Under the pieces are notes generated by a model. The model was not told where the DNA came from, ran no database searches, and saw only the letters and a program-made list of their open reading frames with translations. From sequence record NC_041972.1: a stretch of 64,000 nt of DNA; one strand, written 5' to 3'. Positions within the stretch are counted from its first letter, which is position 1. Each line of letters starts with the position of its first letter. Shown one piece after another: positions 1 through 64,000 of this stretch. Position numbers and translations under genes: made by a program.

Positions 1-3000
1 CGGCTGCCAGGGTGGGGAAACGGTTAGGCCAGAGCTTCATCAGAGTCTCTGCTTTATAACGCAGGTTCTCTTCGAGCTTGCTAAAGCCTCCGGACTCCAG
101 GTGGGTCTGGGCCAAGAGCATGGCGAGTTCTTGTTTATCCGTAATGCCGGACTTCATGGCTTCACGAATCAAGATACGCGCACCCTCTTCAGCACCTGGA
201 CCTAACTTAATCGGCCCAACCTTCCCGGTGTTGTCAATCCCCCCACCTGCACCTGCCGCACCACCTGCCGCACCGCCACCATAGGCTGTCTCGATACGTC
301 CCGTTTCCGGGTTGTATGTTGTTACCTGACGCTGAGAGGTATAGACTTGACCGGTGCTCGTCTTCACTTGGTTGTTCACCATGTTACCGGACGAGTCCTT
401 ACGCCAATCTTTCTCAGTAGTGCCATCGGCCCGTTGTTGCACACCGCCTTTTACCGCTTCGGCAGAATACTGCGCTTGTTTGACTTGTGCCTTCAGGTTA
501 TTCAGGTGGTTTTGAACAACAGAGGCATCGTCATTAAGTTCACCGGTTGACCACGGCGAGGTCTTAATGGTCCAAACAGAGATCGCATTCACGCCATCGC
601 TGTATTTGGCATTGGTCATCGCTGTCGCTGCAGCGAACTTCAACTCCGGTGGCATCTTCGGCACAGCAAGCGTCGGTCGGCTGTCTCCAGTCTGGGTATA
701 GACCGTGCTGGCAAACGCTAAGTACGCCGGTAAGAAGCGACGAGTAAACCACGGCTCCCATGACTTGTAAGACCACTGGTTGGATGGACTCAAACCAAAG
801 CTTGCAGCAACAACCCGGTAGATGTCTGAGGCTTTACCGTCAAACGTCGCACCGTTATCTGCAAACTTGATCTTGTTCGCCATCACCAGTTCCAACTGCA
901 GGAGTGTCGACACACGATCAACATCCAACGTTGGCAGGCCATACACTTTCATCCGCAGCGCAGTGAGGTCATCCATCGCCTGACCGGCTTTAGGTAGCAA
1001 GCCACCTAAGAGATCCCCGGCACTGACCACAGTACGATCACCGGTAAACCACGACGACTCTTTATGACCAACCGTTTTCAGCTCAGGGATATCGCCATTT
1101 GGGTTAATGGCTTTGACCATGTCACTGCTGAGTTCACGACTGGAGGCAACCTTATCCATCCCGGTTGCAAAGACCGACGCTGATTTCCCTGTGGTCATCT
1201 TCTGAGCTTTGTTGCGCAGACGATCCAGCACATCTTTTACCAGCGCTTCGGTCTGTTTGCGATCGGTTGCATTCAGATCCGGGAAGATACGGCCGGTAAA
1301 CATGTACGGGTGATCAGATGACTCATCGAACTGCTGTGCACGTTTGGCGATCTCGTACTTCGCCGCTTCATCCGTCGACTTATCCAGATCCATGAAGGCC
1401 TGGCTTGGCAGGACTTGTTTCGCCACGGCTTTGTGGGTCAGGTAAACCGGCTTGAAGCGATGCAGGAACCAACCCGCGAATTGCTCCACTTGATCACGGT
1501 CATTCGGGTCATCAACAAACAATGAACCGAGTTGTGCGATTGGGGCTTTCGGGTCGAGTGAGGCATAGCCATCATCGGTGGTTTTGACATACGGCTCTAA
1601 CGCTGCTTCCAACTTCAGGATGGCCGAGACATGACTGGAGTCATTATCCGGAACACCATACTGACGCAGACGCATCTGCTGCAGTAAACCCGGGTCATTA
1701 AACCAGGTGTATAAAGAACGACCGATAGCACCGCCCCCTAATGCACCAATGGCCCCGCCCGCAATAGCACCGATGGCTGTACCGACAACTGGTACGACTG
1801 AACCGATAGCCGCACCCATCGCCGCACCACCCAGGATACCGCCAACACCGGAGCCAGCGGCTTCTGCCACACCTGCGTTGTCACCTGACTTGTACGAATC
1901 CCACGCTTCCAGTGCTGAGACCCCGGCTGTGACAATCCCGCCACCTTTAACCAATAGTTTCAGGTTACCGGCAACACCACGGCCCAGCATACCGCCTGTA
2001 CGACCAACGATACCTCGGCCGAGACCACGGACACCACGGGCAGCTTTGCCGGCTAAACGACGGATCAATCCACCACGTGGACGAGGACCGCCGCCTCCGC
2101 CAGCACCACCGCGGTTACGACGACCACCCCGACGCCTGCGACGCCTGCGACCGCCATCCTCTTCACCACCGTCATCATCATCACCGAGCGCATCGCTGAG
2201 TTCATCCATGACACCTTTGCCGCCGGAGATAACACTACCGATCCCTTTGACAATATCGCCGATCCAACCCAGTCCTAAGAACTTGGCCAGCCCACCGAGG
2301 ATACCGAACTCCTTGATACCGGAGACCAGACCAGTAACGGAGGAGAACAACCCTGCCACCAATCCAAACAGTGTAGTCGGTTTCTCCTTGTCTTTAGCAT
2401 GGTCATCAGAGTCATGTGCGTGTTGGGCTTCTTCACGTTCTTTCTTCTGTTGAGCACGGCGACGAATCAGATCAGCAACCGAGTTATTACGTACACCATC
2501 ATGATCCGGGTCACTGGCATCTTCCCGTTTCTTATCACGCAACATCCGCCATAAGCCACGAGTCGCTTTGAAGCCTAATACTGCCGGCATGACAGTAGTC
2601 CACTTCGCAACGGTCAAGACAGGGCTGTTAATATTCGGTAAGCTTTTGAAGACTTTACGAATCAACCCAGATGACTTGCCTTGGTTACTCATCCGACCCG
2701 ACAGTTTACGCAACCAACCCTGACGCTCATTCACCGAATCCTTCATAATGTCAGGATCACCGGTCACTTGCGCAATGGTGGCATCTTTGGTCGCTGTTAC
2801 GCTATCACGCACAGAAGCCAGGACACCGATGGTTTCACGCAGCAAGGCATTGTTATCAAGTTGGGCCTGTACAATCGCTGCCGTCTCTGATGCACTGCCT
2901 GTATCCGGGGCAGTAATCCCTTCAGAAGGTAAGCGAGTGCGTGAAGCCCGATCCGCCGTACCGTCATTGAACACACCAGATGAGCGTACGACTTCTGCTT

Positions 3001-5677
3001 CCTGAGCAATCTCTGAAGCCGCCTCTTCTACAGCTTGACGACCAAAGCGACGTTGCAGTTCGGTGGTGGCATTACGCAACGCTTCCTTGCCACCGGATGC
3101 AGCATTCAACAGCGCTTGTTTCACCGCACTGGTGTCCGGACGGACTGAGCTGATCTTGCCAAACAAGTTACTGGCACTCTCACCCATGTTACGCAATGAA
3201 TCACCCAGACCGCCACTACCGCCTGCAGCGCCTGCCGCACCCGCACCACCAAAGCCGTTTACTCGATCGCGCAGACTTTGGCCAAGACTGTTATCCAAAC
3301 GACGAGCAATACGATTAACAGCAGCCTCCCCATATCGCGCACGAAGCTGCTGAAGCACCACTTGATAATATTCCGGACTGTTAGCTCGGGCTTGGGAAAG
3401 TTGTGCACGGACCTCCTCCTCTTGTTCACGGGTGAGTCGACCCCGCAGGTTACCCAGACTGTCTGTTACGCCACGACGCAGGTTATCCAGCGTCTCACGC
3501 CCCATCTCGCCGAGTTCTGCTCCAGGGTTAACATTACTGCCCCGTTCATTGGAATCTTCCCCTTCACGATCAGGACGATAGTTCGGGTTAGCAATGAACT
3601 TCTGCATCATCTCCCAGTACATCTCGTGATTAAAGACATCCTGGCCATTAACCCGTTTGATGACACCCATGTCTTTGAGCTGTGCCCGACTACCACTGTT
3701 GGCCATGGTATTCAGTGACTGCTCGACATTCGGCATATACTGCGACTGGGCCTGCATAACGTTAGACAGGTTGTTACGCATCTGTGCCAGTTCGGGTGCA
3801 TCGCCAATCTGATAATCACCAAAGGCTTTGGCCCGCCCGGTTGCTTCCCGAGTGTCGAAACGTTTGTGCAAGAACTCATTGATCTCCTGCACGGCTTCTT
3901 TATTGGCATTACCCCAACCACTGGACTTCAAGTAGGTGTTGACGTTGAAGCCATCACCCGCTTCAGCATCCCGGGCAAAACGCATCGCTAATGCCACACG
4001 GGCATTGGGTGAGAGTTCCTGATCGGGGTCGAGGGTTTCCACCATGGTGTTGAAGGAACCTGCGGCCGAGGAGAACTCATTGCGATTAAAGATCGACGAA
4101 CGCAGATCGACGTTCGCCCGTTTCTTGGAAGTGAAGCCACCCTGGATGTGGTTGAAGTGCACTTCCGACACCGACCCGACATCTGCTTCCAGTTTATTGG
4201 CAATCGCCGTTTGCTGGGCCAGTTGTTTAGTCAGTAAGCCTGGAATCACTTCCACCAATGAACGCCGTGACATCTGATCCCAAACAGCCGGTTCAGTCAG
4301 GTCTTTCACGCCAGGGTTGTGCAACCGAGTACGGTTACCCATGGAGGCCGGCAATTGAAAGAGGGCGTTATTCAGGAAGGGGTTGACGACGCGCTTTTGT
4401 AACCGCGTGTGCCATTTATTCCCCTCGGCATTCGGATCGAAGTTCTCATCAAACGACTGACGGTTACGTAACCAACCATTGATCAGACCCGGTGCCGCAT
4501 TTGAGTAATAGCTTAAGTCATGACCCATGCGGTTCAGACCCGGGTTACGCGACAGTGCAGGACGGGCTAAAGAGGAAAGCATCATCGGCAACATACCGAC
4601 CAGTCCTTGACCCGCCATCTGTCCGTAGTCACGGGCGCCAAGCGAACGCCCCATCATGCGGGCCTGTTGTGCACCCATCATGGCAGCACGGGCGGCAGCA
4701 ATGCCGCCCGAAGCGCGGTGGTTCATATCCTGGCTACGCTGATCCACCATGTTAAAGACATTGTCAAACAGACGGTTACCAAATTGCGAGACCGTACCAC
4801 CTAACCCACCCAGTGCACGTTTACGAATCAACTCACGGGCCGAGGCAGAATGACTCATCTTTTCGAAGTCAGTTAAGCCGGTATTTTTCACCAGACTTGA
4901 CATGGCGTCCAGACTGCGTTTGTAGAAACGTTCTTGCATCTTGCCAATTGACAACTGCAGTTTATACGAACGGTACTGGAGCTCTAATGACTTGCGCTGG
5001 TAGTTGGCAGTGAACTGCTCATTAAAGCCAACGGTACGGGCTGTGAGGCGATGGATGCCTTGCATGAAGGCCAGACTGTCTGCAGAGACGCTCGCTTGTC
5101 TGGTGGCGACTGCGGCGGTCTGTGCCATGCTCTCTTTATGCAGGGCCACAGCCAGCTGACTCGACTGCAGCGTAGCCTGCTGCATCATGGTGACGTAGTC
5201 ATCGTTCTCGTTACCGGTTGAGCCGTCGTCCAGACCGGGATCGGCAGGTTTGGTGCTGGAGACCGAATAATCGATGTCTTTATTCTCAGCCCAGACTTCA
5301 ATTTGCTTTAAGACCTTCTCCGGCAATTTCCCACCGTACATCGATAATGCATCGAGGGTTAGGTCTTTGATGTCATTGACAGAGTTACGGGTATTACTTT
5401 TAACTTTATCGTATAGGTCATCTTTGAATCTTGCTGCGCGATCTTTTGCATCAAACGCAGGCGAAAACGATGCGGGTAACAAAGAGCGAATGATACGCTG
5501 AGGAGTGCCTTTAGTGAACACTTCCTCTTTGGCACCAGTCCAAAGGCCTGCGGCGAACTCACGAATCGCCCCGCCTTTACCCTTCTTCTTCGTACTTGCA
5601 TCGTCACCGAAATCGAAGTCAAAGTCCAGGTCAAGGTCACCCAGATCTTCGTACTCGACTTTGACATTCTCGGCCAT
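1..5677 (-). CDS. Giant tail tape-measure-like virion protein with GH19-like muralytic domain (phiKZ gp181 position); C-terminus runs off the window
   Basis: ATG at 5677 with AAGGTG SD; starts MAENVKVEYEDLGDLDLDFDFDFGDD. The minus frame has no stops where I translated it by hand (2-290, 1680-2290, 5560-5677). It is absent from the ORF track, presumably because no stop falls in the window. Contains a Gly-rich hydrophobic segment and, near the edge, AMLLAQTHLESGGFSKLEENLRY (GH19-like). Divergent from the vRNAP genes, as in phiKZ-like phages. Confidence 0.85.
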   Translation of the reverse strand, partial: MAENVKVEYEDLGDLDLDFDFDFGDDASTKKKGKGGAIREFAAGLWTGAKEEVFTKGTPQRIIRSLLPASFSPAFDAKDRAARFKDDLYDKVKSNTRNSVNDIKDLTLDALSMYGGKLPEKVLKQIEVWAENKDIDYSVSSTKPADPGLDDGSTGNENDDYVTMMQQATLQSSQLAVALHKESMAQTAAVATRQASVSADSLAFMQGIHRLTARTVGFNEQFTANYQRKSLELQYRSYKLQLSIGKMQERFYKRSLDAMSSLVKNTGLTDFEKMSHSASARELIRKRALGGLGGTVSQFGNRLFDNVFNMVDQRSQDMNHRASGGIAAARAAMMGAQQARMMGRSLGARDYGQMAGQGLVGMLPMMLSSLARPALSRNPGLNRMGHDLSYYSNAAPGLINGWLRNRQSFDENFDPNAEGNKWHTRLQKRVVNPFLNNALFQLPASMGNRTRLHNPGVKDLTEPAVWDQMSRRSLVEVIPGLLTKQLAQQTAIANKLEADVGSVSEVHFNHIQGGFTSKKRANVDLRSSIFNRNEFSSAAGSFNTMVETLDPDQELSPNARVALAMRFARDAEAGDGFNVNTYLKSSGWGNANKEAVQEINEFLHKRFDTREATGRAKAFGDYQIGDAPELAQMRNNLSNVMQAQSQYMPNVEQSLNTMANSGSRAQLKDMGVIKRVNGQDVFNHEMYWEMMQKFIANPNYRPDREGEDSNERGSNVNPGAELGEMGRETLDNLRRGVTDSLGNLRGRLTREQEEEVRAQLSQARANSPEYYQVVLQQLRARYGEAAVNRIARRLDNSLGQSLRDRVNGFGGAGAAGAAGGSGGLGDSLRNMGESASNLFGKISSVRPDTSAVKQALLNAASGGKEALRNATTELQRRFGRQAVEEAASEIAQEAEVVRSSGVFNDGTADRASRTRLPSEGITAPDTGSASETAAIVQAQLDNNALLRETIGVLASVRDSVTATKDATIAQVTGDPDIMKDSVNERQGWLRKLSGRMSNQGKSSGLIRKVFKSLPNINSPVLTVAKWTTVMPAVLGFKATRGLWRMLRDKKREDASDPDHDGVRNNSVADLIRRRAQQKKEREEAQHAHDSDDHAKDKEKPTTLFGLVAGLFSSVTGLVSGIKEFGILGGLAKFLGLGWIGDIVKGIGSVISGGKGVMDELSDALGDDDDGGEEDGGRRRRRRRGGRRNRGGAGGGGGPRPRGGLIRRLAGKAARGVRGLGRGIVGRTGGMLGRGVAGNLKLLVKGGGIVTAGVSALEAWDSYKSGDNAGVAEAAGSGVGGILGGAAMGAAIGSVVPVVGTAIGAIAGGAIGALGGGAIGRSLYTWFNDPGLLQQMRLRQYGVPDNDSSHVSAILKLEAALEPYVKTTDDGYASLDPKAPIAQLGSLFVDDPNDRDQVEQFAGWFLHRFKPVYLTHKAVAKQVLPSQAFMDLDKSTDEAAKYEIAKRAQQFDESSDHPYMFTGRIFPDLNATDRKQTEALVKDVLDRLRNKAQKMTTGKSASVFATGMDKVASSRELSSDMVKAINPNGDIPELKTVGHKESSWFTGDRTVVSAGDLLGGLLPKAGQAMDDLTALRMKVYGLPTLDVDRVSTLLQLELVMANKIKFADNGATFDGKASDIYRVVAASFGLSPSNQWSYKSWEPWFTRRFLPAYLAFASTVYTQTGDSRPTLAVPKMPPELKFAAATAMTNAKYSDGVNAISVWTIKTSPWSTGELNDDASVVQNHLNNLKAQVKQAQYSAEAVKGGVQQRADGTTEKDWRKDSSGNMVNNQVKTSTGQVYTSQRQVTTYNPETGRIETAYGGGAAGGAAGAGGGIDNTGKVGPIKLGPGAEEGARILIREAMKSGITDKQELAMLLAQTHLESGGFSKLEENLRYKAETLMKLWPNRFPTLAA

Positions 5678-5719
5678 GTTAACACCTTTATCAAGTTGCT
5701 GCTAAAAGGATCACTCATC

Positions 5720-7336
5720 ATGCGGTCAGCATTACTACCTTTTAACATTAAGATTACTGACTCCAAGCAGATCCCCTGGAGAATGATGCGACCCGTTACG
5801 TCGCTCGATATTTACGACGGCCTAACCACTGAGCTGAACGATAACGGTCTGTACTCAATTCCCATTTTTGGACGCGTTGGATCGGAAGAACGTGATGAGC
5901 GATTTAGCTACATCCACATCAAGTGCGCCGTGTTCCATCCTGATATCTTCCGGGCACTGACTGCATTAAAGCAGATGTACGCAGGGATTCTCTCCGGTAA
6001 CGTGTACGCGACATGGAGCGAGGAAGAGAAGGACTTCATAAAATCTACCCCGCTTGATGGCGACACCGGTTTTTCCTTCTTTGTTAAACATTGGAAAAGC
6101 ATAGAATTTAAGCAGACTGGCTCGCCGGCCCGTAGCGACAAGATCGCCCTGGTCGAGAAGTTCAAGGATGTGGCCCTCTATCGTAACATCCTGGTCTCAC
6201 CAGCAGGTATCCGTGAAATCCAGATTGATGAGCGCGGGCGCACCATCGAGAACGAAGTCAACTCCCTGTACCGTAAGTTATTGTCAGCCGCGAACACCAT
6301 CACTGATGATCCTTCTGCCGCCGATACCTCACTGTATGACTCGGTGCGTTGGTCATTACAGAACCGCTTCAATGAGATCTACAAAAGTTACGCGGACATG
6401 CTGGAAGGTAAACGCGGGATCTTACAACAGAAGTGGGGTCGTCGTCGTATCTTCAACGGCACCCGAAACGTCATCACGGCCGCCCCTATCGGCACAGCCA
6501 CCCTCGGTGCGTTAAACTCCCCGCACATGAACGACACCCAGATCGGTCTGCATGAGCTGGCTCGTGGCGCATTGCCATTGACCATCCATGGTTTATTGAA
6601 TGGTTGGCTGAAGCATGTCTTTAATGACGGGGCGCGGATTCAGGTCATCAACCCGAAGACCCTGAAACAGGAGTCGGTGGAAGTCGACATCCCGACCGTC
6701 ACCAAGTGGACGACCCAGGAAGGCCTGGAGAAGCTTATCGCGGGCTTTAAAGATGTGACGTTGCGTAACAAGCCGATCACCATCCAAGGCCGCTACATCG
6801 GTCTGGTGTACGCTGACAACGATCATTTCCGGGTGTTCGGGGATATCGATGAATTACCTGCTTCGTTTAATCGCGAGCTGGTTCATCCGATGACCTACAC
6901 CGAGTTACTGTACCTGTGTTTGTACCAACGCTGGAACACTCTTTATATGCTGGTTACTCGTTACCCCATTACGGGTATGGGGTCGGTATATCAGACCAAA
7001 GCGTTTGTGCGCACAACCATCAAATCCAGCGTGAAGATCGAACTCGATGCCGAATGGAAACCCATTCCTGGCGCGTACGCTACCGCCTTCCCGATTCACG
7101 ATCGCTTTGCTGAGTTCATGGATTCGCTTTCAGTTCACCCCAGCCGCCTTGGCTTGCTCGGTGGTGACTACGACGGCGACACCATGTCAGCAACCATCCT
7201 GCTCGGTGACGATGTCCTGCGGGAATGTGCGATGTTGCTCTCACGGCGTGAATCGTACATTACCGGCCGCGGTGAGTTCTTGATCGATGTCACCAATGAA
7301 ACCTTGGACTTTACCCTCAAGGCGCTGACTTCTTAA
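5720..7336 (+). CDS. Virion RNA polymerase beta' subunit (catalytic fragment, phiKZ gp180-like)
   Basis: C-terminal LGGDYDGDTM (DxDGD Mg-binding motif), GRRRIFNGTRNVIT and N-terminal GLYSIPIFG beta'-like motifs. ATG at 5720 follows an AAGGA SD; the track starts at TTG 5696. Confidence 0.93.
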   Translation: MRSALLPFNIKITDSKQIPWRMMRPVTSLDIYDGLTTELNDNGLYSIPIFGRVGSEERDERFSYIHIKCAVFHPDIFRALTALKQMYAGILSGNVYATWSEEEKDFIKSTPLDGDTGFSFFVKHWKSIEFKQTGSPARSDKIALVEKFKDVALYRNILVSPAGIREIQIDERGRTIENEVNSLYRKLLSAANTITDDPSAADTSLYDSVRWSLQNRFNEIYKSYADMLEGKRGILQQKWGRRRIFNGTRNVITAAPIGTATLGALNSPHMNDTQIGLHELARGALPLTIHGLLNGWLKHVFNDGARIQVINPKTLKQESVEVDIPTVTKWTTQEGLEKLIAGFKDVTLRNKPITIQGRYIGLVYADNDHFRVFGDIDELPASFNRELVHPMTYTELLYLCLYQRWNTLYMLVTRYPITGMGSVYQTKAFVRTTIKSSVKIELDAEWKPIPGAYATAFPIHDRFAEFMDSLSVHPSRLGLLGGDYDGDTMSATILLGDDVLRECAMLLSRRESYITGRGEFLIDVTNETLDFTLKALTS

Positions 7337-7347
7337 TAAGGTGTCCC

Positions 7348-10300
7348 ATGATTCTTTATAATGCTTTCTTCCGTCGAACTGTAGTGCGCAAGAAAGAACA
7401 GATCTTTGGCCCGCGGTTCTTGCAACTGTCACAGTTTGAATTACCCCGTGGGTCATTGCTTCATTATATCCCAACGGATCTGACTGAACAGGGGATTGAG
7501 AACAACGACCTGTTGATCAACCGTTACAGTGATGACATCTATATCGACCACGTACCACAGATCCAAACGCCGTTGGGTAACCCGCAGCGTAAACCGATCT
7601 CCCTGATGCCTGCGATCAAGCGTTATCACAACACCCACCGTCGCTTTAAACTGGTGCGTAACATCAACTCTGTGATCCGCAACAAGCTGTACATGATCGT
7701 GGAGAACTACGCCATTGCTCAGCATCAGTTGGTGTATCGCCCGGCTATGTATTCCAACTACTACCGTTGGTACAACATGCAGTACACGGTGATGCACAAC
7801 ATGACCCGTCTGCAAGGTGAGTCAGATCGCAACCAGTTTGTCTATCTGCCGATTCCTGCTTCGCTGCCGCAGTTGGCCCAGCTGAAGATCTACGAAGAGC
7901 GTCTGTCCGCAGGTTTGGATAAAGTCAGTAATGGCACCGGGCTTGAGAACTTCGATGACCTCAGTGCCGAAGCGCGTATTGGTTACGCCATGGAAGCCAT
8001 GCTGGAATACCAGGACACGGCTGACCTGAGTCAACCAATGGCCCGTGACCAGGCGATGGCTTTCCAGACCCTGGTGATGAACGCCACCAATGACACGGTG
8101 AACCTGGCACAACGTATTCCCGGTTACTACAACGGCGATGCAGGCTCGGTGCTACGGGTTGGGATGGAAGCGTTGGGTGCGTATGCCTCAAAGGTGATGA
8201 ACTTCACCCCACAGCTGTCCATGGCGGTGATGAACCGTTTACGTACGCCGGCGGATTACTGGTTCATTCACTTCTGGATGTGGCTCGGTAATCAACGTGA
8301 AGCCTCGCTGTTCAGTATGCTTGACCACGACAAGCTCGATAAGATCCACTTAGTGCTGGGTAACGTTGGTGCATACTCAGTCATCCGTTTGGATATTCTC
8401 GATCAGTGGCGTACTGAGATCTTAAGCAAGACCTCAAACCCTGAAACCGCGGTGCAGAACTTCCGTAAGCATATCCTGAAGTTCTTGACCCGTCTGTTTG
8501 ATGTGAAGAACGGTAACGAACTGGTTATTGAACATCTTGATGATGGAGCGGATGCACATGAGGTCGGTGAAGAAGGCCAGGAGATTGCGCCGGAGCAGGG
8601 CAGTGTGGTTCCGCCAACAGCAGATACCGGACTATTCGGTACTGAGCTTCCAACCCTGGACGACCCCGCCCCTGTCGTTGCGTCTAGCACTAAGAAGGGA
8701 ACAAGTAAAGGAAAAGACATTGGTTCTGCTCTGAACGACGAAGAGCCGATCGATGCCGTGGACCTCTACGAAACCCGCACCTTAGCCGATGACATCGACG
8801 ACGATGAGTTTAACCACGACACCGAAAGCCGTCGGGGTGAAGCAGCAGCGTATACCGACACGAGCACTAATCCGGAAGACGGGGTGTTGCTCTACCTGGA
8901 ACGCCTGAGCGATGCCGGAGTGTTAACGGTTGCGGAATACAAACGTTTCCAGCAATTGGCCGTGGCGTATAAGAACATCCCGAACCCCGTGGGTGAAGGG
9001 ACGTTAGCCGACCTGATGATTATCGACCCGTCAAAGGTCACTGATCTCGGTGGTCTCGATGCCCCGGACTCAATCAGTATTATCGATAAGGGCTTACTCA
9101 AATCCTCCACCAAGGACTTTGATAAGAACTACATCAAGAACCTGATGGAAGCGGATATCCTCAATGCGGTGTTGTCGATTCAGAACTCCGGTGTGGCGAT
9201 CATCGATTACCAGCGGGAAGAGAAGAAAGACGCCCGCAACAGCTACGTGGTTTACAGCGTGCAGGTGCAGCCGGTTGGCGGTAAAGTCACCACCCTGCGT
9301 TTTCGTGTCCCGAAGCTGAACGAAGATGGCACCTCGGTGGTCAATGGCGTGAAATCCCGTCTGCGTAAACAACGTGTGGATATTCCGATTCGTAAAGTCT
9401 CTGCCAGCAAAGTCTCATTAACCAGTTACTACGGTAAACTGTTTATGGAGCGCTCTGAACTGTCGGTACACAACTACAGCGAATGGTTATCACGGCGTAT
9501 CAAAGCGCTGGCGATTGCGGATACCCCAGAGATCACCCGTCTGGTACTGGGTCGCTCCTTTGATCCGAAGGTACGCGTCCCTCACCTGTATGCGATTCTG
9601 GCCTCGCAGTTCAAAGGTTTCCAGTATCTCGATTACACCTTCAACTTTAACCGCCGGGAAATGGTGGCGGTGTTTGGCGAAGAGGTGATTGAGAAATACG
9701 CTGAGAACCGTTTCGTGGTCTGTGGCATGATCGAAGACAGTCCGCTGTTGATGGATGATAACGGCACGCTGTATCAAGCCAACAACGACGTGTTGTCAAA
9801 CCTGGGTGATTTCGAAACCTTAATTGGTCTGGATGTTTCCAAGGCGCCAATCGAAACTGTGGTGTTAGGCGTATTCCGTCAGAAGGTACCGATTGGAGTT
9901 ATCCTCGCGTACTACTACGGTCTGGGTGCGATGATTGAGCAGTTCAATCTGCAGGTGCGTACGGCTAACCGGGGTGAGCGTTATCAACTGACCAAAGATG
10001 AACGGGCGATCTTGTTCAACGATGAAGTGCTGATCTTTAACCGTACCGATCGTTTGGGTGCGATGTTACTGAACGGCTTTAACTCGTATGCCAAAGAAGT
10101 CAGTCGCTTCTCGCGGTATGACTTTGACCGTAAGTCGGTTTACCTGAATGTGCTCTCTTCTGCGGGTATGGGTGTGCGGTGGTTACGTGAGTTCGATCTG
10201 ATGCGTGAGATGTACATCGATCCGATCACGCGTGAAGAACTGCTGAAGATGAATGCGCCGGTGAAGTTTGATCTGCTGCTGGTTCATGGCACGAAGATGC

Positions 10301-11931
10301 TGCTGAATGATCAACACATTCGTGAGACCTCATTCCGTGAGCAACGTGTGCGTGGTGCCGAGCGTATCTCGGGTGCTATCTATCTGGAACTCGTGCGTTC
10401 AATGCGTATCCAGAAAGCGCGTGCTACGTCATCGAAGGTGGGCTTGGAATTACACCCGGATGCAGTCTGGTTTGATTTGATGCAGGATACCTCCGCGATT
10501 CCGGTCGAAGAGTGTAACCCGATTCACAACATCAAAGACATGGAAGTGATCACGTATGGCGGAAGCGGTGGACGTACCTCACGTTCCATGACCAAGCCGA
10601 CACGTGAATACATCAAAGACAACATGGGGATGATCTCTGAAGCTTCGGTCGATAACGCCGATGTAGGGTATACCGCGTACATGTCGATGGATCCGTTGAT
10701 GACCGACCTGCGAGGGAACACCCAAGCAGCGACCGATGACACCAGTCCGACGCATATCGTGTCAACCTCTGCATTGTTAGCGCCTGCAGCTGACCGTGAT
10801 TCACCGAACCGTACCAACTTCATTTCGATTCAGCACTCCCAGGCAATGTATGCGGACGGGTATCAAACCACCCCGTATCGTACTGGCGCTGAGCGTATGA
10901 TTGCACACCGTGCCTCTAAGCTGTTTGCCTATGCAGCGGAAGAAGATGGCGTGATTACCGAGATCTCTGCGAAGCACTTAATGGCGCAGTACAAAGATCG
11001 TCGGGTTGGGGTCGAGCTCGGGATTCGTTACGGGAATGCTTCTGGTACCACGTATGTGCATCCGATCATCACCGACATGGCGGTAGGGCAGGCATTTAAG
11101 AAAGGTGACATTCTGTGTTGGAACCGAAATTACTTCGAACGTGATTTCATGGAACCGATGCAGTGCTCTTGGAAGGCAGGGGCGATGGTGCGGGTTGCAT
11201 TAATGGAAGAAGAGTTTACCTTTGAAGACTCCTCGGTCATTTCGCAAACCACTGCCAAACGTCTTGGAACCCGGACGGCGAAGCCAATTGCTATTACAGT
11301 TGACTTCACTCAAGAGGTGCGTAACTTACTCCCGGTCGGCACGCAAGTAGACCCGGAAACTATTTTATGTACCCTGGAAGATCCAGTCACGGCGAACCTT
11401 GGGCAGTTTGATGACGAGTCATTCGACAGTTTACGAATCCTTGCCAACAAAAACCCGAAAGCCAAAGTTACCGGTGAGATCGCAAGGATCGAAGTAACGT
11501 ATCGCGGCAGTGTCGATGACATGTCCGAATCGTTAGGGTTGATCGCGAACCGCTCTGACCGTGAACGCACTAAACTCAATCGTCAGCTGGGTAACAATGA
11601 AGCGAACACCGGTGAGTCATTGACACCGATTCGTGTTCAAGGGACCCCACTGGAAGCCAACCAGGCGATCATCGAAGTTTACGTCATTACCCCAATGCCG
11701 ACACTGTCAGGCGATAAAGGGGTGTTTGCTAACCAGATGAAATCCACCTTCGGGTCGATCATGCCAGATGGTATCACGACCGCCTCCGGCAAACGCCTGG
11801 ATGCGAAGTTTAGTAACAAGAGTATTGCCAACCGTATGGTAACCTCTCCTTACGTGATGGGCACCACCAACGTCCTTCTTGACACCATTACCCGTAAAGC
11901 CTGTGCGATGTACAAACGTCTCAAAGGTTAA
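7348..11931 (+). CDS. Virion RNA polymerase beta subunit (phiKZ gp178-like), 1527 aa
   Basis: beta-like motifs (ITYGGSGG, RTNFISIQHSQ, FTFEDS, GDKGVFANQMKST); position next to the beta' fragment. Confidence 0.92.
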   Translation: MILYNAFFRRTVVRKKEQIFGPRFLQLSQFELPRGSLLHYIPTDLTEQGIENNDLLINRYSDDIYIDHVPQIQTPLGNPQRKPISLMPAIKRYHNTHRRFKLVRNINSVIRNKLYMIVENYAIAQHQLVYRPAMYSNYYRWYNMQYTVMHNMTRLQGESDRNQFVYLPIPASLPQLAQLKIYEERLSAGLDKVSNGTGLENFDDLSAEARIGYAMEAMLEYQDTADLSQPMARDQAMAFQTLVMNATNDTVNLAQRIPGYYNGDAGSVLRVGMEALGAYASKVMNFTPQLSMAVMNRLRTPADYWFIHFWMWLGNQREASLFSMLDHDKLDKIHLVLGNVGAYSVIRLDILDQWRTEILSKTSNPETAVQNFRKHILKFLTRLFDVKNGNELVIEHLDDGADAHEVGEEGQEIAPEQGSVVPPTADTGLFGTELPTLDDPAPVVASSTKKGTSKGKDIGSALNDEEPIDAVDLYETRTLADDIDDDEFNHDTESRRGEAAAYTDTSTNPEDGVLLYLERLSDAGVLTVAEYKRFQQLAVAYKNIPNPVGEGTLADLMIIDPSKVTDLGGLDAPDSISIIDKGLLKSSTKDFDKNYIKNLMEADILNAVLSIQNSGVAIIDYQREEKKDARNSYVVYSVQVQPVGGKVTTLRFRVPKLNEDGTSVVNGVKSRLRKQRVDIPIRKVSASKVSLTSYYGKLFMERSELSVHNYSEWLSRRIKALAIADTPEITRLVLGRSFDPKVRVPHLYAILASQFKGFQYLDYTFNFNRREMVAVFGEEVIEKYAENRFVVCGMIEDSPLLMDDNGTLYQANNDVLSNLGDFETLIGLDVSKAPIETVVLGVFRQKVPIGVILAYYYGLGAMIEQFNLQVRTANRGERYQLTKDERAILFNDEVLIFNRTDRLGAMLLNGFNSYAKEVSRFSRYDFDRKSVYLNVLSSAGMGVRWLREFDLMREMYIDPITREELLKMNAPVKFDLLLVHGTKMLLNDQHIRETSFREQRVRGAERISGAIYLELVRSMRIQKARATSSKVGLELHPDAVWFDLMQDTSAIPVEECNPIHNIKDMEVITYGGSGGRTSRSMTKPTREYIKDNMGMISEASVDNADVGYTAYMSMDPLMTDLRGNTQAATDDTSPTHIVSTSALLAPAADRDSPNRTNFISIQHSQAMYADGYQTTPYRTGAERMIAHRASKLFAYAAEEDGVITEISAKHLMAQYKDRRVGVELGIRYGNASGTTYVHPIITDMAVGQAFKKGDILCWNRNYFERDFMEPMQCSWKAGAMVRVALMEEEFTFEDSSVISQTTAKRLGTRTAKPIAITVDFTQEVRNLLPVGTQVDPETILCTLEDPVTANLGQFDDESFDSLRILANKNPKAKVTGEIARIEVTYRGSVDDMSESLGLIANRSDRERTKLNRQLGNNEANTGESLTPIRVQGTPLEANQAIIEVYVITPMPTLSGDKGVFANQMKSTFGSIMPDGITTASGKRLDAKFSNKSIANRMVTSPYVMGTTNVLLDTITRKACAMYKRLKG

Positions 11932-11952
11932 CGGCGCAACTGCAAGGTGATA

Positions 11953-12669
11953 ATGATGAACAAAGACATTTTAGAAGTCCAGCAGATGTTAATCGGCGGT
12001 GGCTTCAATGTCGGGAAAGCAGGTGCAGACGGTCTCTATGGCCCGAGTACTCGTGAAGCCCTTCGTCAGTGTATTGCCAAAGCAACCACCGGTGGGGCCG
12101 CAAGCCCCACCACTCCTATCGTTAGCACTGGCGATAGTTATGACCTGGCCTGGAGTGCAAAAGTCACTCCAGAGTTTTGTCGTAAGGTTGAGCACATGGC
12201 ACAAGCACTGCTACTGCCCGCTGATGGCGCCAACAACTTCATGGCCTGCATGGCTTTTGAAACCGGCGAAACCTTCAGCCCCAGTATTCAAAACGGCGCC
12301 GGTGCACCTTACTATGGTTTGATTCAGTTTGGTGCCGATGCAGCTATCGATTTGAAAACCACCACTGATGCACTGCGTAAGATGTCGGCGTTTGATCAGC
12401 TGGATTACGTGTACGAGTTCTTCCGTCCGTATGCTGGCAAACTCAAAACGCTGAGCGACATCTATATGCGTATTCTTTGGCCACGTGCCGTTGGGCAGCC
12501 AGAGTCGTATGAGCTGTGGAACAAAGTCAGTCGCCCTACCACCTATCTTCAAAACCGCGGTTTGGACATCGACAAAAATGGTTCGATAACCAAAGCCGAG
12601 GCTGCGCAGATGGTGACGGCAAAATTAACGCGTGGCATGCAACCACAATTCCGTCGCAAGTTAACATAA
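11953..12669 (+). CDS. Modular endolysin: N-terminal peptidoglycan-binding domain plus lysozyme/transglycosylase-like domain
   Basis: N-terminal EVQQML...ADGLYGPSTREAL (PG-binding signature). Catalytic part FMACMAFETGETF...YYGLIQFG...DQLDYV. Start may be 11956. Confidence 0.85.
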   Translation: MMNKDILEVQQMLIGGGFNVGKAGADGLYGPSTREALRQCIAKATTGGAASPTTPIVSTGDSYDLAWSAKVTPEFCRKVEHMAQALLLPADGANNFMACMAFETGETFSPSIQNGAGAPYYGLIQFGADAAIDLKTTTDALRKMSAFDQLDYVYEFFRPYAGKLKTLSDIYMRILWPRAVGQPESYELWNKVSRPTTYLQNRGLDIDKNGSITKAEAAQMVTAKLTRGMQPQFRRKLT

Positions 12670-12693
12670 GTTTTTATCAGTAAGGAGAGGTGT

Positions 12694-12894
12694 ATGTCAC
12701 AGGTTAGCCTGTATGATAACGCAAACGTCGTCGCGAACATCATCAGTGTCACTGCTGCAGTGCATGAAGCTGTCGCCGGCAATGAGATCGCTGCATTGAG
12801 TTCGCCAAAAGACCCGGGTGCGTTAAGCTACCTGATCGCTGCGAAGCTGCAAGCGCGCATGGCTTCAATGATTGCCAACGGAGCCAATAAATGA
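12694..12894 (+). CDS. Small hypothetical protein, 66 aa
   Basis: Strong AAGGAGAGG SD; ATGA overlap with the next gene. Confidence 0.75.
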   Translation: MSQVSLYDNANVVANIISVTAAVHEAVAGNEIAALSSPKDPGALSYLIAAKLQARMASMIANGANK

Positions 12895-14429
12895 TCAGAA
12901 AAAATGAAGCTGCTGCCGGTGTAGAACTGGCACAGTTACTCACCCGTTCTGGTGTGAGTTTAGTTGCCCAGGACAACCTGCCACTGGGCGCCCTGCGTCT
13001 GGCCACGGAAGTGGTTACACCTGTTAGCGATGATGATGTCGAAGCCACACTGGTAAATCGCACGAAAGCGGTGATGCTGGGCGGGGTAGAAGAAGATGGG
13101 TCACCGCGCATGATTCCGTCTGAACACGGTTATGCCAAAAGTCGTCTGGTTGATGCGATGGCTGCCGGTGTGAAAGCGGTGATCAGTGCGGCTCGTACTA
13201 CGGTCATTCCGTTGATCCGCAGTTCACACGATGCGGTGGACAAATATGTCGCTGAGAAAACTGACCCGCTGGCGATGATGCCGGACCTGGCAGTTTACAA
13301 CTACGACGCGGTGTGGGATTCGCAGATCGTCGATGGTGTGGTTACGCACTACGCACAGGTAGCGCTGGTTGGCATGCCGATCGTTAGCCTGCCCGATCTG
13401 AGCGATGAGCAATTGGCTGAGCTGGTCTCTTCTGGTTCATCTGAGCTGCGTGACTTTGTTCAGCGTCTGACTGCGTCTAAGCCGGATCTGGTACGGGCGA
13501 TCTATCAGGTGTGGTTCCAGGGTGCAGCGGTGTCTGATTCGGATGACTTCAGTTATCTGAGCCGCTCACTGACGGTGACTGCGGATGCACGTGCGTTGGC
13601 GATTACCGGTAATGATCCACTGGATGTGCGTCGTTCGTACGAACCTATCGTGCTGGCGTATCTGATGGCTGACAACCTGTACAACAACCCGGTTGCGGGT
13701 TCAGGTCTGGGTGCTGATCGCTATGCCATGGTGACGTCTGCCTTCCGGGCGCACTTTGCCAAATGCATGGAGCGGATCTATCGCGTGCGTTCCGGTAACC
13801 TTGATCGTAAGATCCTGGTGATTAGCATGCCGGTGGTTGACTCTTGGCGTTCTTATGCGCTGACCGGTGAACGTCTGCTGATCAATGGCGATGTGTATAA
13901 ATGGTACCTCGAAGCCGGTGGGTCGGTGGAAGCGCTGGTTGGGAACTGCTATACGGAGCGTTCTATTAATGCCCGTACTATCCTCGATGCCAAAGACCGT
14001 CTCGAAGCGGAGTTTGCGCGTATTGGTAGCATGGCCAAATCCATTGCGGTCACTAACCTGCACACGCTGACCATCCAGGGTATTTTGAACGTGGTGGAAA
14101 ACCATGTGGTCAACGAGATCGATATCGAAGCGTGGGATAAGATGTACAGTAAGTACAACTACACCACGACCAAGAACGATGCGATCACGGATGTGCGTCA
14201 TTACTTATCTTCTATTCAGAACGTTTCGACGTATGAAGCAGTGGATAACGTCCTGACCTATATCTTCGCCTCGATGATCTACGGTCCGCTGGAAACTGCA
14301 CCGTTCATGCTGGCCATGGCAACGTACCCTGATCAGACGCTGTCGCCACGTGAGATTGCGGCCCATGTTGAAATTGACATGGTGCTCGACAACCTGCTGA
14401 ACATGACGTACTACCGCGGCCTGCGTTGA
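12891..14429 (+). CDS. Putative virion (head) protein, 512 aa
   Basis: Long ORF with phage-like codon use in the vRNAP-protease structural block; function inferred from synteny only. Confidence 0.6.
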   Translation: MIRKNEAAAGVELAQLLTRSGVSLVAQDNLPLGALRLATEVVTPVSDDDVEATLVNRTKAVMLGGVEEDGSPRMIPSEHGYAKSRLVDAMAAGVKAVISAARTTVIPLIRSSHDAVDKYVAEKTDPLAMMPDLAVYNYDAVWDSQIVDGVVTHYAQVALVGMPIVSLPDLSDEQLAELVSSGSSELRDFVQRLTASKPDLVRAIYQVWFQGAAVSDSDDFSYLSRSLTVTADARALAITGNDPLDVRRSYEPIVLAYLMADNLYNNPVAGSGLGADRYAMVTSAFRAHFAKCMERIYRVRSGNLDRKILVISMPVVDSWRSYALTGERLLINGDVYKWYLEAGGSVEALVGNCYTERSINARTILDAKDRLEAEFARIGSMAKSIAVTNLHTLTIQGILNVVENHVVNEIDIEAWDKMYSKYNYTTTKNDAITDVRHYLSSIQNVSTYEAVDNVLTYIFASMIYGPLETAPFMLAMATYPDQTLSPREIAAHVEIDMVLDNLLNMTYYRGLR

Positions 14430-14449
14430 TCTAACAACTGGAAGAAAAC

Positions 14450-15175
14450 ATGGACCTGTCTAAATTAACACGCAATAAAGACAAGGTCCGTGCCAACCTT
14501 GTAAAGCTTGACGACAACTCAGTAGTTGCAAAAGGGGGATGTAAGATTTACATCCCTGGTCGTTATGTCAACAAAGGGCTGGCAGGGATCGGCGACACGA
14601 TCTGGACGGTGGGGATCTTTACCATCGTGACTGACTCGGGCTTTTATTGTACTGCGCTGGGACCAGCAACCATTACACTGGACCCGACTGATATTCGTCA
14701 AGTGAAAGTAGATGGTAATCCGTACTACGAGTTCTCTTTTGAACCCGGAGCGACGGTGATCCAATCTACCATCGTTGGTAAAAACGATCGTCTGATCGGT
14801 CCGTTGTTTAATGAGTTCCTGATTAACGGGAATGTGCCTTACGGGTTTAATCTGCTGGACCTGATCAAGTTGTTCAAGTTATCACAAAAGTACTGTGGGT
14901 TTACCATGGGTACGAACAACCAGATCTTCGAAGCGATCGTGAACATCGTGGCACGTGATAGCAAAGACCTGAACAAGCTGTATCGCTATACGGTGAACTC
15001 GCTGGATGAGATCTACACCAATCCGCCAACCATTATTGGGCTGCGCAATGCGGCGAAGACCTCAACCAATACCGTGGCGAAACTGGTGGGGAGTTATTTT
15101 GCTGACGGTCTGGTCTCTGCCTTGATCAACCCGTCTGATCGTGTTGAAGGCGTAGAAGAGATTCTGAGGAAATAA
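14450..15175 (+). CDS. Virion RNA polymerase beta' C-terminal subunit (phiKZ gp176-like)
   Basis: C-terminal IIGLRNAAKTSTNTVAKLVGSYFADGLVSALINPSDRVEGVEE resembles the beta' region-H pattern (GITKASL...SF...L..AA...D.L.G); synteny upstream of the protease. Confidence 0.7.
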   Translation: MDLSKLTRNKDKVRANLVKLDDNSVVAKGGCKIYIPGRYVNKGLAGIGDTIWTVGIFTIVTDSGFYCTALGPATITLDPTDIRQVKVDGNPYYEFSFEPGATVIQSTIVGKNDRLIGPLFNEFLINGNVPYGFNLLDLIKLFKLSQKYCGFTMGTNNQIFEAIVNIVARDSKDLNKLYRYTVNSLDEIYTNPPTIIGLRNAAKTSTNTVAKLVGSYFADGLVSALINPSDRVEGVEEILRK

Positions 15176-15177
15176 CT

Positions 15178-15879
15178 GTGGACAACACTACGGCGATTAG
15201 CATCAATAACTTTTTGGACTTGTTCCCGAACACCATCCGCAACAATGTGGAGATCTTACAAGCCCCGGAAGGCGGTGAGGTGGTTTTCCATATTAGCACT
15301 AACCCGAAGATCAAGTTGTTTGAACCTCGGGTCTCTCGCCGTACCATGAATAAAGAAGACCGTAGTGTTCCTCGTATTTCTGCTGCTGCCACGTTAAATG
15401 GCTGCCTGTCTGGATACGCTGCGGCGATCTATGATTGGGAAGGGGTGTCTGCAGGGTGGGTCGGTGGCTGGAAGATTTACGCACTGACGTATGACATTGC
15501 ACTAAAACCAAATAAAAAGATTCTGGCGGATGCAGAGAGCACAGAAGAGATTTGGCTTGTCGGCTACGATAAAGAACACCGGGCTTATCCCGCTGTCCCG
15601 ATGGGTGAGGTCTTTTTTGTTTCGGTTGCTCGTCAAACTACCGGTGATAAGAACCGACCGCGCAAGACGGCAGTCGTGGCTTATCTGCGGGTTGGTGAAG
15701 GTTACACTTTGCCGTTGAACAAAACTACGTTATTACGCTCGGGCTTTTACCAGATCACGTATAACGATTATTACCAGGCGATGGATGTACGTAATCCTCA
15801 GGACATAATCGTTAAGCCGATCTCAGCTGCCGTTTACGGTGAGTATAAAAAACTCGATGCCGGGCTACTGAGCTTCTAA
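15178..15879 (+). CDS. Hypothetical protein, possible ADP-ribosyltransferase-like fold
   Basis: 233 aa ORF. Motifs FHIS...FEPR, PRISAAATL and STEEIW resemble ART-fold strand motifs (inference). Confidence 0.5.
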   Translation: MDNTTAISINNFLDLFPNTIRNNVEILQAPEGGEVVFHISTNPKIKLFEPRVSRRTMNKEDRSVPRISAAATLNGCLSGYAAAIYDWEGVSAGWVGGWKIYALTYDIALKPNKKILADAESTEEIWLVGYDKEHRAYPAVPMGEVFFVSVARQTTGDKNRPRKTAVVAYLRVGEGYTLPLNKTTLLRSGFYQITYNDYYQAMDVRNPQDIIVKPISAAVYGEYKKLDAGLLSF

Positions 15880-15900
15880 TCTTTACTTCTCGGTGAAATC

Positions 15901-16689
15901 ATGCCAGCGAATATTTCTTTTACTTGCCAGACCCTGCGTGGCACAAATAAAGCAGGCCTGTTGAAGCCGGATGAGAATGGGTATTACACTGTTCTTCTGG
16001 GTGGGTTCAACTTACGTAACGAGATGGGGAACTTCTATCCATTCAACAAATACCTGGAAGAGATCTTTAAAGCCAGCTCGACCTTTATGCGTCGTGTTGA
16101 GCGCGGTCACCTGCGCGGTGAGATGGATCACCCCCAACCGTGGAAGGGAATGACGGAGCGGGAATGGTTCAGTCGTCTGCGTAAGATCGACATGGGGAAT
16201 GTTTCACACCACATCCGTCGCGTGACCCTGGACTTCCAGAACTACCGGAGTCAGCATGGCGAAACGATGGTGGCGGTGCTGGGTGAAGTCAAACCAGGTG
16301 GCGGCCCAATCGGTGATCGTTTAAAAGCCTCGCTCGATAACCCGGATGAAGACACCTGCTTCTCCATCCGTACCCTGACCCTGGACCAACCAATGGTGAC
16401 GGGCGCCTGGCGTAAGGATGTCTATGAACTGGTCACCTGGGACTGGGTGCCTGAGCCGGGTGTGCGTAATGCCACCAAGTATCACTCCCCGGGTCTGGAG
16501 TCATTCCAGGAATACCCAATCAGTGCACAGACGGTTCAGGATGTTCTGGCGACCGGTAATAATGGTGCAATGGGTTACGGGCTGGAATCCGGCGGTAGCG
16601 ACATGGCAGGCCTGAACAACCTGATGAAAGACTATGCAGCCGCACCGGGTCAGAAAATCCTGACACGTAAAGCGCATCTGCGTTGGTAA
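15901..16689 (+). CDS. Prohead (head maturation) serine protease, phiKZ gp175-like
   Basis: GEMDHP (His), FSIR (Ser) and TWDWVPEPG motifs; C-terminal tail with two GLE-S putative autocleavage sites. Confidence 0.9.
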   Translation: MPANISFTCQTLRGTNKAGLLKPDENGYYTVLLGGFNLRNEMGNFYPFNKYLEEIFKASSTFMRRVERGHLRGEMDHPQPWKGMTEREWFSRLRKIDMGNVSHHIRRVTLDFQNYRSQHGETMVAVLGEVKPGGGPIGDRLKASLDNPDEDTCFSIRTLTLDQPMVTGAWRKDVYELVTWDWVPEPGVRNATKYHSPGLESFQEYPISAQTVQDVLATGNNGAMGYGLESGGSDMAGLNNLMKDYAAAPGQKILTRKAHLRW

Positions 16690-16693
16690 TCTG

Positions 16694-16723
16694 AAGAGGG
16701 GGCTTCGGCCTCCTCTTATGCCG
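16694..16723 (+). terminator. Hairpin with UUCG loop followed by ATGCCG
   Basis: AAGAGGGGGC-TTCG-GCCTCCTCTT directly after the protease stop. Confidence 0.75.
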
Positions 16724-16786
16724 TCTGTAAAATTTAACGGGGACTGCCCTTAGTATGTACAAAAACCCAACAGGTAGGAAACCGTC

Positions 16787-17290
16787 ATGATTGACCTTCC
16801 CCACGTGCTGGCAAAGTCGATCTTTGCTATGCATGATCTGGCGCGCTTCGTTGAACGCTATCAGAGAGCCCACAGCGCCATTGTAACGACGTATAGCAAT
16901 GCAACCATGGCTTTGGATGTCTCTGAGAAGAAAAGCCGTGACAACGTGTTAGCGGCGCTTTTAAAGGATATCAACATTATCCTTATTGGCAACCCCGATA
17001 CACAACCTTGGCCGTTGGTCGATATGAACCCGTATCACATCGGTCTGGCGTTCCGTCATGAGATGTTGAACCTCATGATGCAGGATGACATCGGCATGGA
17101 GCAGCTTAACCTGTTCATTAACAAAGTGTACTTCCCTGCGTTGGTGTTAAAAGACCTGCAGACCATTTTGTTAACGCAAGGTAAATGCCCGCTGTATGAC
17201 AAAGCGGTGGTGGATGCGATGGCGGGCTTAGCGCACCAAGCGGCGTGCTTGCGAACCAACAACGCCTTAGAGGTACCGAAAGATGCCTGA
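16787..17290 (+). CDS. Hypothetical protein, 167 aa
   Basis: ORF with AGGA SD. Confidence 0.75.
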   Translation: MIDLPHVLAKSIFAMHDLARFVERYQRAHSAIVTTYSNATMALDVSEKKSRDNVLAALLKDINIILIGNPDTQPWPLVDMNPYHIGLAFRHEMLNLMMQDDIGMEQLNLFINKVYFPALVLKDLQTILLTQGKCPLYDKAVVDAMAGLAHQAACLRTNNALEVPKDA

Positions 17291-17456
17291 GCAGGATTTA
17301 GCTTTACTGGTGAAAATGATCGCTGCAGGATACCAGAGACAGATTGAGGCGGAACGCTTCAATGGCATGAGTCCAAAAACCCTGCACTTAAAAGCACTGC
17401 GTCAAGCTGCGGATGAGATGATCAACCCCGGGGTGATGGATTCAAAAAAATCATAG
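17283..17456 (+). CDS. Small hypothetical protein, 57 aa (below track cutoff)
   Basis: Hand-translated MPEQDLALLVKMIAAGYQRQIEAERF...; GAGGT SD; overlaps the end of the upstream gene. Confidence 0.6.
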   Translation: MPEQDLALLVKMIAAGYQRQIEAERFNGMSPKTLHLKALRQAADEMINPGVMDSKKS

Positions 17457-17458
17457 CC

Positions 17459-17467
17459 CTATATTAC
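17459..17467 (+). promoter_or_regulatory. Early-promoter-like motif CTATATTAC
   Basis: Matches the TATATTAC early promoter core known from phiKZ. Its context is nearly identical to the copy at 59200 (TTCAAAAAAAT.A.A...CTATATTAC..ATGTG). Confidence 0.7.
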
Positions 17468-17542
17468 CCATGTGCTTTATACACTAAGTGTAAACACTAT
17501 CGATAGCCATACACAAATTAACCCGTAAAAGGAAACTGTCAC

Positions 17543-17989
17543 ATGAGCAAGACCACTACTGAAGTCAACGCAGCTACCCGTACTCTGGCCGACTCACTGA
17601 AAGCAGCAATGACCGGCGGCGAGAAAGGTAACTATGCAACGACTGAAACCTGGTATGCAGAAAACCTGCCAGAAGGTCTGACCATCGAACAGCGTCAGAA
17701 ATTCCAGGAGCATGACACCACTGTGCTGGCAGCCGCCGCATTGGCACTCGGTGAAGTGAGCGTTCCTGCAATGAAAGAAAACGGTGACATCACCGAAGCG
17801 ACTGTTGCAGTTAATGTCGGTCATGACCGTATCACCGCATCGGTGCTGCGCGATTACACCAACGGCAAAGAACAGTATCACGGTCACGTGATTGCGGCGT
17901 ATGAAGTTAACAGCGCCGGCGCGAACAGTGGCCAGCTGGGTATTGCACTGAGCACCGTGCGTTCTCTGGCCGACGAACTGCTGGGTTAA
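17543..17989 (+). CDS. Hypothetical protein, 148 aa
   Basis: AAGGA SD; strongly biased codons; downstream of a promoter motif. Confidence 0.85.
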   Translation: MSKTTTEVNAATRTLADSLKAAMTGGEKGNYATTETWYAENLPEGLTIEQRQKFQEHDTTVLAAAALALGEVSVPAMKENGDITEATVAVNVGHDRITASVLRDYTNGKEQYHGHVIAAYEVNSAGANSGQLGIALSTVRSLADELLG

Positions 17990-18241
17990 TCACTAACCCA
18001 AACTGTAACCATGGGAAGCCTAGACACCTTCCCATGTTAAACATCCCTGGCTGCAATACTGCAGTCATTCACTTATAAGTGCGAAGTCAACTTAAGCACC
18101 CATAAGCGAACCGAAGCATTCGAAAAATAGACAAAGTAATCAAAGGTATGGTCCGGAAACCGTGCCTTTCTTTACTGTGTTTAATCCCAAATACAGTACG
18201 CCCTGCATTCAGAAAGAATGCCAAATGAAAAGGACAGTACC

Positions 18242-19426
18242 ATGAAAATTGAATACACCATCGACCCAATCGTTTCGCCAATTAACGAACAACGCATCCT
18301 GGCGAATCGTTTCACTATCGACACCCCCGATCTCAGCATCACCGGATTCATCTCATCACTCGATGTGCTGATCAAACCGATCGGTCCTGATGCGCGCCCG
18401 CATGACACCTACGACCGTCATCTTGCCTACGAGATTTCTGTTGTAATGAAAGATCTTGAGAAACGCTATCCGGCACGTCCAGATGGTTCATTTCGCTTGA
18501 ACGTAAGTGTGGGTGACTTCCCAGAGAAAGAAGCGGATGGTTATACTCGCCGCTGGTTGCCTATCATCGGCCTGGAAGCTGAATCAGAAATCGACGCAAT
18601 GCGTTTAGTTATCCGCGCACTCTTCGGTGAATTATTGCGCCCCCACGACTACTCACATACAGTGGTCAATAAAAAATACCTGCATGTCTGTGAGCAACTC
18701 ATGGATCTGGGTTTGGTAAACATCCCTAACGGCGATTATAAAAGCCCACTGGTGATGACGCGTGTTCATGATGGTGAGGTCAGTGTTGATCGTGCATGGC
18801 GTGTGGTAAATAACAAGCTGGCGTTAAAGCGCACCATACTGACACGTCAGATTGATGCTAACACTCGCCAGACCCGGATGTTTACCCCGGCTGAACATCA
18901 GTTCTTTGAACTGGATGGAAGCTTGCCGTTTAATCCAACGCAGAATCGCGGTCATGGGTTCTTTCAACCATGCCACAATTCAGGGTTGAGTCAGGACTCC
19001 TGGATGCGTCAACAAGCTGCTATGCAGATGAACGCCATGGGGTCGGTTGCTCAATACGGATTGAATGCCATGAATTATCAGCAACCGTCAATGCAACACG
19101 GAGTGCCAGCATATCACAATCGTTCGTTGGTTGAAAGTGATCTGGGTCCACGTAACGAAGATACACCGATCCGTGGTAAGGTGAAGTATATCGAAGTAGC
19201 ACCTGTTTTGATCACCGAAGATAGCGCATCAATTGTCAACGATGGTAGCCATAACGCATATGGCGTGTATCGTCGTGAAGAACTCGGTGGGGGTAACCTT
19301 GCCGTGCATATCGGTGACTTCCTGGACGGTGGGCTCGCTGTAGCGTACGCAACCAAAATGGGTAAGTTCTTCAATGTTGATGTCGAAGACTATGTTAGTC
19401 CTGCGCCTGCAGAATATAACAAGTAA
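18242..19426 (+). CDS. Hypothetical protein, about 394 aa, with a Q/M/N-rich patch
   Basis: Long ORF; AAGGA SD before ATG 18242. Confidence 0.8.
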   Translation: MKIEYTIDPIVSPINEQRILANRFTIDTPDLSITGFISSLDVLIKPIGPDARPHDTYDRHLAYEISVVMKDLEKRYPARPDGSFRLNVSVGDFPEKEADGYTRRWLPIIGLEAESEIDAMRLVIRALFGELLRPHDYSHTVVNKKYLHVCEQLMDLGLVNIPNGDYKSPLVMTRVHDGEVSVDRAWRVVNNKLALKRTILTRQIDANTRQTRMFTPAEHQFFELDGSLPFNPTQNRGHGFFQPCHNSGLSQDSWMRQQAAMQMNAMGSVAQYGLNAMNYQQPSMQHGVPAYHNRSLVESDLGPRNEDTPIRGKVKYIEVAPVLITEDSASIVNDGSHNAYGVYRREELGGGNLAVHIGDFLDGGLAVAYATKMGKFFNVDVEDYVSPAPAEYNK

Positions 19427-19451
19427 TTAGTTTCCTGATAACAATAATAAC

Positions 19452-19523
19452 GGCCCGGGGTAACACTTGGGCCGAGCTGTCTTTTTCCGCCATGGGGGGT
19501 TTCTGTTCCCCCTCTTTTTTTTT
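19452..19523 (+). terminator. Tandem hairpins with T-tracts
   Basis: GGCCCGGG-GTAACA-CTTGGGCC, then GGGGGG...CCCCCTC followed by a long T run. Confidence 0.65.
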
Positions 19524-19624
19524 ATCCTAATTCACAAAGAGGTAGCCGGCAATGACCGGTTGCCCTTTCATACCACTCTTTTTTTTATTAAGATTACACA
19601 CAGCATCCTCAATAGGTGACCATC

Positions 19625-20020
19625 ATGAATGTTTGGACTATCCAGATCGCTCGATGGAAACTGGCTAAAGAGCGTAACATTGCTTTTCTTGATACCACTG
19701 TTAAATCTGCAAAAGAGTATGCCTTTCTGGCCCCGACCTGGAAGATGGTCATGGAGCATAAACAAGGCAGTCTCTCTGATACAGGTTACACGCAACTTTA
19801 CTATGAGTTGTTACGTGCTCGCTATCGTGAGAACCGACAACCTTTTTTAAAGCTGTTTCATGACTTTGCTGACCAGGATATTGCCGTGGCGTGCTTTTGC
19901 ACTCCCGGTCATTTTTGTCACCGTCATTTGCTTGTAGATATTCTACGCGCTATAGCCGTTAGTGAACATATACCGTTTTGCTACAAAGGTGAACTTACTT
20001 TAGGAGAACACGTCACATGA
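19625..20020 (+). CDS. DUF488/YeaO-like protein
   Basis: LAPTWKMV...YTQLYYELL...VACFCTPGHFCHRHLL pattern typical of the DUF488 family. Confidence 0.7.
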   Translation: MNVWTIQIARWKLAKERNIAFLDTTVKSAKEYAFLAPTWKMVMEHKQGSLSDTGYTQLYYELLRARYRENRQPFLKLFHDFADQDIAVACFCTPGHFCHRHLLVDILRAIAVSEHIPFCYKGELTLGEHVT

Positions 20021-20403
20021 GCGACATCAATCAGGCGTACACACGACTACAGGGATCAACGGACTTACCCACGGGTGAATTGATTAACCCACCGAAAGGG
20101 TGCCCGGGGATTACCGCACAGGTCGTCTTACGTCTGTTTCACAAAGTCAACGGATTGATCATTTACACGGAAGAGGTTCCAATCACTGTATTGAACATGC
20201 GGTGTTGTGAGATCTCAATGTACATGTTTATGAACCCGGTACTGGAGCATACTGCCGCTCCGTTAACACCCAGTCTTTATATGGTTGGTAATAACGTGTT
20301 CTTAGACGTGGAAGTGCAGCTTGATCGTATGGCCCTTTCCTCCGGGGATGTCGGTCGTTATTGTCAGGCGATGTTTTACCAGCAGTCCCTCAAGAGTAAC
20401 TGA
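20017..20403 (+). CDS. Hypothetical protein, 128 aa
   Basis: GGAG SD; ATGA overlap. Confidence 0.75.
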   Translation: MSDINQAYTRLQGSTDLPTGELINPPKGCPGITAQVVLRLFHKVNGLIIYTEEVPITVLNMRCCEISMYMFMNPVLEHTAAPLTPSLYMVGNNVFLDVEVQLDRMALSSGDVGRYCQAMFYQQSLKSN

Positions 20404-20467
20404 ATTCAAATAAATTCAGGACTATATCACTTACGTGAGTAATAATAAGATAAAAAGGTTTTGAGCT

Positions 20468-20908
20468 ATGAGTGTAGCAGGTTCTATCTTAGCCTGGATC
20501 AATAATCAAATTGATCGGTTTGCCGACAGTCAGGAAGCCCAAGTCTGGACCGCCATTATTGTGCTGTTCTTTCTGTGCTTGCTTGTTAGTGAATTGCGCA
20601 CTGTGCGACAAACCGAAAAGTTTGAAAATGGCTTACGTTTATTAATTGGGAAATACAATCTTTATTCACCAGAGGATGTCGAATCACTTAATCAACGCGG
20701 TTATGATTTGTTTGAGCTGTATGTTGAAAGCTTGACAGAATGTAACATCCCGGTCTATGACCGTGAGCGAGAAGAAGAGGAGTTTATGAAAGGCTTCTTC
20801 CACGGTTATGTGATCGGAAGACGTGTTATGGCCAAAGTGCATCCTGACCCAAGAGTTGTGGAGTGCTTTGAGAAAAAGTTTTACAAGTATCTCGGCGATA
20901 TTCGTTAA
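20468..20908 (+). CDS. Putative membrane protein, 146 aa
   Basis: One hydrophobic helix (VWTAIIVLFFLCLLVSEL); preceded by a CTATATCAC promoter-like motif at 20422. Confidence 0.7.
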   Translation: MSVAGSILAWINNQIDRFADSQEAQVWTAIIVLFFLCLLVSELRTVRQTEKFENGLRLLIGKYNLYSPEDVESLNQRGYDLFELYVESLTECNIPVYDREREEEEFMKGFFHGYVIGRRVMAKVHPDPRVVECFEKKFYKYLGDIR

Positions 20909-20910
20909 AC

Positions 20911-20970
20911 CGGCATAAAGGCTAGCATTCCCCAACGGGAATGCTAGCCTGCTTATGCTGCTTTTTTTTT
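20911..20970. terminator. Bidirectional terminator between convergent genes
   Basis: 14-bp perfect stem AGGCTAGCATTCCC/GGGAATGCTAGCCT flanked by CGGCATAA and TTATGCTG, plus a T10 run. Confidence 0.85.
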
Positions 20971-21845
20971 TATCGAGTCGGGGTGACTTGATTGTTACGG
21001 GCGTCTTCAACATCCTGCGCGTAACCGGCCTTGATAGCCTGGACGTCAGCAGTGATCTGCTTCATGCGATCTGGCAGGTCCTGCGTGTACGGGTTGGCAT
21101 TCAGAGGCGCGGTGTCTTTCAGGATCTTCGCAGCCAAGTTGTCCACAGCAAGGTTCATGATGAACGTGCCGGTAAACTCGATGCTGTGTACCCAGTCCGC
21201 TGCGCCTTGTGATTTATCAAAGCGAGACTCACGGGTACCTGAAGATTTCGGACGCATGTTCACGCCGAGGTAGGCGTTGATCACTTCCAGGCCCGTTGGG
21301 TCAGATTCCACATACAGACAGATCATGGAGATCATGTCCGGCAGCAGATCTGTCGGTGGGTTTGGATAAGTCATGATCAGTGGACGCTTAACATCAGGGT
21401 CCATGATGAACAGACGAATCCACCACTCGAACAACGTACCGTGCGGGAAGCCGTACTTTTCACCGATCTCATGTACTGGGACCGGCTGCTGTTGGGTGAC
21501 GTTACCTGGGTCGTGCTGTTCAGCACCGGCACCGCCGGCAGGCTGAGTGAAGTCATCAACAGTCAGTGCACGCTGGAAGCCCGTAATGGTACGGGTGTGT
21601 TTTTCCATCACTGTCTTGATGTGACCGTGCCACAATTCAGGGTGATCCAGGTAACGAATAGCACCTGGCGTTTCGAGAACGAAACAGCGCAGTTGCTGCT
21701 GGCGGAAGCCGGCGTTATCAACGTAACGTGCGAGGTTGGCGTTGAAGCCAAAGTAACCGCCCGTGAGGGCGTTTACCATGGTTGCGTTCGTGAACGCTGC
21801 CGGACCGACGCCAGACTGGGCGACGCTATCAGTAAAACGTGGCAT
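20970..21845 (-). CDS. Tail tube protein (phiKZ gp30-like)
   Basis: 291 aa ORF immediately downstream of the sheath gene; synteny of phiKZ-like phages. Confidence 0.8.
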   Translation of the reverse strand: MPRFTDSVAQSGVGPAAFTNATMVNALTGGYFGFNANLARYVDNAGFRQQQLRCFVLETPGAIRYLDHPELWHGHIKTVMEKHTRTITGFQRALTVDDFTQPAGGAGAEQHDPGNVTQQQPVPVHEIGEKYGFPHGTLFEWWIRLFIMDPDVKRPLIMTYPNPPTDLLPDMISMICLYVESDPTGLEVINAYLGVNMRPKSSGTRESRFDKSQGAADWVHSIEFTGTFIMNLAVDNLAAKILKDTAPLNANPYTQDLPDRMKQITADVQAIKAGYAQDVEDARNNQVTPTR

Positions 21846-21846
21846 A

Positions 21847-23934
21847 TTACACTAAGTCCTCTTGGTTACGTGAGACGACCGTGAAGCTGCCGATGTACAT
21901 GCCTTTATTGAAGGCAGCACTTACCTCACAGGAGTAGCGAACACGGCTGTTCTGGTCAGCGATGGTCCGGAACGAGTTCACGCTAATAACTACGCGGTTG
22001 TCGTAACGGTCTTTCGTCAGGTTTTCCAGAATGCGGTTGAGTTCAGACAACGTCTGTGCGGTGGTGCGACGGGTATCGGTACCGAGCATGCGATAAGCGA
22101 TCTGACACTGCTTCTCGATGTCCACACAAATGGTCAGCGCGATTTCATCACGCAGCACAGAGGATTCGGTATCGTACACGGTCTGCACATGCGGAACGTA
22201 CGCCTGACGACGGTTGTACGTCTGTGCGTAGTTCAGACCCAGGCCCCACTCGGTATTGCGTACTTCGTTTGGTTCCCAAAGCGCGTCCATGTTTTTCATG
22301 AGCTGCACTTTGTTGTTTTCTGCTGCATCATACGCGAACGCATTCTTCAGCACACCATCACCGCTACCCGCATACCGTGCACGCTTGTAGGCGTGGTCGA
22401 GCAGATGCGGATAGAAGTCATCGCTGTCTTCAGACGCCAGTTGACCTGACTGCATGAAGAACACCGCACGGCAGGTTGAGGTACCGTACAGAGATGACTC
22501 TGGGAACAGCATGGCGTAAGAACGCAACGATGCGGCCATGGAACGTTGCTCCAGGCTTGACAGACGGCTACCGCCAGCGATGTAGGTACCCACGTAGACG
22601 GTGATGTCTTTGCGTTTACCCAACAGGCTGATCAGTGACTTCTTGGTTTCCAGGCTATAGCCCGCATCCCAGTAAGCCGATACCGGATAACGTGCGTCAT
22701 CCAGCATTTCAATCCCTTCCAGGTCGCCGTAGTTATCGAACTGCTGTTTACACAGCGCGTCGTATACGGACGTTGGGGTGATCGCTTTGCCATTGGCATC
22801 AACACCAGACAGCTTACCGTCAGTGCCGCCTTCTGCGTAGTAGATCGCGGTGTCATTGAGGTTCACACCGCCATCTGCTGTACCTTGCAGACGGAACGCG
22901 TAGTACGGTTGCCCGTAGAAGTCTACGCCGCCAATCAGGTTGATCTGATGTGCTGCATTGGTGCCTTCAGCCAAACCGGGGTTCAGCGGTTGCTCCAGTG
23001 CATAGATCTGATTCAGAACCTGGTCGAGGTTGTCATGATAGACAAACAGGTTGTCCATCGGGCCTGGCATCGGGGTGGTGCCATCATCGCCGCTGTTTGC
23101 GTAATCTTTAATACGCAGCTGCAGACCGTACTTGGTGTCAGTTGAGGTATCAACCACATCGCGACGGAAAGCAAAGTTGATCGCAGAAGCACGATCCTGG
23201 GTCAGCTTCACCACGGCAGTAGACTGCGCGTTCGGACGCTCGTAGAAACGCAGGCGATAGAGCTGGCTCAGCTGGTCAACAGCAACATTGACATTCAGCG
23301 GATCAGAACTCTTCGCGCTAGGTGCCCACAGCGACACGCCGACGTTGTTACCGAAAGCCCCTGGTGATGGCACTTCCAGATCGAGGAGGGGATAGAAGTC
23401 AGACTGAGTGCCGCTACCGGACATCAGCTGGCCTTTCTTCTTCTCACCGGCACCGATTGCTCGGGTTACATCACGGTTGATCACCAGACGACCCAACATG
23501 CCGTTGGTGGTGGTGTCAGCTTCGACGTAAGCGCCATTTTCATCTTTGACAGCATTGCCGTCTTCATCGCGCTCGTAATCTTTGATGACGTCCGCTACCA
23601 GCTCAATCCCCAGAGTGAACATAGCAGGCTTAACGGCATCCGCTGGGACCACACGCTGAACGATCAGGGTGTTTGCTGCCTGTGCAAAGATGTTCGCAAA
23701 GGCAGAGCCCATGGTGAAGAACTTTGACAGGTGGTTAAAAGTTGCAGAACCATACAGGGTGGTCAGTAACGTCGGGTCGATTAACTGCGGGTCAAGCGAA
23801 CCACGCTCTGCCAATAAGTAGACATGCGGAAGGTGCTGGGGATACACCTCGGGCACGGCTACCGGTGCCAGTACGGACTCGTCCCGAATACCATTCAGGA
23901 TGAACCGCGGTGCACCGTTGGAGATATTTGACAT
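21847..23934 (-). CDS. Tail sheath protein (phiKZ gp29-like)
   Basis: About 695 aa starting MSNISNGAPRFILNGIRDES, with PQHLPHVYL and YWDAGYSLETK motifs; AAGGAG SD before ATG 23934. Confidence 0.88.
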   Translation of the reverse strand: MSNISNGAPRFILNGIRDESVLAPVAVPEVYPQHLPHVYLLAERGSLDPQLIDPTLLTTLYGSATFNHLSKFFTMGSAFANIFAQAANTLIVQRVVPADAVKPAMFTLGIELVADVIKDYERDEDGNAVKDENGAYVEADTTTNGMLGRLVINRDVTRAIGAGEKKKGQLMSGSGTQSDFYPLLDLEVPSPGAFGNNVGVSLWAPSAKSSDPLNVNVAVDQLSQLYRLRFYERPNAQSTAVVKLTQDRASAINFAFRRDVVDTSTDTKYGLQLRIKDYANSGDDGTTPMPGPMDNLFVYHDNLDQVLNQIYALEQPLNPGLAEGTNAAHQINLIGGVDFYGQPYYAFRLQGTADGGVNLNDTAIYYAEGGTDGKLSGVDANGKAITPTSVYDALCKQQFDNYGDLEGIEMLDDARYPVSAYWDAGYSLETKKSLISLLGKRKDITVYVGTYIAGGSRLSSLEQRSMAASLRSYAMLFPESSLYGTSTCRAVFFMQSGQLASEDSDDFYPHLLDHAYKRARYAGSGDGVLKNAFAYDAAENNKVQLMKNMDALWEPNEVRNTEWGLGLNYAQTYNRRQAYVPHVQTVYDTESSVLRDEIALTICVDIEKQCQIAYRMLGTDTRRTTAQTLSELNRILENLTKDRYDNRVVISVNSFRTIADQNSRVRYSCEVSAAFNKGMYIGSFTVVSRNQEDLV

Positions 23935-24136
23935 TTCTGTCTCCTTCACTATCGATAGTTGTTTGTTTGTCACTTGGGTGAAACTTAAGCTTGCCTTAAT
24001 TAAGGGCTACCACATACGTCCTGATTACCCGGGAGTAGAAAGTAAATGGTATGGTTCACTATTAGCTTTAACCCTAGCAGTGCCATAGAATAAAGTGTTA
24101 TTCTTAACATATTTGCCTATAGAGGGTTTTCTCCTT

Positions 24137-25099
24137 ATGTTTAAGTCCCCTTATGATACCACCACGGCACGCTGGACGCCGGGTCTGGAAGGTATCCGAA
24201 AAGAATTGCGGGTAGCAAAAATCGAACGACGTTTAACATCCGCATCCACGCCGCTTCCAGTGAGTGACCCTCTAGGCGCCTCTCCTTCTCCTAGCGATAA
24301 GCTGTGGTATGTCGTGTCAGGTGTGCCTGGAAACGAACGCATTCCACCGTTTATGCATCCACTGGAATTTACCGATACGTTGGGTCGCACCAACATGGCC
24401 ATTGATTTGCGCTCCGCTATCGGCATGGCGCCGGACGGTCGTACTCTGGTTGTGCGTAACCGCAATGGTCAACTCGATGCTGAACAACTGATCATCCGTC
24501 TGAAGGCAACCGCCTACTGGATGTTGGAAAGCAGTGGTCCTCGTGACCTGATGAACTTAAGTGGTGTCCCGATGCGTATCTTTGCGCGCTGGATCACTGA
24601 GAACATCTCCCGTCGGGTTGGTCTGGATTACGATGCGGTTCCCCGTTATCTGGTTTACGCCTCCTGGTACTACTTCTGCCTGTTCTTTAATAAAGAGCAG
24701 ATGAGCGATGACCTGCGCCTGATTGCCATCAACAAGATCGCCACTCAAGGCGGGTTGCGTCGTGACATCGTGGCAGACGTATTGCAGGATGTCGGTTACG
24801 TCGGCAGCATCAGTGAGTTCTGTGAAACGGCACAAGCGGTCGTTGGTGCAGATCAGCTCAGCCTGGTTGATGTGAAGACGTTGATCACCTTGGCCGGTAA
24901 TGCCTGGTTTGGTCAGAATGCCAAAGAAGGTGGTGGGGTTGCCCTCGAGTATCCACCGCTGTTCCTGTCCATGCTCTACGGGGCGATGGGGAACAAGGCG
25001 TATCGCAACACCGCCATCGGCACCATTGCCGATCGCAAAGATTACCAACGAGACGGCGCCGTGTTCACGCGAGCCTTCGTAGGAACGATTAACGATTAA
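24137..25099 (+). CDS. Virion structural protein (phiKZ gp28 position)
   Basis: Synteny between sheath and terminase; ATG at 24137. Confidence 0.65.
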   Translation: MFKSPYDTTTARWTPGLEGIRKELRVAKIERRLTSASTPLPVSDPLGASPSPSDKLWYVVSGVPGNERIPPFMHPLEFTDTLGRTNMAIDLRSAIGMAPDGRTLVVRNRNGQLDAEQLIIRLKATAYWMLESSGPRDLMNLSGVPMRIFARWITENISRRVGLDYDAVPRYLVYASWYYFCLFFNKEQMSDDLRLIAINKIATQGGLRRDIVADVLQDVGYVGSISEFCETAQAVVGADQLSLVDVKTLITLAGNAWFGQNAKEGGGVALEYPPLFLSMLYGAMGNKAYRNTAIGTIADRKDYQRDGAVFTRAFVGTIND

Positions 25100-25110
25100 G
25101 CGGGGTGTGT

Positions 25111-27663
25111 ATGACAAGTCCGTTAGTGGAAAATGCGATTGAATACGCATGGGCTAACCCACAAGCGGATAGACAACACGTTCTACGACTGGCAAGGGTG
25201 TCACGTGATGTCGGGGCTATGAACCACACCAGGGTCATGCGCATCGACATTCCCTTGCCAACACGAGAAGAAGTCTATCACGTTTTTCAGATCGGACAGA
25301 ACCACCCTTGGGAGTGGAACTTTGGTGAGCGCTACGTCACCCCGATCCCTTTTGAAACTTGGGTTCCGTTAACCGAGTTGAACGAAAAGCAGTTACTGGT
25401 CAGTAACGTTTACATGGACAACGGCGTACAATTTCCGAATGCGGGCGTCTATGTACGCTTGCGCTATGATCATAACATCATTGTCGCAATCAAACCATTC
25501 GCAAATATGACCGTCCCGCGTAACGTGCAAGTCTACCTCCGGGTGTACTCTAATGCCTACCTGGAAGATGCGGTATTGGGTGATGATGCGATCCAAAACT
25601 TTGGTGGTGTCATGACCGATGCGACTAAAGTCCTCGATTGGCAGAACCGCTATCTGGCCTTAAAGCAGGCGCCGGGCTTAGCACAGGCTTTTGTTAATGG
25701 GGTGCTGGTTGACGATTTCCCACCGGGCAGTTACCGGGCGCGTGATTGGGTCGATGTGCGTTACGACGCTACCGTGCGTAAAGTGGTGGACCTCAACATC
25801 AGTGACTTGCCTTCTTTTATGTCGACGCAGGACAAGAAGCGTAAGTACATTGTGCATCCGCCGCGCGGCAGTGATGACTTCGATGTAATCTACCATGATG
25901 ACATTGACTTCTGGTTAATCGGCCCAGACGGCAAAGGGATCTACTTCCACCGTAACTTACCTGATGCGGTTCGTATGCTGACCCATCGTGATTATGCGCT
26001 GACCGTTGCCTATGTCTCAAATGCCATTGTCAATTTCCCGGCCTGGGAAGATGTCTCAAAACTGAAGCTGCGGGCGGTAATGCGTCGGGGTGGTCGTGAG
26101 AATACATTGGTGCATGAAGCCCATCGTTTACGGGAAATGTACAAGTTACCCGACTCGGTGATCCTGCAAGCCTTCCAGGGTATCGATTCTACGCTCCCAG
26201 AGTGGTCTGCAGACGGTTTAGAGCAATCTTGGTACAATGTACTGCTTGGAACGCCTTATCCCTTCCTGGGCATTCCTGTGGTGCGTGACGCCTATGGTTA
26301 CAATGCCATGACCAAAGTGATGGCAACCACCCCCATGGCAACCGCGACAACTGGTCTGGGTCAGGTCGCTACCCTGGCGCCGTCTTTACGGGAGAACGCC
26401 ACGGTCTACGAGTATGACAAGGACGGGTTATACCTCGGCAGTCAATACTGGTCAGCCGGTGCGCGTTACATTGCCAAGCATGCCAACTGTGCGTTGATCG
26501 AACCGCGCAGTGGGAAAGCCAGCAAGTCCTTAAGTTATGTACTGGGTAATGACATGGTGCCGTTGAAGAAAGCTTACGGCTATCGGTTATACCAAGCGCA
26601 TTGGACGGGCGGTGTGGTGGATGAAACCACCTGGGTTGATGTGACCGATGATGCCACGATCGCGAAGGTGGACAATGGGGTGGTGAGTTGGTTGCATAAC
26701 CCGGTCCGACGTGTGGGGTTGGTGTTGTTCAATGACATCTTCCTGGGGTATGACTTCACCCTGAACTACGCCGACAAGTCGTTGTCCTTTGCAGTGACCC
26801 ATACATGGCCAACCGGCGGATTACTCTCACCCTTCCCGTTGGGGCAGATTGAACTGATCATGAATCAGCGCTCGCTGATCCCTGGGTTGGATTACTTCGG
26901 TAAGTTCCCGCGCTTTGTGGTGGTGAACAAAGAGTACATCAATCAGGACGGTGCACAGAACTTTACCTTGCGCTGTACCGGTTATCCTCAGAAAGACCTG
27001 ACGCCACAGCCGGTAAACGAAGGTGGCTGGATGATCTTTAATCAGATCTCGGCCAACGACGTCTATAACCTGCGTGATGACCGAACGGTGCGGTGTATTC
27101 TGCGCGGGCGGGTAGTACCTAAAGAGACGTTGGTGTTTACTGAAGACCTGATGGCACGTGCGGTACCAGCCGCCAGTAATGGCGATCCGTATCACATCAG
27201 CAACGTCATGGCGTCTGTGCGGGAAGTCAACGACTACGAGACCTATCCGTTGCGGGATGCCTCGGTGGATCTGGATAAGCGTCTGTCAGCTTATTTGACC
27301 GCACATCGCCCACAACCGGATCTGGGTAACCCGGCGCCGATCGCTGACAAGTATGTCCTGTACTCGCCGTTCTTGTGCAAGCTTATCAATGACATCCGTT
27401 TGAAGGTACTGGTTATTGGCAACGGCTGGCAATCTGATCAGAACCTGGACAAGATCATCACACCGTATAAATGGTGGTTAGATTTTGACCCGGCGATCAA
27501 AGATGAGATGGACTGGACGTATATTGAAGTGCATCCGCATAACGAGGTGAATCCGATTGCGGTCACGGCAGTTGAGTACGCCTTCCTGAACCGGGTCATT
27601 GCACTGTATCTGAGTAGCCGTGTTCAGTTGTCTGGACATCTGACGATTAAGCAGGATACCTAA
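25111..27663 (+). CDS. Virion structural protein (phiKZ gp27 position), 850 aa
   Basis: Long ORF; synteny in the sheath-terminase block. Confidence 0.7.
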   Translation: MTSPLVENAIEYAWANPQADRQHVLRLARVSRDVGAMNHTRVMRIDIPLPTREEVYHVFQIGQNHPWEWNFGERYVTPIPFETWVPLTELNEKQLLVSNVYMDNGVQFPNAGVYVRLRYDHNIIVAIKPFANMTVPRNVQVYLRVYSNAYLEDAVLGDDAIQNFGGVMTDATKVLDWQNRYLALKQAPGLAQAFVNGVLVDDFPPGSYRARDWVDVRYDATVRKVVDLNISDLPSFMSTQDKKRKYIVHPPRGSDDFDVIYHDDIDFWLIGPDGKGIYFHRNLPDAVRMLTHRDYALTVAYVSNAIVNFPAWEDVSKLKLRAVMRRGGRENTLVHEAHRLREMYKLPDSVILQAFQGIDSTLPEWSADGLEQSWYNVLLGTPYPFLGIPVVRDAYGYNAMTKVMATTPMATATTGLGQVATLAPSLRENATVYEYDKDGLYLGSQYWSAGARYIAKHANCALIEPRSGKASKSLSYVLGNDMVPLKKAYGYRLYQAHWTGGVVDETTWVDVTDDATIAKVDNGVVSWLHNPVRRVGLVLFNDIFLGYDFTLNYADKSLSFAVTHTWPTGGLLSPFPLGQIELIMNQRSLIPGLDYFGKFPRFVVVNKEYINQDGAQNFTLRCTGYPQKDLTPQPVNEGGWMIFNQISANDVYNLRDDRTVRCILRGRVVPKETLVFTEDLMARAVPAASNGDPYHISNVMASVREVNDYETYPLRDASVDLDKRLSAYLTAHRPQPDLGNPAPIADKYVLYSPFLCKLINDIRLKVLVIGNGWQSDQNLDKIITPYKWWLDFDPAIKDEMDWTYIEVHPHNEVNPIAVTAVEYAFLNRVIALYLSSRVQLSGHLTIKQDT

Positions 27664-27665
27664 TA

Positions 27666-29384
27666 ATGAATGATTTATCAAAGCTGTTTTCTAACTCACC
27701 GGTCAGTGCGGTCGTCACAGCACCGACGGTGCGGACTGAAGCGGATAAGTGGGCGGTCTGGAATCGGGATGTGATCTACGTCCCGGGTGTCCCGGTTACT
27801 GCCACCAAGAACTACATTGTACCAAAGCCCGATGATTTGATCTGGGACAAAGCACAAGGTTGGTTCTACGTGTCGCACGTTGACCTGGAAGGTGACCTGA
27901 CTTCTACCCTCGAGCCATGGTCGCCAGCGATGACAGAAGGCGGTGACACGGATGACTTGGTGGTGCTGGGTAATATCTCCCGACTGACCTCTGAGTTCAT
28001 CATCTGCGCCATTGACTATTCACAGATGCCACCGACCATGATCGTGGATGACCGTATCCAGATTAATGGGTCGAAAGCCAAGTACGCGAAAGTGTTCCTG
28101 GGAACCGACATCGGGAAAGCGGGTCAGGTTGTCAGTTGCATGTATGACAGCTCCGGTAACGTGGTCAGTGAGAATATCCCGTTGGAGCTGATGGCACTGC
28201 CGGGGATGATCAACAAAACCATTCGTCGGCCTGCAGTGGCGAACTGCACGACCACGATCCCCGATGGCGAACTGCTCTCCTTGGTGGTGTACGATGATCA
28301 AGGGGGTTGGATTCCACCGGTGTACCGTATGGTAGCGCAGAACTCTGCGTTTGTGCGTCAGGCTGAATCGGGTCAGAAGTACGTCAAGGGTATTCAGTTA
28401 CTCTCGCCGTTTGCTTCGAGCAGCAACCCATCGCTGTTAGAGATCCCGGTAAACGTCAATGGTCTGGCGTCGGTCGAGATGCGTGGTCGGGTCTGGTACA
28501 GCGACAACACCTACAAAGATCTGTCGGTCGACGGAACCAAGATGGTGTTGAACGGTGCGCGGGAATACATCCCAACCATCGTGGGTCAACGGGCGAATGT
28601 AACCCTGACCTATTTCCTCTCCAATGATGAAGCAGCAATCTCTGCCAACCCGGGTGAGATCACCCATGTGGACGAGACCTACGACATCACCACCGTGGAT
28701 GCGGTTGGGGCTTACTCACCGAAGCTGTACGGTTATCCGGTCTGGGACAATGCAACCAGCACCTATCGTTTGACCTGGTGGTTGTACAACCTCGATCGTC
28801 AGATTGCGTATGAAGTCACCAACAAAGTGGATCTGGCGGTGAACAGCCCAGCCTTTGATCCGGCATTGTATGGGACGGTGCAGCATCTGAAAGCCGCCGT
28901 GACCTTGTCACAGGTCGACAGTCGCTTTAAAGCCTATCGTCATGTACAGGCGATCGACATCACCCTGTATCAAGCCGCAACGCTGAATGGTACGGCGTGG
29001 ACGGTTGGGTTTGATCCCGGTCAAACGCCACAGTTCGGTCCAGGTCTGAAAGCCACCATCAAATCGATGGCTGCCAACAATCGCCGGATGCGGATTGATG
29101 CCGGTATTGCGACATACGCCGACTGGTTAGATCAGCTGTACTACAACATCCGACCGCTGCGTGCTGTAAACTCAGAGACCAAAGCCCCTGAGCCTACGCA
29201 CTTTATTCTCTACATTGATGACACCCATGAATACCGCTTCCCGATTGCCAACTGGAACCAAGACCTTCCGGTCGACGTGAACGTGGACAACGGCCAGTCT
29301 GTATTCGTGAAGTGGATCAAAGCGGACTCAGGTAACACTGAACTGCAACTGGGTATCTCTTCCCTGGTAGCGAAGACAGCTTAA
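27666..29384 (+). CDS. Virion structural protein (phiKZ gp26 position), 572 aa
   Basis: Long beta-rich ORF; synteny. Confidence 0.7.
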   Translation: MNDLSKLFSNSPVSAVVTAPTVRTEADKWAVWNRDVIYVPGVPVTATKNYIVPKPDDLIWDKAQGWFYVSHVDLEGDLTSTLEPWSPAMTEGGDTDDLVVLGNISRLTSEFIICAIDYSQMPPTMIVDDRIQINGSKAKYAKVFLGTDIGKAGQVVSCMYDSSGNVVSENIPLELMALPGMINKTIRRPAVANCTTTIPDGELLSLVVYDDQGGWIPPVYRMVAQNSAFVRQAESGQKYVKGIQLLSPFASSSNPSLLEIPVNVNGLASVEMRGRVWYSDNTYKDLSVDGTKMVLNGAREYIPTIVGQRANVTLTYFLSNDEAAISANPGEITHVDETYDITTVDAVGAYSPKLYGYPVWDNATSTYRLTWWLYNLDRQIAYEVTNKVDLAVNSPAFDPALYGTVQHLKAAVTLSQVDSRFKAYRHVQAIDITLYQAATLNGTAWTVGFDPGQTPQFGPGLKATIKSMAANNRRMRIDAGIATYADWLDQLYYNIRPLRAVNSETKAPEPTHFILYIDDTHEYRFPIANWNQDLPVDVNVDNGQSVFVKWIKADSGNTELQLGISSLVAKTA

Positions 29385-29450
29385 CTGTAACACATCAGGC
29401 CGGTGGGGGTAACCTCACTGGTCTGGTTTCACTTATGCGGAATGCTAACG

Positions 29451-31646
29451 ATGATCCTCTATGCGAACGATTGGATTAAATACCAAACCCAACCGCATGT
29501 GCATTATGAAACCCGTAACGATTCCTTTCGTCAGATGGCATCCAAGTATCATGAGATGGGTGTTAAGAACTGTCTGTTCCATCTGTCGTTGTTCAACCGC
29601 ACATTGATCGGGGTAGATCCACACAGCCCGAACTTAACGCCTGAACAGAAAGCGGCTATCGCGATCGAGTGCACGCAGAACTTTTGGTATTTTATCCGTG
29701 AGGTTATACGCATACCCGTAAAAGGGGTAGAAGGCGGTATCAGTTATATCGCCAACCGCGGTAACCTTGCGCTCTCCTGGCTCTACCTGTGTCACATCGA
29801 CACCTTCTTAATTCAGCCACGTCAGACCGGTAAGTCGGTCTCGACGGACTGTGTGATGTTGTGGTTGATCTATTTCGGTTCTTTGAAGAACACCTACTCG
29901 CTGATCACCAAAGGCGACTTGCGTGCAGAGAACATCAAGCGTATCAAAAGCATGCGTGACATGCTGCCGCCGTATCTGATTGTACGGGACAAGAAAGACC
30001 CGGATAACTCAGAGTGGATCGGGTATGCCAAACTCGGGAACGTTTACAAAGCGGCGATTGCCCAGGGTAACGAGACCGCAGCCAACAACCTCGGTCGTGG
30101 TATTACCACCGCCACCATCCACATCGATGAAGGCCCGTTCCTTTCGTTTATCGACATCACGGTTCCGGCGGCACTGAACGCCACAACCAACGCCCGTCGT
30201 TACGCTGAAATGAACGGTACACCTCACGGCAACATCTTTACTACAACGGCCGGTCGACGCGACTCCCGTGAAGGTAAATACTTCTACGGCATTCTGCAGA
30301 AAGCGGCCACCTGGTCAGAGATCTACCTGGACTGTGTTGACTTTAATGAACTGTCTGAGCTCATCATGAGTAACAGCGGGTCGGCAGCACCGGCAGTGAA
30401 CATCACCATGTCACACCGACAGCTGGGATACACTGACGAATGGTTGCGTAAAGTTATTGCCCAGAACCAGAACACCAAAGACTCCGCGGAACGTGACTAT
30501 CTGAACCGTTGGACGTCAGGTAACTTGACTTCGCCTTTATCCATCGCACTCAACGAAAAGGTTACGGCCTCGATGCGTGAAGTGGTATGGGAGGAGATCA
30601 CCCGTCAGAAGTTCATTATCCGTTGGTATATTTCCAAGCGTGATGTGGAGGCGAACAAAACGCTGACGCACTATGTCATTGGGATGGATACCTCCGATGC
30701 CACCACCACCGGCGATGGGATCACTGTGGTGATTCGTGATATCCGCGATATGGGTGTGGTCGGTGTCATGAACTTTCGTAACACTAACCTGGTTCCGGTA
30801 TCCCAGATGGTGGCTGAACTGTTGATCACGCATGTCAACTCCACCTTGGTTATCGAACGTAACCGTGCACAAGGTCTGATCGATCACCTGTTGATCGAAC
30901 TGCCGAAACGGGGCATTGATCCCTTCAAGCGTATCTACAACACGCTGGTCAATGACCAAACAGTGCGCCGGGCTGAGTTCATGGAACTTACCCAAACCAA
31001 TCTCGGTCAGCGTACACAAGAGTTCTACGATTCCAAACGTACCTGCTTTGGTTTCTGGACAGGGGCACAAACCCGTTCGTTACTGTACGGTACGGTTCTG
31101 CAAGAGTCCGCTAAACAAACCGGTTACCTGGTGCGTGATGCCGAACTCATCAGTCAGATCACCGGCCTGGTTGCGAAGAACTCGCGTGTCGATCATAAGT
31201 CAAACTCCCACGATGACCTCGTGATTGCCTGGCTTCTGACCTACTGGTTTATCACCGAAGCCCGACACCATGATTTCTACGGTATCAACACCGGACAAGT
31301 CATGTCGGTTAAAGAGCGTACCCAAACCTTCAGTCCGCAAGAAGAGGCGTGGTTGGATCAACAGGAACGCTATCGTGAAGAGTTGGCCGAAATTATGGAA
31401 CAACTCAAATCAACCTCAAACCCAATGCTACTTGCTCGTCTTGAGAAGAAACTTGTGTTTGTGAAATCGAAGATCGTCGCCACCGACGAAGCTGCCGTGA
31501 CGGTCGATCAGTTATTGCAAGAAGCGAAAGAAGCGCGTGCACTGAAGGCGCGTACTGAACGTGTCAATAATTCACCGCTCCGTCGCAACATGGGTTACCG
31601 GCCACCAAGTGCGCGTCGTGCGTACGCTGGCGCTGGATTCTTCTAA
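29451..31646 (+). CDS. terL: Terminase large subunit
   Basis: Walker A QPRQTGKS, Walker B IHIDEG, nuclease IGMDTS and HDDLVIA motifs. Start could be 29442. Confidence 0.95.
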   Translation: MILYANDWIKYQTQPHVHYETRNDSFRQMASKYHEMGVKNCLFHLSLFNRTLIGVDPHSPNLTPEQKAAIAIECTQNFWYFIREVIRIPVKGVEGGISYIANRGNLALSWLYLCHIDTFLIQPRQTGKSVSTDCVMLWLIYFGSLKNTYSLITKGDLRAENIKRIKSMRDMLPPYLIVRDKKDPDNSEWIGYAKLGNVYKAAIAQGNETAANNLGRGITTATIHIDEGPFLSFIDITVPAALNATTNARRYAEMNGTPHGNIFTTTAGRRDSREGKYFYGILQKAATWSEIYLDCVDFNELSELIMSNSGSAAPAVNITMSHRQLGYTDEWLRKVIAQNQNTKDSAERDYLNRWTSGNLTSPLSIALNEKVTASMREVVWEEITRQKFIIRWYISKRDVEANKTLTHYVIGMDTSDATTTGDGITVVIRDIRDMGVVGVMNFRNTNLVPVSQMVAELLITHVNSTLVIERNRAQGLIDHLLIELPKRGIDPFKRIYNTLVNDQTVRRAEFMELTQTNLGQRTQEFYDSKRTCFGFWTGAQTRSLLYGTVLQESAKQTGYLVRDAELISQITGLVAKNSRVDHKSNSHDDLVIAWLLTYWFITEARHHDFYGINTGQVMSVKERTQTFSPQEEAWLDQQERYREELAEIMEQLKSTSNPMLLARLEKKLVFVKSKIVATDEAAVTVDQLLQEAKEARALKARTERVNNSPLRRNMGYRPPSARRAYAGAGFF

Positions 31647-31690
31647 CCCGCTTGTACATTGTGACATAGTTCACTAACTATATAAGGGCT

Positions 31691-32023
31691 ATGTCACAAT
31701 CCAATCGCGAGGTAATCATGGTGGACCCGAAAGAGCTAGAAGTCCTGATGGGTTTAATCCGGCAATTAGAGCACTCGCCTTTGCCGCAGAACCCATCCAA
31801 CATTTTGCAAGAAGGGATGTCCGAACTGGGCGATCGAATCATTAATAAGATCCGTCGTCACGTTACCGGTCCTTATGGTTATACCAATGCAGATTTTGTC
31901 AGTGTAATGCAGGCACACGGTTACAGTGTGTTGCCGCTACTGCAAGATCTGGTTTGCCCGACTTTATATGGACTACCCACCACCAAAGGGATGATTCAGG
32001 TTAAGCCGATGCATATGCACTAA
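31691..32023 (+). CDS. Hypothetical protein, 110 aa
   Basis: ORF with AAGGG SD. Confidence 0.7.
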   Translation: MSQSNREVIMVDPKELEVLMGLIRQLEHSPLPQNPSNILQEGMSELGDRIINKIRRHVTGPYGYTNADFVSVMQAHGYSVLPLLQDLVCPTLYGLPTTKGMIQVKPMHMH

Positions 32024-32036
32024 CCTGAACTTGATC

Positions 32037-32074
32037 AGCATAAGGAGAGGGCGTTTGCCCTCTCCTCTATGCCG
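32037..32074. terminator. Bidirectional terminator
   Basis: AGGAGAGGGC-GTTT-GCCCTCTCCT flanked by CAGCATA and CTATGCCG, between convergent genes. Confidence 0.8.
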
Positions 32075-32100
32075 ATTAAAAATCGAGTCGTGCTGATCAG

Positions 32101-32541
32101 TTACTCTGCCGGTGCCGGCTGAGGGGCTGGATCATTTGGTGCATCTACAGGCGGTTCGCCGGCAGGCTGTGGTTGTGGATCTGGTTTAGGATCAGAACCC
32201 GGAACCGTAGGCGGTGGATTACTTTCAGTACCCGCGCCCAGCTCACCTTCTTCGTGTGCTTCTTCTTTTGCCTGCAGCAGCTGCAAACCTTCAATACCGT
32301 TGGAGAGTTTGGCAATCAAGGTATCAATACCTTCCATACCGGAACCAACTGTAAAGATGTCAGGGTACTTGGCAGCCATGCCAGATTGAATCAGGTTACC
32401 GGTAGGGTAATCCATAGACTCTAAGCCGGCATTGACGAAGCCTGTCTTGTATTGACACAGCGCATCCAGGTCGGCCTTGAGTTCTTCAATCCCTGCACCG
32501 ATATCAATCGGCTTACCCGACTTGGTCGTTAGGATAGTCAT
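32101..32541 (-). CDS. Head-protein paralog consisting mostly of propeptide, with Pro-rich tail
   Basis: N-terminal 80 aa align with the neighbouring ORF; contains GIE, GLE, GME, GIE and GTE motifs. Confidence 0.75.
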   Translation of the reverse strand: MTILTTKSGKPIDIGAGIEELKADLDALCQYKTGFVNAGLESMDYPTGNLIQSGMAAKYPDIFTVGSGMEGIDTLIAKLSNGIEGLQLLQAKEEAHEEGELGAGTESNPPPTVPGSDPKPDPQPQPAGEPPVDAPNDPAPQPAPAE

Positions 32542-32603
32542 GTTTAAACCTCTCTATTATAAAAAAGGAGGGCCAAAGCCCACCACATATATATTAGCCA
32601 CTT

Positions 32604-33569
32604 TTACTTAATAGAGGCTAAGATAACTGCTTCGAGTGCTTTTGCAACCGAGAGCAGGTTCTTAGCTGCTTCTTCTGCAATGTCCGATACCGGGAACGTC
32701 AACATTTCCCAGTGAGTGCGGTCGTACAGCGCGTCTGACAGATCTTCACTGACGATACCATCATAGTCGCCGATATCACTCAGACCACAGTTGATGCGCA
32801 GATCTTCAGCAACCTCTTCCATCTGGTTGCCATGGTCAAACAGATCGAGAATCAGCAGACCGGCTTTCGTTAAGTTTTCTTTGCTTAGCGCAAAGATCTT
32901 ATCGTTGTCGCCTTCCAGCTTATACGTTGGGAGTGTGCGGTTGATTGACTTACCCGGCCTTTCAGGCAGGGCTTTGACCAGGTCAGCTTTCACCGCAGAC
33001 GCTGTTTCTTCAGTGGCGCTTTTGGCTTTGGCAATGAAAGGTTTAACTTTCGCCCAGTAATCCTTGGTTTCTTTTGCGCTGGCATTGACCGCGTCTTTGT
33101 TGAACTTAACGAGATCATTGATCTTTGCAACAATCTCATCGTAGTCTTTCGCGCCGCCGATCAGTTTAACAATAGGGGCGATAGACACACTGCCTTTGGC
33201 GCCGGTTTGTGCTTCTGCCCATTTTGGGTCAGCGTAGGTTTTCTTCACCTCGTTGATCACCGCCATGGTTTGCTTTTCAATAACCGGCTTGGCTTTGCCG
33301 CGCGCTAGCTTCTTCAGACCAGCAATGCCTTTTTTCAGGCTTTCGATCAAACTACCGATACCTTCAATACCGCTGCCAAGCTGAAAGGCCTGTGGGTATT
33401 TAGCCGCCATACCAGACTGGATCAGCAATCCGGTTGGGTTATCCATCGACTCCATACCCGCATTAACAAAACCATGACGGTATTGCTCTAACATCTTGAC
33501 ATCTGCCTGCAGTTCTTCCATGCCGGCGCGCAGAAGATGAAGTTTAATAAATGAATCAGTAATAAGCAT
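32604..33569 (-). CDS. Internal head protein (processed-propeptide paralog family)
   Basis: N-terminal AGMEE, AGMES and SGIEG putative maturation sites; 321 aa. Confidence 0.7.
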   Translation of the reverse strand: MLITDSFIKLHLLRAGMEELQADVKMLEQYRHGFVNAGMESMDNPTGLLIQSGMAAKYPQAFQLGSGIEGIGSLIESLKKGIAGLKKLARGKAKPVIEKQTMAVINEVKKTYADPKWAEAQTGAKGSVSIAPIVKLIGGAKDYDEIVAKINDLVKFNKDAVNASAKETKDYWAKVKPFIAKAKSATEETASAVKADLVKALPERPGKSINRTLPTYKLEGDNDKIFALSKENLTKAGLLILDLFDHGNQMEEVAEDLRINCGLSDIGDYDGIVSEDLSDALYDRTHWEMLTFPVSDIAEEAAKNLLSVAKALEAVILASIK

Positions 33570-33578
33570 GATTAACCT

Positions 33579-34928
33579 TTACGAAGTATAATGTTGCATG
33601 GAGAGCGCACGGATAATAACATACAGGAACACCCCAACGCGCACCGTGGCGATTGTTGCAGGGGCTTTAATGCCAGTGGCGATCTTCACCAGTTCATCTC
33701 CTGCTTCACGCATCTTCAGTACCGATGCATTGGAGGTTCGACTGGAGCGATAGGCACCGCGCATTTTGGACACCACATCCGGGAAGTCATTCAGACGCAG
33801 GTTCTTCTGGCTGATGTACTCAAACAGATGCTGGATGGTTTCTGACAGCAGCTCGTCAATTACCCCGTCTTTATCATAGCGGTAGTTCTGCGAGATAAAC
33901 TTCAGGGTATCCGAGAGCGGTTTCTCGGGGATCGTGTTGTTGGAGCGCACCACCATCTCCAGGAGCTCAGGACGATACCAGTCTGACTCAACCCCGACGA
34001 TGTTCTTGATGTAGCGCACATACTTGGTGACGGTCTTCTCGACATCACGGATATGTTTGACCCCATCGAGTTCGACGGTGTTCTTGCCTTCTACCACTAA
34101 CGCTTCTTTGAGCTTCACGGTGTGAAAGACGTTGTTGATTGAGTTGACCACATCGCGCAGACGGTCCTGCACATCCCCCACCATATATACCACGGCTTTA
34201 TCATCTACCATGCGCACATAGGTTTCGTAGTGAATACCGGTTCCTTTGGTGATGATGGATTTCGAACGGGCATCGATCAGTGCACCCCAGGAGCCGTAGA
34301 CCTTTAAGTCAAACTTCTTCGAGAGTTGCTTATAGGTTTCCATGGCCACGGACTTGTTAGCCGGGTAGGGGTAATCGTGGTTCAGAATAGATGACAGGTT
34401 TTTGTAGTGGAAGATGCGCACCACATTCATCTTCGACTCTTCGATCTCAGCAGGCGATAACCCAACCGCCTCGTTGTGCAGGATGTGTAACAGGTACGGC
34501 ATGCACTGGTTAAACATGTCACCGGTGACGTGGAACTTCGGGTTGACGAATTGGGTGCCGTGAACATCGGCAGTCAGATCCACTTCATCACAATCCATGA
34601 TCGTATCAAACCACTCGTTACGATCTGACACGGTAAACTTGATCGGGTAGACCCCAATCAGGTTCGAACCAAAGAAGTCGATATGGTCCTGATTCTTGGT
34701 ACGAAACCGACTGGCGTATTTGGCCAGGTTCAGGGCTAAGGCTTTATCGGCAACGAGCGTGGGGCAGTTCTTTTTGAATGCCTCTTTGATCGTCATGCCA
34801 TTACCGGGACCAAATCCTAAGGCTTCCAAGCCTGCGGCTACATGAGCATAGCCCCGACTGTAATCGATTTCATCCTGGATCAGCCGGTTGTCAAACGGGA
34901 AGAACCCGGTCAAGAGGCTAGCTAACAT
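33579..34928 (-). CDS. Putative virion head protein, 449 aa
   Basis: AAGLEA putative cleavage site at about aa 32-36; co-oriented with the head paralogs. Confidence 0.6.
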   Translation of the reverse strand: MLASLLTGFFPFDNRLIQDEIDYSRGYAHVAAGLEALGFGPGNGMTIKEAFKKNCPTLVADKALALNLAKYASRFRTKNQDHIDFFGSNLIGVYPIKFTVSDRNEWFDTIMDCDEVDLTADVHGTQFVNPKFHVTGDMFNQCMPYLLHILHNEAVGLSPAEIEESKMNVVRIFHYKNLSSILNHDYPYPANKSVAMETYKQLSKKFDLKVYGSWGALIDARSKSIITKGTGIHYETYVRMVDDKAVVYMVGDVQDRLRDVVNSINNVFHTVKLKEALVVEGKNTVELDGVKHIRDVEKTVTKYVRYIKNIVGVESDWYRPELLEMVVRSNNTIPEKPLSDTLKFISQNYRYDKDGVIDELLSETIQHLFEYISQKNLRLNDFPDVVSKMRGAYRSSRTSNASVLKMREAGDELVKIATGIKAPATIATVRVGVFLYVIIRALSMQHYTS

Positions 34929-34961
34929 AATGGTTCCTTAATATTGAAGATATTGTCAAAC

Positions 34962-34970
34962 CTATATTAT
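34962..34970 (+). promoter_or_regulatory. Early-promoter-like motif CTATATTAT
   Basis: Variant of the recurring motif, upstream of an accessory operon. Confidence 0.55.
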
Positions 34971-35008
34971 CCATCTGGTAGAACATTAACTAATCAAGGA
35001 CATTGGTC

Positions 35009-35866
35009 ATGAAAGTATTAACCTTAAGTGAATTCGCTGAATTCCTGAACACCACATCGGGCACCGAGCAGCTGCAGTTTGCTGTCATTCCCGGACAAGT
35101 CATGACGGGTGATAACAACATCACCATCTTTGCCAAACGTGAACAGGGGGTGAACTACCTGCTCGAACACACTTACAGCAAACCGGTAAATGTGGTTGAG
35201 ATCACCGACCCGAGAGTCAGTGCAGTTATTACCGCAGCTTGTCAGGATGACGAGGCGGATTGTGTACTGGCGTTCAACATGAAGTTCGACAGTATTGCTG
35301 AACTCATCCCGGCGCATGAACTGTCAGTAAAAGAATCGATCAGCGTGTTCGCCAGTAAGTTAGTTGAGAAGCTGGCGGTAACAACCCCGGTGGTTTGCTG
35401 TGCAATTGACACCACCACACTCGTGCCACGTAATGGGCTCGACTTGGTGCTCAGTGCGGCACACTGCATAAACCTCTCATTGATCGCGTATCAGTGGGAG
35501 GGGGAAACCGTCGTTGTCATTGGAAAAGGCTTTAAGGAAGAAGTGGTACTGGACCTGGTGCGTTTTGATGCCGAGAAGCGTCATGCGTTCTTCTCCGGGA
35601 TCGTGGCAGGGAAGCCCATCTATCAGCGCGTGGTCATCGATGAAGTGATGTTCAAAGGTGACCGGGCTTTCTTGAAGTGGGTCTCGTGCAATAACGTCGA
35701 TGCCAGTAAAGGCGGGTCATTGTGGTGGGTGCGTCACATGGGTGTCTCGTTACATGACGAGAGCAACAGCCTGACCTTGAAGAACCCGCACATCTCGATC
35801 CGCGGTCAGCTCGACAAAATCCCTGACGAATACGACTTCGTCAATAACCGTAACGTCATTCTTTAA
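35009..35866 (+). CDS. Hypothetical protein, 285 aa
   Basis: AAGGA SD; shares an NV.EITDPR motif with 36382..37641. Confidence 0.8.
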   Translation: MKVLTLSEFAEFLNTTSGTEQLQFAVIPGQVMTGDNNITIFAKREQGVNYLLEHTYSKPVNVVEITDPRVSAVITAACQDDEADCVLAFNMKFDSIAELIPAHELSVKESISVFASKLVEKLAVTTPVVCCAIDTTTLVPRNGLDLVLSAAHCINLSLIAYQWEGETVVVIGKGFKEEVVLDLVRFDAEKRHAFFSGIVAGKPIYQRVVIDEVMFKGDRAFLKWVSCNNVDASKGGSLWWVRHMGVSLHDESNSLTLKNPHISIRGQLDKIPDEYDFVNNRNVIL

Positions 35867-35875
35867 GAGGCAGTC

Positions 35876-36349
35876 ATGATTCCAACAAAAGCGCGTTTTG
35901 TAAAAGACATCACTGCGGTGCTCGAACACCACCAGGTCGAAGACACCACTGTGCGGGTCTTTGAAACACAAGCCGGTAAGCCTTTTCACGTGGCGATTGA
36001 AGCGGGTGTCTCGGGTGAGATCACGGACTATTTGGTGATCAACAACAACTACGCCAAAGAGATGGTTGTTGCCTGGTTGCGTAACACCTCGGTCAATGTC
36101 TGGCCATACAGCGAAATGGACTATTCGCAGGAAGGGGTCGTCAAAGCGATTATCAAAGTAGATGATCCAAGCTTTGGTGATCAGGATTACAAAGTCGCCC
36201 ATTATGTCCGTGCGGCTCTGCGCTCCGCCATCAAACATGGCGATAACGTCTGGTTGTCTACCCGAGCTGGCGCACTGCCAAGTGCCGGTACTGCATCGGG
36301 TACTATCGGGGCATCTGGCCCGGTCAGTCAAACCCGCGCTCCACTGTAA
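35876..36349 (+). CDS. Hypothetical protein, 157 aa
   Basis: GAGG SD. Confidence 0.8.
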   Translation: MIPTKARFVKDITAVLEHHQVEDTTVRVFETQAGKPFHVAIEAGVSGEITDYLVINNNYAKEMVVAWLRNTSVNVWPYSEMDYSQEGVVKAIIKVDDPSFGDQDYKVAHYVRAALRSAIKHGDNVWLSTRAGALPSAGTASGTIGASGPVSQTRAPL

Positions 36350-36381
36350 GTTCACCCATTAACCTTTAGTAAGGATTTATC

Positions 36382-37641
36382 ATGCAACAGTCAACTTCCC
36401 TCGGCGCTCTGCTGGACCACGCTTACCGTATGGGTGATATTCACCTGATCATTCGTGTGGGCGAACTCGCCACCACTGTCGTTATCCCACACCGTAAAGC
36501 ACGTCACGCCTGTATCGCGTTGCTGGAGTTCTTTGACCGCAATAAGGTACTGGTTCAGCGGGTGCTGGATCGCAGCGGGAATACCATCGACATCACGCTG
36601 GATGATTTCCAACATGAAGCCACCATCCCGGGTTATGATCGCGAGCACTACCTGAAGACCCTGACGCGTCGGGTGGAAGCCTTGGCTGCACCGGATGATG
36701 TTACTGAGCAGACAAACCAAAACGCAGGCATCTATAACCCACATGCTGGGTTTGAGAAAGCCGCGGCGAATGTTGCGCAGTTACTTACGTCAGAGCGGCG
36801 TTATGCGTTTGTCGATCACATCGGATCTGTGGTGGGTGACGGCATGGTCCTGGTGCGTCGTAGTGATCTGCCAAGTAATGTCCAGAACGTAACAGAAATC
36901 ACCGATCCACGCTGGCTCAGTATGTTGGTGGTGAACGAAGCTACTTTCGAGCGTCTACCGGCAGGGCGTGAAGTCTACGCCTATGCACAGGCGACACGGC
37001 TGGGTGATTTGATCAATCTGCTGGGTGAAGAAGGTTTCGCCATCGACGGGATCAGTTATCCGTGGGTGCATATCGTACGCAAAACGGATGTGGTGCGCGA
37101 TGCACGTTCAGTGGAGTGGGGTCAGGTTGCGGATGAACTGACTAACGCTGAAGGGCCAGTGGATATTCGGCAGGCATTAGGCTCTGGTTCATTGAACCCG
37201 TTCCTTCATGAGGATGGGAGTGTGCGCGGGTTACTGTTCTCCGGTCGGCCACAGGGTTACCCAGAGCAACCAGCAACACCTACTGAACCAGTCGTGACCA
37301 AGCTGGTCGAACACGGTATGACCCGTCAGTACGGGTCCGTGACTCCACCACGGACGGTAACCACCTCACCATTGGGTACACCGGCGAGTGTATCGAGTGA
37401 AGCGAAGTGGGCAGCAGCCATTGCTGCAGTAGTGGCAGAGGGTTATGAGTTCCGGGGTAGTAAGGAAGACATCAATCCTGAGTTGTTCAAGGTTGCCTCA
37501 ACGATGAGCTACTGGGCAGGATGCCAGGGTGGTGATACTCTCCAGAAACGAGATGAGGTTGTCTCTACACCGGAGCTGATGATGCTGCTGGCAGGTAAGC
37601 CTTCTGGCAGTACTGTTGATCACGAAGAGAATGACGAATAA
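36382..37641 (+). CDS. Hypothetical protein, 419 aa
   Basis: AAGGA SD. Confidence 0.8.
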   Translation: MQQSTSLGALLDHAYRMGDIHLIIRVGELATTVVIPHRKARHACIALLEFFDRNKVLVQRVLDRSGNTIDITLDDFQHEATIPGYDREHYLKTLTRRVEALAAPDDVTEQTNQNAGIYNPHAGFEKAAANVAQLLTSERRYAFVDHIGSVVGDGMVLVRRSDLPSNVQNVTEITDPRWLSMLVVNEATFERLPAGREVYAYAQATRLGDLINLLGEEGFAIDGISYPWVHIVRKTDVVRDARSVEWGQVADELTNAEGPVDIRQALGSGSLNPFLHEDGSVRGLLFSGRPQGYPEQPATPTEPVVTKLVEHGMTRQYGSVTPPRTVTTSPLGTPASVSSEAKWAAAIAAVVAEGYEFRGSKEDINPELFKVASTMSYWAGCQGGDTLQKRDEVVSTPELMMLLAGKPSGSTVDHEENDE

Positions 37642-37650
37642 GTAAAGCTA

Positions 37651-37690
37651 GGCAGGAGGGGGTAACCTCTCCTGCTCTTTATGCTTTTTT
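37651..37690 (+). terminator. Hairpin (GTAA loop) + TTTATGC + T-tract
   Basis: GGCAGGAGGGG-GTAA-CCTCTCCTGCT then CTTTATGCTTTTTT. Confidence 0.75.
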
Positions 37691-38155
37691 AATTTTTGTC
37701 AAATATAGTATTATGCAATTCTAGTAATTAACGACACGGTAAAGTATACTTATAAGGAGAACAGGCCAGCAATGGGGGAAACCTTTAAGGATGGGGGCTT
37801 ATGCTGATATATATTACAGACAGTATTAACAGTGATATATTGAGTATATCAGCATACCAGTAAGTAGCCTTATAGCTGTCAATAATCATTATCTATTATA
37901 ACCCAGAGAGAACACCCTCTTAGAACAAAGATATAATAGATAATCATTAACCTGTAATCGGATAAAAAAACCGCGAAATTGAAACCGGGAGGCTGAAGCC
38001 TCCCTTTATGCCTGTTTAGTGTATTCTAGTAATTCATGACTAGAGTGGCTAACAGTATGAAAGTATTTAAATCTTTCACCCGAGCTAAGGGTAACGTAGA
38101 GGTTTAGATATATGCTGATTAAATTTTAATTAAGATTAAGAGAAGGATCGTTATC

Positions 38156-38581
38156 ATGACAGATCTCAACAAAGACAACCTCATGAAACCCGGGGATGTG
38201 AAAGCCTTGTTTGCCAATAACGAGCATGTCAATCTCCCAACGTTAATCAGTGAAGTCCGTGGACTGTTTACCCTGTTGTGCAATGAACCCGAGAATGCTC
38301 GCTTCTTGTGGTTTCCAGATCATGCTTCAGTGCTCTCCTGGGTGGGGCAATTCAGTGTACAGTTGAAAGTCTATTTCAGCGGTGAGATTGAAGTGAGCAT
38401 CAATACCGAGCTGGGGGCGTCAGTGATTGGCCAGGAACGGGCGAATGCGTTGGTGTTTGTTGATCGTATCTTACCCCTTACGGGTTACTACGCCAACATC
38501 ACCCATTGGCCTGCAAAAGAGGGGCACGGTGAGATCATCCTGATCCAGTACTTACTGAAGGCGCCGTCCGCTGACGTGTAG
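38156..38581 (+). CDS. Hypothetical protein, 141 aa
   Basis: AAGGA SD. Confidence 0.8.
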   Translation: MTDLNKDNLMKPGDVKALFANNEHVNLPTLISEVRGLFTLLCNEPENARFLWFPDHASVLSWVGQFSVQLKVYFSGEIEVSINTELGASVIGQERANALVFVDRILPLTGYYANITHWPAKEGHGEIILIQYLLKAPSADV

Positions 38582-38595
38582 GGTTATAACTATGG

Positions 38596-38991
38596 GTGAT
38601 TCCGTCCTTGAGTCACACCACTCAACCTGCACACGGCCGAGACATACGCACTATGATAACACAACCCAATGTCAGATTAACCCCCGAGGACACGCAATAC
38701 CGAATCTACCTGGCAAATGACTTAGGTCTGGATTCCAGCCCAATGCTCCATCTGGAGTGGGAAAAAGGACGTAATGAGTATTTAATTGGAGACCTCATCC
38801 TGGCTCGCCAAGGTGATCATTTTCTCCTGTCGATCAAAAGCTGTCGTCGTAAAACTGTCATCGCTTCTGCCAAAGTTTTAGATAACGGCTCAGTGGGCAT
38901 TTATCTAAACCAGTGCTTTAGCAACATGGCCAACAAAGCAGAATTGGTGTTGAGTTTACGCGATGCTGTGACGCGATACCTCTACTGTTAG
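38596..38991 (+). CDS. Hypothetical protein (start 38596 or 38653)
   Basis: ORF filling the gap in a plus-strand operon. Confidence 0.7.
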   Translation: MIPSLSHTTQPAHGRDIRTMITQPNVRLTPEDTQYRIYLANDLGLDSSPMLHLEWEKGRNEYLIGDLILARQGDHFLLSIKSCRRKTVIASAKVLDNGSVGIYLNQCFSNMANKAELVLSLRDAVTRYLYC

Positions 38992-39146
38992 TCGTCGTAT
39001 ATCTTATGAAATAGACTCCTTCGCCCGCCTCCTTCTTCCTGAGGGTCGTGGGTTGAAGGGTCTATGCCGATCGATATGTAATCTAATAAATTTTGTATCT
39101 ATATTACGAATAGGTAATTGTTGGCCAACAACATGACAGCATTTTT

Positions 39147-39725
39147 ATGACTGTCTTATTAACCCCCGGAGTTGCTTCTATGATGAACGAAGATTTTGTC
39201 GGTACTGGTACGTATTACAAGACCGCTGTTGAACAACCAGCTGTACCGACCGTGCCAGTCAGTGATGCACAGATCGTCGAGTCAAGCACCAAGTTTGAAG
39301 CATGGTTAGCCTCCGTGGGTTGGCCGGCATGCAAACGCCCGCGCAGTTACCCGGCTGTGGTGACCTTCTATAAAGGGAAGGCATCCACCTTTACTGCCAT
39401 TGAGATCAATACCCGCACCCGCTACTACCTGGCGATCCAGCGCATGGCGGCAAACTATGCACACCTGGTCAAAGCCGAGCCGAACAAACGTCACCGGATC
39501 ATCTTGCGGGGTTCATTATTGACCAACCGTCTGGATGGTAATGTCGCGGTGGTGCTGGCTGATCAAGATGTCACTGACCTGGTCGTGGGTATCGCCTACA
39601 AAAAGGTCAGTGTCGTGTTTAATCCACAATCGTTTATCAACGCCGTAGAGGATATCGATAACAGCTTTCGCAATCAAAACAAATGGAGCTGGTCGATTGG
39701 CCTGGAGATTGTGACATCCCGTTAG
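39147..39725 (+). CDS. Hypothetical protein, 192 aa
   Basis: Downstream of a CTATATTAC motif at 39099. Confidence 0.75.
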   Translation: MTVLLTPGVASMMNEDFVGTGTYYKTAVEQPAVPTVPVSDAQIVESSTKFEAWLASVGWPACKRPRSYPAVVTFYKGKASTFTAIEINTRTRYYLAIQRMAANYAHLVKAEPNKRHRIILRGSLLTNRLDGNVAVVLADQDVTDLVVGIAYKKVSVVFNPQSFINAVEDIDNSFRNQNKWSWSIGLEIVTSR

Positions 39726-39737
39726 TAGGAATTGGTC

Positions 39738-40139
39738 ATGGAACATTTAACTTTTGCTGATCTCACTGCTGATCAGTTTACTGCTTTACTTCAGACCGTT
39801 ACACACCGTGTAACCATTCATTGTCCCGATAAATGGCTCTGGGTTGATTCATCTGCAAAGCAACCGCAACTTGTGGTTTCTACGCGCTTTTCAGATAAAC
39901 GCAATCCTTCGGGCTGGGCACCCTACCTTACGCGACTCAATCTTCCTTCAGATGTCGAGGTGACATCAGTGTCTGTCCTTTGGATAGAGAAGGCAGATTG
40001 GTTCTTGTATGAAGTAACTGGGGTTGATGCGCAGGGGAGCTTGTGCCATCAGTTTATCAAAGCTACAGTGCAAGGGGAAAAGAAATACAAGACCCACGCA
40101 CTGTGTCTCTATCGGGATCGTCTCACATTACAGGAGTAA
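39738..40139 (+). CDS. Hypothetical protein, 133 aa
   Basis: AGGA SD before ATG 39738. Confidence 0.75.
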   Translation: MEHLTFADLTADQFTALLQTVTHRVTIHCPDKWLWVDSSAKQPQLVVSTRFSDKRNPSGWAPYLTRLNLPSDVEVTSVSVLWIEKADWFLYEVTGVDAQGSLCHQFIKATVQGEKKYKTHALCLYRDRLTLQE

Positions 40140-40144
40140 ACCTC

Positions 40145-40417
40145 ATGAAACTAACTTTATGCCAGGCCAACGGGTATTCATTGATTCACCCGGCGTACCA
40201 CAGCCACACCCCGAAGAACAACGTCGTGTTGGCGGAGGGGAAGTTATCCTTTAAAGACAACCGCTGTTTCCTCGGCACCAAAGAGATCGGCCATGTGTTG
40301 GCGAATGGCAATGTACAGCTGAACACCGATGTGGTGCTACCTACCCTCGGCTTTGTCACCGGGTTGCGTAACCAGATCCGCTTCCTGCACAAAACCATTG
40401 CCCGTCAGCTTCATTAA
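40145..40417 (+). CDS. Hypothetical protein, 90 aa
   Basis: CAGGAG SD before ATG 40145; the track extends it upstream into the previous gene. Confidence 0.75.
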   Translation: MKLTLCQANGYSLIHPAYHSHTPKNNVVLAEGKLSFKDNRCFLGTKEIGHVLANGNVQLNTDVVLPTLGFVTGLRNQIRFLHKTIARQLH

Positions 40418-40626
40418 GGTCACAGGGGGTAGTCCAACTACCCCCTCGCCTTTATGCTCTCTTTTTTTTGTATTTAATTACACAAGAGAGCATCGTATGT
40501 AGGTCAGTCGTGACCACCAATAGTGACAACAACTAAATTAAGTTCACCAGTACTCTTGGCGGGGGATGTGTCAGTAACGGTACGCACCCCCGTTCCTTTT
40601 TTATACCGCACCCAAATTCCCGAACA

Positions 40627-40728
40627 GGTTGAGTAGATCACCCAGGTCACGTTGTCCTAGCAGCGTACTTACGGCGCCCGTCGTATCAGACACCCCCTGC
40701 GTCTAAGTTTGACCCGATCTGCTCGACC
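40627..40728 (+). ncRNA. Putative structured ncRNA or 5' leader (multibranch)
   Basis: 13-bp closing helix GGTTGAGTAGATC/GATCTGCTCGACC (2 GU), inner GGTCA/TGACC helix and three hairpins; intergenic. Confidence 0.5.
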
Positions 40729-40761
40729 TTCCTTATCTACCACTACCCTAAGGAACCTGCT

Positions 40762-41082
40762 GTGAGCGATGATATCAAAGTAACCAAACAACTGACCGTG
40801 TCCGCCCCTGAGCACGGCATCAAGGTACAGATCGACGCCCTGGCATTAAAAGACGATGAGCACGCTGATCCTGAGCAGTACCGGATCATCTCAACCGCGA
40901 TCGCTGAAACTGGTGGTGAGCCGTTGACGGAAGGTGAGTTCAATGATTTCCGTCGCTATGACGAAGAAGGTCGTCTGCTGTTCTCCTTCTTCCCGGCCAG
41001 TGGCATCCTTGAGATTGCCCACGGCTACGACAACGAAATCAACCTGACGGTGGTTGTTACTCTGCGTGAAGTCGCTGCGTAA
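40762..41082 (+). CDS. Hypothetical protein, 106 aa
   Basis: AAGGA SD, GTG start. Confidence 0.8.
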   Translation: MSDDIKVTKQLTVSAPEHGIKVQIDALALKDDEHADPEQYRIISTAIAETGGEPLTEGEFNDFRRYDEEGRLLFSFFPASGILEIAHGYDNEINLTVVVTLREVAA

Positions 41083-41193
41083 TGCCTTGCTCAGGTTTAG
41101 GGGTGCGGCGTAACAGCCGCACTATCTCCGTACGGGAGAAACGACGCCGTACTGCGCTCTATCGTGCCTTAGCTAAAGCTAGAGAGGTGTGCG

Positions 41194-41433
41194 GTGGAGC
41201 GAACTGAACTTATGGCCGGCGGGGAATACACCCACTATAAAGGCGGTTGCTACAAGGTTGTTGGGTTTACGAACCTGCATGCAAAAGACAACCCGCAGTT
41301 TATCCCGCAAGTGGTGTATCACTCGATCAGTCCGAACGACCCCAATAACTGGTACTCGCGTCCACTGAGTGAGTTCCTGGAAAAGTTCAGGCCAATTACG
41401 CCTGAAGATGTGAAGGCCGACATCGGTCTTTAA
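41194..41433 (+). CDS. DUF1653-family protein
   Basis: YTHYKGG.Y.V...VVY...WYSRPLSEF signature. Confidence 0.8.
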   Translation: MERTELMAGGEYTHYKGGCYKVVGFTNLHAKDNPQFIPQVVYHSISPNDPNNWYSRPLSEFLEKFRPITPEDVKADIGL

Positions 41434-41508
41434 GCACGACCCGGCTTACGAGCCACGGTGTTACGACACCACCTTTAACTACTACTCTTAACTACTAAGG
41501 AATGACTA

Positions 41509-42648
41509 ATGTCCATGATCGTGAAAATCACCTCGGGTGAAGATAAAGCTGACAACAATGTGAGCAAAGGGTTTGAACTGATCCCAGTAGCGGCCGGTAT
41601 GCGCACTGCCTTTGAGCGCGATGAACAATCCCGCGCCTGGTTTAAGTTGTTCAATACGGATGCAGAAGGTATTGAACAGCAACTGCTCACCCGTCAGGTA
41701 CTGGGTAACGTCTATGTGATGGAAGCCGGTAAGACTATCGCCAGTTTCTCCTCGGCCGATATCAGTGATATCCGGACGTCAGCAGAAGGCACAGTGTTCT
41801 TGAGCAGCCCTGCCAACGGTATCAGTAACCAACCTTATACCGAGCCCGATATCTCAGAGCTCAACATATTGGGGTATAATGACCGCCTGCACGACTATAC
41901 CGAGCTGCCTTTCATCACCTCAGAAGAAGTGAATAATGCCCGGGTGTTTAAGTTTCACGCCAACCCAGAGCCAGAAGTCTGGTATGTCAATGCCGACAAA
42001 AAGTGGCAGCTGCATGAGCAGGCAACACTCAACCATCGTCAGTCTTGCGCAGTAGCCAGTGAGCGCGTAGATGTCGAGGAGTTTGCCAAGGAGCTCGCCC
42101 TGGCCGTATTTGACAGTACCGATGTTTCAGCCAGCAATGATAACATGATGTTTATCAAAACGTTGGCGGCGACGGTGATGACTGCGCACGAGAAGAACGT
42201 CACTGACTACATGGGCCTGGAATTGTTGTCAATCATTCGAGTGCCATTCTCGCGTATCAAATACCTGGAAGAGTATCTGCGTGTGTGCAAGTATCCGGTA
42301 CTGTGTAAGTTCGCCACTGAAGGCACACGTATCGTGAGTTACCATGTGCGAGTGTATGAGCCGATCAATAACATCCTGTCTGGCACCGAGCTGCTGCTCC
42401 AACGCCTCAAAGGCGAACAGAAAGGCCTGGTAAAGAACCTGGTTGATAAGATCGTTAAGTACTACCGTGCGGATTGCACTGTCGTACCGGTCGAGCCCAA
42501 CCTGGTTTTTGATTCACTCGAGGATCGGGCGCTGATCGATGAGTTCAGACGGTTGCTTAAAATCCAGCTGGACTTCATCATGAACGATGACGGTCACTGC
42601 CATACCGCAGTGATCAGTTATCCGAGCATCATCCGTATGGGTGAGTAG
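41509..42648 (+). CDS. Hypothetical protein, 379 aa
   Basis: AAGGA SD; long ORF. Confidence 0.85.
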   Translation: MSMIVKITSGEDKADNNVSKGFELIPVAAGMRTAFERDEQSRAWFKLFNTDAEGIEQQLLTRQVLGNVYVMEAGKTIASFSSADISDIRTSAEGTVFLSSPANGISNQPYTEPDISELNILGYNDRLHDYTELPFITSEEVNNARVFKFHANPEPEVWYVNADKKWQLHEQATLNHRQSCAVASERVDVEEFAKELALAVFDSTDVSASNDNMMFIKTLAATVMTAHEKNVTDYMGLELLSIIRVPFSRIKYLEEYLRVCKYPVLCKFATEGTRIVSYHVRVYEPINNILSGTELLLQRLKGEQKGLVKNLVDKIVKYYRADCTVVPVEPNLVFDSLEDRALIDEFRRLLKIQLDFIMNDDGHCHTAVISYPSIIRMGE

Positions 42649-42767
42649 CAGGTATTTGTAAATAAATACTAGATATCTGCTATTACTATGTAAACTACGA
42701 CGCTCCGAAAATCCCCCAAGATAAAGGAGTCATAACCTCTCCGTTATGCGCCTCGTAGTTTTCTTTT

Positions 42768-42844
42768 GAGACAGGCAAGGACGTCGACTGGGTTCAGCTG
42801 ATACTGTAAAGTGTTGCTGTGTGTGCCCGGTCCCTTGCCGTCTC
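42768..42844 (+). ncRNA. Rod-like GU-rich hairpin, putative ncRNA
   Basis: Nested helices GAGAC/GTCTC, GGCAAGG/CCTTGCC, GACTGGGT/GCCCGGTC, CAGC/GCTG and GATACT/AGTGTT with a GTAA loop. Confidence 0.45.
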
Positions 42845-43001
42845 CTTTTTCTCGATTTGTGCGATTCTCTTCCAGGCTGTTCTTACCTGATCTCGTGTCA
42901 GGAAACAGATCGAAGACAGACATGCGAATCAACTTTGGTAGTGCCTACTATATACACACTTAGCTGTAAATTTTACTCAAAAGCAATATTAAGGATGACC
43001 C

Positions 43002-43169
43002 ATGGACAAGCAGAGAGAAGATTCTATCGTTGAGATGATGACACTCGCTCAGCGATTAAATAACTTAGTCGTTGGAATGCAAGTCCGCAAAGCCCAGTTA
43101 ACGTCAGGTTCCGCCAAAGTCGTCGCTGATGCAATCAGCAAAGCGAATGTGAAACCTGAGGATCACTGA
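43002..43169 (+). CDS. Small hypothetical protein, 55 aa (below track cutoff)
   Basis: Hand-translated MDKQREDSIVEMMTLAQRLNNLVVGMQ...; AAGGA SD. Confidence 0.55.
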   Translation: MDKQREDSIVEMMTLAQRLNNLVVGMQVRKAQLTSGSAKVVADAISKANVKPEDH

Positions 43170-43557
43170 GGTAGCCGTAAACGTAGTGGGTATGGTGGGG
43201 ATCAATGATAGCCCTGCTCGGTGAGTTTGTTAATCCCCGCCGTATCGCTTCGTAGAACACAGGGTCACTCATGACGTGGGGAGTGGCATAAACACCTGGG
43301 GTAGAAGTCCCAACTACATCCAAAATTCAATGACGCCTGTCACAGCCGCTTAAGCGCGCAGAAGATGACTTGTGTGCTCTGTGGCGATACTCGGACTTGC
43401 CAGCCTGTGGGGGCGGAGTAAAGTCTGGGTATTAGCCCGCTGCCATGTTACCACGTGAAAGTCGTGGGGGCGTCACCCTATTAGATCGATCGCTGACAGT
43501 ACGTGTTTATACTTACTTGCTTCTCTGGTTACGCTAACCTATCGTGAGGAGATAAAC

Positions 43558-43854
43558 ATGAATCTGTATATAGTCAAACGTGATGATAGAGCTGTGGATT
43601 TCGAACAGTGTGCGGGGATGGTGGTTGCTGCGTCGTCTGAGGATGAAGCTTTGCGATTGCACCCGATGGTTCTTGACTCTAGCCACCCAGACAATGCTGA
43701 GCGGCACCTGGCTGAATCGGCGGAGAACTTCGAGGATGGTACGTTGTACGGCTGGCCTAGCCAGGACCGTTTTCACGAACTGACCATCACCTTGATCGGA
43801 ACCACACACCTGACTATTCCGCAAGTTCTGTTACTCGACTATAAAGGCGGTTGA
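43558..43854 (+). CDS. Hypothetical protein, 98 aa
   Basis: GAGGAG SD. Confidence 0.8.
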   Translation: MNLYIVKRDDRAVDFEQCAGMVVAASSEDEALRLHPMVLDSSHPDNAERHLAESAENFEDGTLYGWPSQDRFHELTITLIGTTHLTIPQVLLLDYKGG

Positions 43855-43973
43855 TCTAAGTCCGGGGTAACACCCGGACACCCTATTCTGTTTTTCAGTA
43901 CATCACTGGAAGATACTATCGAGAGCAGCCACTCCGATACTCTAACTTATAAAGTTTAAAAAGGATAATAACG

Positions 43974-44627
43974 ATGTCAACCGAAATGACCATTTCTCGT
44001 GCACTGGCTACAGTGAAGTCTTTGAATGTCCGCATCAAAGATATCTCTAAAAAGCAGGTGCTGATTCTGCCAACCGCCGGTACTGGCGACATGCAATCGG
44101 TGATCAACAACAGCATCACTGTTACCGATGCTGAAGCCGCCATCCAGAATAACTGGAATGCGCTGAACGACATGATCAAAGTGCGTAACGATATTCGTGC
44201 GAAGATCATCCTGTCGAACGCCACAACCAAAGTGACCATCGCCGGTAAAGAATACACCATTGTTGAGGCATTGGACTTCCGCAACTCCCTGGTCGAAAAG
44301 AAAGACACGGTTGAGTGCCTGAAGCGCAACTACGACTCCACAATGAAAGTTCACCGCCAGCAGGGCGACATCTACGAAAAGCGTTTAAGCGATGTGCGCT
44401 CCGAAGCCCTGGCCTCCGGCAAGAAGTTTGATGAAGCCAGCTTGAAGACCTTCACCGATCCAATCGATGTGAAGATGAAACCAGGCCTGATCGATCCTCT
44501 GGGTATCTCAGCAGTTATTGAGAAGCTGGACAAAGAGATCGCTGACTTCGAACTTAACGCCGACTACGCGTTGTCCGAATCTAACGCAACGACCAAGATC
44601 ACTGTTGAACTTGGTAACATTGCTTAA
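43974..44627 (+). CDS. Alpha-helical/coiled-coil protein, 217 aa, adjacent to a structured ncRNA
   Basis: AAGGA SD; biased codons; helical heptads; internal repeat SNATTK(V/I)T at two positions. The layout recalls DIP1984-like helical proteins (unverified). Confidence 0.85.
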   Translation: MSTEMTISRALATVKSLNVRIKDISKKQVLILPTAGTGDMQSVINNSITVTDAEAAIQNNWNALNDMIKVRNDIRAKIILSNATTKVTIAGKEYTIVEALDFRNSLVEKKDTVECLKRNYDSTMKVHRQQGDIYEKRLSDVRSEALASGKKFDEASLKTFTDPIDVKMKPGLIDPLGISAVIEKLDKEIADFELNADYALSESNATTKITVELGNIA

Positions 44628-44723
44628 CCCGTATTAAAAGGCTTGTCTTCGTTTGACGAAAGATCAAACACCGCCTTCCTATTTGGCCGGATGGAAGTAA
44701 AATAACCGGCCAGCCATTATACA

Positions 44724-44789
44724 TCTGTAGGTCGCAGGTTCGATTCCTGTCGGGGTGAAACCCGTAGCTCAGTCGGTTAGAGCAGCAGA
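44724..44789 (+). ncRNA. Circularly permuted tRNA-like element (not a decoding tRNA)
   Basis: TCTGT-AGGTC-GCAGG-TTCGATT-CCTGT-CGGG-GTGAAA-CCCG-TA-GCTC-AGTCGGTTA-GAGC-A-GCAGA: anticodon stem 3' strand, variable loop, T arm, capped acceptor, D arm, anticodon stem 5' strand. Confidence 0.85.
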
Positions 44790-44862
44790 ACAACCGCTTA
44801 TGCTAAAAGCAATGATCTTTGGGATCATCAATGGTGTACTGTGAGCACCTTGAAATCACAGG

Positions 44863-44930
44863 TCTAAAGCTTAAAGCTATAACGTATAATGACTAAAGCT
44901 CTAAAGGTTTAAACTTATAACGTTAAAAAG
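44863..44930 (+). repeat. Degenerate 7-8-nt tandem repeats (TAAAG/TATAAC-type)
   Basis: TCTAAAG CTTAAAG CTATAAC GTATAAT GACTAAAG CTCTAAAG GTTTAAAC TTATAAC GTTAAAAAG. Confidence 0.75.
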
Positions 44931-45101
44931 ATCTACACTCCCTGATGACTGTGTTCGTCGGGCTATAACGCTAAAACCTTTTAAACAAATCCTGGGTATT
45001 CCTCCGCTGTGAGGATGGGTAATGTGGAGTGTGGTCTGCCACGTATCGCCGCCAGGCTGTCTTGCGGAGACAAGTCTTTCCCTTTTGCAATAGGTGACCT
45101 A

Positions 45102-45272
45102 ATGACAGGCACTGCATCAATGATCATTGAGCAACCACAACCGGAATTCAATATCCCGTTGAGGTCGCCTTATCCTACCCTTCATGACGTAAGGTTTTCT
45201 ATGTTCCCTGTTATGGGTGAACCTGAGAACGAAGGGTTCGAACAAGATTCAGAAACTGACGCATTACATTGA
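45102..45272 (+). CDS. Small hypothetical protein, 56 aa
   Basis: AGGTG SD before ATG 45102; the track's longer version overlaps the ncRNA. Confidence 0.5.
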   Translation: MTGTASMIIEQPQPEFNIPLRSPYPTLHDVRFSMFPVMGEPENEGFEQDSETDALH

Positions 45273-45313
45273 GGAGATTCAATCGCGCAGGTTCTTAACC
45301 GACTAAAGCCAGG

Positions 45314-45541
45314 GTGACTTGTGTTATCTTGGTAAAAGGTGAACGCGTCGTTACAGCGCATACGACTGAATGGGCCGATCCCCCCTTCGGAGTAATATTA
45401 GCCCAGATCCATTGCACACCAATAAGTCAATGGCTAGCCAGACACACAAAAAACTATTATGCTTCGACAGATGGTAGGTGCCTGATTACTACAATTCGAT
45501 TCGATACCTCAACTAAAAGGCGGACACAAGGGCCGTTATGA
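45314..45541 (+). CDS. Possible small hypothetical protein, 75 aa
   Basis: GTG start with weak SD; otherwise unsupported. Confidence 0.3.
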   Translation: MTCVILVKGERVVTAHTTEWADPPFGVILAQIHCTPISQWLARHTKNYYASTDGRCLITTIRFDTSTKRRTQGPL

Positions 45542-45878
45542 GTGAAGCACCAGGAAACTATACCTTGGTAAGGCCCCAGGCTTTTTATCCTTACCAAGGT
45601 TCTCTTTCTTTTACTACCTGATAATGGGTGGATGCCTTAGTCACCTTTCTTTCACAGAGGCAACAACCTAAGGCGTCTGCCCGCCCTATAACCCGAGTCG
45701 TCTAGCGACAAGACACCGTCAGACCCATTTGGTAACAGCCTAACTTACCTGTTACCCAACCTATGACGGAAACAGGTGGTTCAACTCCACCTCTTGGGTC
45801 TTAGGTATTGGCTTAGGCAAACTCCGTCGCGGCTTTACCCTCAATAGGCTGCGTTGCGTAAGTCAGTACCGTGCTGTG

Positions 45879-46033
45879 CGTCGTACTCCCTGATGAGGCG
45901 CCCGACGTTAAAAGGCACGAAACGGGGACAGAGGATACTCCATCGGTGATTGCAATCAACCACGCTGGGGTTTATACAGGCACTTGAGAGACACGCTGGT
46001 TTCTCGTTGCCTGTCCCTTTGTCCCGTCGGAGT
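45879..46033 (+). ncRNA. Type I hammerhead ribozyme
   Basis: CUGAUGA (45890-45896), stem II G...C, GAAA (45919-45922), stem III ACGGG(G)ACAGAGG/CCUUUGUCCCGU, cleavage triplet GUC (46026-46028), stem I ACUCC/GGAGU. Confidence 0.8.
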
Positions 46034-46435
46034 CCCTTGCGTTCCTGGAGGGATGACACCGCGTTAAGACTGATCCCCTTAACGAAGTTGCAATAGCCGG
46101 GGGTGATTCTTGCAAAGGTTACTCACAGCAGACTGCCTCCGCCAATTGCGGATGGCTTAGGCCCTCAGTCCGTCAGGAAGTTGTCGTTGAATAAGTGACA
46201 GCTGGACTAGGGTTGCATTATAACCCGGCAAGTGTGCAGCCTGTTTTTTCTTCATGTGTACCTGAACCGGTTCAGGAGCCTACAGATGAGGGAACGACGG
46301 GAAGCATATTGCTACCGATCATTTGCTGTGTGACCGGGCCAAGGATGGCATATACCGGAACCAGTAACCGTATTCAGCGCAGGTGCGCTTTCTCTTCCTT
46401 ATCTTGTGGTTAAACCGCGCCTGTCTGGATCATAT

Positions 46436-46466
46436 GTGCCGGGGTCACACCTGGCGCTTATGCCGT
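46436..46466 (+). terminator. Hairpin + TTATGCCG
   Basis: GTGCCGGG-GTCACA-CCTGGCGC then TTATGCCGTC; closes the RNA island. Confidence 0.65.
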
Positions 46467-46540
46467 CTGAGTTGTATCCTTTTTTACTCCTACATTACGA
46501 AGCTGATATACCCATCAATTCAATTTAAAGGAGTTTAGTT

Positions 46541-46963
46541 ATGAAGAACGTTACTATTGCTATTGGTCGTAATCCGCTGTCCAACCAGAAATGGATTCTG
46601 GATCAGATCGTGAGTCTGGTGAAGTCCGGTAAGTCCGACATCTTCATCGTCAATACCGACTCACGGGTTTCCACTGCGGTACTCAATGCCTTGAAAGAGT
46701 ATACGAAGGATGATGCGGAATACACTCGCTTGGTTGCTGAGAACGGTGTCATGTTCCACACAACCGAGACCGAAGACCTGCAAACGCTGGATGATGCTAA
46801 GATGAACAGCCGGTCGGCGATTCTGGCCAACATGCTGTTCAGCCTGCCATTGGTCAAACAGTGTCGTGATCTGGCGCGTCATCACGTCCCGGTCTTTGTG
46901 AGTGCCACACCTGCCATGTCTGGTAAGGTGCCGGCTTCCGCCCATACCAAGTTCCTCGATTAA
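46541..46963 (+). CDS. Hypothetical protein, 140 aa
   Basis: AAGGAG SD; CTACATTAC motif at 46490. Confidence 0.85.
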   Translation: MKNVTIAIGRNPLSNQKWILDQIVSLVKSGKSDIFIVNTDSRVSTAVLNALKEYTKDDAEYTRLVAENGVMFHTTETEDLQTLDDAKMNSRSAILANMLFSLPLVKQCRDLARHHVPVFVSATPAMSGKVPASAHTKFLD

Positions 46964-46972
46964 GGATAGCCC

Positions 46973-47434
46973 ATGGTAAATCACCTGTGGGGTCAGTTGT
47001 CGGAGCGTGCAATTCGCGCTGCTGCTACTGACCTACGGTTGAAGCCTGTAGAGAGCCTGCCCATGTGTTGGGCAGAGCTCCTCTCCATCGGGATCACCAA
47101 ACCCCTTGGACGCTTTGACGTTCTTACCCATATTGGCCGTCGTCCTGAGCTTCACTATTTAACTGTGTTAGCAGAGGAAGGTGTCCGTTTCATCGATGTG
47201 TTAGCGGAAGATACTGATGCCCGTCACGCACATCGCGCTCGAGCAAACGCAGTCTGCTATTATGACAAAGATCAGAAGCCGCAACTGTGTTGGTTATACC
47301 TCTCCCGTGGTGAGTTAACGGAGGGGAATTTTAGTCGTGCTGTGCGTGAAGGTATTCATCGTGTCGCTGGGAAGTTCCCGGAGGACACCAACACTCACTT
47401 CTGTGATCTATCGGGATTGACCCATGCTAAGTAA
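46973..47434 (+). CDS. Hypothetical protein, 153 aa
   Basis: AAGGA SD. Confidence 0.8.
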   Translation: MVNHLWGQLSERAIRAAATDLRLKPVESLPMCWAELLSIGITKPLGRFDVLTHIGRRPELHYLTVLAEEGVRFIDVLAEDTDARHAHRARANAVCYYDKDQKPQLCWLYLSRGELTEGNFSRAVREGIHRVAGKFPEDTNTHFCDLSGLTHAK

Positions 47435-47549
47435 AAAGATTATGACTGAACTGCGCCGTCGGATTAATAAAGGCAATAAGCCTCAGCAGTCAGGTCGTTT
47501 GACCCATGTTCTTGTAGACAGCAAGTCTACAGGCTTTAAACCACAATAA
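47424..47549 (+). CDS. Possible small basic protein, 41 aa
   Basis: Hand-translated MLSKKIMTELRRRINKGNKPQQSGRL...; fills the gap between two genes. Confidence 0.4.
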   Translation: MLSKKIMTELRRRINKGNKPQQSGRLTHVLVDSKSTGFKPQ

Positions 47550-47566
47550 CGTTTCTCGGTGTCCTC

Positions 47567-48112
47567 ATGACTCAAACACAAAGTTATTCCGTTAATGCCT
47601 TTGACGAAATCGTCATCACCGCTACCCGTCACGCGTCCAACCATATTCACTACCAATTCGCAACCCCTGGGGAAAAATCGGTAGTGATCCATGCGTTTGA
47701 CTCAACCACAGAGCTGACCACCCAGGAGGCCTTTAAACGGGCTTATGCCGAACTGGCACACTGGGTAGGGGTTAAGGCCGGTTATGATCACCTGCAGCGT
47801 AACGATGCCATTCCGTTGCTGATTTCGGTGGCCCGTGATCTGTTTGTTGAGAACATCTTCAAAGACATGAAAGATCTCAGCGGCGAGTTCTTGCACAATG
47901 GCGTGTCTGTCAACTGGAAACGCACGTTGATGATGGATGTGTTACTGACCAGTTTTGAAACCCAGGTAAGTGACCATATCAGCGAAGATGGTTTGGGTGT
48001 TCGGACGTATTCCAAGATCGAGCTGCGCACCCACTCGAAAGAAGACAACCTGTCACCAAGCCTGCAGTACGCGGAATACGCGGGGGTATTTGATCGTGGT
48101 CCAACTCTCTAA
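47567..48112 (+). CDS. Hypothetical protein, 181 aa
   Basis: ORF in a plus-strand operon. Confidence 0.75.
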   Translation: MTQTQSYSVNAFDEIVITATRHASNHIHYQFATPGEKSVVIHAFDSTTELTTQEAFKRAYAELAHWVGVKAGYDHLQRNDAIPLLISVARDLFVENIFKDMKDLSGEFLHNGVSVNWKRTLMMDVLLTSFETQVSDHISEDGLGVRTYSKIELRTHSKEDNLSPSLQYAEYAGVFDRGPTL

Positions 48113-48668
48113 CTTCGCCCATCCTGTTAACGCGGTTAATACGCAGCAACAGTTCGAGCTGTTTACGATCACTACCCTGCAGTTGCATGGCGGGAGTGTT
48201 TTCCATCGGGTGACATTGCCTTTGGATGGACACCCTACCGAGATCGCATTGTTTGCCCAGCCCACGAAGATGTCACATGTCGATGTGTTGCGCACGGTGC
48301 ACGATCTGGTGTTTCTGTGGATTCCGCCGGTGACTGATCCGCGGGGGTTAATCATGGGTCATCGTGATTATATCCTCAATCTCTGTAAAGAGACCTTGCG
48401 GGTTGTTGCAGGCGTGGGTAGCTGGCCAGTCCCGGCGTTTAATAAACAGGATGTCACGGATAACGGTGTGCTTCATTTGTTGCGCTACTATGATCCGATA
48501 ATGGATCGTATCATCACTCAGGTGGTTGGTACACCGCCAATGGATCTGGATGATCGGGATATGCGCCAGGATAAGCAAGGGGCAGGGCTTGTCGCCTTCT
48601 CACCCTCTTGGCTTGACCCAGGGCCTTTCACGGCACAGGATCACAACTACGGCGTTGCGGATGCATAA
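48096..48668 (+). CDS. Hypothetical protein, about 190 aa
   Basis: GTG 48096 after a GGGGGT SD; the track start of 47970 overlaps the previous gene heavily. Confidence 0.7.
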   Translation: MVQLSNFAHPVNAVNTQQQFELFTITTLQLHGGSVFHRVTLPLDGHPTEIALFAQPTKMSHVDVLRTVHDLVFLWIPPVTDPRGLIMGHRDYILNLCKETLRVVAGVGSWPVPAFNKQDVTDNGVLHLLRYYDPIMDRIITQVVGTPPMDLDDRDMRQDKQGAGLVAFSPSWLDPGPFTAQDHNYGVADA

Positions 48669-48670
48669 AA

Positions 48671-48720
48671 CGGCATAAGAGGAGGAGCAAATGCTCCTCC
48701 TCTGTTTATGCTCTTTTTTT
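48671..48720. terminator. Bidirectional terminator
   Basis: AGAGGAGGAGCA/TGCTCCTCCTCT stem flanked by CGGCATAA and TTTATGCTC, plus a T-tract; convergent genes. Confidence 0.85.
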
Positions 48721-48721
48721 G

Positions 48722-49573
48722 TTATCGTTTGGGGACACTCATCCGAATCGAGCGGTGCTTACGGAGTTTGTCTGACCACGCCGCTGTCTTCTTCCATCGG
48801 GTTTCCAGGAAGTCGGTGTAGTTGTCCACCGCATCAGCATAGCTTTCAATGGTGTCTTTAAACGCTCCGAGTTCCACGCCACCCACTAACGCCCCTTGGT
48901 CAACAGGAATACGCAGACGTTGATAGATGTAGGCTTTCACCGCATAGTTCACCAACTGTGAGAACCGAGTGTAAGCCCGGACCGGGATGTTGGTCATCTC
49001 TGAGTCGTTTGAGACAATGCAACGCAGGGTCAACATGTTCGTGATCATTTGGGTTTCATAGATCGCTACCATGTTCTGACCAATCAAGGCTACGTTGGTC
49101 ATCTGAATCTCAGGAGCCGGGGAGTAAGACTGCAGCATCTGCTGCATGCCCTGGGTGATCGCCCCGTTACTGCACCCCATGTTCATTCCGCCGGTATACC
49201 CGCCAATCCCTGCGCCACCGGGTACGCCAAATAACGCATCGGGGTAACCGTACATCAAGGAGAGAATCGAGGTGATCACTCGCCCGCCGGTTAACGACTT
49301 CGGTACCCGAAAGACCGTGGTGAAGTTATCGGGTTGAACATACTCCACATCCCGTAAGGGTATGATGACTTCTACCCCACCCACGACGTCACAATCACGA
49401 CGCACTTTGGCATCGATCACTTTCGTACGGATGGCTTCATTAAGTGAAGTGTTGAGAACCTGACGAACGCCAGTGTGGTAGTAAGCAACATCATTGGTCA
49501 TGAACGCTGCTCTTAACAAACTGGGATCAAAGTTCCACATCACGTCATTAATGGCATGATCTATCGCGCTCAT
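48722..49573 (-). CDS. Hypothetical protein, possibly virion-associated, 283 aa
   Basis: Long ORF divergent from phuZ; GGTG SD. Confidence 0.7.
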   Translation of the reverse strand: MSAIDHAINDVMWNFDPSLLRAAFMTNDVAYYHTGVRQVLNTSLNEAIRTKVIDAKVRRDCDVVGGVEVIIPLRDVEYVQPDNFTTVFRVPKSLTGGRVITSILSLMYGYPDALFGVPGGAGIGGYTGGMNMGCSNGAITQGMQQMLQSYSPAPEIQMTNVALIGQNMVAIYETQMITNMLTLRCIVSNDSEMTNIPVRAYTRFSQLVNYAVKAYIYQRLRIPVDQGALVGGVELGAFKDTIESYADAVDNYTDFLETRWKKTAAWSDKLRKHRSIRMSVPKR

Positions 49574-49661
49574 AATCGCACCTTTGTTACATTCTACATG
49601 GATGTATGTATATATGTTGAAAAACTGATCTCATAGAATTTAACCAACGGAGCAATATCAC

Positions 49662-50636
49662 ATGTCAAAACGTTTAACCCGCATCTACGCTTGTGGCGGT
49701 GCTGCCATCAACATCACCGCGGCGCAGAAGGACCAGCACGATCAACTGGGCTTCTCTGACCTCAGCGTATCACGTATCGATACTTCGGATAAGAACATCA
49801 AACCAGGCATGTCACCGAACAGCGTCTACATCCTGGAAAACGCAGACGGTTCTGGTAAAGAGCGTAAGCACAACTACAAAGCGATCGTGGCCTCACTCGA
49901 ACAGATCCTGGCGATGCACAAACCGGGCGATTACAACATCGTCATGATGTCAGCCTCAGGCGGTTCTGGTTCGGTCATCGGTCCGGTAATCATTGGCGAA
50001 CTGCTGAAGCGTAAGATCCCAGTGGTTGCGCTGGTTGTGGGTACCATCGGTTCTGAAACTGAAACGCAGAACTCCATCAATACCCTGAAGTCCCTGGCCG
50101 GTGTCTCTGAAGCTCAGAAAGCCCCACTGGTGATGTCATACTTCCCGGTGAACCAGCACTTCGATCAGCGTGAAGTGGACAAGCAAGTCCTGACCACCAT
50201 GACGCTGTTGCTCAACCTGTTCGACTCGAAGAACATCGAAATCGATTACAAAGATATCGTGAACTTCCTGAACTACACCAACATCCGTAACACCCGCCCT
50301 GGCCTGGTTGGCCTCGAAACGTACAACGACGACGAACTGCAGACCATCGCTGGTACCTCGCCGTTGTCCATGGCGTCAGTGTTCAAAGATGATAACCGTC
50401 CGTTCCTGCCGGTTACCCCGGACTACCATGCCACCGGTACCCGTGACCAGGACATGAAAGATGAGCGTATGCAGTTCAATGCGCACTATGTCATTACCTC
50501 GGCGCCGGTTAAAATGGCGTTTGAAGATCTGAACAAACGTATGAAGCAGATCACTGATCAGCAACATACTCGCGGCCAGAACTTCAACCTGCTGGGTGAT
50601 GGCGACCAGGGTGACGATAACGGGATGTTCCTGTAA
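49662..50636 (+). CDS. phuZ: Phage tubulin PhuZ
   Basis: IYACGGAAINI (T1 loop), SGGSGSVIG (tubulin signature), acidic C-terminal DDNGMFL tail. Confidence 0.95.
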   Translation: MSKRLTRIYACGGAAINITAAQKDQHDQLGFSDLSVSRIDTSDKNIKPGMSPNSVYILENADGSGKERKHNYKAIVASLEQILAMHKPGDYNIVMMSASGGSGSVIGPVIIGELLKRKIPVVALVVGTIGSETETQNSINTLKSLAGVSEAQKAPLVMSYFPVNQHFDQREVDKQVLTTMTLLLNLFDSKNIEIDYKDIVNFLNYTNIRNTRPGLVGLETYNDDELQTIAGTSPLSMASVFKDDNRPFLPVTPDYHATGTRDQDMKDERMQFNAHYVITSAPVKMAFEDLNKRMKQITDQQHTRGQNFNLLGDGDQGDDNGMFL

Positions 50637-50782
50637 TCCACTGAGCCTCTCTATTATATGTAACCGCTGCTGCAACACTCCTCTGTCTGGGTTTTCTGTA
50701 TTCCTTTTACCAGAGATGAGTGAAGCGTTACATTTCTTCCGTGACCATGGCTGCTAGCGGGAGAGGCTGTTTAAAGAGCGAA

Positions 50783-50818
50783 TCCCCTCCACCAAAACGG
50801 TGGAGGGGTTATGCCGTC
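50783..50818 (+). terminator. Hairpin + TTATGCCG
   Basis: CCCCTCCACC-AAAAC-GGTGGAGGGG then TTATGCCGTC. Confidence 0.7.
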
Positions 50819-50938
50819 AAAAATAATTCAAACCTACATTATAATCACGAGCAGTACCAATTACTTTCGTACATTAACGTACTATTATTTAGGGCATAGC
50901 CCTTTTATAGTTGGATGTATGACTAGGAGCTTAACACC

Positions 50939-52228
50939 GTGAACTACAGCACAGACAATTTTATTATCGACGTTGGTCAGTATATTCCAACCATCATGTT
51001 TCGCGCACCGTACCTGAACGGTAAGCCATTAACCCACGAACAAACGTATTGTATTTTCGCTGCCATCCACGATGAAATCTTTAATGAGACATTCCCGTGG
51101 GCCCACATTAACAACAGTTTAGAAACCGCCTTATCAACGGTGTATGCAGACTACCCTTTATTTACTCTTGGTGAACCACGCTATTGGCGTTTTGGAAATA
51201 ACGGCTATGAGATCTATCGCCCAACCCAAAATGGCTTTAATTACATGGATGCTCCGCATGGACGTTTACCGCAGAACCCACCACGTGGTTCGATCTTTAA
51301 GATTGCCGGCGGACGGGTCTATGCAGAGTGGTTAAGCGCGTTTGTCACGAACACCTTGTTTGGTATTCGTAACCGACTCCACGACGAACTGCTCCGTTTC
51401 GTCGGTACGGCTGCGGATTACGAATGGCACTTTGAGTATGTGTCAAACGGAATTTTCTATACCAAAGTTTCTAAGAACCCATTAGTTACCCAACCAGTGC
51501 ATGTCAAGCTCCAGGCGCTGACTGAAGCTGAGCAGATACAACAGGCGATTTCAGATCTTCCAGATGTTCGTCAACCAACCGTAGGGAATGCGGTGGCGGT
51601 GAATCTGGATATTCGTGCACACAGCAGTCTCGAACGTATCCCTGAAGTTTGTGGTTATCTGCAACAGCTGATCATGCATGCGCAACAACATCATGCACCA
51701 CTTGAAGTGAAGGTGATCTATCACAGCAAAACCTACTACGATAAAGTGGTCAGCTTTGCGCGTGGGTTTATTGAACAATATCAATTGCCAGTGAAACTCG
51801 CCTTCAAAGAGCAATGGGTGGATTTGCAACAAGCTCACCCAATCTCCCTGGGCGCTGTATCGGTATCTTCTGACATCCCTAGCATTAAAGATATAGAGCG
51901 TGACCACGATCGTCTGCGTGAAATCCGTACCCAGCTGATTCGTAATAACGCCCTCAGTCCCTGGTTGACACAAGAACTGTTGGCAATTGCACCAGGCTTG
52001 TTTAGTAAGAAGATCTCCGATGAAGAGATGTTCACCGCCATGATGACAACGGACTGGGGAGTAAACAACAAAGGCCGGCGGGTAGATGCCACTCGACTGA
52101 ACCCGATGGTGATTGGGGCAGTAATCTCCATTGATCGTCAGTTAGAAGGGGAAGCATTGCCACAGGTTACCCAGCCACAACACCAACTTCACGTGTTACA
52201 TGAGATCAACTGGAATAATGTGCGATGA
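50939..52228 (+). CDS. Hypothetical protein, 429 aa
   Basis: AGGAG SD; CTACATTAT motif at 50834. Confidence 0.85.
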   Translation: MNYSTDNFIIDVGQYIPTIMFRAPYLNGKPLTHEQTYCIFAAIHDEIFNETFPWAHINNSLETALSTVYADYPLFTLGEPRYWRFGNNGYEIYRPTQNGFNYMDAPHGRLPQNPPRGSIFKIAGGRVYAEWLSAFVTNTLFGIRNRLHDELLRFVGTAADYEWHFEYVSNGIFYTKVSKNPLVTQPVHVKLQALTEAEQIQQAISDLPDVRQPTVGNAVAVNLDIRAHSSLERIPEVCGYLQQLIMHAQQHHAPLEVKVIYHSKTYYDKVVSFARGFIEQYQLPVKLAFKEQWVDLQQAHPISLGAVSVSSDIPSIKDIERDHDRLREIRTQLIRNNALSPWLTQELLAIAPGLFSKKISDEEMFTAMMTTDWGVNNKGRRVDATRLNPMVIGAVISIDRQLEGEALPQVTQPQHQLHVLHEINWNNVR

Positions 52229-52581
52229 ATGCCAATGTGCTTCTGATCGATCTTAAACCGATAGTCTATCAGTGGTTCACACCAGAACAAGCCAATGACA
52301 GTGACTTGCACATGGCAATAGATGATCTGGCCACCTGGGCAACCAGCACGGCGGTGGAACAGGAATGCGACACCGACCTGATTGGCCCGACCTTCTTCCT
52401 GGTCAACTCAGGTTGGCAGCATGACCAATTGCAAGCCATGATCGATACAATGGCCAAAGTAGTAAGAACGATCTACCTGACCCAGTCCACTCCCGAATGG
52501 CGTAGCGCCGGGGTGAAACGTATTCAGGTAGATCAATTCTATCTGATGACCGTTAAGCTGGGGATTGATCCATATGTCTGA
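52225..52581 (+). CDS. Hypothetical protein, 118 aa (paralog array)
   Basis: ATGA overlap; N-terminus MNANVLLIDLKP. Confidence 0.75.
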   Translation: MNANVLLIDLKPIVYQWFTPEQANDSDLHMAIDDLATWATSTAVEQECDTDLIGPTFFLVNSGWQHDQLQAMIDTMAKVVRTIYLTQSTPEWRSAGVKRIQVDQFYLMTVKLGIDPYV

Positions 52582-52936
52582 AGTCCTGTCCCGAACCAAA
52601 GCCATCGTCCCGTGCGGTGAGCTGCTCGGGTCTTTGAAACGCCACCCTGGCGTGGGTGATGAAGCAGCCCATGCTTTTATCACCGCCGGGGCGGTACATT
52701 TATTCCACGACCGTTATGTTGATCCCATCCTCAGTGTAGATGACCTGGCGTTAATTGGGGAGACCCGGGCCAGCGTCTTGACCGGTTTAGCGTACGAGTG
52801 GTTGCATGATCAGTTCACGATCATTCACAACGACATCAAACGACACGTCAAGCACTTTGACGAGTTGCGTGCCGACGACTACAGCTGGGAGGGGGATTGC
52901 ATACATCTTGACTTGTCGCTTTACGATGAGGACTAA
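52574..52936 (+). CDS. Hypothetical protein, 120 aa
   Basis: GGGGA SD; overlaps the upstream stop. Confidence 0.75.
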   Translation: MSEVLSRTKAIVPCGELLGSLKRHPGVGDEAAHAFITAGAVHLFHDRYVDPILSVDDLALIGETRASVLTGLAYEWLHDQFTIIHNDIKRHVKHFDELRADDYSWEGDCIHLDLSLYDED

Positions 52937-52939
52937 CCT

Positions 52940-53524
52940 ATGCAGCAGCAGGAACTTACAGTACACCCGTTTTCACCCGCTTTTATTCCCCAGCCTATAC
53001 ACACACCGTTTATAGTGGATATGCCAGACTTAATATCATGGCTGAAGACGCCAGTCAAGGGAGATCCTAATGACCCTGACCGGATTGATACCACCAGTAT
53101 CTATGTTCCACCGGAGGTTGAAATGAAACCCGTCGCTATCATCGATTTGTTCGGTTTATCCTGGACAAACCACGGCGGGTTACTAACCATGTTCTCGCAG
53201 GTAAACCTGTTTGATCTGTTTGTCGAAGTGATCCACAAATCCCTGGGTCAGCCATCTTACAACCTGTATCTGTTGAACGAATGGATTGAGGCGATGATGG
53301 GTGTGGGCGATTACTTCGATCCTGAGACCAACCTCCCACAACCGTCAATGGAAGAAGTCATGGTGATGCAGGATGCATTGATGCGGATGTTCTGTGACTT
53401 CGTGGTTAACAACCAGAGCTTTATCATGAAAGTGCTTCAGCCGCTGTTGGTGAACCAGGCTGTGGATACGATCAGTCTGCAGCAATTAAAAGCAGGTGGC
53501 AGTATTGTCGTTAATTTAGGGTGA
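52940..53524 (+). CDS. Hypothetical protein, 194 aa
   Basis: GAGGA SD. Confidence 0.8.
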   Translation: MQQQELTVHPFSPAFIPQPIHTPFIVDMPDLISWLKTPVKGDPNDPDRIDTTSIYVPPEVEMKPVAIIDLFGLSWTNHGGLLTMFSQVNLFDLFVEVIHKSLGQPSYNLYLLNEWIEAMMGVGDYFDPETNLPQPSMEEVMVMQDALMRMFCDFVVNNQSFIMKVLQPLLVNQAVDTISLQQLKAGGSIVVNLG

Positions 53525-53532
53525 GGTAAGAA

Positions 53533-53916
53533 ATGAATACGCTTGTCGTATTAGACCTGAAACCCAGTTGGGTATATCTTCGGGCGTGTTATGACCGCAG
53601 TACGGCTAATACCCTGATGATTCCCTTCGACCGTTTTCTGGAGATTGTCTTAGAAGCGTACACGGCCGAGTTAAATAAACCGGGGAGTTCGGATGTGATC
53701 TTGGAAGCCCTGGTTGACTTTGGCGAGCTCCAACCGATGATCGACCAATCGGATATGGTGAAGCGCGAGATCTGTATGGCATCCAATGTCATCGACGAGC
53801 AGCTGACCTATGCGATGGCTGGCTATTTTGGCGTGGAGTATTTAGGCGGGGTATCACAGATGCGGATTACCCCACATCGAACCTTAGAAGTGTATTACGG
53901 TAAGGAGGTCACATGA
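53533..53916 (+). CDS. Hypothetical protein, 127 aa (paralog array)
   Basis: GAGGT SD; N-terminus MNTLVVLDLKP. Confidence 0.8.
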   Translation: MNTLVVLDLKPSWVYLRACYDRSTANTLMIPFDRFLEIVLEAYTAELNKPGSSDVILEALVDFGELQPMIDQSDMVKREICMASNVIDEQLTYAMAGYFGVEYLGGVSQMRITPHRTLEVYYGKEVT

Positions 53917-54341
53917 GCATTACCCGCGTGTCGTTGATCTTCAATATCATGCCGGATGCCGAAAAGCGAATGTATGAAGGTGTGCGAAAAACACTGACGG
54001 ATGTGGGTGAGGTTGACCGCAACACCCTTGTCTATCTGGCACTGAATGAATTAACCCTGGGGCGTACCATCGCACACACCCCAACAATGTCTATGGCGGC
54101 GAAGATCCCGGTGATCTTTCCCCAGCACTCATACACCGCGCATGAAGCCATCAAGCAAGCCGTTATGGTTGTTGCCTCTGAACTGTACAAGGAGTTCTTT
54201 ACCATTCTGGAAGGCGCGCACATGAGTTACCCCGCTGTGCTGTCACAAGCCGGCATCAGTGGGTGTTCGGTGAGCACCATCTTTGACAGTCATGAGGAGC
54301 CACGGCCATGCAACTGGCAGTACTCGAGTTCACCCCAATAA
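53913..54341 (+). CDS. Hypothetical protein, 142 aa
   Basis: AAGGAGG SD; ATGA overlap. Confidence 0.8.
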   Translation: MSITRVSLIFNIMPDAEKRMYEGVRKTLTDVGEVDRNTLVYLALNELTLGRTIAHTPTMSMAAKIPVIFPQHSYTAHEAIKQAVMVVASELYKEFFTILEGAHMSYPAVLSQAGISGCSVSTIFDSHEEPRPCNWQYSSSPQ

Positions 54342-54889
54342 TGCAAGACATCCAGACCACCTTGACCACGATGAGCAACATGGTTGTTAATCATGTGCAA
54401 ATCACTCAAGCGGTCTGCGCTGGGTTTCCCGTGAAAGCCAGTTCAGCCAGTGAGCTGGATGTGTTGATCAGCAATACCCCAGGTTATCTCAGTCAACAGG
54501 ATATCGAGAAGGTGCACCTGTGTGGTGAGCTGATCTTTGATTTCCTGGTTCAGCAACTGCAACCCTATGCAGTGCCTCGGTTGTTGCGTTACGGTTGTCC
54601 TGGCTTTTTCCAAACTCAAGGTTATGTCCTGATGTCGCAATATCACGACGACGCCTTCTTCAAAGAGTTTGTGAACATCCAGGCGAACATCACAACCCAG
54701 CAACTCCCAATCAGGAAACTGATGACATTGGAACAGGTGGTTGAAAGCAGTGAGATGCGGATAGCCGAGCTCAATGCAATGCAGCTTAGCGGGGATAACA
54801 GCGTTGAAGTACATCGGCAAATTGCCAGACATCAAAACTATCTCGATCGGTGCTCCGGTGAGATGGCGAAGATAAGAATAAAACAATAA
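54308..54889 (+). CDS. Hypothetical protein, 193 aa
   Basis: GAGGAG SD. Confidence 0.75.
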   Translation: MQLAVLEFTPIMQDIQTTLTTMSNMVVNHVQITQAVCAGFPVKASSASELDVLISNTPGYLSQQDIEKVHLCGELIFDFLVQQLQPYAVPRLLRYGCPGFFQTQGYVLMSQYHDDAFFKEFVNIQANITTQQLPIRKLMTLEQVVESSEMRIAELNAMQLSGDNSVEVHRQIARHQNYLDRCSGEMAKIRIKQ

Positions 54890-54908
54890 CAGCAAAGAAG
54901 GTTTGCAC

Positions 54909-55211
54909 ATGGTTATCATCGACCGCAATCCAGAGTTTGAACATATCGTGGATGCCATCAAGCACCTGATAGACCCGGACGCGCCTGATGGTGCGTCTGT
55001 TAAAGGCATTAACGATGTCATCGTTGACCTTCTCCACCACTACCACATGCGGTCGAACATTGTTGATATGGACCCGGACATTGCAGCATTGCATGAGCCA
55101 TTTTATGTGGCACTTAACAATCTCTTAATCCGGTATGGTTTTCAAGAAGACCAGATCATCAATTTCATCATCAGTGATAAGCATGCAAACTTTGTGCTCA
55201 TCACAACGTAA
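54909..55211 (+). CDS. Hypothetical protein, 100 aa
   Basis: AAGG SD before ATG 54909. Confidence 0.75.
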   Translation: MVIIDRNPEFEHIVDAIKHLIDPDAPDGASVKGINDVIVDLLHHYHMRSNIVDMDPDIAALHEPFYVALNNLLIRYGFQEDQIINFIISDKHANFVLITT

Positions 55212-55228
55212 CACTTGGGAGTGTGCAC

Positions 55229-55648
55229 GTGTCAAAAAGCTATGCAGATCTCGTCAAGGGCGCGATCGTCGACTTTAATGTGGTGGCGCCAGATATCCTG
55301 GGCGAAGGGTTTACCTCATGTACGGTCAATGGTCGCTTTGATGCCGATACCGCTAACCTGCTTGGGTTGGATGTCCAGGCGAAACACCAGAACCTGTACC
55401 CGCTGGTGAAGCCCCAAGGCATCCCGGATAATCCTGATAGCTACGACTTTATCAAGGTAACCAAAACCAGTGGCGCGCAAGCGATCCTGTGGCTACCCTG
55501 GATTGTCGAATCGACGATCGCCCCGGTCTCTCGTAACAAGATCAATGTGGTGATTGAAGACGTGGGATCAAAAGACATCGCTGTGGTTAAAGCCGCACTG
55601 GAGTCTAACGGTTATCTGAATGCAGTGGTTACCCTGATTGACAATTAA
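55229..55648 (+). CDS. Hypothetical protein, 139 aa
   Basis: GGGAG SD before GTG 55229; last gene before a terminator and the DNA polymerase. Confidence 0.8.
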   Translation: MSKSYADLVKGAIVDFNVVAPDILGEGFTSCTVNGRFDADTANLLGLDVQAKHQNLYPLVKPQGIPDNPDSYDFIKVTKTSGAQAILWLPWIVESTIAPVSRNKINVVIEDVGSKDIAVVKAALESNGYLNAVVTLIDN

Positions 55649-55772
55649 TAATAAACGCCTGTGGGTTTCCACAGGCTTTATGACCCACTTCTTTTTTTTT
55701 GTTATCAACTATTTCCTTACATGGATCGTCTAATCATTTAGAGAGTTAAGCCAGCGCTAAGGATATCCTGCC

Positions 55773-57884
55773 ATGGATTTATTCATTAACCACCCGAGTG
55801 AGTATAAACGCGATTACCGTATTTATCATCACTACGTTGAAGGAAAGGCACTTGCCATTTCCAAGATCACCGGCCGTCCGCTTGATGAAGCACGTGAGTA
55901 CGTTACCCGTGTTACCGGCGAGACCGGGAAGTTTGCGTTACAAGATCCGCGGGTTAAAATCCTGGTGCGGAACAAAGTGGGCGACCGTGAACTAAAGTAC
56001 ACCACCTTTAATAAGTTTCTGAAGGCCGTAGAAGACCGTGGTGCGATTTTATCACCGAGCCTGACTGCTTACCTACATCCGAAAGAGAAGGTCTCACAAT
56101 ACGCTGTATCGACTGATAAGAACATCAAAGCGCGTAAAGTGATTAAGCATGAGATGTTCATCGCCGAACAACGCGGTGACATGGTGACCAAGAACGTAAA
56201 AGAGATCATGCAGACTGGGCGTAAGCTCACCAACAACGGAATGTCCGGCGGGTTTTGTACCGCATCGACACCGTTCTTCTGCCGATCAGCCCACAGCTCA
56301 CTGACCTCCTGCTGTCGTAGTGCTACCAGTTCCACCAATGCCTTCAACGAGAAGTTCTTGGCCGGGAACCGCCACTACTACAGTCCCGAGATTACCATTG
56401 AGTCGATTACTACGCTGATCCGCTTCAGCGACCTGGAGAAAATCCAGGCGGTCATGACCGAGTTTAATCTGCAAGCACCAACCGTCACACAGACCATGGC
56501 CTGTATCTATCGCAGTACCCGGCGCTATTGGTCTGACAAGTACTTCATGGGGGTGATCTTAAAACTCATTGAAGGGTTGACGGATGTTGAGCGTGCGGCG
56601 TTCATGTTTGTCTCCGATCTCTATCACCTGCGTGAAGTCAACCCGGACTTTGTGCGCAAGTTCTTAATCGATCTGGCAGAGCGCAGTGAAGACCAGTTGG
56701 CTGACGATGTGAAGATGAAGGATGGGGATTGCCGTATCCTGGCGACCATGAAGTGTGCGGACGATATCGCGCGTATCGGGACAAAGAACCTGGAGCACAG
56801 CGAAGAGTTCAAAGCACGCCTGAAAGCGAACTATGTATTGAGTGAACGCAACATCACGCAATATGAATCGTTCATCCGCGCCTTCTTTGTTACCAAGAAC
56901 ACCCCGACCAGCATTGCCATGATGCCGCACCATGTGCGTGAAGTGGTATTGGCATCCGATACCGACTCCTCAATCTTTACCGAGCAGATCTGGATTGACT
57001 GGATTCAGCCAGACTACTCCAAACGCCAAGAACGTATCCAGGTAAACGCCGCAGTAACTTTCCTGATCTCGCAGCAGGTCGTGCATTTACTGGCAATCGT
57101 TTCCGGTAACATCGGGGTAGCGGACGAACATCTGTTCCGTCTGGCAATGAAGAACGAATACTACTTCGAAACGTTTGTGTTGACCAACATGGGTAAACAC
57201 TACTTTGCGACCCAGGCTGCCCGTGAAGGGAACTTCTTCCCGAAACCCAAGCTTGAGCTCAAGGGTGTGCACTTACGCAACTCTAACGTACCGAAAGAGA
57301 TTCGAGACCGCGGTAACAAACTGATCAACGACATCCTGGATAAGTCCAACGTCAATGAGCAGTTCTCGGTGGTAGATCTGTTAAACCAGGTTGGGGATAT
57401 AGAGCGCTTCATCATCAACTCCATTACCAAAGGCGAAACGATCTTCTTAACCAAAGCCACGATCAAGGATAAGGGGTCTTACGCTAAACCGTACAGCTCA
57501 AACTACTACCACTACTGTATGTGGCAGGAAGTCTTTGCTGAGAAATATGGTCAAGCACCGCCATTGCAATACATTGGTCTGAAAGCGAAGTTGGGCCTGA
57601 GCTCACAAACCGCCGTGAACGATTGGCTGGACAGCTTAGACGACCAAGCCCTGGCTGAGCGTATGCGTAAGTTCTTAGTGAAGTACGGCAAGAAGTCGAT
57701 CACCCAGGTGGTCATGCCGGCAGATATCGTGATGAACATGGGTGTGCCACCTGAGATCATTGCCGGTATCGATCTGCGTAACCTGATCATGGAGAACCTG
57801 TCCATGGTGTATTCGTGTCTTGAATCGCTAGGCCTTTATTACGTAAACGACAACGCAACCAAACTGGTATCTGACGAACATTAA
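55773..57884 (+). CDS. DNA polymerase, family B, polymerase-domain subunit (phiKZ gp50-like)
   Basis: Motif C SDTDS, motif B KLTNNGMSG, KHYFA...KLELKG; position two genes upstream of chimallin. Confidence 0.9.
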   Translation: MDLFINHPSEYKRDYRIYHHYVEGKALAISKITGRPLDEAREYVTRVTGETGKFALQDPRVKILVRNKVGDRELKYTTFNKFLKAVEDRGAILSPSLTAYLHPKEKVSQYAVSTDKNIKARKVIKHEMFIAEQRGDMVTKNVKEIMQTGRKLTNNGMSGGFCTASTPFFCRSAHSSLTSCCRSATSSTNAFNEKFLAGNRHYYSPEITIESITTLIRFSDLEKIQAVMTEFNLQAPTVTQTMACIYRSTRRYWSDKYFMGVILKLIEGLTDVERAAFMFVSDLYHLREVNPDFVRKFLIDLAERSEDQLADDVKMKDGDCRILATMKCADDIARIGTKNLEHSEEFKARLKANYVLSERNITQYESFIRAFFVTKNTPTSIAMMPHHVREVVLASDTDSSIFTEQIWIDWIQPDYSKRQERIQVNAAVTFLISQQVVHLLAIVSGNIGVADEHLFRLAMKNEYYFETFVLTNMGKHYFATQAAREGNFFPKPKLELKGVHLRNSNVPKEIRDRGNKLINDILDKSNVNEQFSVVDLLNQVGDIERFIINSITKGETIFLTKATIKDKGSYAKPYSSNYYHYCMWQEVFAEKYGQAPPLQYIGLKAKLGLSSQTAVNDWLDSLDDQALAERMRKFLVKYGKKSITQVVMPADIVMNMGVPPEIIAGIDLRNLIMENLSMVYSCLESLGLYYVNDNATKLVSDEH

Positions 57885-57890
57885 TCTCCG

Positions 57891-57950
57891 TCGGCATAAA
57901 GGCCTCTTAGCGGGATAACCCCCGCTAAGAGCGCCCTTTTATTTATGTGT
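57891..57950. terminator. Bidirectional terminator
   Basis: CTCTTAGCGGG-ATAAC-CCCGCTAAGAG, with CGGCATAA on the left and TTTATGTG on the right; convergent genes. Confidence 0.8.
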
Positions 57951-59055
57951 CTTTGCCGGTGATCATATTCTGGATATGGGTCAGCTCGTAATCGATGGTG
58001 TTCTTGACCTTGCTGGTTAAACCACTCAGATAGAAGGTGTTGTCTGACCGGATGCGTTGAATCGCGTGCAAGATGGTGTTGAAGTTCGCACCCTCTTTTC
58101 GCCGTTTAAACGACACCTCCAGCTCCACCAGGAAATCGATCACCCAGGTGCGGGCGATGATCCACGCCCAACGGTTCTGTCGCATCTCCATGTCAATCGG
58201 TAACCGGATCGCATCGTACCCGTTTCGCCAGACAGTAGGGATATGCAGTAACACCGCTTCAAAGAACCGCTGACTGCGTTGGAGCTCCACCACAGTTCTA
58301 ACAATCACCTGATCGGTGATGGCCAGTTCATCGTTGAGCCAGAAGCTTTGTCTGACATTGCGGGTTTCCCGTAAGTCATTATCATAGCGACCGATAAAGC
58401 GATTGAAGATGGCGATGTCATTGTGGGACTTGAGCAGATTGGGGATCGGGTACTTGGTGACGAACAGATAGGGCGCGGGTGCTGTTGCGCCATCTTTGGT
58501 TTGCTCACGCAACCACATCAAGTACTGCAGTGCTAATAAAGGAATGTTGATACTGAGTACCGCGATCCCTGAGCCGCCTAAGTCATGCTTCTTACAGAGC
58601 AAACCGTAGTAGGTGACATTATAAGGGTGGCGATGGACTTTGATCGGTTCCGCATCTTGCCAGTTATACAGCATCTCCGGTTTAAACGGTTCAGAGTTGG
58701 TGATGATGATCTCATCTACCGAGTCGTCGTAGAACTGAGAGCGCACGATGGCACCGAAGCGTGTGGCACTGGTTAAGTTGAATTTATTACCATAGCGGTA
58801 ATCCACGGCCCGTAGGTCATCGTAGTACTTTCGTACATTATCGAGAGATAATTGTGTAAGACTGCCGCCTGGTAGTGGTAACTCCTTTATGAGCTTCACC
58901 ACCAGATGGTTATTCAATATGGAATTCTCGTTTGACCGCCAATGGTTAAGCGCACGTTCCATATTGCGATGGGAAATATCGACAAGTCTTTTGTGCAGCG
59001 GCGTCAACATGCTACCGTAATTGGTAGTGACGTCAGAGGCAAATAGGTTAAGCAT
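57943..59055 (-). CDS. Conserved hypothetical protein between DNA polymerase and chimallin, 370 aa
   Basis: Long minus-strand ORF; synteny typical of Chimalliviridae. Confidence 0.75.
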   Translation of the reverse strand: MLNLFASDVTTNYGSMLTPLHKRLVDISHRNMERALNHWRSNENSILNNHLVVKLIKELPLPGGSLTQLSLDNVRKYYDDLRAVDYRYGNKFNLTSATRFGAIVRSQFYDDSVDEIIITNSEPFKPEMLYNWQDAEPIKVHRHPYNVTYYGLLCKKHDLGGSGIAVLSINIPLLALQYLMWLREQTKDGATAPAPYLFVTKYPIPNLLKSHNDIAIFNRFIGRYDNDLRETRNVRQSFWLNDELAITDQVIVRTVVELQRSQRFFEAVLLHIPTVWRNGYDAIRLPIDMEMRQNRWAWIIARTWVIDFLVELEVSFKRRKEGANFNTILHAIQRIRSDNTFYLSGLTSKVKNTIDYELTHIQNMITGKDT

Positions 59056-59199
59056 ACGACCTCTATTGACTATATGTAAAAGTGTACATGGCTCGAGTAT
59101 ATATTATGTAAGAGGTCACACTCTTGACTCCCTGTTCACGCAGGGGGTCGAACTGAGGGTAATGCTGCCTCAAAAGGTAAATTCAAAAAAATTACAAGT

Positions 59200-59208
59200 C
59201 TATATTAC
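59200..59208 (+). promoter_or_regulatory. Early-promoter-like motif CTATATTAC upstream of chmA
   Basis: Near-identical context to the 17459 copy. Confidence 0.75.
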
Positions 59209-59277
59209 GTATGTGTATAGAGTAATCTATGCAACATTAGCTAATGTAAACTTGCAAGTAAATTAAAAGGAATCGGT

Positions 59278-61413
59278 ATGAAAACTCCTGAAGGCGAAAA
59301 CAAGGCACAGGGTCAGCAGCCATCTGACCAGCAGCAGCCTAACAATTCGGCAATGGGTGATGCGCTACTACAAGCGCAACAGAGGCAGAGTCAGCAGCCA
59401 CAGCAGCAGCAAACTCCGCCTCAACAAGCGCCGCAGTCAGCACCTCAACCAGTGCAAGCAGCAACCCAGCAACAGCAACACACCCCACAATTTCATCAGA
59501 CTGCAGGTAACAGCACCGTGAACAACACAACTAACAACACCAACACCGAACAACAGCAGCCGCGTCAGTCACGCATTTACGGCATGAACGAACGCCGTTC
59601 TCGTATCTTCGACGCGACCGCGTTTGGTGAAAACTTTAAGATCGCGCTGGAAGCGACCAAAGAAGTGCTGGAAGGCTATGAAGATAAAGGTTTCAACAAA
59701 TCTTTCTTCCTGGTTCCCGTTGCTGATGCAACCCTGCACTGCAATGGCCTGGCGTATGCGTCTGTGTTCAACTTCGGCGGCAGCACCAAAGCAATCGTCT
59801 ATACCCTGATGCTGGAAAACACCGGCTCGCCACTGAAACCACAGCGCGGTAACGATCCACTGACGGGCGAACCGTTTGAGATCCCACGCATGACCGGTTC
59901 TCAGTACGACAACACCTACTGGGCTCGTGTAGCACAGCTGGTCGCGCACCGTGTTGGTAACAACGCAGAAGTGCTGGATGCTGGCGCCTGTGTGGTGCAC
60001 GCTGAGATGAAGTGGGACGACAAGTCTGCGATCAAACAGCTGCTGAACAACGCAGAAAACGCCACCATGGCGTATGCGAACAGCCTGTCTGGTTACCGTA
60101 TCGAACCACCATTCAACATCGCGCAGGAAGTGGACCCGAACATCGACCGCATCACCGCGGGCTTTAACTTCAATCCACAGCCGCTGTTCACTGTTGATGG
60201 TCAGCCGATCCGTAACGACGTCGAAGTGAAACTGTCTGCTTACGCAGAAGGCGCAGGCCAGGTTCAGACCACCGAAGCCATCACCACCGTGAACGGCTAT
60301 GTTGAGCTGATCGCTGCACCGCAGCAGCAGATGGGTTATCAGCAGCAGATGATGATGGGTATGAACCCGCAGCAGGCGATGCAGTTCTACCGTCGCTTCT
60401 ACCCGCAGTTCACCATCACTTCAACTGGTACCGGTATCTCTAACGCACAGGGTCCTGAGTTCCAGCTGCTGGCGCTGTTCGCTGCTTCACTGATTGGTGA
60501 AAACAGCAACTGGCACCATGCGTTTGCGCCGAAGATGGTAAACGGTGTCGATATCAACGATATCGGTGCGATCAACTACGAACTGAAAATGGGTCTGGAA
60601 AGCCCAGATGACCGTCCGAAGAAGATCATCACCAAAGACCACAGCTTCACCACGCAGGCTCTGCATCAGCTGCTGTACACCGCATGCCACGAATCCATGT
60701 CAATCGCGATCGACATCGAAGAGACCGGCACGCGTACCTGGGTTAACTCCATGCTGCTTCTGGCTGGCGGTCAACCAAACGGTAATGCTGCAGCACTGAG
60801 CCCACAGGGTCAGCAGGCGCACAAAGCGATCATCCAGGCGGCGAACAACCTGACCAACGGTGAGTTCAGCAAACACTTCACCGATCAGAACCAGCTGATT
60901 GCTGTACGTGACGGTACCCGTATTCAGGGTGGTTTCTACGTCTCTAAAGACAACCATCAGAAAATGGATATCCGTAACGTCGACCTGCTGGCGGTTCTGA
61001 ACTTCGTCGGTGAAACTGATCCGCGTATCGTGGAAGAGTGGAAAATCATCACCAGCTCTACTTCTGGTATGTCTACTCCGAAACGTGTCGCGCTGCGTCA
61101 GCAGAAACTGCAGCAGCTGCTGGGTGAGTCTTTCGTCCTGAAAGCTTACTACGAGCGTGTAGTGATCAACTGGGCATTCATGGATGCTCTGCGTAAAGCA
61201 ATCACTGCAGCAGGCCTGATCGTGCGTCCGGAAAACACCAACATGCAGTACAACGTACAGAGCTACGGCACGCCAATGGCGCAGCTGTACGGCATGCCTA
61301 CCAACATCGGCAGCTCACTGCAGCAGGGCGCTTACGCAACCGACAACCAAGGTCGCGTAGTGAACATGGCAGCGTTCCGTACTGGTGGTGCATTCGGTAC
61401 GTTCAACGGCTAA
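59278..61413 (+). CDS. chmA: Chimallin, major phage nucleus shell protein
   Basis: 711 aa; position between DNA polymerase and nvRNAP beta'; highly biased codons; early promoter upstream; Q-rich N-terminus. Confidence 0.88.
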   Translation: MKTPEGENKAQGQQPSDQQQPNNSAMGDALLQAQQRQSQQPQQQQTPPQQAPQSAPQPVQAATQQQQHTPQFHQTAGNSTVNNTTNNTNTEQQQPRQSRIYGMNERRSRIFDATAFGENFKIALEATKEVLEGYEDKGFNKSFFLVPVADATLHCNGLAYASVFNFGGSTKAIVYTLMLENTGSPLKPQRGNDPLTGEPFEIPRMTGSQYDNTYWARVAQLVAHRVGNNAEVLDAGACVVHAEMKWDDKSAIKQLLNNAENATMAYANSLSGYRIEPPFNIAQEVDPNIDRITAGFNFNPQPLFTVDGQPIRNDVEVKLSAYAEGAGQVQTTEAITTVNGYVELIAAPQQQMGYQQQMMMGMNPQQAMQFYRRFYPQFTITSTGTGISNAQGPEFQLLALFAASLIGENSNWHHAFAPKMVNGVDINDIGAINYELKMGLESPDDRPKKIITKDHSFTTQALHQLLYTACHESMSIAIDIEETGTRTWVNSMLLLAGGQPNGNAAALSPQGQQAHKAIIQAANNLTNGEFSKHFTDQNQLIAVRDGTRIQGGFYVSKDNHQKMDIRNVDLLAVLNFVGETDPRIVEEWKIITSSTSGMSTPKRVALRQQKLQQLLGESFVLKAYYERVVINWAFMDALRKAITAAGLIVRPENTNMQYNVQSYGTPMAQLYGMPTNIGSSLQQGAYATDNQGRVVNMAAFRTGGAFGTFNG

Positions 61414-61444
61414 TCCGGCGTTGTAAGCAAGCAGTAACATGAAC

Positions 61445-61480
61445 GGGTAGGCGGGAAACCGCCTACCTTGTTTATGCCCA
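61445..61480 (+). terminator. Hairpin (GAAA loop) + TTTATGCC
   Basis: GGTAGGCGG-GAAA-CCGCCTACC then TTGTTTATGCCC. Confidence 0.75.
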
Positions 61481-61518
61481 CTTTATTTTTTAGTAGTACG
61501 TAAAAAGGAAAACCGGTA

Positions 61519-63006
61519 ATGATGCATGAAATGCAAGCAGCGCAACCGGCACTCGTGCAAGAAGGTGGTTTGACGGCTGTTGTGGGAAACCATGACCAAC
61601 ACTTCTTCATGTTGTCGCGTCCACCCATCATTGCTAACGACTATGACCTCTCGATCGAAGCTGACCGACAAGCCCTGAATAACCACCTGCGGGTGAGTTA
61701 TGATACGGACATGTTCAGTGTCAAGCCGAAGTGTCAGTGTGGCCATACCAGCGGCGGTGATAAAGTTGGAAAGCTGTGTGTAAAGTGCGGCACGAAGGTC
61801 ACTACCGTAACCGAAGAAGAGATTGAGTCTCAGCTCTGGTTACGCAAGCCTGAAGGTGTAAAGGGCTTCATTAACCCACAGTTATGGTTATTGTTCTTTG
61901 AACCGTTTAATGTCAAAGGGTTCAATCCAATGGAGTGGTTTGCAGACCGTTCCTATACTCCAGCCAAGGGGGGTATGGATTACAAGAACAAAGATGTGTA
62001 CAAAGTCTGTGCGGACATGGGTATCGAACGAGGCATAAACTCCTTGTACGATAACTTTGACGCTATCGTAACAAACCTACTTAACTCTCCGGTCGTGCGT
62101 GATCAGGTCACGTCACAAGAAGTGCTGCGTCAACGTTCTGATTTGTTTATTAAATACCGTGATCGTTTCTTCTGTGAACACTTACCGATGCCATCCAAGC
62201 TGATGTTTGTGGTGGAATCCAATGCAACCGGTCGCTATGCTGCTCCTGAGATGAAACTGGCTCTGGATGCAGCGTTAACCGTCTGTTCAGCAAAACGCCA
62301 ACTGCATACGGTGCGGGATGTACGCTTTAATGAAAGCATTGCGATTAAAGTGGTCCGTCAGATCTCGAAGTTCTATGCGACACATGACAGTGACAACTTT
62401 GCGGGTAAGTTAGGGTTACTGCGTAAGAACATTGCTGGAGCAAAACATCCGTGGACCGGTCGTTGTGTGATTACCTCGCACACGGGCGACCATGACATGG
62501 ATGAAGTGATCCTACCACGTTGTTTGGCGATCCCGATGTTGAAATACCACATCATCAACAAACTGCGTCGTCGGAACTACACCCCAACACAATGCCTCAA
62601 ACTGATCCAGGCGGGTATTAAGCAAACCATCCCAGTGATCGATGAGGTGTTAGATGAACTCCTCGCAGAAAGCCCTACAGCGTCGATACGGGTATATGTG
62701 CAACGAAACCCAACCCTGCGTTGGTTATCGAACCGCCGGTTCCATTGCCGAACCATCAACCGCGATCCAAATGACATCAGTATCCGTATCAGTACCTTAT
62801 CTATCAAATCCTCGAATGCGGACTTTGATGGTGATGAACTGAACGTGATGTTACAGCTGGATAACGTCTCAGCGAACTATGCGGAAGCGTTTGGTTCACA
62901 CAACTGTGTGCTGGACATGAACACCCCGCTGAAGATCTCTGGTGACGTGGGTCTGCCGGGTACGTTGATCTCGACCATGAACCGTTGGATGTACAGTAAC
63001 GACTAA
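61519..63006 (+). CDS. Non-virion RNA polymerase beta' subunit (phiKZ gp55-like)
   Basis: Zn-finger CQCG...C..C, catalytic NADFDGD, GLLRKNIAG...TGRCVI; no intron visible. Confidence 0.95.
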   Translation: MMHEMQAAQPALVQEGGLTAVVGNHDQHFFMLSRPPIIANDYDLSIEADRQALNNHLRVSYDTDMFSVKPKCQCGHTSGGDKVGKLCVKCGTKVTTVTEEEIESQLWLRKPEGVKGFINPQLWLLFFEPFNVKGFNPMEWFADRSYTPAKGGMDYKNKDVYKVCADMGIERGINSLYDNFDAIVTNLLNSPVVRDQVTSQEVLRQRSDLFIKYRDRFFCEHLPMPSKLMFVVESNATGRYAAPEMKLALDAALTVCSAKRQLHTVRDVRFNESIAIKVVRQISKFYATHDSDNFAGKLGLLRKNIAGAKHPWTGRCVITSHTGDHDMDEVILPRCLAIPMLKYHIINKLRRRNYTPTQCLKLIQAGIKQTIPVIDEVLDELLAESPTASIRVYVQRNPTLRWLSNRRFHCRTINRDPNDISIRISTLSIKSSNADFDGDELNVMLQLDNVSANYAEAFGSHNCVLDMNTPLKISGDVGLPGTLISTMNRWMYSND

Positions 63007-63057
63007 ACTTATGGCCAGGGGTAATTCCCTGGCCTTATTACCGACGGGATATTTTTT

Positions 63058-63705
63058 ATGGATAATTTGCTTGAAAGGGGACGGTTTCTTCTTGAGAAAA
63101 CTGCAGCCGCCATGAACCCTTATCCTTACACGATCATTTTCGTCACCACTCCAATGGATTGGGATGCTGTGGTCACCGCCATGCATGCTAATGATCCTGC
63201 AGCAAACATCATTCAACATAAAGGACAGTTCACGACCCGGCGCGATTACCAATATGTCATTTATCGAGATGAACATTGGTATATCGCTGGTGCGAACATG
63301 AGAAGTCTGCCTTACAACCATTACCATACCGGTGCGATGCTCGGTATCGCCATGGATCTGGGGCATGAGATCATTATCGATATCAGCAACCGCATCGGGA
63401 ATGATGCGACTGCGGCTCCGGCAATAACGGCGATCATGCACGATTGGTTTATGGTTAACTGGCGCGAAGCTGTGTGCGTGACCCATGAGAACTACCTGGC
63501 GTTTATTCCGGACGATGATTACTTGTACTTGAGTAACAACAAAAAGATACTCGGACAGGTGATTCGTGCACAAGAACAACTGGGGTCACCCCTGGCATTG
63601 ACGTCGGCGTTACAGCGTGAGTGTCAACGCCTGATGAACACCCAGGTGGTGATCGCACCGACAGGCTGGAACGCCACTACCTACTACAGCGGAGGTGAGG
63701 TATGA
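63058..63705 (+). CDS. Hypothetical protein, 215 aa
   Basis: GGGA SD; paralogous to the next ORF. Confidence 0.8.
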   Translation: MDNLLERGRFLLEKTAAAMNPYPYTIIFVTTPMDWDAVVTAMHANDPAANIIQHKGQFTTRRDYQYVIYRDEHWYIAGANMRSLPYNHYHTGAMLGIAMDLGHEIIIDISNRIGNDATAAPAITAIMHDWFMVNWREAVCVTHENYLAFIPDDDYLYLSNNKKILGQVIRAQEQLGSPLALTSALQRECQRLMNTQVVIAPTGWNATTYYSGGEV

Positions 63706-64000
63706 CGTTCGCTGAAGCTGAACAGTATATTTACAGTCTCAGTCAAGACGGCGGGGTCTATAAACAAGAGTTCATCTTTGTGTTTGATCCCGAGTCGTGG
63801 GATAAGGTGAACAGGGCGTTGGATATCCTGGACAATAACCGCGGGATCTGGGGAAAGAACGTTGGGCAGTTCACAACCGCCGGTATGACGACCTACGGAC
63901 CGGTGTCGGGAAGACTTAAAGGGTATGTTGTTATTGCTGTCCATTTCATGGGTGAACGTAAACTGTTCAATCCAGGGTATCTGCAACATGTGTTGAATAC
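63702..64000 (+). CDS. Hypothetical protein, partial (runs off the window)
   Basis: GAGGT SD; ATGA overlap; hand-translated MTFAEAEQYIYSLSQDGGVYKQEFIFVFDPESWDKV... with no stop to the end. Confidence 0.75.
   Translation, partial: MTFAEAEQYIYSLSQDGGVYKQEFIFVFDPESWDKVNRALDILDNNRGIWGKNVGQFTTAGMTTYGPVSGRLKGYVVIAVHFMGERKLFNPGYLQHVLN

Follow-up and report, generated by a model that had tools for sequence, protein, structure and literature searches.

Background

The tRNA region of phage T4 comprises eight tRNAs, the stable RNAs species 1 and 2 and the homing endonuclease SegB; to our knowledge, it holds neither a ribozyme nor a permuted tRNA. The locus described here resembles it in being a phage tRNA locus with non-tRNA stable RNAs, small ORFs and homing-endonuclease landing, and differs from it in that a real tRNA is only one optional gene while tRNA-like RNAs predominate.

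Large (0.5–0.8 kb), structured, phage-borne non-coding RNAs are represented by GOLLD and ROOL (Weinberg et al. 2017, PMC5737381; 10.1101/2024.12.08.627333), which tend to adjoin tRNA genes, as does the large RNA described below. Unlike that RNA, they have no reported self-cleaving ribozyme, and they match it neither in sequence nor in structure. The type I hammerhead ribozymes of phages and prophages (RF00163 and relatives), for which a role in mRNA processing has been proposed (Perreault et al. 2011, PMC3088659), share with the ribozyme of our locus the complete core, the three helices, the open stem I, the brace formed by the stem I/loop II pseudoknot and the intergenic position in a long (here presumed) phage transcript. 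Unlike those described, the present ribozyme has an insert of about 85 nt in stem III, is not reported by Rfam and is embedded in a conserved RNA of about 0.8 kb, downstream of a tRNA-like cloverleaf.

The tRNA-like domain of the bacterial and phage Y RNA YrlA (Chen et al. 2014, PMC4201824; RF02553) shares with the tRNA mimic of our locus the permuted order of closing stem, T arm, closed acceptor-like hairpin and D arm and the conserved residues of the T and D loops, and a tRNA origin is likely for both. The mimic differs from YrlA in lacking the Ro-binding stem, in scoring under the gathering score, in the absence of a Ro60/TROVE gene from the genomes, and in having a parent that can be named, the tRNA-Asn(GUU) found in sister phages. 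A tRNA-like RNA and the RtcB ligase likewise occur in one genome in the case of the Salmonella rsr-yrlBA-rtcBA operon (PMC7790460); in the phage, by contrast, RtcB and the RNA lie about 120 kb apart, and Rsr, RtcA and RtcR are missing. The locus is built from known kinds of component, and what is new is the large RNA and the way the components are combined: as the first-pass annotation had supposed, neither an Rfam family nor a publication matching this combination was found.

Coding content and conservation of the locus

The window, i.e., the whole stretch of DNA analysed (64,000 nucleotides of NC_041972.1), is identical (100% match) to positions 124001–188000 of KU886225.1, the genome of Erwinia phage Deimos-Minion (DM; Agricanvirus, Chimalliviridae), a nucleus-forming jumbo phage whose host is the fire-blight bacterium. 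Positions below refer to the window, and all features described lie on its + strand. The reading that we favour, with fair rather than high confidence, takes the interval 42650–46466 for an accessory cluster of Agricanvirus that derives from a tRNA locus and consists of four small genes and conserved + strand structured RNAs that would be processed by self-cleavage. The comparison involved only two lineages, the DM group (99% identity) and phage AH06 (about 80%), so the covariation counts given here rest on a single divergence.

The only annotated coding sequences within the interval are gp205, gp206, gp207 and gp208, in agreement with the few short ORFs and one 217-aa gene noticed at first. 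Gene gp205 (43002–43169; phrog_11017) encodes 55 aa and differs from AH06 by 10/12/28 substitutions at the three codon positions, while gp206 (43558–43854; phrog_5444) encodes a fast-evolving protein of 98 aa (45/32/62). Gene gp207 (43974–44627, 217 aa) is clearly coding (43/20/103) and belongs to phrog_1491 (E = 1e-72), labelled 'tail fiber protein'; it has no Pfam or PDB match, and a weak Csl4-like match of 20.6 bits is far under the cut-off of 90. The short form of gp208 (45102–45272) encodes an acidic protein of 56 aa with the conserved C-terminus EPENEGFEQDS, in which the codon-position differences are 2/1/9; phrog_10783 spans residues 32–87 of the long form. The coding-type substitution pattern of these four ORFs (55, 98, 217 and 56 aa) contradicts the earlier idea of a purely non-coding RNA locus. 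It does not extend to the remaining sequence of about 2.5 kb, which makes up 66% of the 3.8-kb locus.

In AH06, the same locus has intergenic gaps of 355, 383, 374 and 670 nt, while none longer than about 315 nt occurs elsewhere in the approximately 260 kb of annotation examined. Identity to AH06 is 80–94% in the non-coding blocks compared with about 75% in the gp207 coding sequence. A z-score scan in 200-nt windows did not distinguish the locus from its surroundings, and no early-promoter consensus (TATATTAC) was found inside it.

The tRNA-Asn site, insertion hotspots and smaller elements

Comparison with sister phages (PMC6690015) placed an empty tRNA-Asn(GUU) site at 43327–43328. An 81-bp tRNA cassette occupies this site in Ea35-70, RAY, Simmy50, Bosolaphorus, Mortimer and Rebecca, an HNH homing-endonuclease ORF takes its place in MadMel and Special G, and AH06 has an unrelated 92-aa ORF. 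A variable segment at 45541–45690, recognised by comparison with AH06 and an environmental Agricanvirus contig (L008 = L149), is an insertion hotspot: AH06 has a 172-aa ORF (AH06_219, phrog_2586) in its place, and the contig has an insertion of about 518 bp at 45611–45616. The locus could be read as a decaying tRNA cluster, the debris of tRNA genes and homing-endonuclease traffic, with RNAs that are functionless now. The tRNA-Asn gene that is present, absent or HNH-replaced even among 99%-identical phages, the two further insertion hotspots and a mimic demonstrably derived from tRNA-Asn all favour such decay. We nevertheless find it very improbable in view of the non-coding blocks, which exceed the neighbouring genes in conservation, and of the substitutions, which leave pairing intact twice as often as in the controls; the mimic and the hammerhead, discussed below, also speak against it.

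Several smaller conserved non-coding elements are spread along the locus. Nested hairpins lie upstream of gp205 (42850–42935, about 95% identity to AH06), where a U-G to U-A change leaves the hairpin CCUGAU...AUCAGG paired. A structured element immediately 3' of the tRNA-Asn site (43330–43475) has an outer stem UGACGCC/GGCGUCA around a long hairpin, followed by CACCCUAUU; RNAalifold of DM and AH06 gave 12 compensatory, 9 one-sided and 0 broken pairs, while in the structure predicted from DM only, 20 of the pairs changed in AH06 are kept and 16 broken. Past the gp206 stop, in a segment (43855–43973) with z = −3.4, there is a GC-rich hairpin (43862–43881; GUCCGGGG-UAAC-ACCCGGAC, then ACCCUAUU) that is conserved in AH06. 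Two hairpins follow the gp207 stop (44637–44712): 44637–44680 is 100% identical in AH06, and 44684–44712 forms an 8-bp hairpin.

The region 44628–45101 is mostly without a structure signal apart from the tRNA mimic and its hairpins. It includes an A/U-rich, weakly structured stretch (44862–44975) with local repeats (UAUAACG three times, UAAAGC four times), in which CTATAACG occurs with no exact copy elsewhere in the window; a CUGAUGA in this stretch is not conserved, AH06 having CACGCGA. Upstream of gp208 lies a near-invariant element (44986–45078, about 98% identity to AH06) with predicted hairpins and too few substitutions for covariation. The conserved stretch 45273–45540 (about 76–80% identity) gave no clear structure signal (z = +0.4; 13 changed pairs kept, 15 broken). 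Conserved structured RNA is abundant on the + strand of the locus, in line with the non-coding RNA locus proposed in the first-pass annotation. The further statement of that annotation that most of the remaining sequence folds into long helices applies strongly to 45691–46540, moderately to 43330–43475 and local hairpins, and fails at 45273–45540.

The permuted tRNA-Asn mimic and its possible partners

The predicted permuted tRNA mimic was found at 44724–44789 by its partial match to Rfam YrlA, its orthologues and its fold, the last recovered by single-sequence MFE. It consists of a closing stem (44724–44728/44785–44789), which is the former anticodon stem with the anticodon loop missing, a T arm (44734–44750), a closed acceptor hairpin (44751–44764) and a D arm (44767–44783). 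Its halves, in swapped order, are identical to those of tRNA-Asn at 22/25 and 21/24 positions (about 85%). Judged from its sequence, the mimic is a circular permutation of the tRNA-Asn(GUU) of relatives in which the elbow of T arm and D arm is kept. Orthologues occur in Ea35-70, MadMel and AH06, and the mimic is retained in all 17 of 17 genome records, where the real tRNA-Asn gene is optional. Between DM and AH06, the acceptor hairpin has been completely rewritten and its pairing fully compensated, and the closing stem has lost one pair in AH06. This rewriting without loss of pairing, and the persistence of the mimic where the real tRNA has been lost, are not what decay predicts.

The permuted order, the identity to tRNA-Asn and a phage-encoded RtcB ligase would also suit a true permuted tRNA gene, as in the red alga Cyanidioschyzon, whose halves are circularised or ligated (e.g., by RtcB) and trimmed to a working tRNA-Asn. 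The sequence all but refutes this reading: the closing stem is flanked by neither an anticodon loop nor a GUU anticodon, and the acceptor helix, cut to 4–6 bp with a closing loop of 4–6 nt, cannot give rise to a 7-bp stem carrying a discriminator base and CCA. Moreover, the hairpin sequences of DM and AH06 are wholly different, unlike an aminoacyl-tRNA synthetase identity element.

Within the locus, Rfam gives no significant similarity other than that to YrlA (E = 9e-8), and TROVE proteins with a tRNA-like partner have been described in jumbo phages (PMC7824862). The mimic might then be a phage Y RNA whose partner in the quality control or repair of RNA is a Ro60-like ring protein (the host Rsr) and/or the phage RtcB, on the model of the Salmonella operon. 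Indeed, both RtcB (424 bits) and KptA (140 bits) are encoded elsewhere in the same phage genomes, and in contig L060, the positive control, the same kind of module lies about 200 nt from a Ro60 gene (TROVE and vWA_Ro60 domains). This explanation seems doubtful to us, as the match is partial (model positions 23–87 of 114; 44.5 bits against a gathering score of 69), the Ro-binding stem is unmatched and no long covarying stem flanks the module. A tblastn search with phage Ro60 matched 356 phage records, none of them from Erwinia phages, and neither the 38 tested ORFs nor the annotation of AH06 contained a TROVE domain. The ribonucleoprotein system suggested earlier accordingly lacks, in Agricanvirus genomes, the obvious partner of a YrlA-type mimic. 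As RtcB lies about 120 kb away, a functional tie between it and the locus has no genomic linkage.

The large structured RNA and its hammerhead ribozyme

A non-coding RNA of about 0.78 kb (45691–46463) has the second tRNA-like domain of the locus, a cloverleaf, at its start, a hammerhead inside and a terminator hairpin at its end. For 45691–46540, the + strand gave MFE z-scores of −7.2/−7.6 (about −7.4) and the − strand −1.7, compared with −1.8 ± 1.5 in 22 control windows. In the structure predicted from DM only, 59 of the pairs changed in AH06 are kept and 21 broken (74% kept, versus 29–35% in five coding controls), and RNAalifold gave 24 doubly compensated pairs. Substitutions in 45691–46538 are even over the codon phases (55/54/55), versus 43/20/103 in gp207 and 14/9/62 in gp209. 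The RNA matches no described RNA family, including the Rfam models of GOLLD and ROOL.

The cloverleaf (45691–45799; z = −4.5 in DM and −4.4 in AH06) combines an acceptor-like stem of 7 bp with a D-like arm and a T-like arm (GGUGG-UUCAACU-CCACC, 45774–45792), and a long arm (45716–45769) replaces the anticodon arm. Compensatory changes occur in the acceptor stem and the long arm, and the domain was not called by ARAGORN or the Rfam tRNA model. A long irregular hairpin (45804–45870) with two compensatory pairs and several one-sided changes separates it from the ribozyme.

The hammerhead of the first-pass annotation proved to be a type I ribozyme with a complete catalytic core (45879–46033), whose fold is conserved and covaries among homologues. 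The strand CGUCG (45879–45883) pairs with the loop CGACG (45903–45907) in a pseudoknot, and stem I joins ACUCC (45885–45889) to GGAGU (46029–46033). The core comprises CUGAUGA (45890–45896), GAA (45919–45921), A15.1-U16.1 and a GUC cleavage triplet with C17 at 46028, so placed that cleavage should occur between C46028 and G46029. Stem II with its loop spans 45897–45918, and stem III (45922–46027) carries the insert of about 85 nt as two hairpins. A descriptor scan found one hammerhead in the window versus 0.007 expected (2 in 300 shuffled windows on two strands). The DM ribozyme and five homologues have a common core and differ in stems I and III; covariation (G-C/U-A/C-G) is seen in the fifth pair of the pseudoknot, at a constant spacing of 11 nt. 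Rfam hammerhead models matched neither the DM ribozyme nor four compact relatives, even at E ≤ 1–10. The core is intact in both lineages, which argues against decay. The U-A pair that AH06 has at stem II positions 10.2/11.2 is a G.A mismatch in DM; this mismatch or the large stem III insert could slow cleavage. Neither the window nor about 260 kb of AH06 yielded a further hammerhead. Maturation by self-cleavage, as proposed at first, is backed by this one complete-core ribozyme and, there being only one, concerns at most one junction.

Among 50,697 cultured-phage records searched with BLAST, this hammerhead subtype is restricted to Agricanvirus. Its four non-Agricanvirus relatives all precede a start codon by 200–310 nt, in three cases that of an Amidoligase_2 gene; one sits 9 nt past a tRNA. 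Such positions, like the mRNA processing suggested for phage hammerheads (PMC3088659), fit a cis-regulatory leader, in which the hammerhead and the next approximately 510 nt would form a long 5' UTR of the gp209–gp213 operon. The 5'-OH end would alter mRNA stability and a sequestered Shine-Dalgarno would tune translation, with no trans-acting role; in the gp209 leader (46478–46540), ACUCCU does pair with the Shine-Dalgarno AGGAGU, a conserved pairing that shows no covariation. We regard this as possible though unlikely, since the strong hairpin with UUAUGC (46436–46463) stands between the large RNA and gp209, a motif that marks 3' ends elsewhere in the window. Furthermore, the cloverleaf and the long hairpin upstream of the cut are equally conserved and structured, which a leader role does not explain.

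The predicted 3' cleavage product (46029–46463, about 435 nt, with a 5'-OH end) is highly structured up to the terminator hairpin; 46029–46540 has z = −4.2, and within the product 30 changed pairs are kept and 11 broken, with substitutions even over codon phases. The ORFs annotated over it vary among genomes and lie on opposite strands.

Boundaries of the locus

The locus had been described as bounded by a hairpin followed by TTATGCC. On the right, this holds for a strong 8-bp GC-rich hairpin (46436–46457) followed by UUAUGC (TTATGC, 46458–46463). The left boundary (42726–42749), terminator-type punctuation 78 nt past the gp204 stop, has only a weak 4-bp hairpin (GGAG/CUCC, 42726–42742) before TTATGC (42744–42749), and its AH06 counterpart reads TTATGT. 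The window contains 13 hairpin+TTATGC sites versus 2.4 in shuffles, at a cut-off of 6 bp that the left site does not reach, and the motif is also found at the 3' ends of convergent genes. By this distribution, it punctuates terminators throughout the genome and, as the general terminator signature of the phage, carries no information specific to this locus. The right UUAUGC includes TATG, the late promoter motif of phiKZ (PMC4666361).

Proposed function

We infer that the locus functions as a tRNA-locus-derived RNA cluster processed by self-cleavage. It would be transcribed rightward by the phage RNA polymerases, and a protein-free cut by the hammerhead at C46028/G46029 would free the upstream part, tRNA-like and ribozyme, with a 2',3'-cyclic phosphate end. 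The downstream product would be the structured 5'-OH RNA or, if the terminator is read through, a leader of gp209. Self-cleavage would fit transcription inside a nucleus with a protein wall, which is believed to keep host RNases out. The tRNA-like elements may offer a tRNA elbow to tRNA-recognising proteins and serve as processing handles (punctuation of the RNase P/Z type) and/or as decoys or platforms. A platform role might tie the locus to the RtcB and KptA of the phage, whose substrates are the types of end that a hammerhead leaves.

Phage identity and relatives of the locus

The query covering the 3.8-kb locus (42650-46466) was 100% identical to Erwinia phage vB_EamM_Deimos-Minion (DM; KU886225.1), and window positions are obtained by subtracting 124000 from the positions of this record. 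The Pfam analysis of the window revealed Chimallin_Phikzvirus at 59278-61413, PhuZ tubulin (Tubulin/TubZ_C_2) at 49662-50636, a divergent PolB and an RNA polymerase subunit (RNA_pol_Rpb1_2), which together place the phage, an Agricanvirus, among the nucleus-forming jumbo phages. The hallmarks of Chimalliviridae, namely chimallin, PhuZ tubulin and split multisubunit RNA polymerases, were all found.

The search for the locus in relatives, suggested as a check by the first-pass annotation, succeeded at short range: identity over the locus was at least 99% in 16 records from nine phages and ~80% in Erwinia phage AH06, the sole diverged relative found. It failed for more distant relatives of the RNAs, as BLAST of cultured phages, IMG/VR and JGI metagenomes returned only AH06 and a fragment of 98.6% identity.

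Coding and non-coding sequence

The annotated CDSs are gp205 (55 aa), gp206 (98 aa), gp207 (217 aa) and gp208. Differences between DM and AH06 at the three codon positions numbered 10/12/28 in gp205, 45/32/62 in gp206, 43/20/103 in gp207 and 2/1/9 in the C-terminus of gp208, a distribution from which all four are judged to be coding. Across 45691-46540 (850 nt) the differences were 55/54/55 in every phase, and the ORFs annotated there by some records are inconsistent among genomes, strand included. The non-coding share of the locus is ~66%, in agreement with the earlier description of a few short ORFs plus one 217-aa gene, yet four ORFs carry coding-type substitutions. Outside the locus, all gaps in ~260 kb of AH06 annotation were at most ~315 nt. 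The identity between DM and AH06 was 88-94% for 44628-45090 and 66-90% for 45690-46540, compared with ~75% for gp207; conservation of the non-coding blocks thus equals or exceeds that of the genes.

Relatives of gp207 were sought in Pfam and PDB and none was found. A Csl4-like match (20.6 bits vs a cut-off of 90) was too weak to be used, and a distant homologue in IMG/VR (contig L006, 28% identity) lies in a neighbourhood without comparable RNAs.

The hammerhead ribozyme

The hammerhead noted in the first-pass annotation was recovered with a complete core and with covarying pseudoknot and stems, and it is the only one of type I in the window, both by hand and by descriptor scan. It consists of the pseudoknot strand CGUCG (45879-83), the 5' strand of stem I, ACUCC (45885-89), the core CUGAUGA (45890-96), stem II with its loop (45897-45918; loop CGACG at 45903-07), GAA (45919-21), stem III with an insert of ~85 nt (45922-46027), C17 (46028) and the 3' strand of stem I, GGAGU (46029-33). 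All core positions are filled: C3-U4-G5-A6-N7-G8-A9, G12-A13-A14, A15.1-U16.1 (A45922/U46027) and an H17 that is not G. Stem I is open, three helices surround the core, and covariation supports the fold. As the MAFFT alignment of the compact ribozymes described below was structurally inconsistent, a descriptor scan with shuffles was used in place of a covariance model; it gave one match in the window and two in 300 dinucleotide shuffles on both strands, i.e., 0.007 expected per window.

The core of DM is unchanged in AH06 and in four metagenomic relatives (L007, L139, L146 and L154), which were found with a pattern on the core and loop II and hence were selected on those sequences; the independent support therefore comes from the stems, the cleavage triplet and the pseudoknot partner. 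These four are unrelated phage contigs; their stem III hairpins are compact, their stems I and III differ in sequence, and the pseudoknot is shared. Stem I reads ACUCC/GGAGU in DM, UACUCC/GGAGUA in AH06 and UUUAAA/UUUAGA, UAUUAA/UUAAUG or UUAU/AUAA in the others, with a 1-nt offset required in L146. Stem III differs in each lineage, and AH06 compensates its changes (AGAGG/CCUUU to GGGGG/CCCCU). The tertiary brace is a pseudoknot of 5 bp in which the 5' tail pairs with loop II at a constant distance of 11 nt upstream of C3; its fifth pair is G-C in DM, U-A in AH06 and C-G in two of the four compact relatives. Rfam hammerhead families gave no match in the window at the gathering score or at E ≤ 10, nor in the compact relatives at E ≤ 1. 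The current Rfam hammerhead models miss this pseudoknotted subclass of type I, which occurs in several phage lineages.

A search for another hammerhead (type I, II or III) found none in the window, so circular or excised products of paired ribozymes are not expected. In ~260 kb of AH06 one extra match was found inside a CDS, probably by chance. The CTGATGA at 44943 was rejected as a ribozyme: AH06 has CACGCGA at that place.

The relatives occupy 200-310-nt leaders of protein genes, three of which encode Amidoligase_2, and one ribozyme lies 9 nt past a tRNA; these positions support a transcript-separating role. The leaders 3' of the hammerhead in L007 (rc 229-434), L139 (rc 1255-1487) and L146 (rc 229-430), all upstream of Amidoligase_2, share short conserved blocks, of which GCUUCNNCUGAGUGUGUGCUC is common to L007 and L139, and a ribozyme-plus-leader cassette may be moving between phages. 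The same subtype is present at 943-1000 of L154, a jumbo-sized contig (ERZ1673962 NODE-3, 231.8 kb, GC 53%), where a structured leader of 314 nt (z = -3.95) and then an acidic ORF of 80 aa come after it.

The large RNA and other structured elements

The folding z-score of 45691-46540 was -7.2/-7.6 on the + strand and -1.7 on the - strand, compared with -1.8 ± 1.5 (minimum -4.7) for 22 control windows of equal length. The structure was predicted from DM alone and the AH06 substitutions were scored afterwards: 59 of the changed pairs were still standard and 21 were broken (74% kept, vs 29-35% in five coding controls). For this stretch, the conservation in relatives on which the first-pass annotation had made its proposal depend was observed against AH06. 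RNAalifold yielded 277 pairs for the large RNA, 24 of them doubly compensated, in a comparison of two lineages.

The large RNA (45691-46463) opens with a cloverleaf at 45691-45799 (z -4.5 in DM and -4.4 in AH06), composed of a 7-bp acceptor-like stem in which one C-G pair has become U-A, a D-like arm, an arm of 54 nt that replaces the anticodon arm and in which two A-U pairs have become G-C, and a T-like arm whose loop reads UUCAACU. It was not recognised as a tRNA by ARAGORN or the Rfam tRNA model. A long hairpin (45804-45870) separates the cloverleaf from the hammerhead, and a multi-branched structure of ~435 nt extends 3' of the predicted cut site to an 8-bp hairpin with UUAUGC (46436-63). 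The likeness to GOLLD and ROOL, as a large conserved structured phage RNA by tRNA genes, is one of context only; neither model matched 42000-47000 at E ≤ 10.

Elsewhere in the locus, 12 compensated pairs were found in 43330-43475, directly 3' of the tRNA site, and 42850-42935 and 44986-45078 are near-invariant relative to AH06. Neither folding z nor the pair-keeping test gave a structure signal in 45273-45540, and a 200-nt sliding z-score scan did not set the locus apart; only the long-range folding of 45691-46540 does so. The earlier statement that most of the remaining sequence folds therefore holds for roughly half of the non-coding sequence but not for stretches such as 45273-45540. Downstream, in 46478-46540, a predicted helix joins the Shine-Dalgarno sequence AGGAGU of gp209, the next gene, to an ACUCCU located ~50 nt upstream of it; AH06 keeps this pairing, with no substitutions between the two.

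The tRNA-Asn site and the permuted tRNA mimic

In sister phages, an 81-bp tRNA-Asn(GUU) cassette lies between 43327 and 43328 (PMC6690015). It is cleanly absent from DM and Desertfox, an HNH/NUMOD4 endonuclease ORF takes the site in MadMel and Special G, and AH06 has another ORF there. Given this presence, absence and replacement, and a second insertion hotspot at 45541-45690, the locus resembles in its behaviour a phage tRNA region subject to homing-endonuclease traffic. At the second hotspot, an environmental Agricanvirus fragment (L008/L149, 98.6% identical to DM) carries an insertion of ~518 bp (positions 92-611) at window 45611-45616, which may be a mobile gene cassette, and AH06 has a 172-aa ORF (AH06_219, phrog_2586) with weak P-loop matches.

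The real tRNA-Asn is confined to sister phages, and ARAGORN and the Rfam tRNA model found no tRNAs in the window. Rfam gave no matches to the whole window at the gathering score; at E ≤ 10, the only match in 42000-47000 was a partial one to YrlA (RF02553), in which 44726-44789 aligns with positions 23-87 of 114 (44.5 bits vs a gathering score of 69, E = 9e-8). The YrlA-type tRNA-like domain is present as T arm, closed acceptor-like helix and D arm, and the single-sequence MFE structure (closing stem, T arm, closed acceptor hairpin, D arm) agrees with this fold. The acceptor hairpin is wholly rewritten in AH06 with pairing kept (CGGG/CCCG to UAGCCU/AGGCUA).

The 5' part of the module matches positions ~38-62 of the sister-phage tRNA-Asn at 22 of 25 nucleotides and the 3' part positions ~8-31 at 21 of 24, while the closing stem is the former anticodon stem with one compensated G-C to A-U change. 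The halves in swapped order and the old anticodon stem thus bear out the permuted tRNA mimic of the first-pass annotation: by sequence comparison, the module is a circularly permuted tRNA-Asn without an anticodon loop, an anatomy on which a functional permuted tRNA-Asn gene at 44724-44789 was rejected. The mimic is retained in every genome, including those devoid of tRNA-Asn.

The mimic resembles YrlA in its T arm, closed acceptor and D arm but differs in the absence of a Ro stem and of a Ro60 neighbour. YrlA positions 1-22 and 88-114 were unmatched, and RNAalifold gave no conserved flanking stem of the Ro60-binding kind. A TROVE domain was not detected by Pfam in 38 ORFs (30 from the window and eight from AH06), no Ro60/TROVE gene is annotated in ~260 kb of AH06 (the remaining 150-164 kb were covered by whole-genome tblastn), and tblastn with the phage Ro60 of contig L060 retrieved 356 phage records, none from Erwinia phages. 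In L060, the positive control, a mimic-type module lies ~200 nt from Ro60. Among jumbo phages, TROVE has been described only in some members of groups 2 and 3 (PMC7824862, Iyer et al.). Because the Ro-binding stem and Ro60 are missing and the score lies below the gathering score, the mimic was rejected as a Y RNA by family criteria. The ribonucleoprotein considered possible in the earlier annotation is left without Ro60/TROVE, the expected partner of a YrlA-type mimic, which was not found in Agricanvirus.

A T-arm/D-arm spacing pattern run on IMG/VR matched almost exclusively head-to-tail tRNA arrays, and only L055, L060 and L027 were mimic-like. L027 (11350-11464) contains two tRNA-like units sharing one closed acceptor-type hairpin (Rfam tRNA, only 29.2 bits over 115 nt), and may represent a further case of a tRNA altered by permutation or fusion.

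Boundaries and transcription signals

The window contains 13 sites at which TTATGC lies within 4 nt after a GC-rich hairpin, compared with 2.4 in shuffles; CTTATGC and CTATAACG by themselves show no enrichment there. Nearly all of the 13 sites are intergenic, four lie just past the stop codons of convergent genes and two pairs are bidirectional palindromes, a placement that constitutes a terminator signature. The perfect GCATAA-hairpin-TTATGC palindromes between convergent genes at 20918/20953 and 48678/48706 are likely bidirectional terminators. Of the boundaries drawn by the first-pass annotation at hairpin+TTATGCC, the right one is strong (8 bp), but the left one is weak (4 bp) and the motif is not specific to the locus. 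The embedded TATG matches the late start motif of phiKZ (PMC4666361), so the element may couple termination with re-initiation. Two structured elements, at 43466-43481 and 43872-43889, are each followed by CACCCUAUU (CACCUUAUU in AH06), and this sequence might act as another kind of signal for processing or termination.

The motif cTATATTAC is present at four intergenic sites, all on the + strand (17460, 37810, 39100 and 59201), one of them ~70 nt upstream of chimallin. It matches the early-promoter consensus of phiKZ and is probably the Agricanvirus early promoter. The early-promoter consensus TATATTAC has four intergenic sites in the window, one of them upstream of chimallin, and neither it nor cTATATTAC occurs within the locus. 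A second gene-free stretch, AT-rich and ~515 nt long (37641-38156), contains hairpin+TTATGC at 37679 and 38006, the motif TTCTAGTAATT twice (37719 and 38024) and a TATATTAC box at 37810, and looks like a promoter/terminator hub; z was -4.7 for 37401-38250 (850 nt), and Rfam at E ≤ 1 found nothing in 37400-41600. The most negative 200-nt values of the scan (-6.3 and -3.4) fall at 40401-40800, around a hairpin+TTATGC with a U-run at 40452.

RNA repair enzymes

RtcB is encoded in all Agricanvirus genomes (Pfam, 424 bits; DM record positions 44991-46226, outside the window) and the 2'-phosphotransferase KptA/Tpt1 in AH06 (140 bits). RtcB is an established ligase of 2',3'-cyclic phosphate and 5'-OH ends, such as hammerhead cleavage leaves, and may be tied to the RNA locus. 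The RtcB protein (L155, 44941-46179) is 99% identical between DM and AH06, compared with ~52-80% DNA identity in neighbouring parts of the genome, which suggests unusually strong constraint or recent exchange.

Proposed processing and significance

The locus would be transcribed rightward and its hammerhead is predicted to cut, without protein, between 46028 and 46029, leaving either a stable ~435-nt RNA with a 5'-OH end or, on read-through, a processed gp209 leader. The tRNA-like domains could offer handles to enzymes that recognise tRNA, either during processing or as decoys. In nucleus-forming jumbo phages, transcription takes place inside a protein shell thought to exclude host enzymes, a setting that self-cleavage might suit.

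It is rather improbable, in our judgement, that all elements belong together as an undescribed class of ribozyme-processed large phage RNA, in which the cloverleaf and hammerhead are released from an ornate ~435-nt RNA that acts in trans with the tRNA-Asn-derived elbow mimic, after protein-free processing inside the phage nucleus. In that joint reading, the RNA might act in trans as decoy or platform towards tRNA-directed host defences and RtcB/KptA, or form a self-assembling RNA particle like GOLLD/ROOL.

Every component has a known counterpart, i.e., pseudoknotted phage hammerheads, YrlA-type mimics, phage tRNA regions with stable RNAs and large tRNA-adjacent RNAs. New are a hammerhead subclass invisible to curated models, in this phage with a large stem III insert, a Ro-less mimic derived from tRNA-Asn, a structured RNA of ~0.8 kb matching no family, and the co-occurrence of ribozyme, mimic and large RNA in one chimallivirus; no publication on comparable structured RNAs in the nucleus-forming jumbo phage family was found. 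The mimic is a clear case of a Y-RNA-like element that arose by permutation of an identifiable tRNA, without a Ro60 partner. If the RNAs are only leaders or processing signals, they would still provide a useful annotation of 17 genome records with inconsistent hypothetical ORFs. For the processing, export and protection of jumbo-phage RNAs, the locus gives concrete handles, namely a ribozyme with a predicted cut site, a mimic kept by selection although the tRNA is dispensable and a large RNA without a family, in phages that also encode RtcB, a ligase for hammerhead-type ends.

Follow-up and report, generated by a model that had tools for sequence, protein, structure and literature searches.

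Our analysis suggests that an RNA lying beside a small protein gene in T5-like, jumbo, and other tRNA-rich phages forms an RNA-protein particle. Gene and RNA occur as a fixed pair in phages with tRNA sets, and a series of heptamer repeats constitutes the predicted single-stranded core of the RNA, which is structured and conserved. The pair is unannotated and absent from both Rfam 15 and the searchable literature, although T5 is a classical model phage; nucleus-forming jumbo phages are intensely studied, yet the pair is unannotated there too. Such a particle, if real, would be a new class of phage ribonucleoprotein, and a dedicated RNA partner would give the first functional handle on a DUF6847-like family that bears a misleading name.

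A structured RNA follows a 217-aa gene in phage Deimos-Minion

The window, a 64,000-nt stretch of record NC_041972.1, comes from the 273-kb genome of the nucleus-forming Erwinia jumbo phage Deimos-Minion. It holds a gene for a 217-aa protein and, with its first base 10 nt past the stop codon of that gene, a structured RNA of ∼452 nt (44637–45088). Because of this spacing, and because no terminator lies between them, gene and RNA are probably co-transcribed. From 5′ to 3′, the RNA comprises a terminal stem, an H-type pseudoknot, a permuted tRNA-like module, a loop of nine repeat units, a hairpin, three further units, and a 3′ domain; its single-sequence MFE fold has a z-score of −2.9. A PhuZ tubulin gene is located 5 kb from the locus. 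The features of the locus are listed below.

43940–43963, + strand: three 5′UTR units, CTCTAAC TTATAAAG TTTAAAAAG, running into the SD AAGGA (43961–43965); ATG at 43974
43974–44627, + strand: 217-aa gene, Deimos-Minion gp207, T5.085 family, PHROG 1491 (ORF; PHROG 1491 E 1e-72)
44637–44652, + strand: 5′ strand of the terminal stem, AAAGGCUUGUCUUCGU, 16 bp, partner 45064–45079
44675–44712, + strand: H-type pseudoknot, CUUCC-uauu-UGGCCGG-au-GGAAG-uaaaauaa-CCGGCCA (topology search)
44725–44789, + strand: permuted tRNA-like module, with T arm, closed acceptor-like hairpin, and D arm joined via an anticodon-stem-like helix
44790–44859, + strand: variable linker with local hairpins, e.g. AUGAUC...GAUCAU at 44813–44830 (MFE fold)
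44860–44934, + strand: closed loop containing the main array, with AGGUCU/AGAUCU closure here and no conserved pairing in the consensus fold
44864–44929, + strand: main array, nine units of 6–9 nt, CTAAAG CTTAAAG CTATAAC GTATAAT GACTAAAG CTCTAAAG GTTTAAAC TTATAAC GTTAAAAAG (sequence, periodicity)
44940–44962, + strand: inter-array hairpin, CCC-ugau-GAC ... GUC-GGG (consensus columns 360–364/372–376; MFE fold)
44963–44986, + strand: second array, three units, CTATAAC GCTAAAAC CTTTTAAAC (sequence); all jumbo relatives keep AAACCUUU
44987–45059, + strand: 3′ domain, AAAUCC, helix CCUGG (44991–44995)/CCAGG (45052–45056), and CUG (covariation)
45064–45088, + strand: 3′ strand of the terminal stem, GCGGAGACAAGUCUUU, and U-rich tail, CCCUUUUGC (consensus fold, helix search, MFE fold)

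Periodic repeat units in a predicted single-stranded loop

An initial annotation of this DNA had placed similar repeats at the ribosome-binding site of the gene, in a closable loop downstream, and again shortly after that loop, and all three sites were confirmed at the coordinates above. Array units are of the type NNNAAAG or YUAUAAC. The autocorrelation of A within the array is 0.41–0.42 at lag 7/8, a value matched by 2 of 200 shuffles, and across 24 related RNAs 55% of unit-end spacings are 7–8 nt, compared with 10% in shuffles. TTAAAAAG has just two copies on the + strand of the window, one per site. The unit pattern is kept, with drifting variable positions, in AH06, pEa_SNUABM_37 (pEa37), SA002, and more distant phages; over the family, arrays have about 5–12 units spaced 7–8 nt apart. 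Stops occur in all frames of the array, which contains no tag ORF.

The suggested closure of the loop also holds, as AGGTCT (44860–44865) is able to pair with AGATCT (44929–44934). This exact helix is absent in AH06, and by eye the arrays of L006, L009, SA002, pEa37, and AKFV33 are each enclosed by different short helices. The array is unpaired in the RNAalifold consensus fold of seven RNAs. The idea that the repeats belong to an RNA with a tRNA mimic is borne out in that the array is predicted to be single-stranded within a closed RNA bearing a tRNA-like module.

Helices of the RNA covary across lineages

The terminal stem was recovered by RNAalifold from seven RNAs, with compensatory changes at columns 28–30/491–493 and others, and is also present in the single-sequence MFE fold. 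A helix search found equivalent stems of unrelated sequence in 18 of 21 lineages, the stem sequence differing in every lineage. Because the stems were picked by that search, their pairing of 0.93–1.00 is partly by construction, and the unbiased support is the RNAalifold consensus of the seven RNAs. A U-rich tail follows the stem in all jumbo relatives.

The pseudoknot topology recurs, with differing stem sequences, in the 230 nt past the stop codon of jumbo, T5-like, My1, rV5-like, Vibrio, and metagenomic lineages, as judged from a table selected for pairing rather than from formal pair counts because MAFFT left the stems out of register. Loop 3 is always A-rich and UAAAUAA-like. In the 3′ domain, 94% of cells of the helix are paired across 17 lineages, with 13 changed on both sides; its covariation score was reached by none of 500 shuffles, and slid controls pair at 20–53%.

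The arms of the tRNA-like module covary among seven phages (e.g. CGGGG/CCCG vs UAGCC/GGCUA). ARAGORN found no tRNA or tmRNA, permuted or otherwise, in the window. The slot that this module fills in jumbo phages holds a real tRNA gene in lineages L143 and L144 and a small hairpin in T5-likes. The module is absent in T5-likes, My1, and rV5-likes, and array and protein are always there. The variable linker is poorly kept among sub-lineages.

Gene and RNA form a fixed pair

The initial annotation held that its link between protein and repeats would fail if homologous genes lacked flanking repeats or RNA. Array and structured RNA adjoin the gene in 27 of 27 homologue lineages, namely 21 chosen and six randomly drawn ones (6/6 positive). 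These lineages include T5 (T5.085) and rV5-like, Vibrio, Pseudomonas, Bacillus, and Clostridium phages. Conversely, a pattern scan of IMG/VR DNA gave no RNA-like match without the gene beside it, except where the sequence ended on that side. The RNA lies 3′ of the gene in 26 lineages and 5′ of it in L140, which is evidence against a purely 3′UTR role. A tRNA-Asn of RAY was discarded as a counterpart of the RNA for its position upstream of the gene.

The T5-like RNA stretch contains no genes and keeps at least 89% nucleotide identity over 440 records, and none of the phage records, these 440 included, carries an annotation of the RNA. The gene-RNA pair is usually found within tRNA clusters; owing to this placement and to a slot that can carry a tRNA, it may bear on the expression, protection, or use of phage tRNAs. 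Adjacency of this kind could also come from a common function or regulation without physical contact.

A helical protein related to DUF6847

The T5 homologue of the 217-aa protein is T5.085; homologues occur in 724 phage records, and the family comprises 3614 clusters at 50% identity. Both the internal repeat and the long helices noted earlier are present: the former reads SNATTKVT (residues 81–88) and SNATTKIT (203–210), and the AF2 model (pLDDT 86.6) is a helical bundle with a small sheet. The protein is probably a distant DUF6847/DIP1984 relative. Its sole known neighbor is PDB 3KDQ/DUF6847, with a profile match to 3KDQ at E 0.013 and a Foldseek match at E 4e-3 (TM 0.39/0.53); PF20935 matches 4 of 28 family members (best E 9.5e-4), the Deimos protein not being one of them. 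A viral fold library returned uncharacterized homologues only, and Pfam and NCBIfam searches gave nothing informative and no CsrA match.

The “tail fiber” name attached to PHROG 1491 and to the RefSeq entry looks like an annotation error. Fold searches with the predicted helical bundle gave no fiber match, the T5-like gene sits among early genes and tRNAs, and in the accessible text of a proteomics paper gp207 is only the RAY number of another protein.

Three points count against RNA binding by this protein. It is not basic, the family being near-neutral to acidic (median pI 5.9); Pfam, NCBIfam, and PDB sequence and fold searches detected no RNA-binding fold or domain; and the SNATT motifs do not change with the units, which are of another type in Vibrio phages and SE131, so that no protein-RNA co-variation is seen.

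Repeat units at the ribosome-binding site are lineage-specific

The 18-mer TTATAAAGTTTAAAAAGG of the 5′UTR is present once in the window and is kept in AH06 and L006–L009, and partly in pEa37 and SA002. The top ungapped match between the 45-nt 5′UTR and the RNA aligns AACTTATAAAGTTTAAAA with AACTTATAACGTTAAAAA, at a score reached by none of 300 composition-preserving shuffles. Strings common to 5′UTR and array are specific to each lineage (16/18 positions in Deimos, 13/13 in L006, and 10/10 in AKFV33). A repeated phage promoter was rejected as the identity of these units, the 18-mer being unique in the window and sigma-70-like sites showing no excess.

Similarity of the units at the ribosome-binding site reaches significance in the enterobacterial jumbo clade alone (p <0.003 to 0.04), where SA002 is the lone non-significant member (p 0.10), and is marginal in T5-likes (0.037); in ten other lineages tested by shuffling, the units are absent or not significant. 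Autorepression through these repeats, as originally proposed, is a candidate mechanism in the jumbo clade, and more doubtfully in T5-likes, but it therefore cannot be the logic of the whole family, and universal UTR mimicry was rejected on the same grounds.

A proposed RNA-protein particle and its alternatives

With a confidence a little short of even, we propose that the DUF6847-like protein binds the array to give an RNA-protein particle and that, in the jumbo clade and possibly the T5-likes, it feeds back on its own mRNA. Several copies of the protein would sit on the array, one per unit, each touching the RNA with its conserved SNATT strands, which lie at one end of the helical bundle; the coated array would constitute the particle. 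The protein may also polymerize on the repeats into a filament, as the initial annotation had it. Where such feedback operates, surplus protein would occupy the two or three SD-adjacent units and switch off its own translation. More speculatively, RNase P might process the RNA at its tRNA or tRNA-like slot into two pieces that the terminal stem keeps together, and the particle might act on tRNA or translation. A broader version, which we regard as possible but rather doubtful, is an overlooked and widespread phage ribonucleoprotein: a closed RNA of 350–450 nt with a slot for a tRNA or its mimic and a single-stranded array coated at 7–8 nt intervals by the DUF6847-like protein. Its genes would be those found among the tRNAs of T5-like, rV5-like, jumbo, and Gram-positive phages. 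The tRNA pool or translation would be its target, and it might, for example, guard tRNAs against host tRNA-targeting defense or present them.

The RNA could instead serve host or other phage factors, with the neighboring protein merely syntenic in a tRNA/early-gene cluster, a reading that we consider unlikely, if a serious one. The slot would then recruit tRNA enzymes (RNase P, CCA-adding enzyme, modification enzymes) or, like a Y RNA, Ro/Rsr–PNPase, and the A-rich array would attract or titrate a general single-strand binder such as ribosomal protein S1, Hfq, RNase E, or a phage SSB. This would suit the YrlA-like module in the RNA and a 217-aa protein that is not basic; tRNA enzymes and RNase P act on YrlA RNAs (PMC4201824), and a pseudoknot with UAAA repeats is a known SSB target in T4 (PMC535899). 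However, T5-likes, My1, and rV5-likes dispense with the tRNA-like module while array and protein stay constant, the 25 window ORFs scanned include no TROVE/Ro60 protein, and the linkage of one protein family to the RNA across Gram-negative and Gram-positive phages is tighter than usual cluster synteny.

Clearly less probable still is a cis-acting transcript element, that is, a large 3′UTR or leader that sets the stability, termination, or processing of the mRNA and of adjacent tRNA precursors, in which RNase E would enter, or processing take place, at the array, and the terminal stem and U tail would act as a terminator. The pseudoknot, the closed 3′ domain, and the regular 7–8 nt array exceed what a terminator or stabilizer needs and are conserved even across hosts with differing RNases; moreover, the RNA precedes the gene in L140, and an apparent terminator hairpin, seen by eye, separates gene and RNA in My1. 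What speaks for such an element is the start of the RNA 10 nt past the stop codon, the U-rich tail, and the tRNAs directly 3′ in rV5-likes, L115, and L092. By eye, AAAGGUUU of the array is also pairable with AAACCUUU of the second array, which could likewise mask the SD. A role for the repeats at the DNA level, as iterons recognized by a DNA-binding protein at a centromere-like site, origin, or promoter cluster, is very improbable: the units are degenerate and strand-specific, lie always on the transcribed strand and inside an RNA with covarying helices, T5-likes have no tubulin, and no promoter-like excess was found. Plasmids do carry heptad-period arrays bound by small proteins, such as the omega protein, and the PhuZ gene is nearby.

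Comparison with known RNA families and regulatory systems

At gathering score, Rfam 15 gave no match in the window. The closest family was YrlA (RF02553), matched at 44.5 bits (E 4e-8; model positions 23–87 of 114) with the T arm, D arm, and closed acceptor-like stem of the YrlA tRNA-like domain in the model alignment. AH06, pEa37, SA002, and L007 match as well, relatives scoring 32–42 bits, and neither the window nor the relatives reach the gathering score of 69. Among 25 ORFs of the window, which include the neighbors of the RNA and all 18 longest non-nested ORFs of >300 aa, none encodes TROVE/Ro60. YrlA RNAs, which occur in phages too (PMC4201824), resemble the phage RNA in having their two ends joined by a stem and in their permuted tRNA-like domain, whereas the phage RNA is four times longer, its tRNA-like module is optional within the family, and Y RNAs have no counterpart of its pseudoknot, array, and 3′ domain.

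Nine related loci searched against Rfam at E up to 0.1 gave only tRNAs, YrlA, one tRNA-Sec, one Plastid-ycf2, and weak hammerhead matches. GOLLD and ROOL are large structured phage-associated RNAs of unknown function, often near tRNA genes; the phage RNA is smaller, has another architecture, and has a dedicated neighboring protein gene, and positions 44500–46700 matched neither of them nor any other large Rfam RNA at E up to 10. Literature searches for T5.085, DUF6847, and phrog_1491 returned no paper on the gene or the RNA. The RNA may be among the roughly 10,000 unnamed candidates of a published phage RNA catalogue, although the terms searched in the text of that catalogue gave no counterpart (PMC10690425).

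The CsrA/CsrB-like logic of the initial annotation survives in the loosest sense only. As in CsrB and RsmZ, many copies of a short motif lie in one RNA and the motif recurs at ribosome-binding sites. CsrA recognizes GGA presented in the loops of hairpins; the phage units, in contrast, are A-rich, lack GGA, are predicted to be single-stranded, and keep a fixed 7–8 nt spacing, and there is no CsrA-like protein.

The closest known logic to the proposed feedback is that of the T4 gene 32 operator, where a pseudoknot, UUAAA/UAAA repeats, and the ribosome-binding site together mediate autogenous repression, gp32 being thought to nucleate at the operator and then to bind cooperatively (PMC535899). 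The phage RNA has the same combination of a pseudoknot and unstructured UAAA-type repeats. In T4, however, all of this lies in the 5′ leader, whereas here a separate closed RNA, located 3′ to the gene, contains the pseudoknot and the main array, and the ribosome-binding site has three units without a pseudoknot (two or three, and in some lineages only, across the family). The proteins also differ, gp32 being an OB-fold SSB and the candidate partner here a helical DUF6847-like protein with no OB fold. For the pairing of 5′UTR units with an array, the best match is ribosomal-protein feedback (the Nomura model), in which a structural RNA-binding protein represses its own mRNA via a leader mimicking its primary RNA site; the likeness is one of analogy, not homology, and the mimic is present in some lineages. 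By such analogy, ribosomal-protein-type feedback or the T4 gene 32 operator would fit the locus better than CsrA/CsrB.

Locus and phage context

The window sequence exactly matches that of Erwinia phage vB_EamM_Deimos-Minion (an Agricanvirus of 273.5 kb; record position 167500 corresponds to window position 43500), a nucleus-forming jumbo phage. Between the stop codon of gp207, which encodes the 217-aa protein, and the next solid gene (46541) lies a gap of 1.9 kb with short ORFs only, in which the structured RNA occupies 44637–45088.

Genes in the window
43974–44627: gp207, the 217-aa gene (RefSeq name 'tail fiber protein')
49662–50636: PhuZ-type tubulin
55773–57884: divergent family B polymerase
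59278–61413: chimallin

In the remainder of the gap (45090–46540), the sole small ORF is gp208 (ATG at 45102, PHROG 10783). The non-coding part is 81% identical to the phage AH06 (megablast), whose counterpart carries an additional inserted 172-aa ORF (PHROG 2586), and this stretch may be a site of further RNAs. Upstream, a terminator-like hairpin and T run (GTCCGGGgtaacaCCCGGAC...TTTTT) follow gp206 (43853–43900), and GAGAGCAGCCACTC (43925–43940), immediately 5' of the 5'UTR units and kept in AH06 and the related loci L006–L009, may be the promoter of gp207. Phage RAY has a tRNA-Asn (locus L005, 2276–2353) where Deimos-Minion has an unrelated ~90 nt (43235–43345) between alignable flanks, in agreement with a published note that this tRNA is present in only some of these phages.

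A conserved, closed RNA downstream of gp207

We aligned the downstream region across Deimos-Minion and six relatives (AH06, three metagenomic jumbo contigs, pEa_SNUABM_37, and SA002; 76% to 46% protein identity), and the consensus fold is a single closed RNA.

Elements of the RNA
44637–44652 with 45064–45079: terminal stem of 16 bp, followed by a U-rich tail (alignment fold)
44675–44712: H-type pseudoknot, CUUCC-uauu-UGGCCGG-au-GGAAG-uaaaauaa-CCGGCCA
44725–44789: tRNA-like module with T arm, closed acceptor-like hairpin, and D arm (sub-threshold Rfam YrlA match)
Between tRNA-like module and main array: variable linker with local hairpins
44864–44929: main array of nine units, unpaired in the consensus fold
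44940–44962: hairpin between the arrays
44963–44986: second array of three units
44991–44995 with 45052–45056: helix CCUGG/CCAGG of the 3' domain, which starts with AAAUCC; CUG follows the helix

The terminal stem shows compensatory changes at several positions (e.g. UCU/AGA, CUC/GAG, CUU/AAG, and UUU/AAA), and the arms of the tRNA-like module, which scores 44.5 bits against YrlA (under the gathering score of 69), covary in the same alignment. Across 17 lineages, the CCUGG/CCAGG helix is paired in 94% of cells, with 13 cells altered on both sides; its covariation score was matched by none of 500 shuffles, and slid controls were paired in 20–53% of cells. Folded by itself, the Deimos-Minion sequence (MFE, z = -2.9) again gives the terminal stem and both arms of the tRNA-like module. 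The pseudoknot topology recurs in most lineages with different stem sequences and an A-rich third loop throughout.

In most lineages, the strands of pseudoknot stem 1 (44675–44697) are CCUCC-like and GGAGG(U)-like, forming a duplex that resembles anti-SD:SD pairing, with no start codon after it. Weak type III hammerhead matches (28–30 bits, gathering score 48.5) occur at corresponding places in pEa_SNUABM_37 (L003 8144–8196) and SA002 (L004 8045–8097).

Association with one protein family

The gp207 protein belongs to PHROG 1491 (E 1e-72); 724 of 50,697 phage records encode a homologue, and a large protein library contains 3614 homologue clusters at 50% identity. We read the flanks in 21 chosen lineages, comprising T5-like AKFV33 (which carries the T5.085 homologue), My1, rV5-like NINP13076 and NDO71, Pseudomonas phages Milchi and phiK7A1, Vibrio phages pVp-1 and Brizo, Bacillus phage BC-T25, Clostridium phage phiCD211, Salmonella phage SE131, and several metagenomic contigs, and in six extra homologues taken at intervals from the library matches with context disregarded. 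Within contig reach, every one of these genes adjoins an unannotated gap of 300–900 nt with the same set of elements, so the protein–RNA module proposed in the initial annotation passes that annotation's own comparative test. Terminal stems with unrelated sequences were found in 18 of the 21 lineages by a helix search, which makes their 0.93–1.00 pairing partly a matter of construction; the unbiased evidence for this stem is the seven-sequence consensus fold. Scanning IMG/VR for the 3'-domain pattern gave 120 loci, mostly chance matches; ten also had array features, with the protein gene adjoining in eight and that side cut off in two.

The pair usually lies within or beside tRNA clusters. Between pseudoknot and array is a slot whose content varies: the permuted tRNA-like module in jumbo phages and locus L140, a small hairpin in T5-likes. 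In two metagenomic relatives, ARAGORN calls tRNAs there: tRNA-Arg tct (L143 1211–1286) and tRNA-Lys ctt (L144 1795–1888). The order is reversed in L140, with the RNA (5080–5330, including the tRNA-like module) upstream of the gene (5380–6039) and 20 tRNA genes within 8 kb after the pair.

Rfam 15 holds no family matching the RNA apart from the sub-threshold YrlA. The T5-like version is present at at least 89% identity in 440 records, T5 and BF23 among them; none of those listed has an RNA feature annotated at the locus, most have no feature at all, and a few have small hypothetical ORFs or a promoter. We found no paper in the literature on T5.085, DUF6847, or phrog_1491; the RNA might be among the roughly 10,000 unnamed phage candidates catalogued in PMC10690425. 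It is a widespread and apparently undescribed family with a dedicated partner protein gene.

The 217-aa protein

Both SNATTK(V/I)T motifs and the long helices reported in the initial annotation were recovered, the latter at 50–84, 96–147, and 178–206 in the predicted structure (pLDDT 86.6), together with a small sheet formed by an N-terminal strand, a hairpin (86–95), and a C-terminal strand. Pfam and NCBIfam gave no informative match for the protein, and PF20935 (DUF6847) is touched by 4 of 28 family members. The family profile (E 0.013) and Foldseek both point to PDB 3KDQ (DIP1984, function unknown). The family is near-neutral to acidic (median pI 5.9).

A tail fibre identity is unlikely: the predicted fold is a helical bundle, and the T5-like gene lies among early genes, adjoining RNase H, thymidylate synthase, and tRNAs. 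The RefSeq name for PHROG 1491, carried into hundreds of phage records, looks like an error; in the accessible portion of the RAY and Deimos-Minion proteomics, 'gp207' is only the RAY number of another protein.

Repeats at the RBS and in the array

The repeats first noted at the gp207 RBS and at two sites in the RNA proved exactly placed. TTAAAAAG has two + strand copies in the whole window, one at the RBS and one in the array, and AACTTATAA[A/C]GTT(T)AAAA is common to 5'UTR and array, with a score reached by none of 300 composition-preserving UTR shuffles. In the array, A residues recur every 7–8 nt (r = 0.41–0.42; 2 of 200 shuffles as high). Across 24 arrays, averaging about nine units, 55% of unit-end spacings are 7–8 nt vs 10% in shuffles, and another 12% are 14–15 nt. 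Compared with UTR shuffles, the jumbo clade shows significant UTR–array similarity (p <0.003 to 0.04; SA002 is the exception, 0.10); the similarity is marginal in AKFV33 (0.037) and not significant in ten other lineages.

AAAGGUUU (array, 44904–44911) is the exact complement of AAACCUUU (second array, 44974–44981), both kept in all jumbo relatives. Judged by complementarity, CCUUU of the second array could pair with the gp207 SD (43961–43965).

Proposed mechanism and comparison with known systems

It is established that the RNA is structured and conserved, that its single-stranded array is regular, and that adjacency to one protein family is obligate, as are, for the jumbo clade, array-like units at the gp207 RBS. 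DNA iterons are an unlikely reading, as the repeats are strand-specific and surrounded by covarying RNA helices. The RNA might instead use its A-rich array and tRNA-like part to work with host or other phage factors, or it might act in cis on the gene and nearby tRNAs, affecting their stability, termination, or processing.

The best reading is array binding by the protein with autorepression through the UTR mimic: protein copies would bind the array, one per 7–8 nt unit, to form a particle, and excess protein would bind the UTR units and repress its own translation. Two observations speak against binding: the family lacks a basic character, and its SNATT motifs are unchanged where the units differ. 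Given the UTR–array comparison outside the jumbo clade, this feedback cannot be general, so the autorepression suggested in the initial annotation holds as a candidate for that clade but not as a shared logic. That proposal is partly supported overall; its CsrA-like and filament details are not.

The closest documented logic is that of the T4 gene 32 operator, where a pseudoknot precedes unstructured UUAAA/UAAA repeats that take in the RBS, with the pseudoknot as the nucleation site from which the protein spreads cooperatively (PMC535899). For the relation of UTR units to array, the closest logic is ribosomal-protein feedback.

What the first reader, a model, noticed from the sequence alone, without database searches (positions are those of the whole stretch)
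44637..45079. About 440-nt ncRNA whose two ends form a 14-bp helix
Seen: AAAGGCTTGTCTTC, 10 nt after the stop codon, pairs with GGAGACAAGTCTTT (2 GU). Internal helices include TGGCCGG/CCGGCCA, ATGATC/GATCAT, CTGTGA/TCACAG and CTACACTCC/GGAGTGTGG. Known: end-pairing plus a tRNA-like domain is the layout of bacterial Y RNAs, which are much shorter and partner with Ro60. No Ro60/TROVE gene is visible in this window. Inference: a distinct, larger RNA class.
Basis: partly seen in the sequence, partly recalled or inferred. Interest (0 to 1): 0.82.

Follow-up and report, generated by a model that had tools for sequence, protein, structure and literature searches.

The report
Ornate phage RNA with tRNA-like module
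The flagged 443 bases are a real, intricately folded non-coding RNA of an Erwinia jumbo phage, and it belongs to a widespread and apparently undescribed family of phage RNAs that always sits directly behind one particular small protein gene, so it probably marks an unknown phage RNA-protein machine.

Summary
The window is Erwinia phage vB_EamM_Deimos-Minion, a jumbo phage that encodes PhuZ.

**Observation confirmed.** The terminal helix exists: 16 bp, a 2x2 loop, then 4 bp. It covaries in 11 related sequences. Across 45 tested pairs, 95% of cells pair, against 42-48% in slid controls.

**tRNA-like part.** It matches only the tRNA-like core of Rfam YrlA (44.5 bits; gathering score 69). No TROVE/Ro60 gene was found in the window or in Agricanvirus genomes.

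**Main result.** The RNA follows gp207, a 217-aa helical protein of the T5.085 / PHROG 1491 family. That family has no Pfam match and about 3,700 clusters. T5, PVP-SE1, phage G, Vibrio, Pseudomonas, Bacillus and Clostridium loci and at least 52 of 69 metagenomic loci carry a homologous 240-440-nt RNA in the same place. The shared parts are:
- a closing helix
- a long-range pseudoknot
- an H-type pseudoknot
- about 8 A-rich units at 7-nt spacing
- a pseudoknotted 3' domain

Most members lack the tRNA-like module, which is a recurrent optional insert. No Rfam 15 family and no paper I could search describes this RNA.

**Function.** Unknown. My best guess is an RNA-protein particle with gp207, linked to tRNA metabolism.

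The parts
43974..44627 (+). gp207, a 217-aa protein of the T5.085 / PHROG 1491 family, the invariable upstream partner of the RNA. RefSeq calls it 'tail fiber protein'; that name is unverified.
   Evidence: No Pfam match; PHROG 1491 at E = 1e-72. Found in 716 phage records and 3,716 clusters at 50% identity. AF2 model with pLDDT 88.6 is a long helical bundle with a small beta-sheet. No informative structural match.
44637..45079 (+). The whole ncRNA, measured from the outer end of P1 to the outer end of P1 (443 nt).
   Evidence: Similarity to phage AH06 stops at window 45086, just past the 3' end.
44637..44658 (+). P1 5' strand. P1a is 44637-44652, the TT loop is 44653-44654, and P1b (GACG) is 44655-44658.
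   Evidence: Pairs with 45058-45079. 20 pairs, 12 covarying, 94.9% paired.
45058..45079 (+). P1 3' strand. P1b (TGTC) is 45058-45061, the TT loop is 45062-45063, and P1a is 45064-45079.
   Evidence: Across the family the 3' strand begins UGU directly after GC.
44659..44670 (+). Junction J1 (AAAGAUCAAACA). GAUC at 44662-44665 is the proposed 5' strand of the long-range pseudoknot. GACGAAAG (44655-44662) matches the Y-RNA motif GNCGAAN0-1G.
   Evidence: 22 distinct covarying pairings at this position across the family. In the jumbo clade, read by eye from alignment A4 and the post-hairpin sequences, the pairings are GAUC/GAUC, UAAC/GUUA, UGAUA/UAUCA, UGACA/UGUCA and GUAAC/GUUAC. In this window only 3-4 bp with a bulge.
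44675..44711 (+). Pseudoknot PK1 (H-type). S1 is CUUCC 44675-44679 with GGAAG 44693-44697. S2 is GGCCGG 44685-44690 with CCGGCC 44706-44711. Loop 3 is the A-rich UAAAAUAA.
   Evidence: Both stems covary. S1 variants: CCUCC/GGAGG, CCUCU/AGAGG. S2 variants: GAGCCGG/CCGGCUC, UGGGUCAG/CUGACCCA, UGGCCAG/CUGGCCA.
44724..44789 (+). Permuted tRNA-like module of YrlA type. Order: anticodon-stem analogue UCUGU/GCAGA, variable loop, T arm 44734-44750, closed acceptor hairpin 44751-44764, D arm 44767-44783.
   Evidence: Rfam YrlA 44.5 bits, E = 2.5e-8, model positions 23-87 only. All four stems are supported; the acceptor hairpin has 6 of 6 covarying pairs. ARAGORN calls no tRNA or tmRNA.
44812..44828 (+). 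Hairpin AUGAUC-UUUGG-GAUCAU.
44833..44861 (+). Pseudoknot PK2, specific to this lineage. S1 is GGUG/CACC; S2 is CUGUGA/UCACAG.
   Evidence: S2 covaries in AH06 and in L164-166. The SA002 clade has a plain hairpin here.
44863..44930 (+). Single-stranded array of A-rich units at 7-8-nt spacing (CUAAAGC, UUAAAGC, AUAACGU, CUAAAGC, CUAAAGG, UUAAACU, AUAACGU, AAAAAGA).
   Evidence: Left unpaired by RNAalifold. Across the family, AAAG spacing peaks at 7, 14 and 21 nt, with a median of 8 AAAG per RNA against 2.5 in shuffles.
44940..44962 (+). Local hairpin CCC-UGAUGACUGUGUUCGUC-GGG inside the repeat region.
   Evidence: Sister clades have a hairpin at the same place.
44963..44986 (+). Second short block of A-rich units (AUAACGC, UAAAACC, UUAAACA).
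44987..44995 (+). Conserved AAAUCCUGG. CCUGG (44991-44995) is the 5' strand of the 3'-domain pseudoknot PK3.
   Evidence: Pairs with CCAGG 45052-45056. Covaries to CCCGG/CCGGG in the jumbo clade. By eye in the, 75 sequences: CCUAG/CUAGG in T5 and CUUUG/CAAAG or CCUUG/CAAGG in the core family.
45001..45014 (+). Inserted hairpin CCUC-CGCUGU-GAGG, present only in Deimos and AH06.
45024..45042 (+). 3'-domain hairpin GUGG-AGUGUGGUCUG-CCAC.
   Evidence: The stem covaries: UGUGG/CCACG, AGUGA/UCACU and GGCAC/GUGCU; AGCGA/UCGCU in pEa_SNUABM_48 by eye. The loop keeps GGUUCG or GGUCUG.
45043..45056 (+). Proposed 3' strand of the long-range pseudoknot (GUAUC, 45043-45047), followed by CGCCG and CCAGG (45052-45056).
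45009..45272 (+). Annotated CDS gp208 (87 aa, GTG start). It overlaps the last 71 nt of the RNA and is probably not a gene.
   Evidence: Its first 71 nt lie in the covarying RNA, and similarity to AH06 breaks at 45086, inside this ORF.

Best explanation
**Shown.** Window 44637-45079 (+) encodes a compact, multi-pseudoknotted non-coding RNA. It is the jumbo-phage version of a large RNA family that lies directly downstream, on the same strand, of a ~210-aa helical protein gene (T5.085 / PHROG 1491; here gp207).

The family core consists of:
- a closing helix P1 whose inner end reads ...ACG / UGU...
- a long-range pseudoknot between the junction just after P1 and a segment about 10 nt before the P1 3' strand
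- an H-type pseudoknot (PK1)
- a variable region
- a single-stranded array of A-rich units at 7-nt spacing (median 8 AAAG per RNA)
- a pseudoknotted 3' domain (AAAUCCUGG ... hairpin ... CCAGG)

In this lineage the variable region holds a YrlA-type permuted tRNA-like module and a second pseudoknot.

**Inferred.**
1. The RNA is co-transcribed with gp207. In relatives it is cut free by the tRNA-processing machinery or ended by a terminator.
2. It then assembles with the co-encoded protein into an RNA-protein particle. The heptad array would serve as a multivalent single-stranded platform and the pseudoknotted ends as a nuclease-resistant scaffold.
3. The optional tRNA-like module would recruit proteins that recognise tRNA, as proposed for bacterial Y RNAs. 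This ties the particle to tRNA or RNA metabolism, or to defence against attack on tRNAs, during infection.
For: **RNA reality**
- 45 pairs in 11 sequences are 95.1% paired against 42-48% with slid partners. 25 pairs change on both sides, and 0 of 500 shuffles reach the observed values.
- G-U pairs are frequent (for example UG in 9 of 11 sequences at one P1 position). These would be A-C mismatches on the other strand, so the fold is specific to the + strand.
- PK1, PK3 and the 3' hairpin covary. The long-range pseudoknot shows 22 distinct complementary pairs.

**Family and linkage**
- A 360-520-nt gap follows the gene in T5, PVP-SE1 and phage G. The same holds in Vibrio, Pseudomonas and Bacillus phages and in Clostridium contigs.
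- The full-length RNA follows the gene in 6 of 6 metagenomic jumbo-like loci.
- An anchored P1 of at least 12 bp is found in 30 of 69 gene-first loci against 6 of 1,380 shuffles. Sequence profiles detect the RNA in 52 of 69.
- In an RNA-first scan, the 16 hits with the gene upstream include all 15 with an anchored P1 of 13-21 bp (the 16th, L271, has 7 bp). The other 50 hits have at most 11 bp, other spacer lengths and no gene, so they look like chance matches.

**Biogenesis**
- In 8 of 46 loci a same-strand tRNA gene starts 3-12 nt after P1.
- Intrinsic terminators follow the RNA in Cody, VCM, Hobo and L241.

**tRNA link**
- tRNA genes lie in 24 of 99 fetched loci.
- tRNA-like modules recur in distant members: L241, L243, L250 (two modules), L251 and L172.

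**Heptads**.

**Protein**: conserved Ser/Asn/Thr motifs (SNATTKVTI and SESNATTKITV) repeat twice at the sheet end of the helical bundle.
Against: - There is no expression data, so a discrete stable RNA is not shown.
- Protein-RNA binding rests on gene linkage alone.
- The protein family is mildly acidic (median pI 5.9). It has no known RNA-binding fold; its weak fold matches are to helical bundles such as BAR domains and alpha-pore-forming toxins.
- Three quarters of the fetched loci have no tRNA gene within 1.5-3 kb, and this window has none.
- The long-range pseudoknot is weak in this particular phage (3-4 bp with a bulge).
- Profile or helix detection failed in about a quarter of gene-carrying loci. 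Some of those do carry the RNA by eye (L181, L241).
Confidence: 0.55

Rival explanations
1. It acts alone as an RNA sponge or decoy. The array of A-rich heptads would soak up a host RNA-binding protein or an A-specific ribonuclease, for example a degradosome component or a defence or toxin RNase. The pseudoknots would protect the RNA from degradation. The upstream protein would be only a co-expressed helper or an unrelated passenger.
For: - Many short single-stranded repeats in a 300-400-nt RNA is the layout of CsrB/RsmZ-type sponges (own knowledge).
- The heptad periodicity and 3-fold AAAG enrichment are real.
- The cassette sits in variable accessory regions with no other conserved neighbour. 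One locus has a Tad2-like anti-defence gene 2 kb away.
- The protein looks unlike an RNA binder.
Against: - The RNA was never seen without the gene in the RNA-first scan. That is hard to explain if the protein is irrelevant.
- No known host protein with a 7-nt register or an AAAG specificity could be named.
- The ornate conserved 5' and 3' domains are more than a sponge needs.
Confidence: 0.2
2. It is a cis-acting 3' UTR element of the gp207 mRNA. It would act as a stabiliser, a terminator or processing platform, or a translational feedback site for the upstream gene or the tRNA precursor, rather than as a trans-acting RNA.
For: - It begins 1-75 nt after the stop codon in most loci (median 15 nt, up to 212 nt).
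- It is followed by terminators or tRNAs.
- A pyrimidine-rich tail follows P1 in the jumbo clade.
Against: - 240-440 nt with three or four covarying pseudoknots and a repeat array far exceeds known 3' stabilisers.
- In PVP-SE1 a terminator-like hairpin lies between the gene and the RNA.
- tRNA-like modules make no obvious sense for cis control.
Confidence: 0.1
3. It is a true Y RNA (YrlA relative). It would bind a Ro60/Rsr protein of the host through the terminal helix and the GACGAAAG motif, and tether it to an exonuclease through the tRNA-like module.
For: - The YrlA covariance model matches the tRNA-like core at E = 2.5e-8.
- The ends pair.
- GACGAAAG (44655-44662) fits GNCGAAN0-1G, the proposed Rsr contact (PMC4201824).
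- Bacillus phage G encodes a TROVE protein 6.5 kb from its copy of the cassette.
Against: - The score is below the gathering score (44.5 against 69), and only model positions 23-87 match.
- The motif is not conserved in sister clades.
- Most family members have no tRNA-like module.
- There is no TROVE in the window or in Agricanvirus genomes. Phage contigs with genuine YrlA-like patterns do have TROVE next door.
- It is four times the size of any Y RNA.
Confidence: 0.07
4. It is a ribozyme, for example a reduced RNase-P-like or self-processing RNA that serves the phage tRNA cluster.
For: - A closing helix followed directly by a long-range pseudoknot, a conserved GAAA(A) junction, an ornate fold and tRNA neighbours are compatible with catalysis.
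Against: - No RNase P, intron or ribozyme model of Rfam 15 matches, even at E up to 10.
- Apart from short motifs (CGAAA, AAAUCC, GGUU) there is no universally conserved core of the kind catalytic RNAs show.
- The heptad array is unexplained.
Confidence: 0.05
5. It is a DNA-level element, such as a replication origin or protein-binding iterons with inverted repeats, and not an RNA.
For: Short direct repeats flanked by inverted repeats can mark origins (own knowledge).
Against: - Many conserved G-U pairs would be A-C mismatches on the other strand.
- Nested and pseudoknotted covariation, a fixed orientation relative to the gene, and tRNA-like modules all point to RNA.
Confidence: 0.03

Closest known systems
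YrlA / bacterial Y RNAs (Rfam RF02553)
   Same: - A permuted tRNA-like module: T arm, closed acceptor hairpin and D arm on an anticodon-stem analogue.
- The 5' and 3' ends pair.
- The RNA is encoded directly next to a protein gene on the same strand.
- A CGAA-containing motif sits at the inner end of the terminal helix.
   Different: - 443 nt against 90-130 nt.
- The neighbouring gene is a 217-aa helical protein, not Ro60/TROVE.
- It has three or four pseudoknots and a heptad array that Y RNAs lack.
- The tRNA-like module is optional in the family.
- The match is below the Rfam gathering score.
ROOL and GOLLD (and Drum) RNAs
   Same: Large, ornate, pseudoknotted RNAs of unknown function, found in phages and prophages and often beside tRNA genes (PMC12286853; own knowledge).
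   Different: - No match to their Rfam models.
- Smaller (240-440 nt).
- Obligately linked to one protein gene.
- Contains a single-stranded heptad array.
- Nothing is known about oligomerisation.
tmRNA
   Same: A tRNA-like domain, several H-type pseudoknots with A-rich loops, and an A-rich single-stranded segment, in an RNA of 300-450 nt.
   Different: - The acceptor stem is closed by a loop, so there is no CCA end to charge.
- There is no tag reading frame, and a 7-nt period cannot be read as codons.
- ARAGORN finds none.
- The ends form a plain helix rather than the tRNA-like domain.
CsrB/RsmZ-type protein-sponge RNAs
   Same: A few hundred nucleotides carrying many short, imperfect, regularly spaced single-stranded repeats.
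   Different: - The repeat is UNAAAGN rather than GGA.
- The repeats are not presented in hairpin loops.
- Large conserved pseudoknotted domains flank them.
- The bound partner is unknown.
OLE RNA with OapA/B/C
   Same: An ornate RNA of unknown biochemical function whose gene is tightly linked to a partner protein gene and which works as an RNA-protein particle.
   Different: No sequence or structure similarity, and phage rather than cellular. Partnership with the protein is inferred here, not shown.

Membership tests
YrlA / Y RNA | Reaches the Rfam RF02553 gathering score over the full model. | tested here: not met
   44.5 bits against 69, covering model positions 23-87 of 114 only. Relatives score 32-42 bits.
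YrlA / Y RNA | tRNA-like module with T arm, acceptor-like hairpin and D arm. | tested here: met
   Located at 44724-44789. All stems are supported by covariation.
YrlA / Y RNA | Encoded next to a Ro60/Rsr (TROVE) gene. | tested here: not met
   A TROVE profile finds nothing in the window. A TROVE tblastn of all phage records shows no Erwinia group among the genera named. Control loci with YrlA-like patterns do have TROVE ORFs.
YrlA / Y RNA | Terminal stem carrying the conserved Rsr-contact motif GNCGAAN0-1G. | tested here: inconclusive
   GACGAAAG is present at 44655-44662 and also in T5. Sister clades have UGCGGGU or AGCGGGA, and many family members have UACGAAAA or CACGAAAA.
YrlA / Y RNA | Binds Ro60 protein. 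| not testable with these tools
   This needs pull-down or gel-shift experiments.
tmRNA | A chargeable acceptor end (CCA) and a tag reading frame. | tested here: not met
   The acceptor stem is closed by the loop GUGAAA. ARAGORN finds no tmRNA, permuted forms included.
ROOL / GOLLD / RNase P / group I intron | Match to the family covariance model. | tested here: not met
   No match at the gathering score in the 64-kb window. None at E up to 10 in 44400-45700. None at E up to 0.05 in 8 distant loci.
T5.085-associated RNA (family defined in this report) | Lies directly downstream of a T5.085/PHROG 1491 gene, on the same strand. | tested here: met
   It starts 9 nt after the gp207 stop codon.
T5.085-associated RNA (family defined in this report) | Closing helix whose inner end reads ACG followed by AAA on the 5' side, and GC followed by UGU on the 3' side. 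| tested here: met
   GACG-AAAG at 44655-44662 and GGC-UGUC at 45055-45061.
T5.085-associated RNA (family defined in this report) | Long-range pseudoknot between J1 and the 3' domain. | tested here: inconclusive
   Clear in relatives. In this window only GAU/AUC plus G-C across a bulged U.
T5.085-associated RNA (family defined in this report) | H-type pseudoknot PK1, an A-rich heptad array, and an AAAUCCUGG...CCAGG 3' domain with a hairpin. | tested here: met

The most novel reading that the evidence does not exclude
The T5.085-family protein and its RNA form a previously unrecognised class of phage RNA-protein particle, present in thousands of virulent phages of Gram-negative and Gram-positive hosts. 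The heptad array would line up about 8-12 copies of the helical protein, roughly one per 7 nt, on a pseudoknot-capped scaffold. Plug-in tRNA-like modules would direct the particle to the host's tRNA-handling or tRNA-attacking enzymes. This would make the YrlA-type tRNA mimic a portable RNA domain used well beyond Ro60 biology.
Probability: 0.3. Interest if true: 0.92.

Novelty: categorically new. Interest (0 to 1): 0.84.

Why it matters
- **A large unexplained cassette.** A two-part cassette (a small protein of unknown fold family plus a 240-440-nt multi-pseudoknotted RNA) appears conserved from T5 to jumbo phages and Bacillus and Clostridium phages. It is unannotated, or mis-annotated as 'tail fiber' or 'hypothetical protein'. 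It would be one of the most widespread phage non-coding RNAs without a function.
- **It is testable now.** T5 and E. coli K-12 carry it, so it can be studied in a standard laboratory system.
- **The tRNA mimic is not tied to Ro60.** The YrlA-type module turns up as an optional insert in several distant family members, which bears on how Y RNAs arose and what the module recruits.
- **Possible link to tRNA defence.** Its frequent position inside tRNA clusters, sometimes 3-12 nt before a tRNA, suggests a role in the contest over tRNAs between phages and bacterial defence systems.
- **Annotation.** CDS gp208 here, and similar small ORFs in relatives, overlap the RNA and should be reconsidered.

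Tried and rejected
- **tmRNA or permuted tRNA gene.** ARAGORN finds nothing, the acceptor stem is closed and there is no CCA end.
- **Known Rfam families.** None at the gathering score in the window. Only the partial YrlA match at relaxed thresholds. None in 8 distant loci.
- **IMG/VR scan for T-arm plus D-arm.** It returned more than 119 generic loci that share only the tRNA-like part.
- **Scan with the repeat-region pattern.** It found only phage RAY itself.
- **One badly designed pattern.** It found nothing because Deimos has AAAATAAC, not TAAATAAC.
- **Single-protein locus search in IMG/VR.** Only 2 loci.
- **Unanchored 'longest long-range helix' test.** Not discriminating: A/U-rich shuffles give 10-14 bp. 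It was replaced by the anchored test.
- **MAFFT alignment A4.** Out of register for PK1 stem 2 and for the 3' domain, so those helices were tabulated per sequence instead.
- **Structure and sequence searches with gp207.** Only a protein of unknown function (PDB 3kdq) and low-probability helical bundles.
- **Literature.** Nine searches found nothing on this RNA, on T5.085, or on tRNA-like RNAs in jumbo phages.
- **Heptads as complements of one tRNA anticodon loop.** UUAAAAG would match the tRNA-Lys(UUU) loop. I dropped this because the conserved core is only AAAG.
- **A gene lost from 45080-46540.** The AH06 172-aa gene has no remnant there.
Full report
**Source and setting.** The window is identical to Erwinia phage vB_EamM_Deimos-Minion (NC_041972.1, Agricanvirus, 273.5 kb). 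Window position equals record position minus 124,000. A PhuZ tubulin gene at 49662-50636 places it among the PhuZ-encoding (phiKZ-like) jumbo phages. The flagged segment lies between gp207 (43974-44627) and gp209 (46541), in a 1.9-kb stretch with no convincing ORF. The annotated gp208 (45009-45272) overlaps the last 71 nt of the element.

**Checking the observation.**
- The two ends pair as described, and further. 44637-44652 pairs with 45064-45079 (16 bp, including G-U pairs). After a TT/TT loop, GACG pairs with TGTC.
- The 443-nt segment folds better than all 100 dinucleotide shuffles (z = -3.5).
- Rfam at gathering scores finds nothing in the 64-kb window, and ARAGORN finds no tRNA or tmRNA.
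- With relaxed thresholds the only meaningful match is YrlA at 44726-44789: 44.5 bits, E = 2.5e-8, gathering score 69. It is restricted to model positions 23-87, the tRNA-like core.
- The sequence there reads, in order: variable loop, T arm, an acceptor stem closed by a loop, then D arm, on a 5-bp anticodon-stem analogue. This is the permuted order typical of YrlA.

**Close relatives and covariation.**
- The element is nearly identical in 16 records of the Ea35-70 group and 86% identical in AH06, where similarity stops at window 45086. It is about 70% identical in Salmonella phage SA002 and Erwinia phages pEa_SNUABM_37/48.
- Six metagenomic contigs found through gp207 homologues carry the full-length RNA directly after the gene. 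So do L176, L177, L181 and L172.
- On an 11-sequence alignment I counted 45 pairs: P1, PK1 stem 1, the anticodon-stem analogue, and the T, acceptor and D stems. 95.1% of cells pair against 42-48% when partners are slid by 1-3 columns. 25 pairs change on both sides, and 0 of 500 shuffles reach the observed values.
- Conserved G-U pairs would be A-C on the other strand, so the structure belongs to the + strand transcript.
- Per-sequence tabulation shows covariation in four further helices:
  - PK1 stem 2 (GGCCGG/CCGGCC, GAGCCGG/CCGGCUC, UGGGUCAG/CUGACCCA and others)
  - the 3' pseudoknot (CCUGG/CCAGG against CCCGG/CCGGG)
  - the 3' hairpin
  - PK2 stem 2
CTACACTCC/GGAGTGTGG competes with the conserved 3' hairpin and is limited to two phages.

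**The unexpected part: a much larger family.**
- gp207 has no Pfam match and belongs to PHROG 1491, labelled 'tail fiber protein'. tblastn finds it in 716 phage records. These include T5-like, PVP-SE1-like, Bacillus, Vibrio and Pseudomonas phages and phage G.
- A profile search finds 3,716 clusters at 50% identity, nearly all of 205-215 aa.
- In T5, PVP-SE1, phage G, Vibrio phage Cody, Pseudomonas phage VCM and Bacillus phage Hobo the gene is followed by a 360-520-nt unannotated gap.
- Reading those gaps and 80 metagenomic loci shows one architecture:
  1. A closing helix of 13-21 bp. Its sequence differs from locus to locus, but the 5' strand ends ...ACG and the 3' strand starts UGU....
  2. 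A junction AAAAYCAYAAAC.
  3. An H-type pseudoknot with an A-rich third loop.
  4. A variable region.
  5. A run of A-rich heptads.
  6. A 3' domain of the form CUUUCAAAUCYUUGAG...GGUU...hairpin...CCRCAARGC.
- Lengths run from 240 to 443 nt, and this window's RNA is the longest I saw.
- The junction pairs with a segment about 10 nt before the P1 3' strand. There are 22 distinct complementary versions, for example AACCAU/AUGGUU, AAUCAC/GUGAUU, AAACUAUA/UGUAGUUU and UACGCA/UGCGUA.

**Statistics for the family claim.**
- A naive longest-helix test was not informative, because A/U-rich shuffles reach 10-14 bp.
- I then required the two fixed flanks: AA after the 5' strand and GC before the 3' strand. 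Contiguous helices of at least 12 bp occur in 30 of 69 loci against 6 of 1,380 shuffles, and the distribution is clearly bimodal.
- Sequence profiles of the 5' and 3' domains find at least one domain in 52 of 69 loci, always in the right order. Some of the misses carry the RNA by eye.
- An RNA-first scan of IMG/VR with a 3'-domain pattern gave 66 hits. Sixteen of them have the protein gene directly upstream. Fifteen of those 16 have an anchored P1 of 13-21 bp followed by AAAAC; the sixteenth, L271, has 7 bp. The other 50 hits have at most 11 bp, different spacer lengths and no gene, as expected for chance matches.
- So the RNA was never found without the gene. Two Clostridium genome contigs also carry the pair.
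- No Rfam 15 model matches the RNA in 8 distant loci. Nine literature searches found nothing on it.

**The tRNA-like module in context.**
- Most family members have plain hairpins in the variable region.
- T-arm-like hairpins outside real tRNA genes occur in all jumbo-clade members. They also occur in distant members:

| Locus | Module |
|---|---|
| L241, L243 | YrlA-type permuted module |
| L250 | two permuted modules |
| L172 | one with a class-II-like D arm |
| L251 | unpermuted D, anticodon and T arms without an acceptor stem |

- The module therefore looks like a recurrent plug-in rather than the core of the RNA.
- Phage contigs with genuine YrlA-like patterns have TROVE genes next door. 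A TROVE profile finds nothing in this window. A TROVE tblastn of all phage records names no Erwinia group, whereas the 19 Erwinia records that carry this RNA would rank second in that list.
- A comparative study of jumbo phages also reports TROVE only in a small subset of its groups 2 and 3 (PMC7824862). I did not check which group Agricanvirus falls in.
- GACGAAAG at the inner end of P1 fits the proposed Rsr-contact motif GNCGAAN0-1G (PMC4201824). It is not conserved in sister clades.

**Heptads.**
- In 26 distinct RNAs, AAAG occurs a median of 8 times against 2.5 in shuffles.
- The spacing between successive copies peaks at 7, 14 and 21 nt.
- RNAalifold leaves the region unpaired.
- A 7-nt register rules out coding.

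**Biogenesis clues.**
- The RNA starts a median of 15 nt after the stop codon.
- In 8 of 46 loci a same-strand tRNA gene begins 3-12 nt after the last P1 base. RNase P cleavage there would define the 3' end.
- In Cody, VCM, Hobo and L241 a clear intrinsic terminator follows instead.
- tRNA genes lie within the fetched flanks in 24 of 99 loci. This window has none.

**The protein.**
- The AlphaFold model (pLDDT 88.6) is an elongated helical bundle with a small sheet built from N- and C-terminal strands.
- The most conserved residues form two similar Ser/Asn/Thr motifs (SNATTKVTI and SESNATTKITV), each at the junction of a helix and a strand.
- The only structural relative is a protein of unknown function, PDB 3kdq.
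- The median pI is 5.9.
- So nothing but linkage argues for RNA binding. I mark that step as inferred.

**Conclusion.**
- The Y-RNA framing is only partly right. The RNA is a member of a broad, apparently undescribed phage RNA family tied to the T5.085-type protein. It carries a YrlA-type tRNA mimic as an accessory domain.
- My preferred mechanism is an RNA-protein particle built on the heptad array and connected to tRNA metabolism. The main rivals are a protein-independent sponge and a cis-acting 3' element.
- All of this can be tested directly in T5 on E. coli K-12.

Noticed in passing
window 45009-45272: Annotated CDS gp208 (87 aa, GTG start) overlaps the last 71 nt of the RNA. AH06 and SA002 have differently placed small ORFs at the same spot. 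These are probably over-annotations.
   Followed up: partly
window 45080-46540: A further 1.46 kb without a convincing ORF follows the RNA. It is conserved only within Agricanvirus (78.8% identity to AH06). AH06 has an extra 172-aa gene inserted there, and that gene has no remnant in this window. Other non-coding elements may be present.
   Followed up: partly
window 40400-46540: This is a gene-poor stretch. Only gp204 (379 aa), gp205, gp206 and gp207 are called across about 6 kb, with gaps of 350-900 nt.
   Followed up: no
window 49662-50636: A PhuZ-type phage tubulin (PHROG 4733; Pfam Tubulin and TubZ_C_2), so the phage belongs to the PhuZ-encoding, phiKZ-like jumbo lineage.
   Followed up: yes
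L163 (Bacillus phage G, NC_023719 400614-401228 and 407741-408982): Phage G carries both the T5.085-type gene plus RNA and, 6.5 kb downstream, a TROVE/Ro60-like gene (gene 540). It is the only place where the two systems were seen in one genome region.
   Followed up: no
L161 (T5, NC_005859 40848-41566): The T5 record annotates 'rnaX, stable RNA with unknown functions' about 1.6 kb downstream of the newly recognised RNA (43140-43496, minus strand). That RNA itself is unannotated.
   Followed up: no
L167 5486-5740: A Tad2-like (anti-Thoeris) gene lies about 1.4 kb downstream of the RNA (1.8 kb from the gp207-family gene) in one jumbo-like contig. This hints that the neighbourhood holds counter-defence genes.
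   Followed up: no
L194 and L197, first ~410 nt after the gene: Instead of the usual RNA, these two loci show a perfect 68-bp inverted repeat whose arms start 1 nt after the stop codon and end about 400-412 nt downstream. This may be a different element or an extreme P1.
   Followed up: no
L251, ~95-165 nt after the stop codon: This family member carries an unpermuted tRNA-like piece (D arm, anticodon-like arm and T arm) without an acceptor stem. Other members have the permuted YrlA-type order.
   Followed up: partly
L162 (PVP-SE1) 3155-3200: A terminator-like hairpin with a U tract lies between the protein gene and the RNA, so co-transcription may be attenuated or the RNA may have its own start there.
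   Followed up: no
window 45080-45090 and the homologous positions in relatives: A conserved pyrimidine-rich tail (UUUYCCCYYU) follows the P1 3' strand in the jumbo clade. Its role (3' tail or terminator U tract) is unknown.
   Followed up: no
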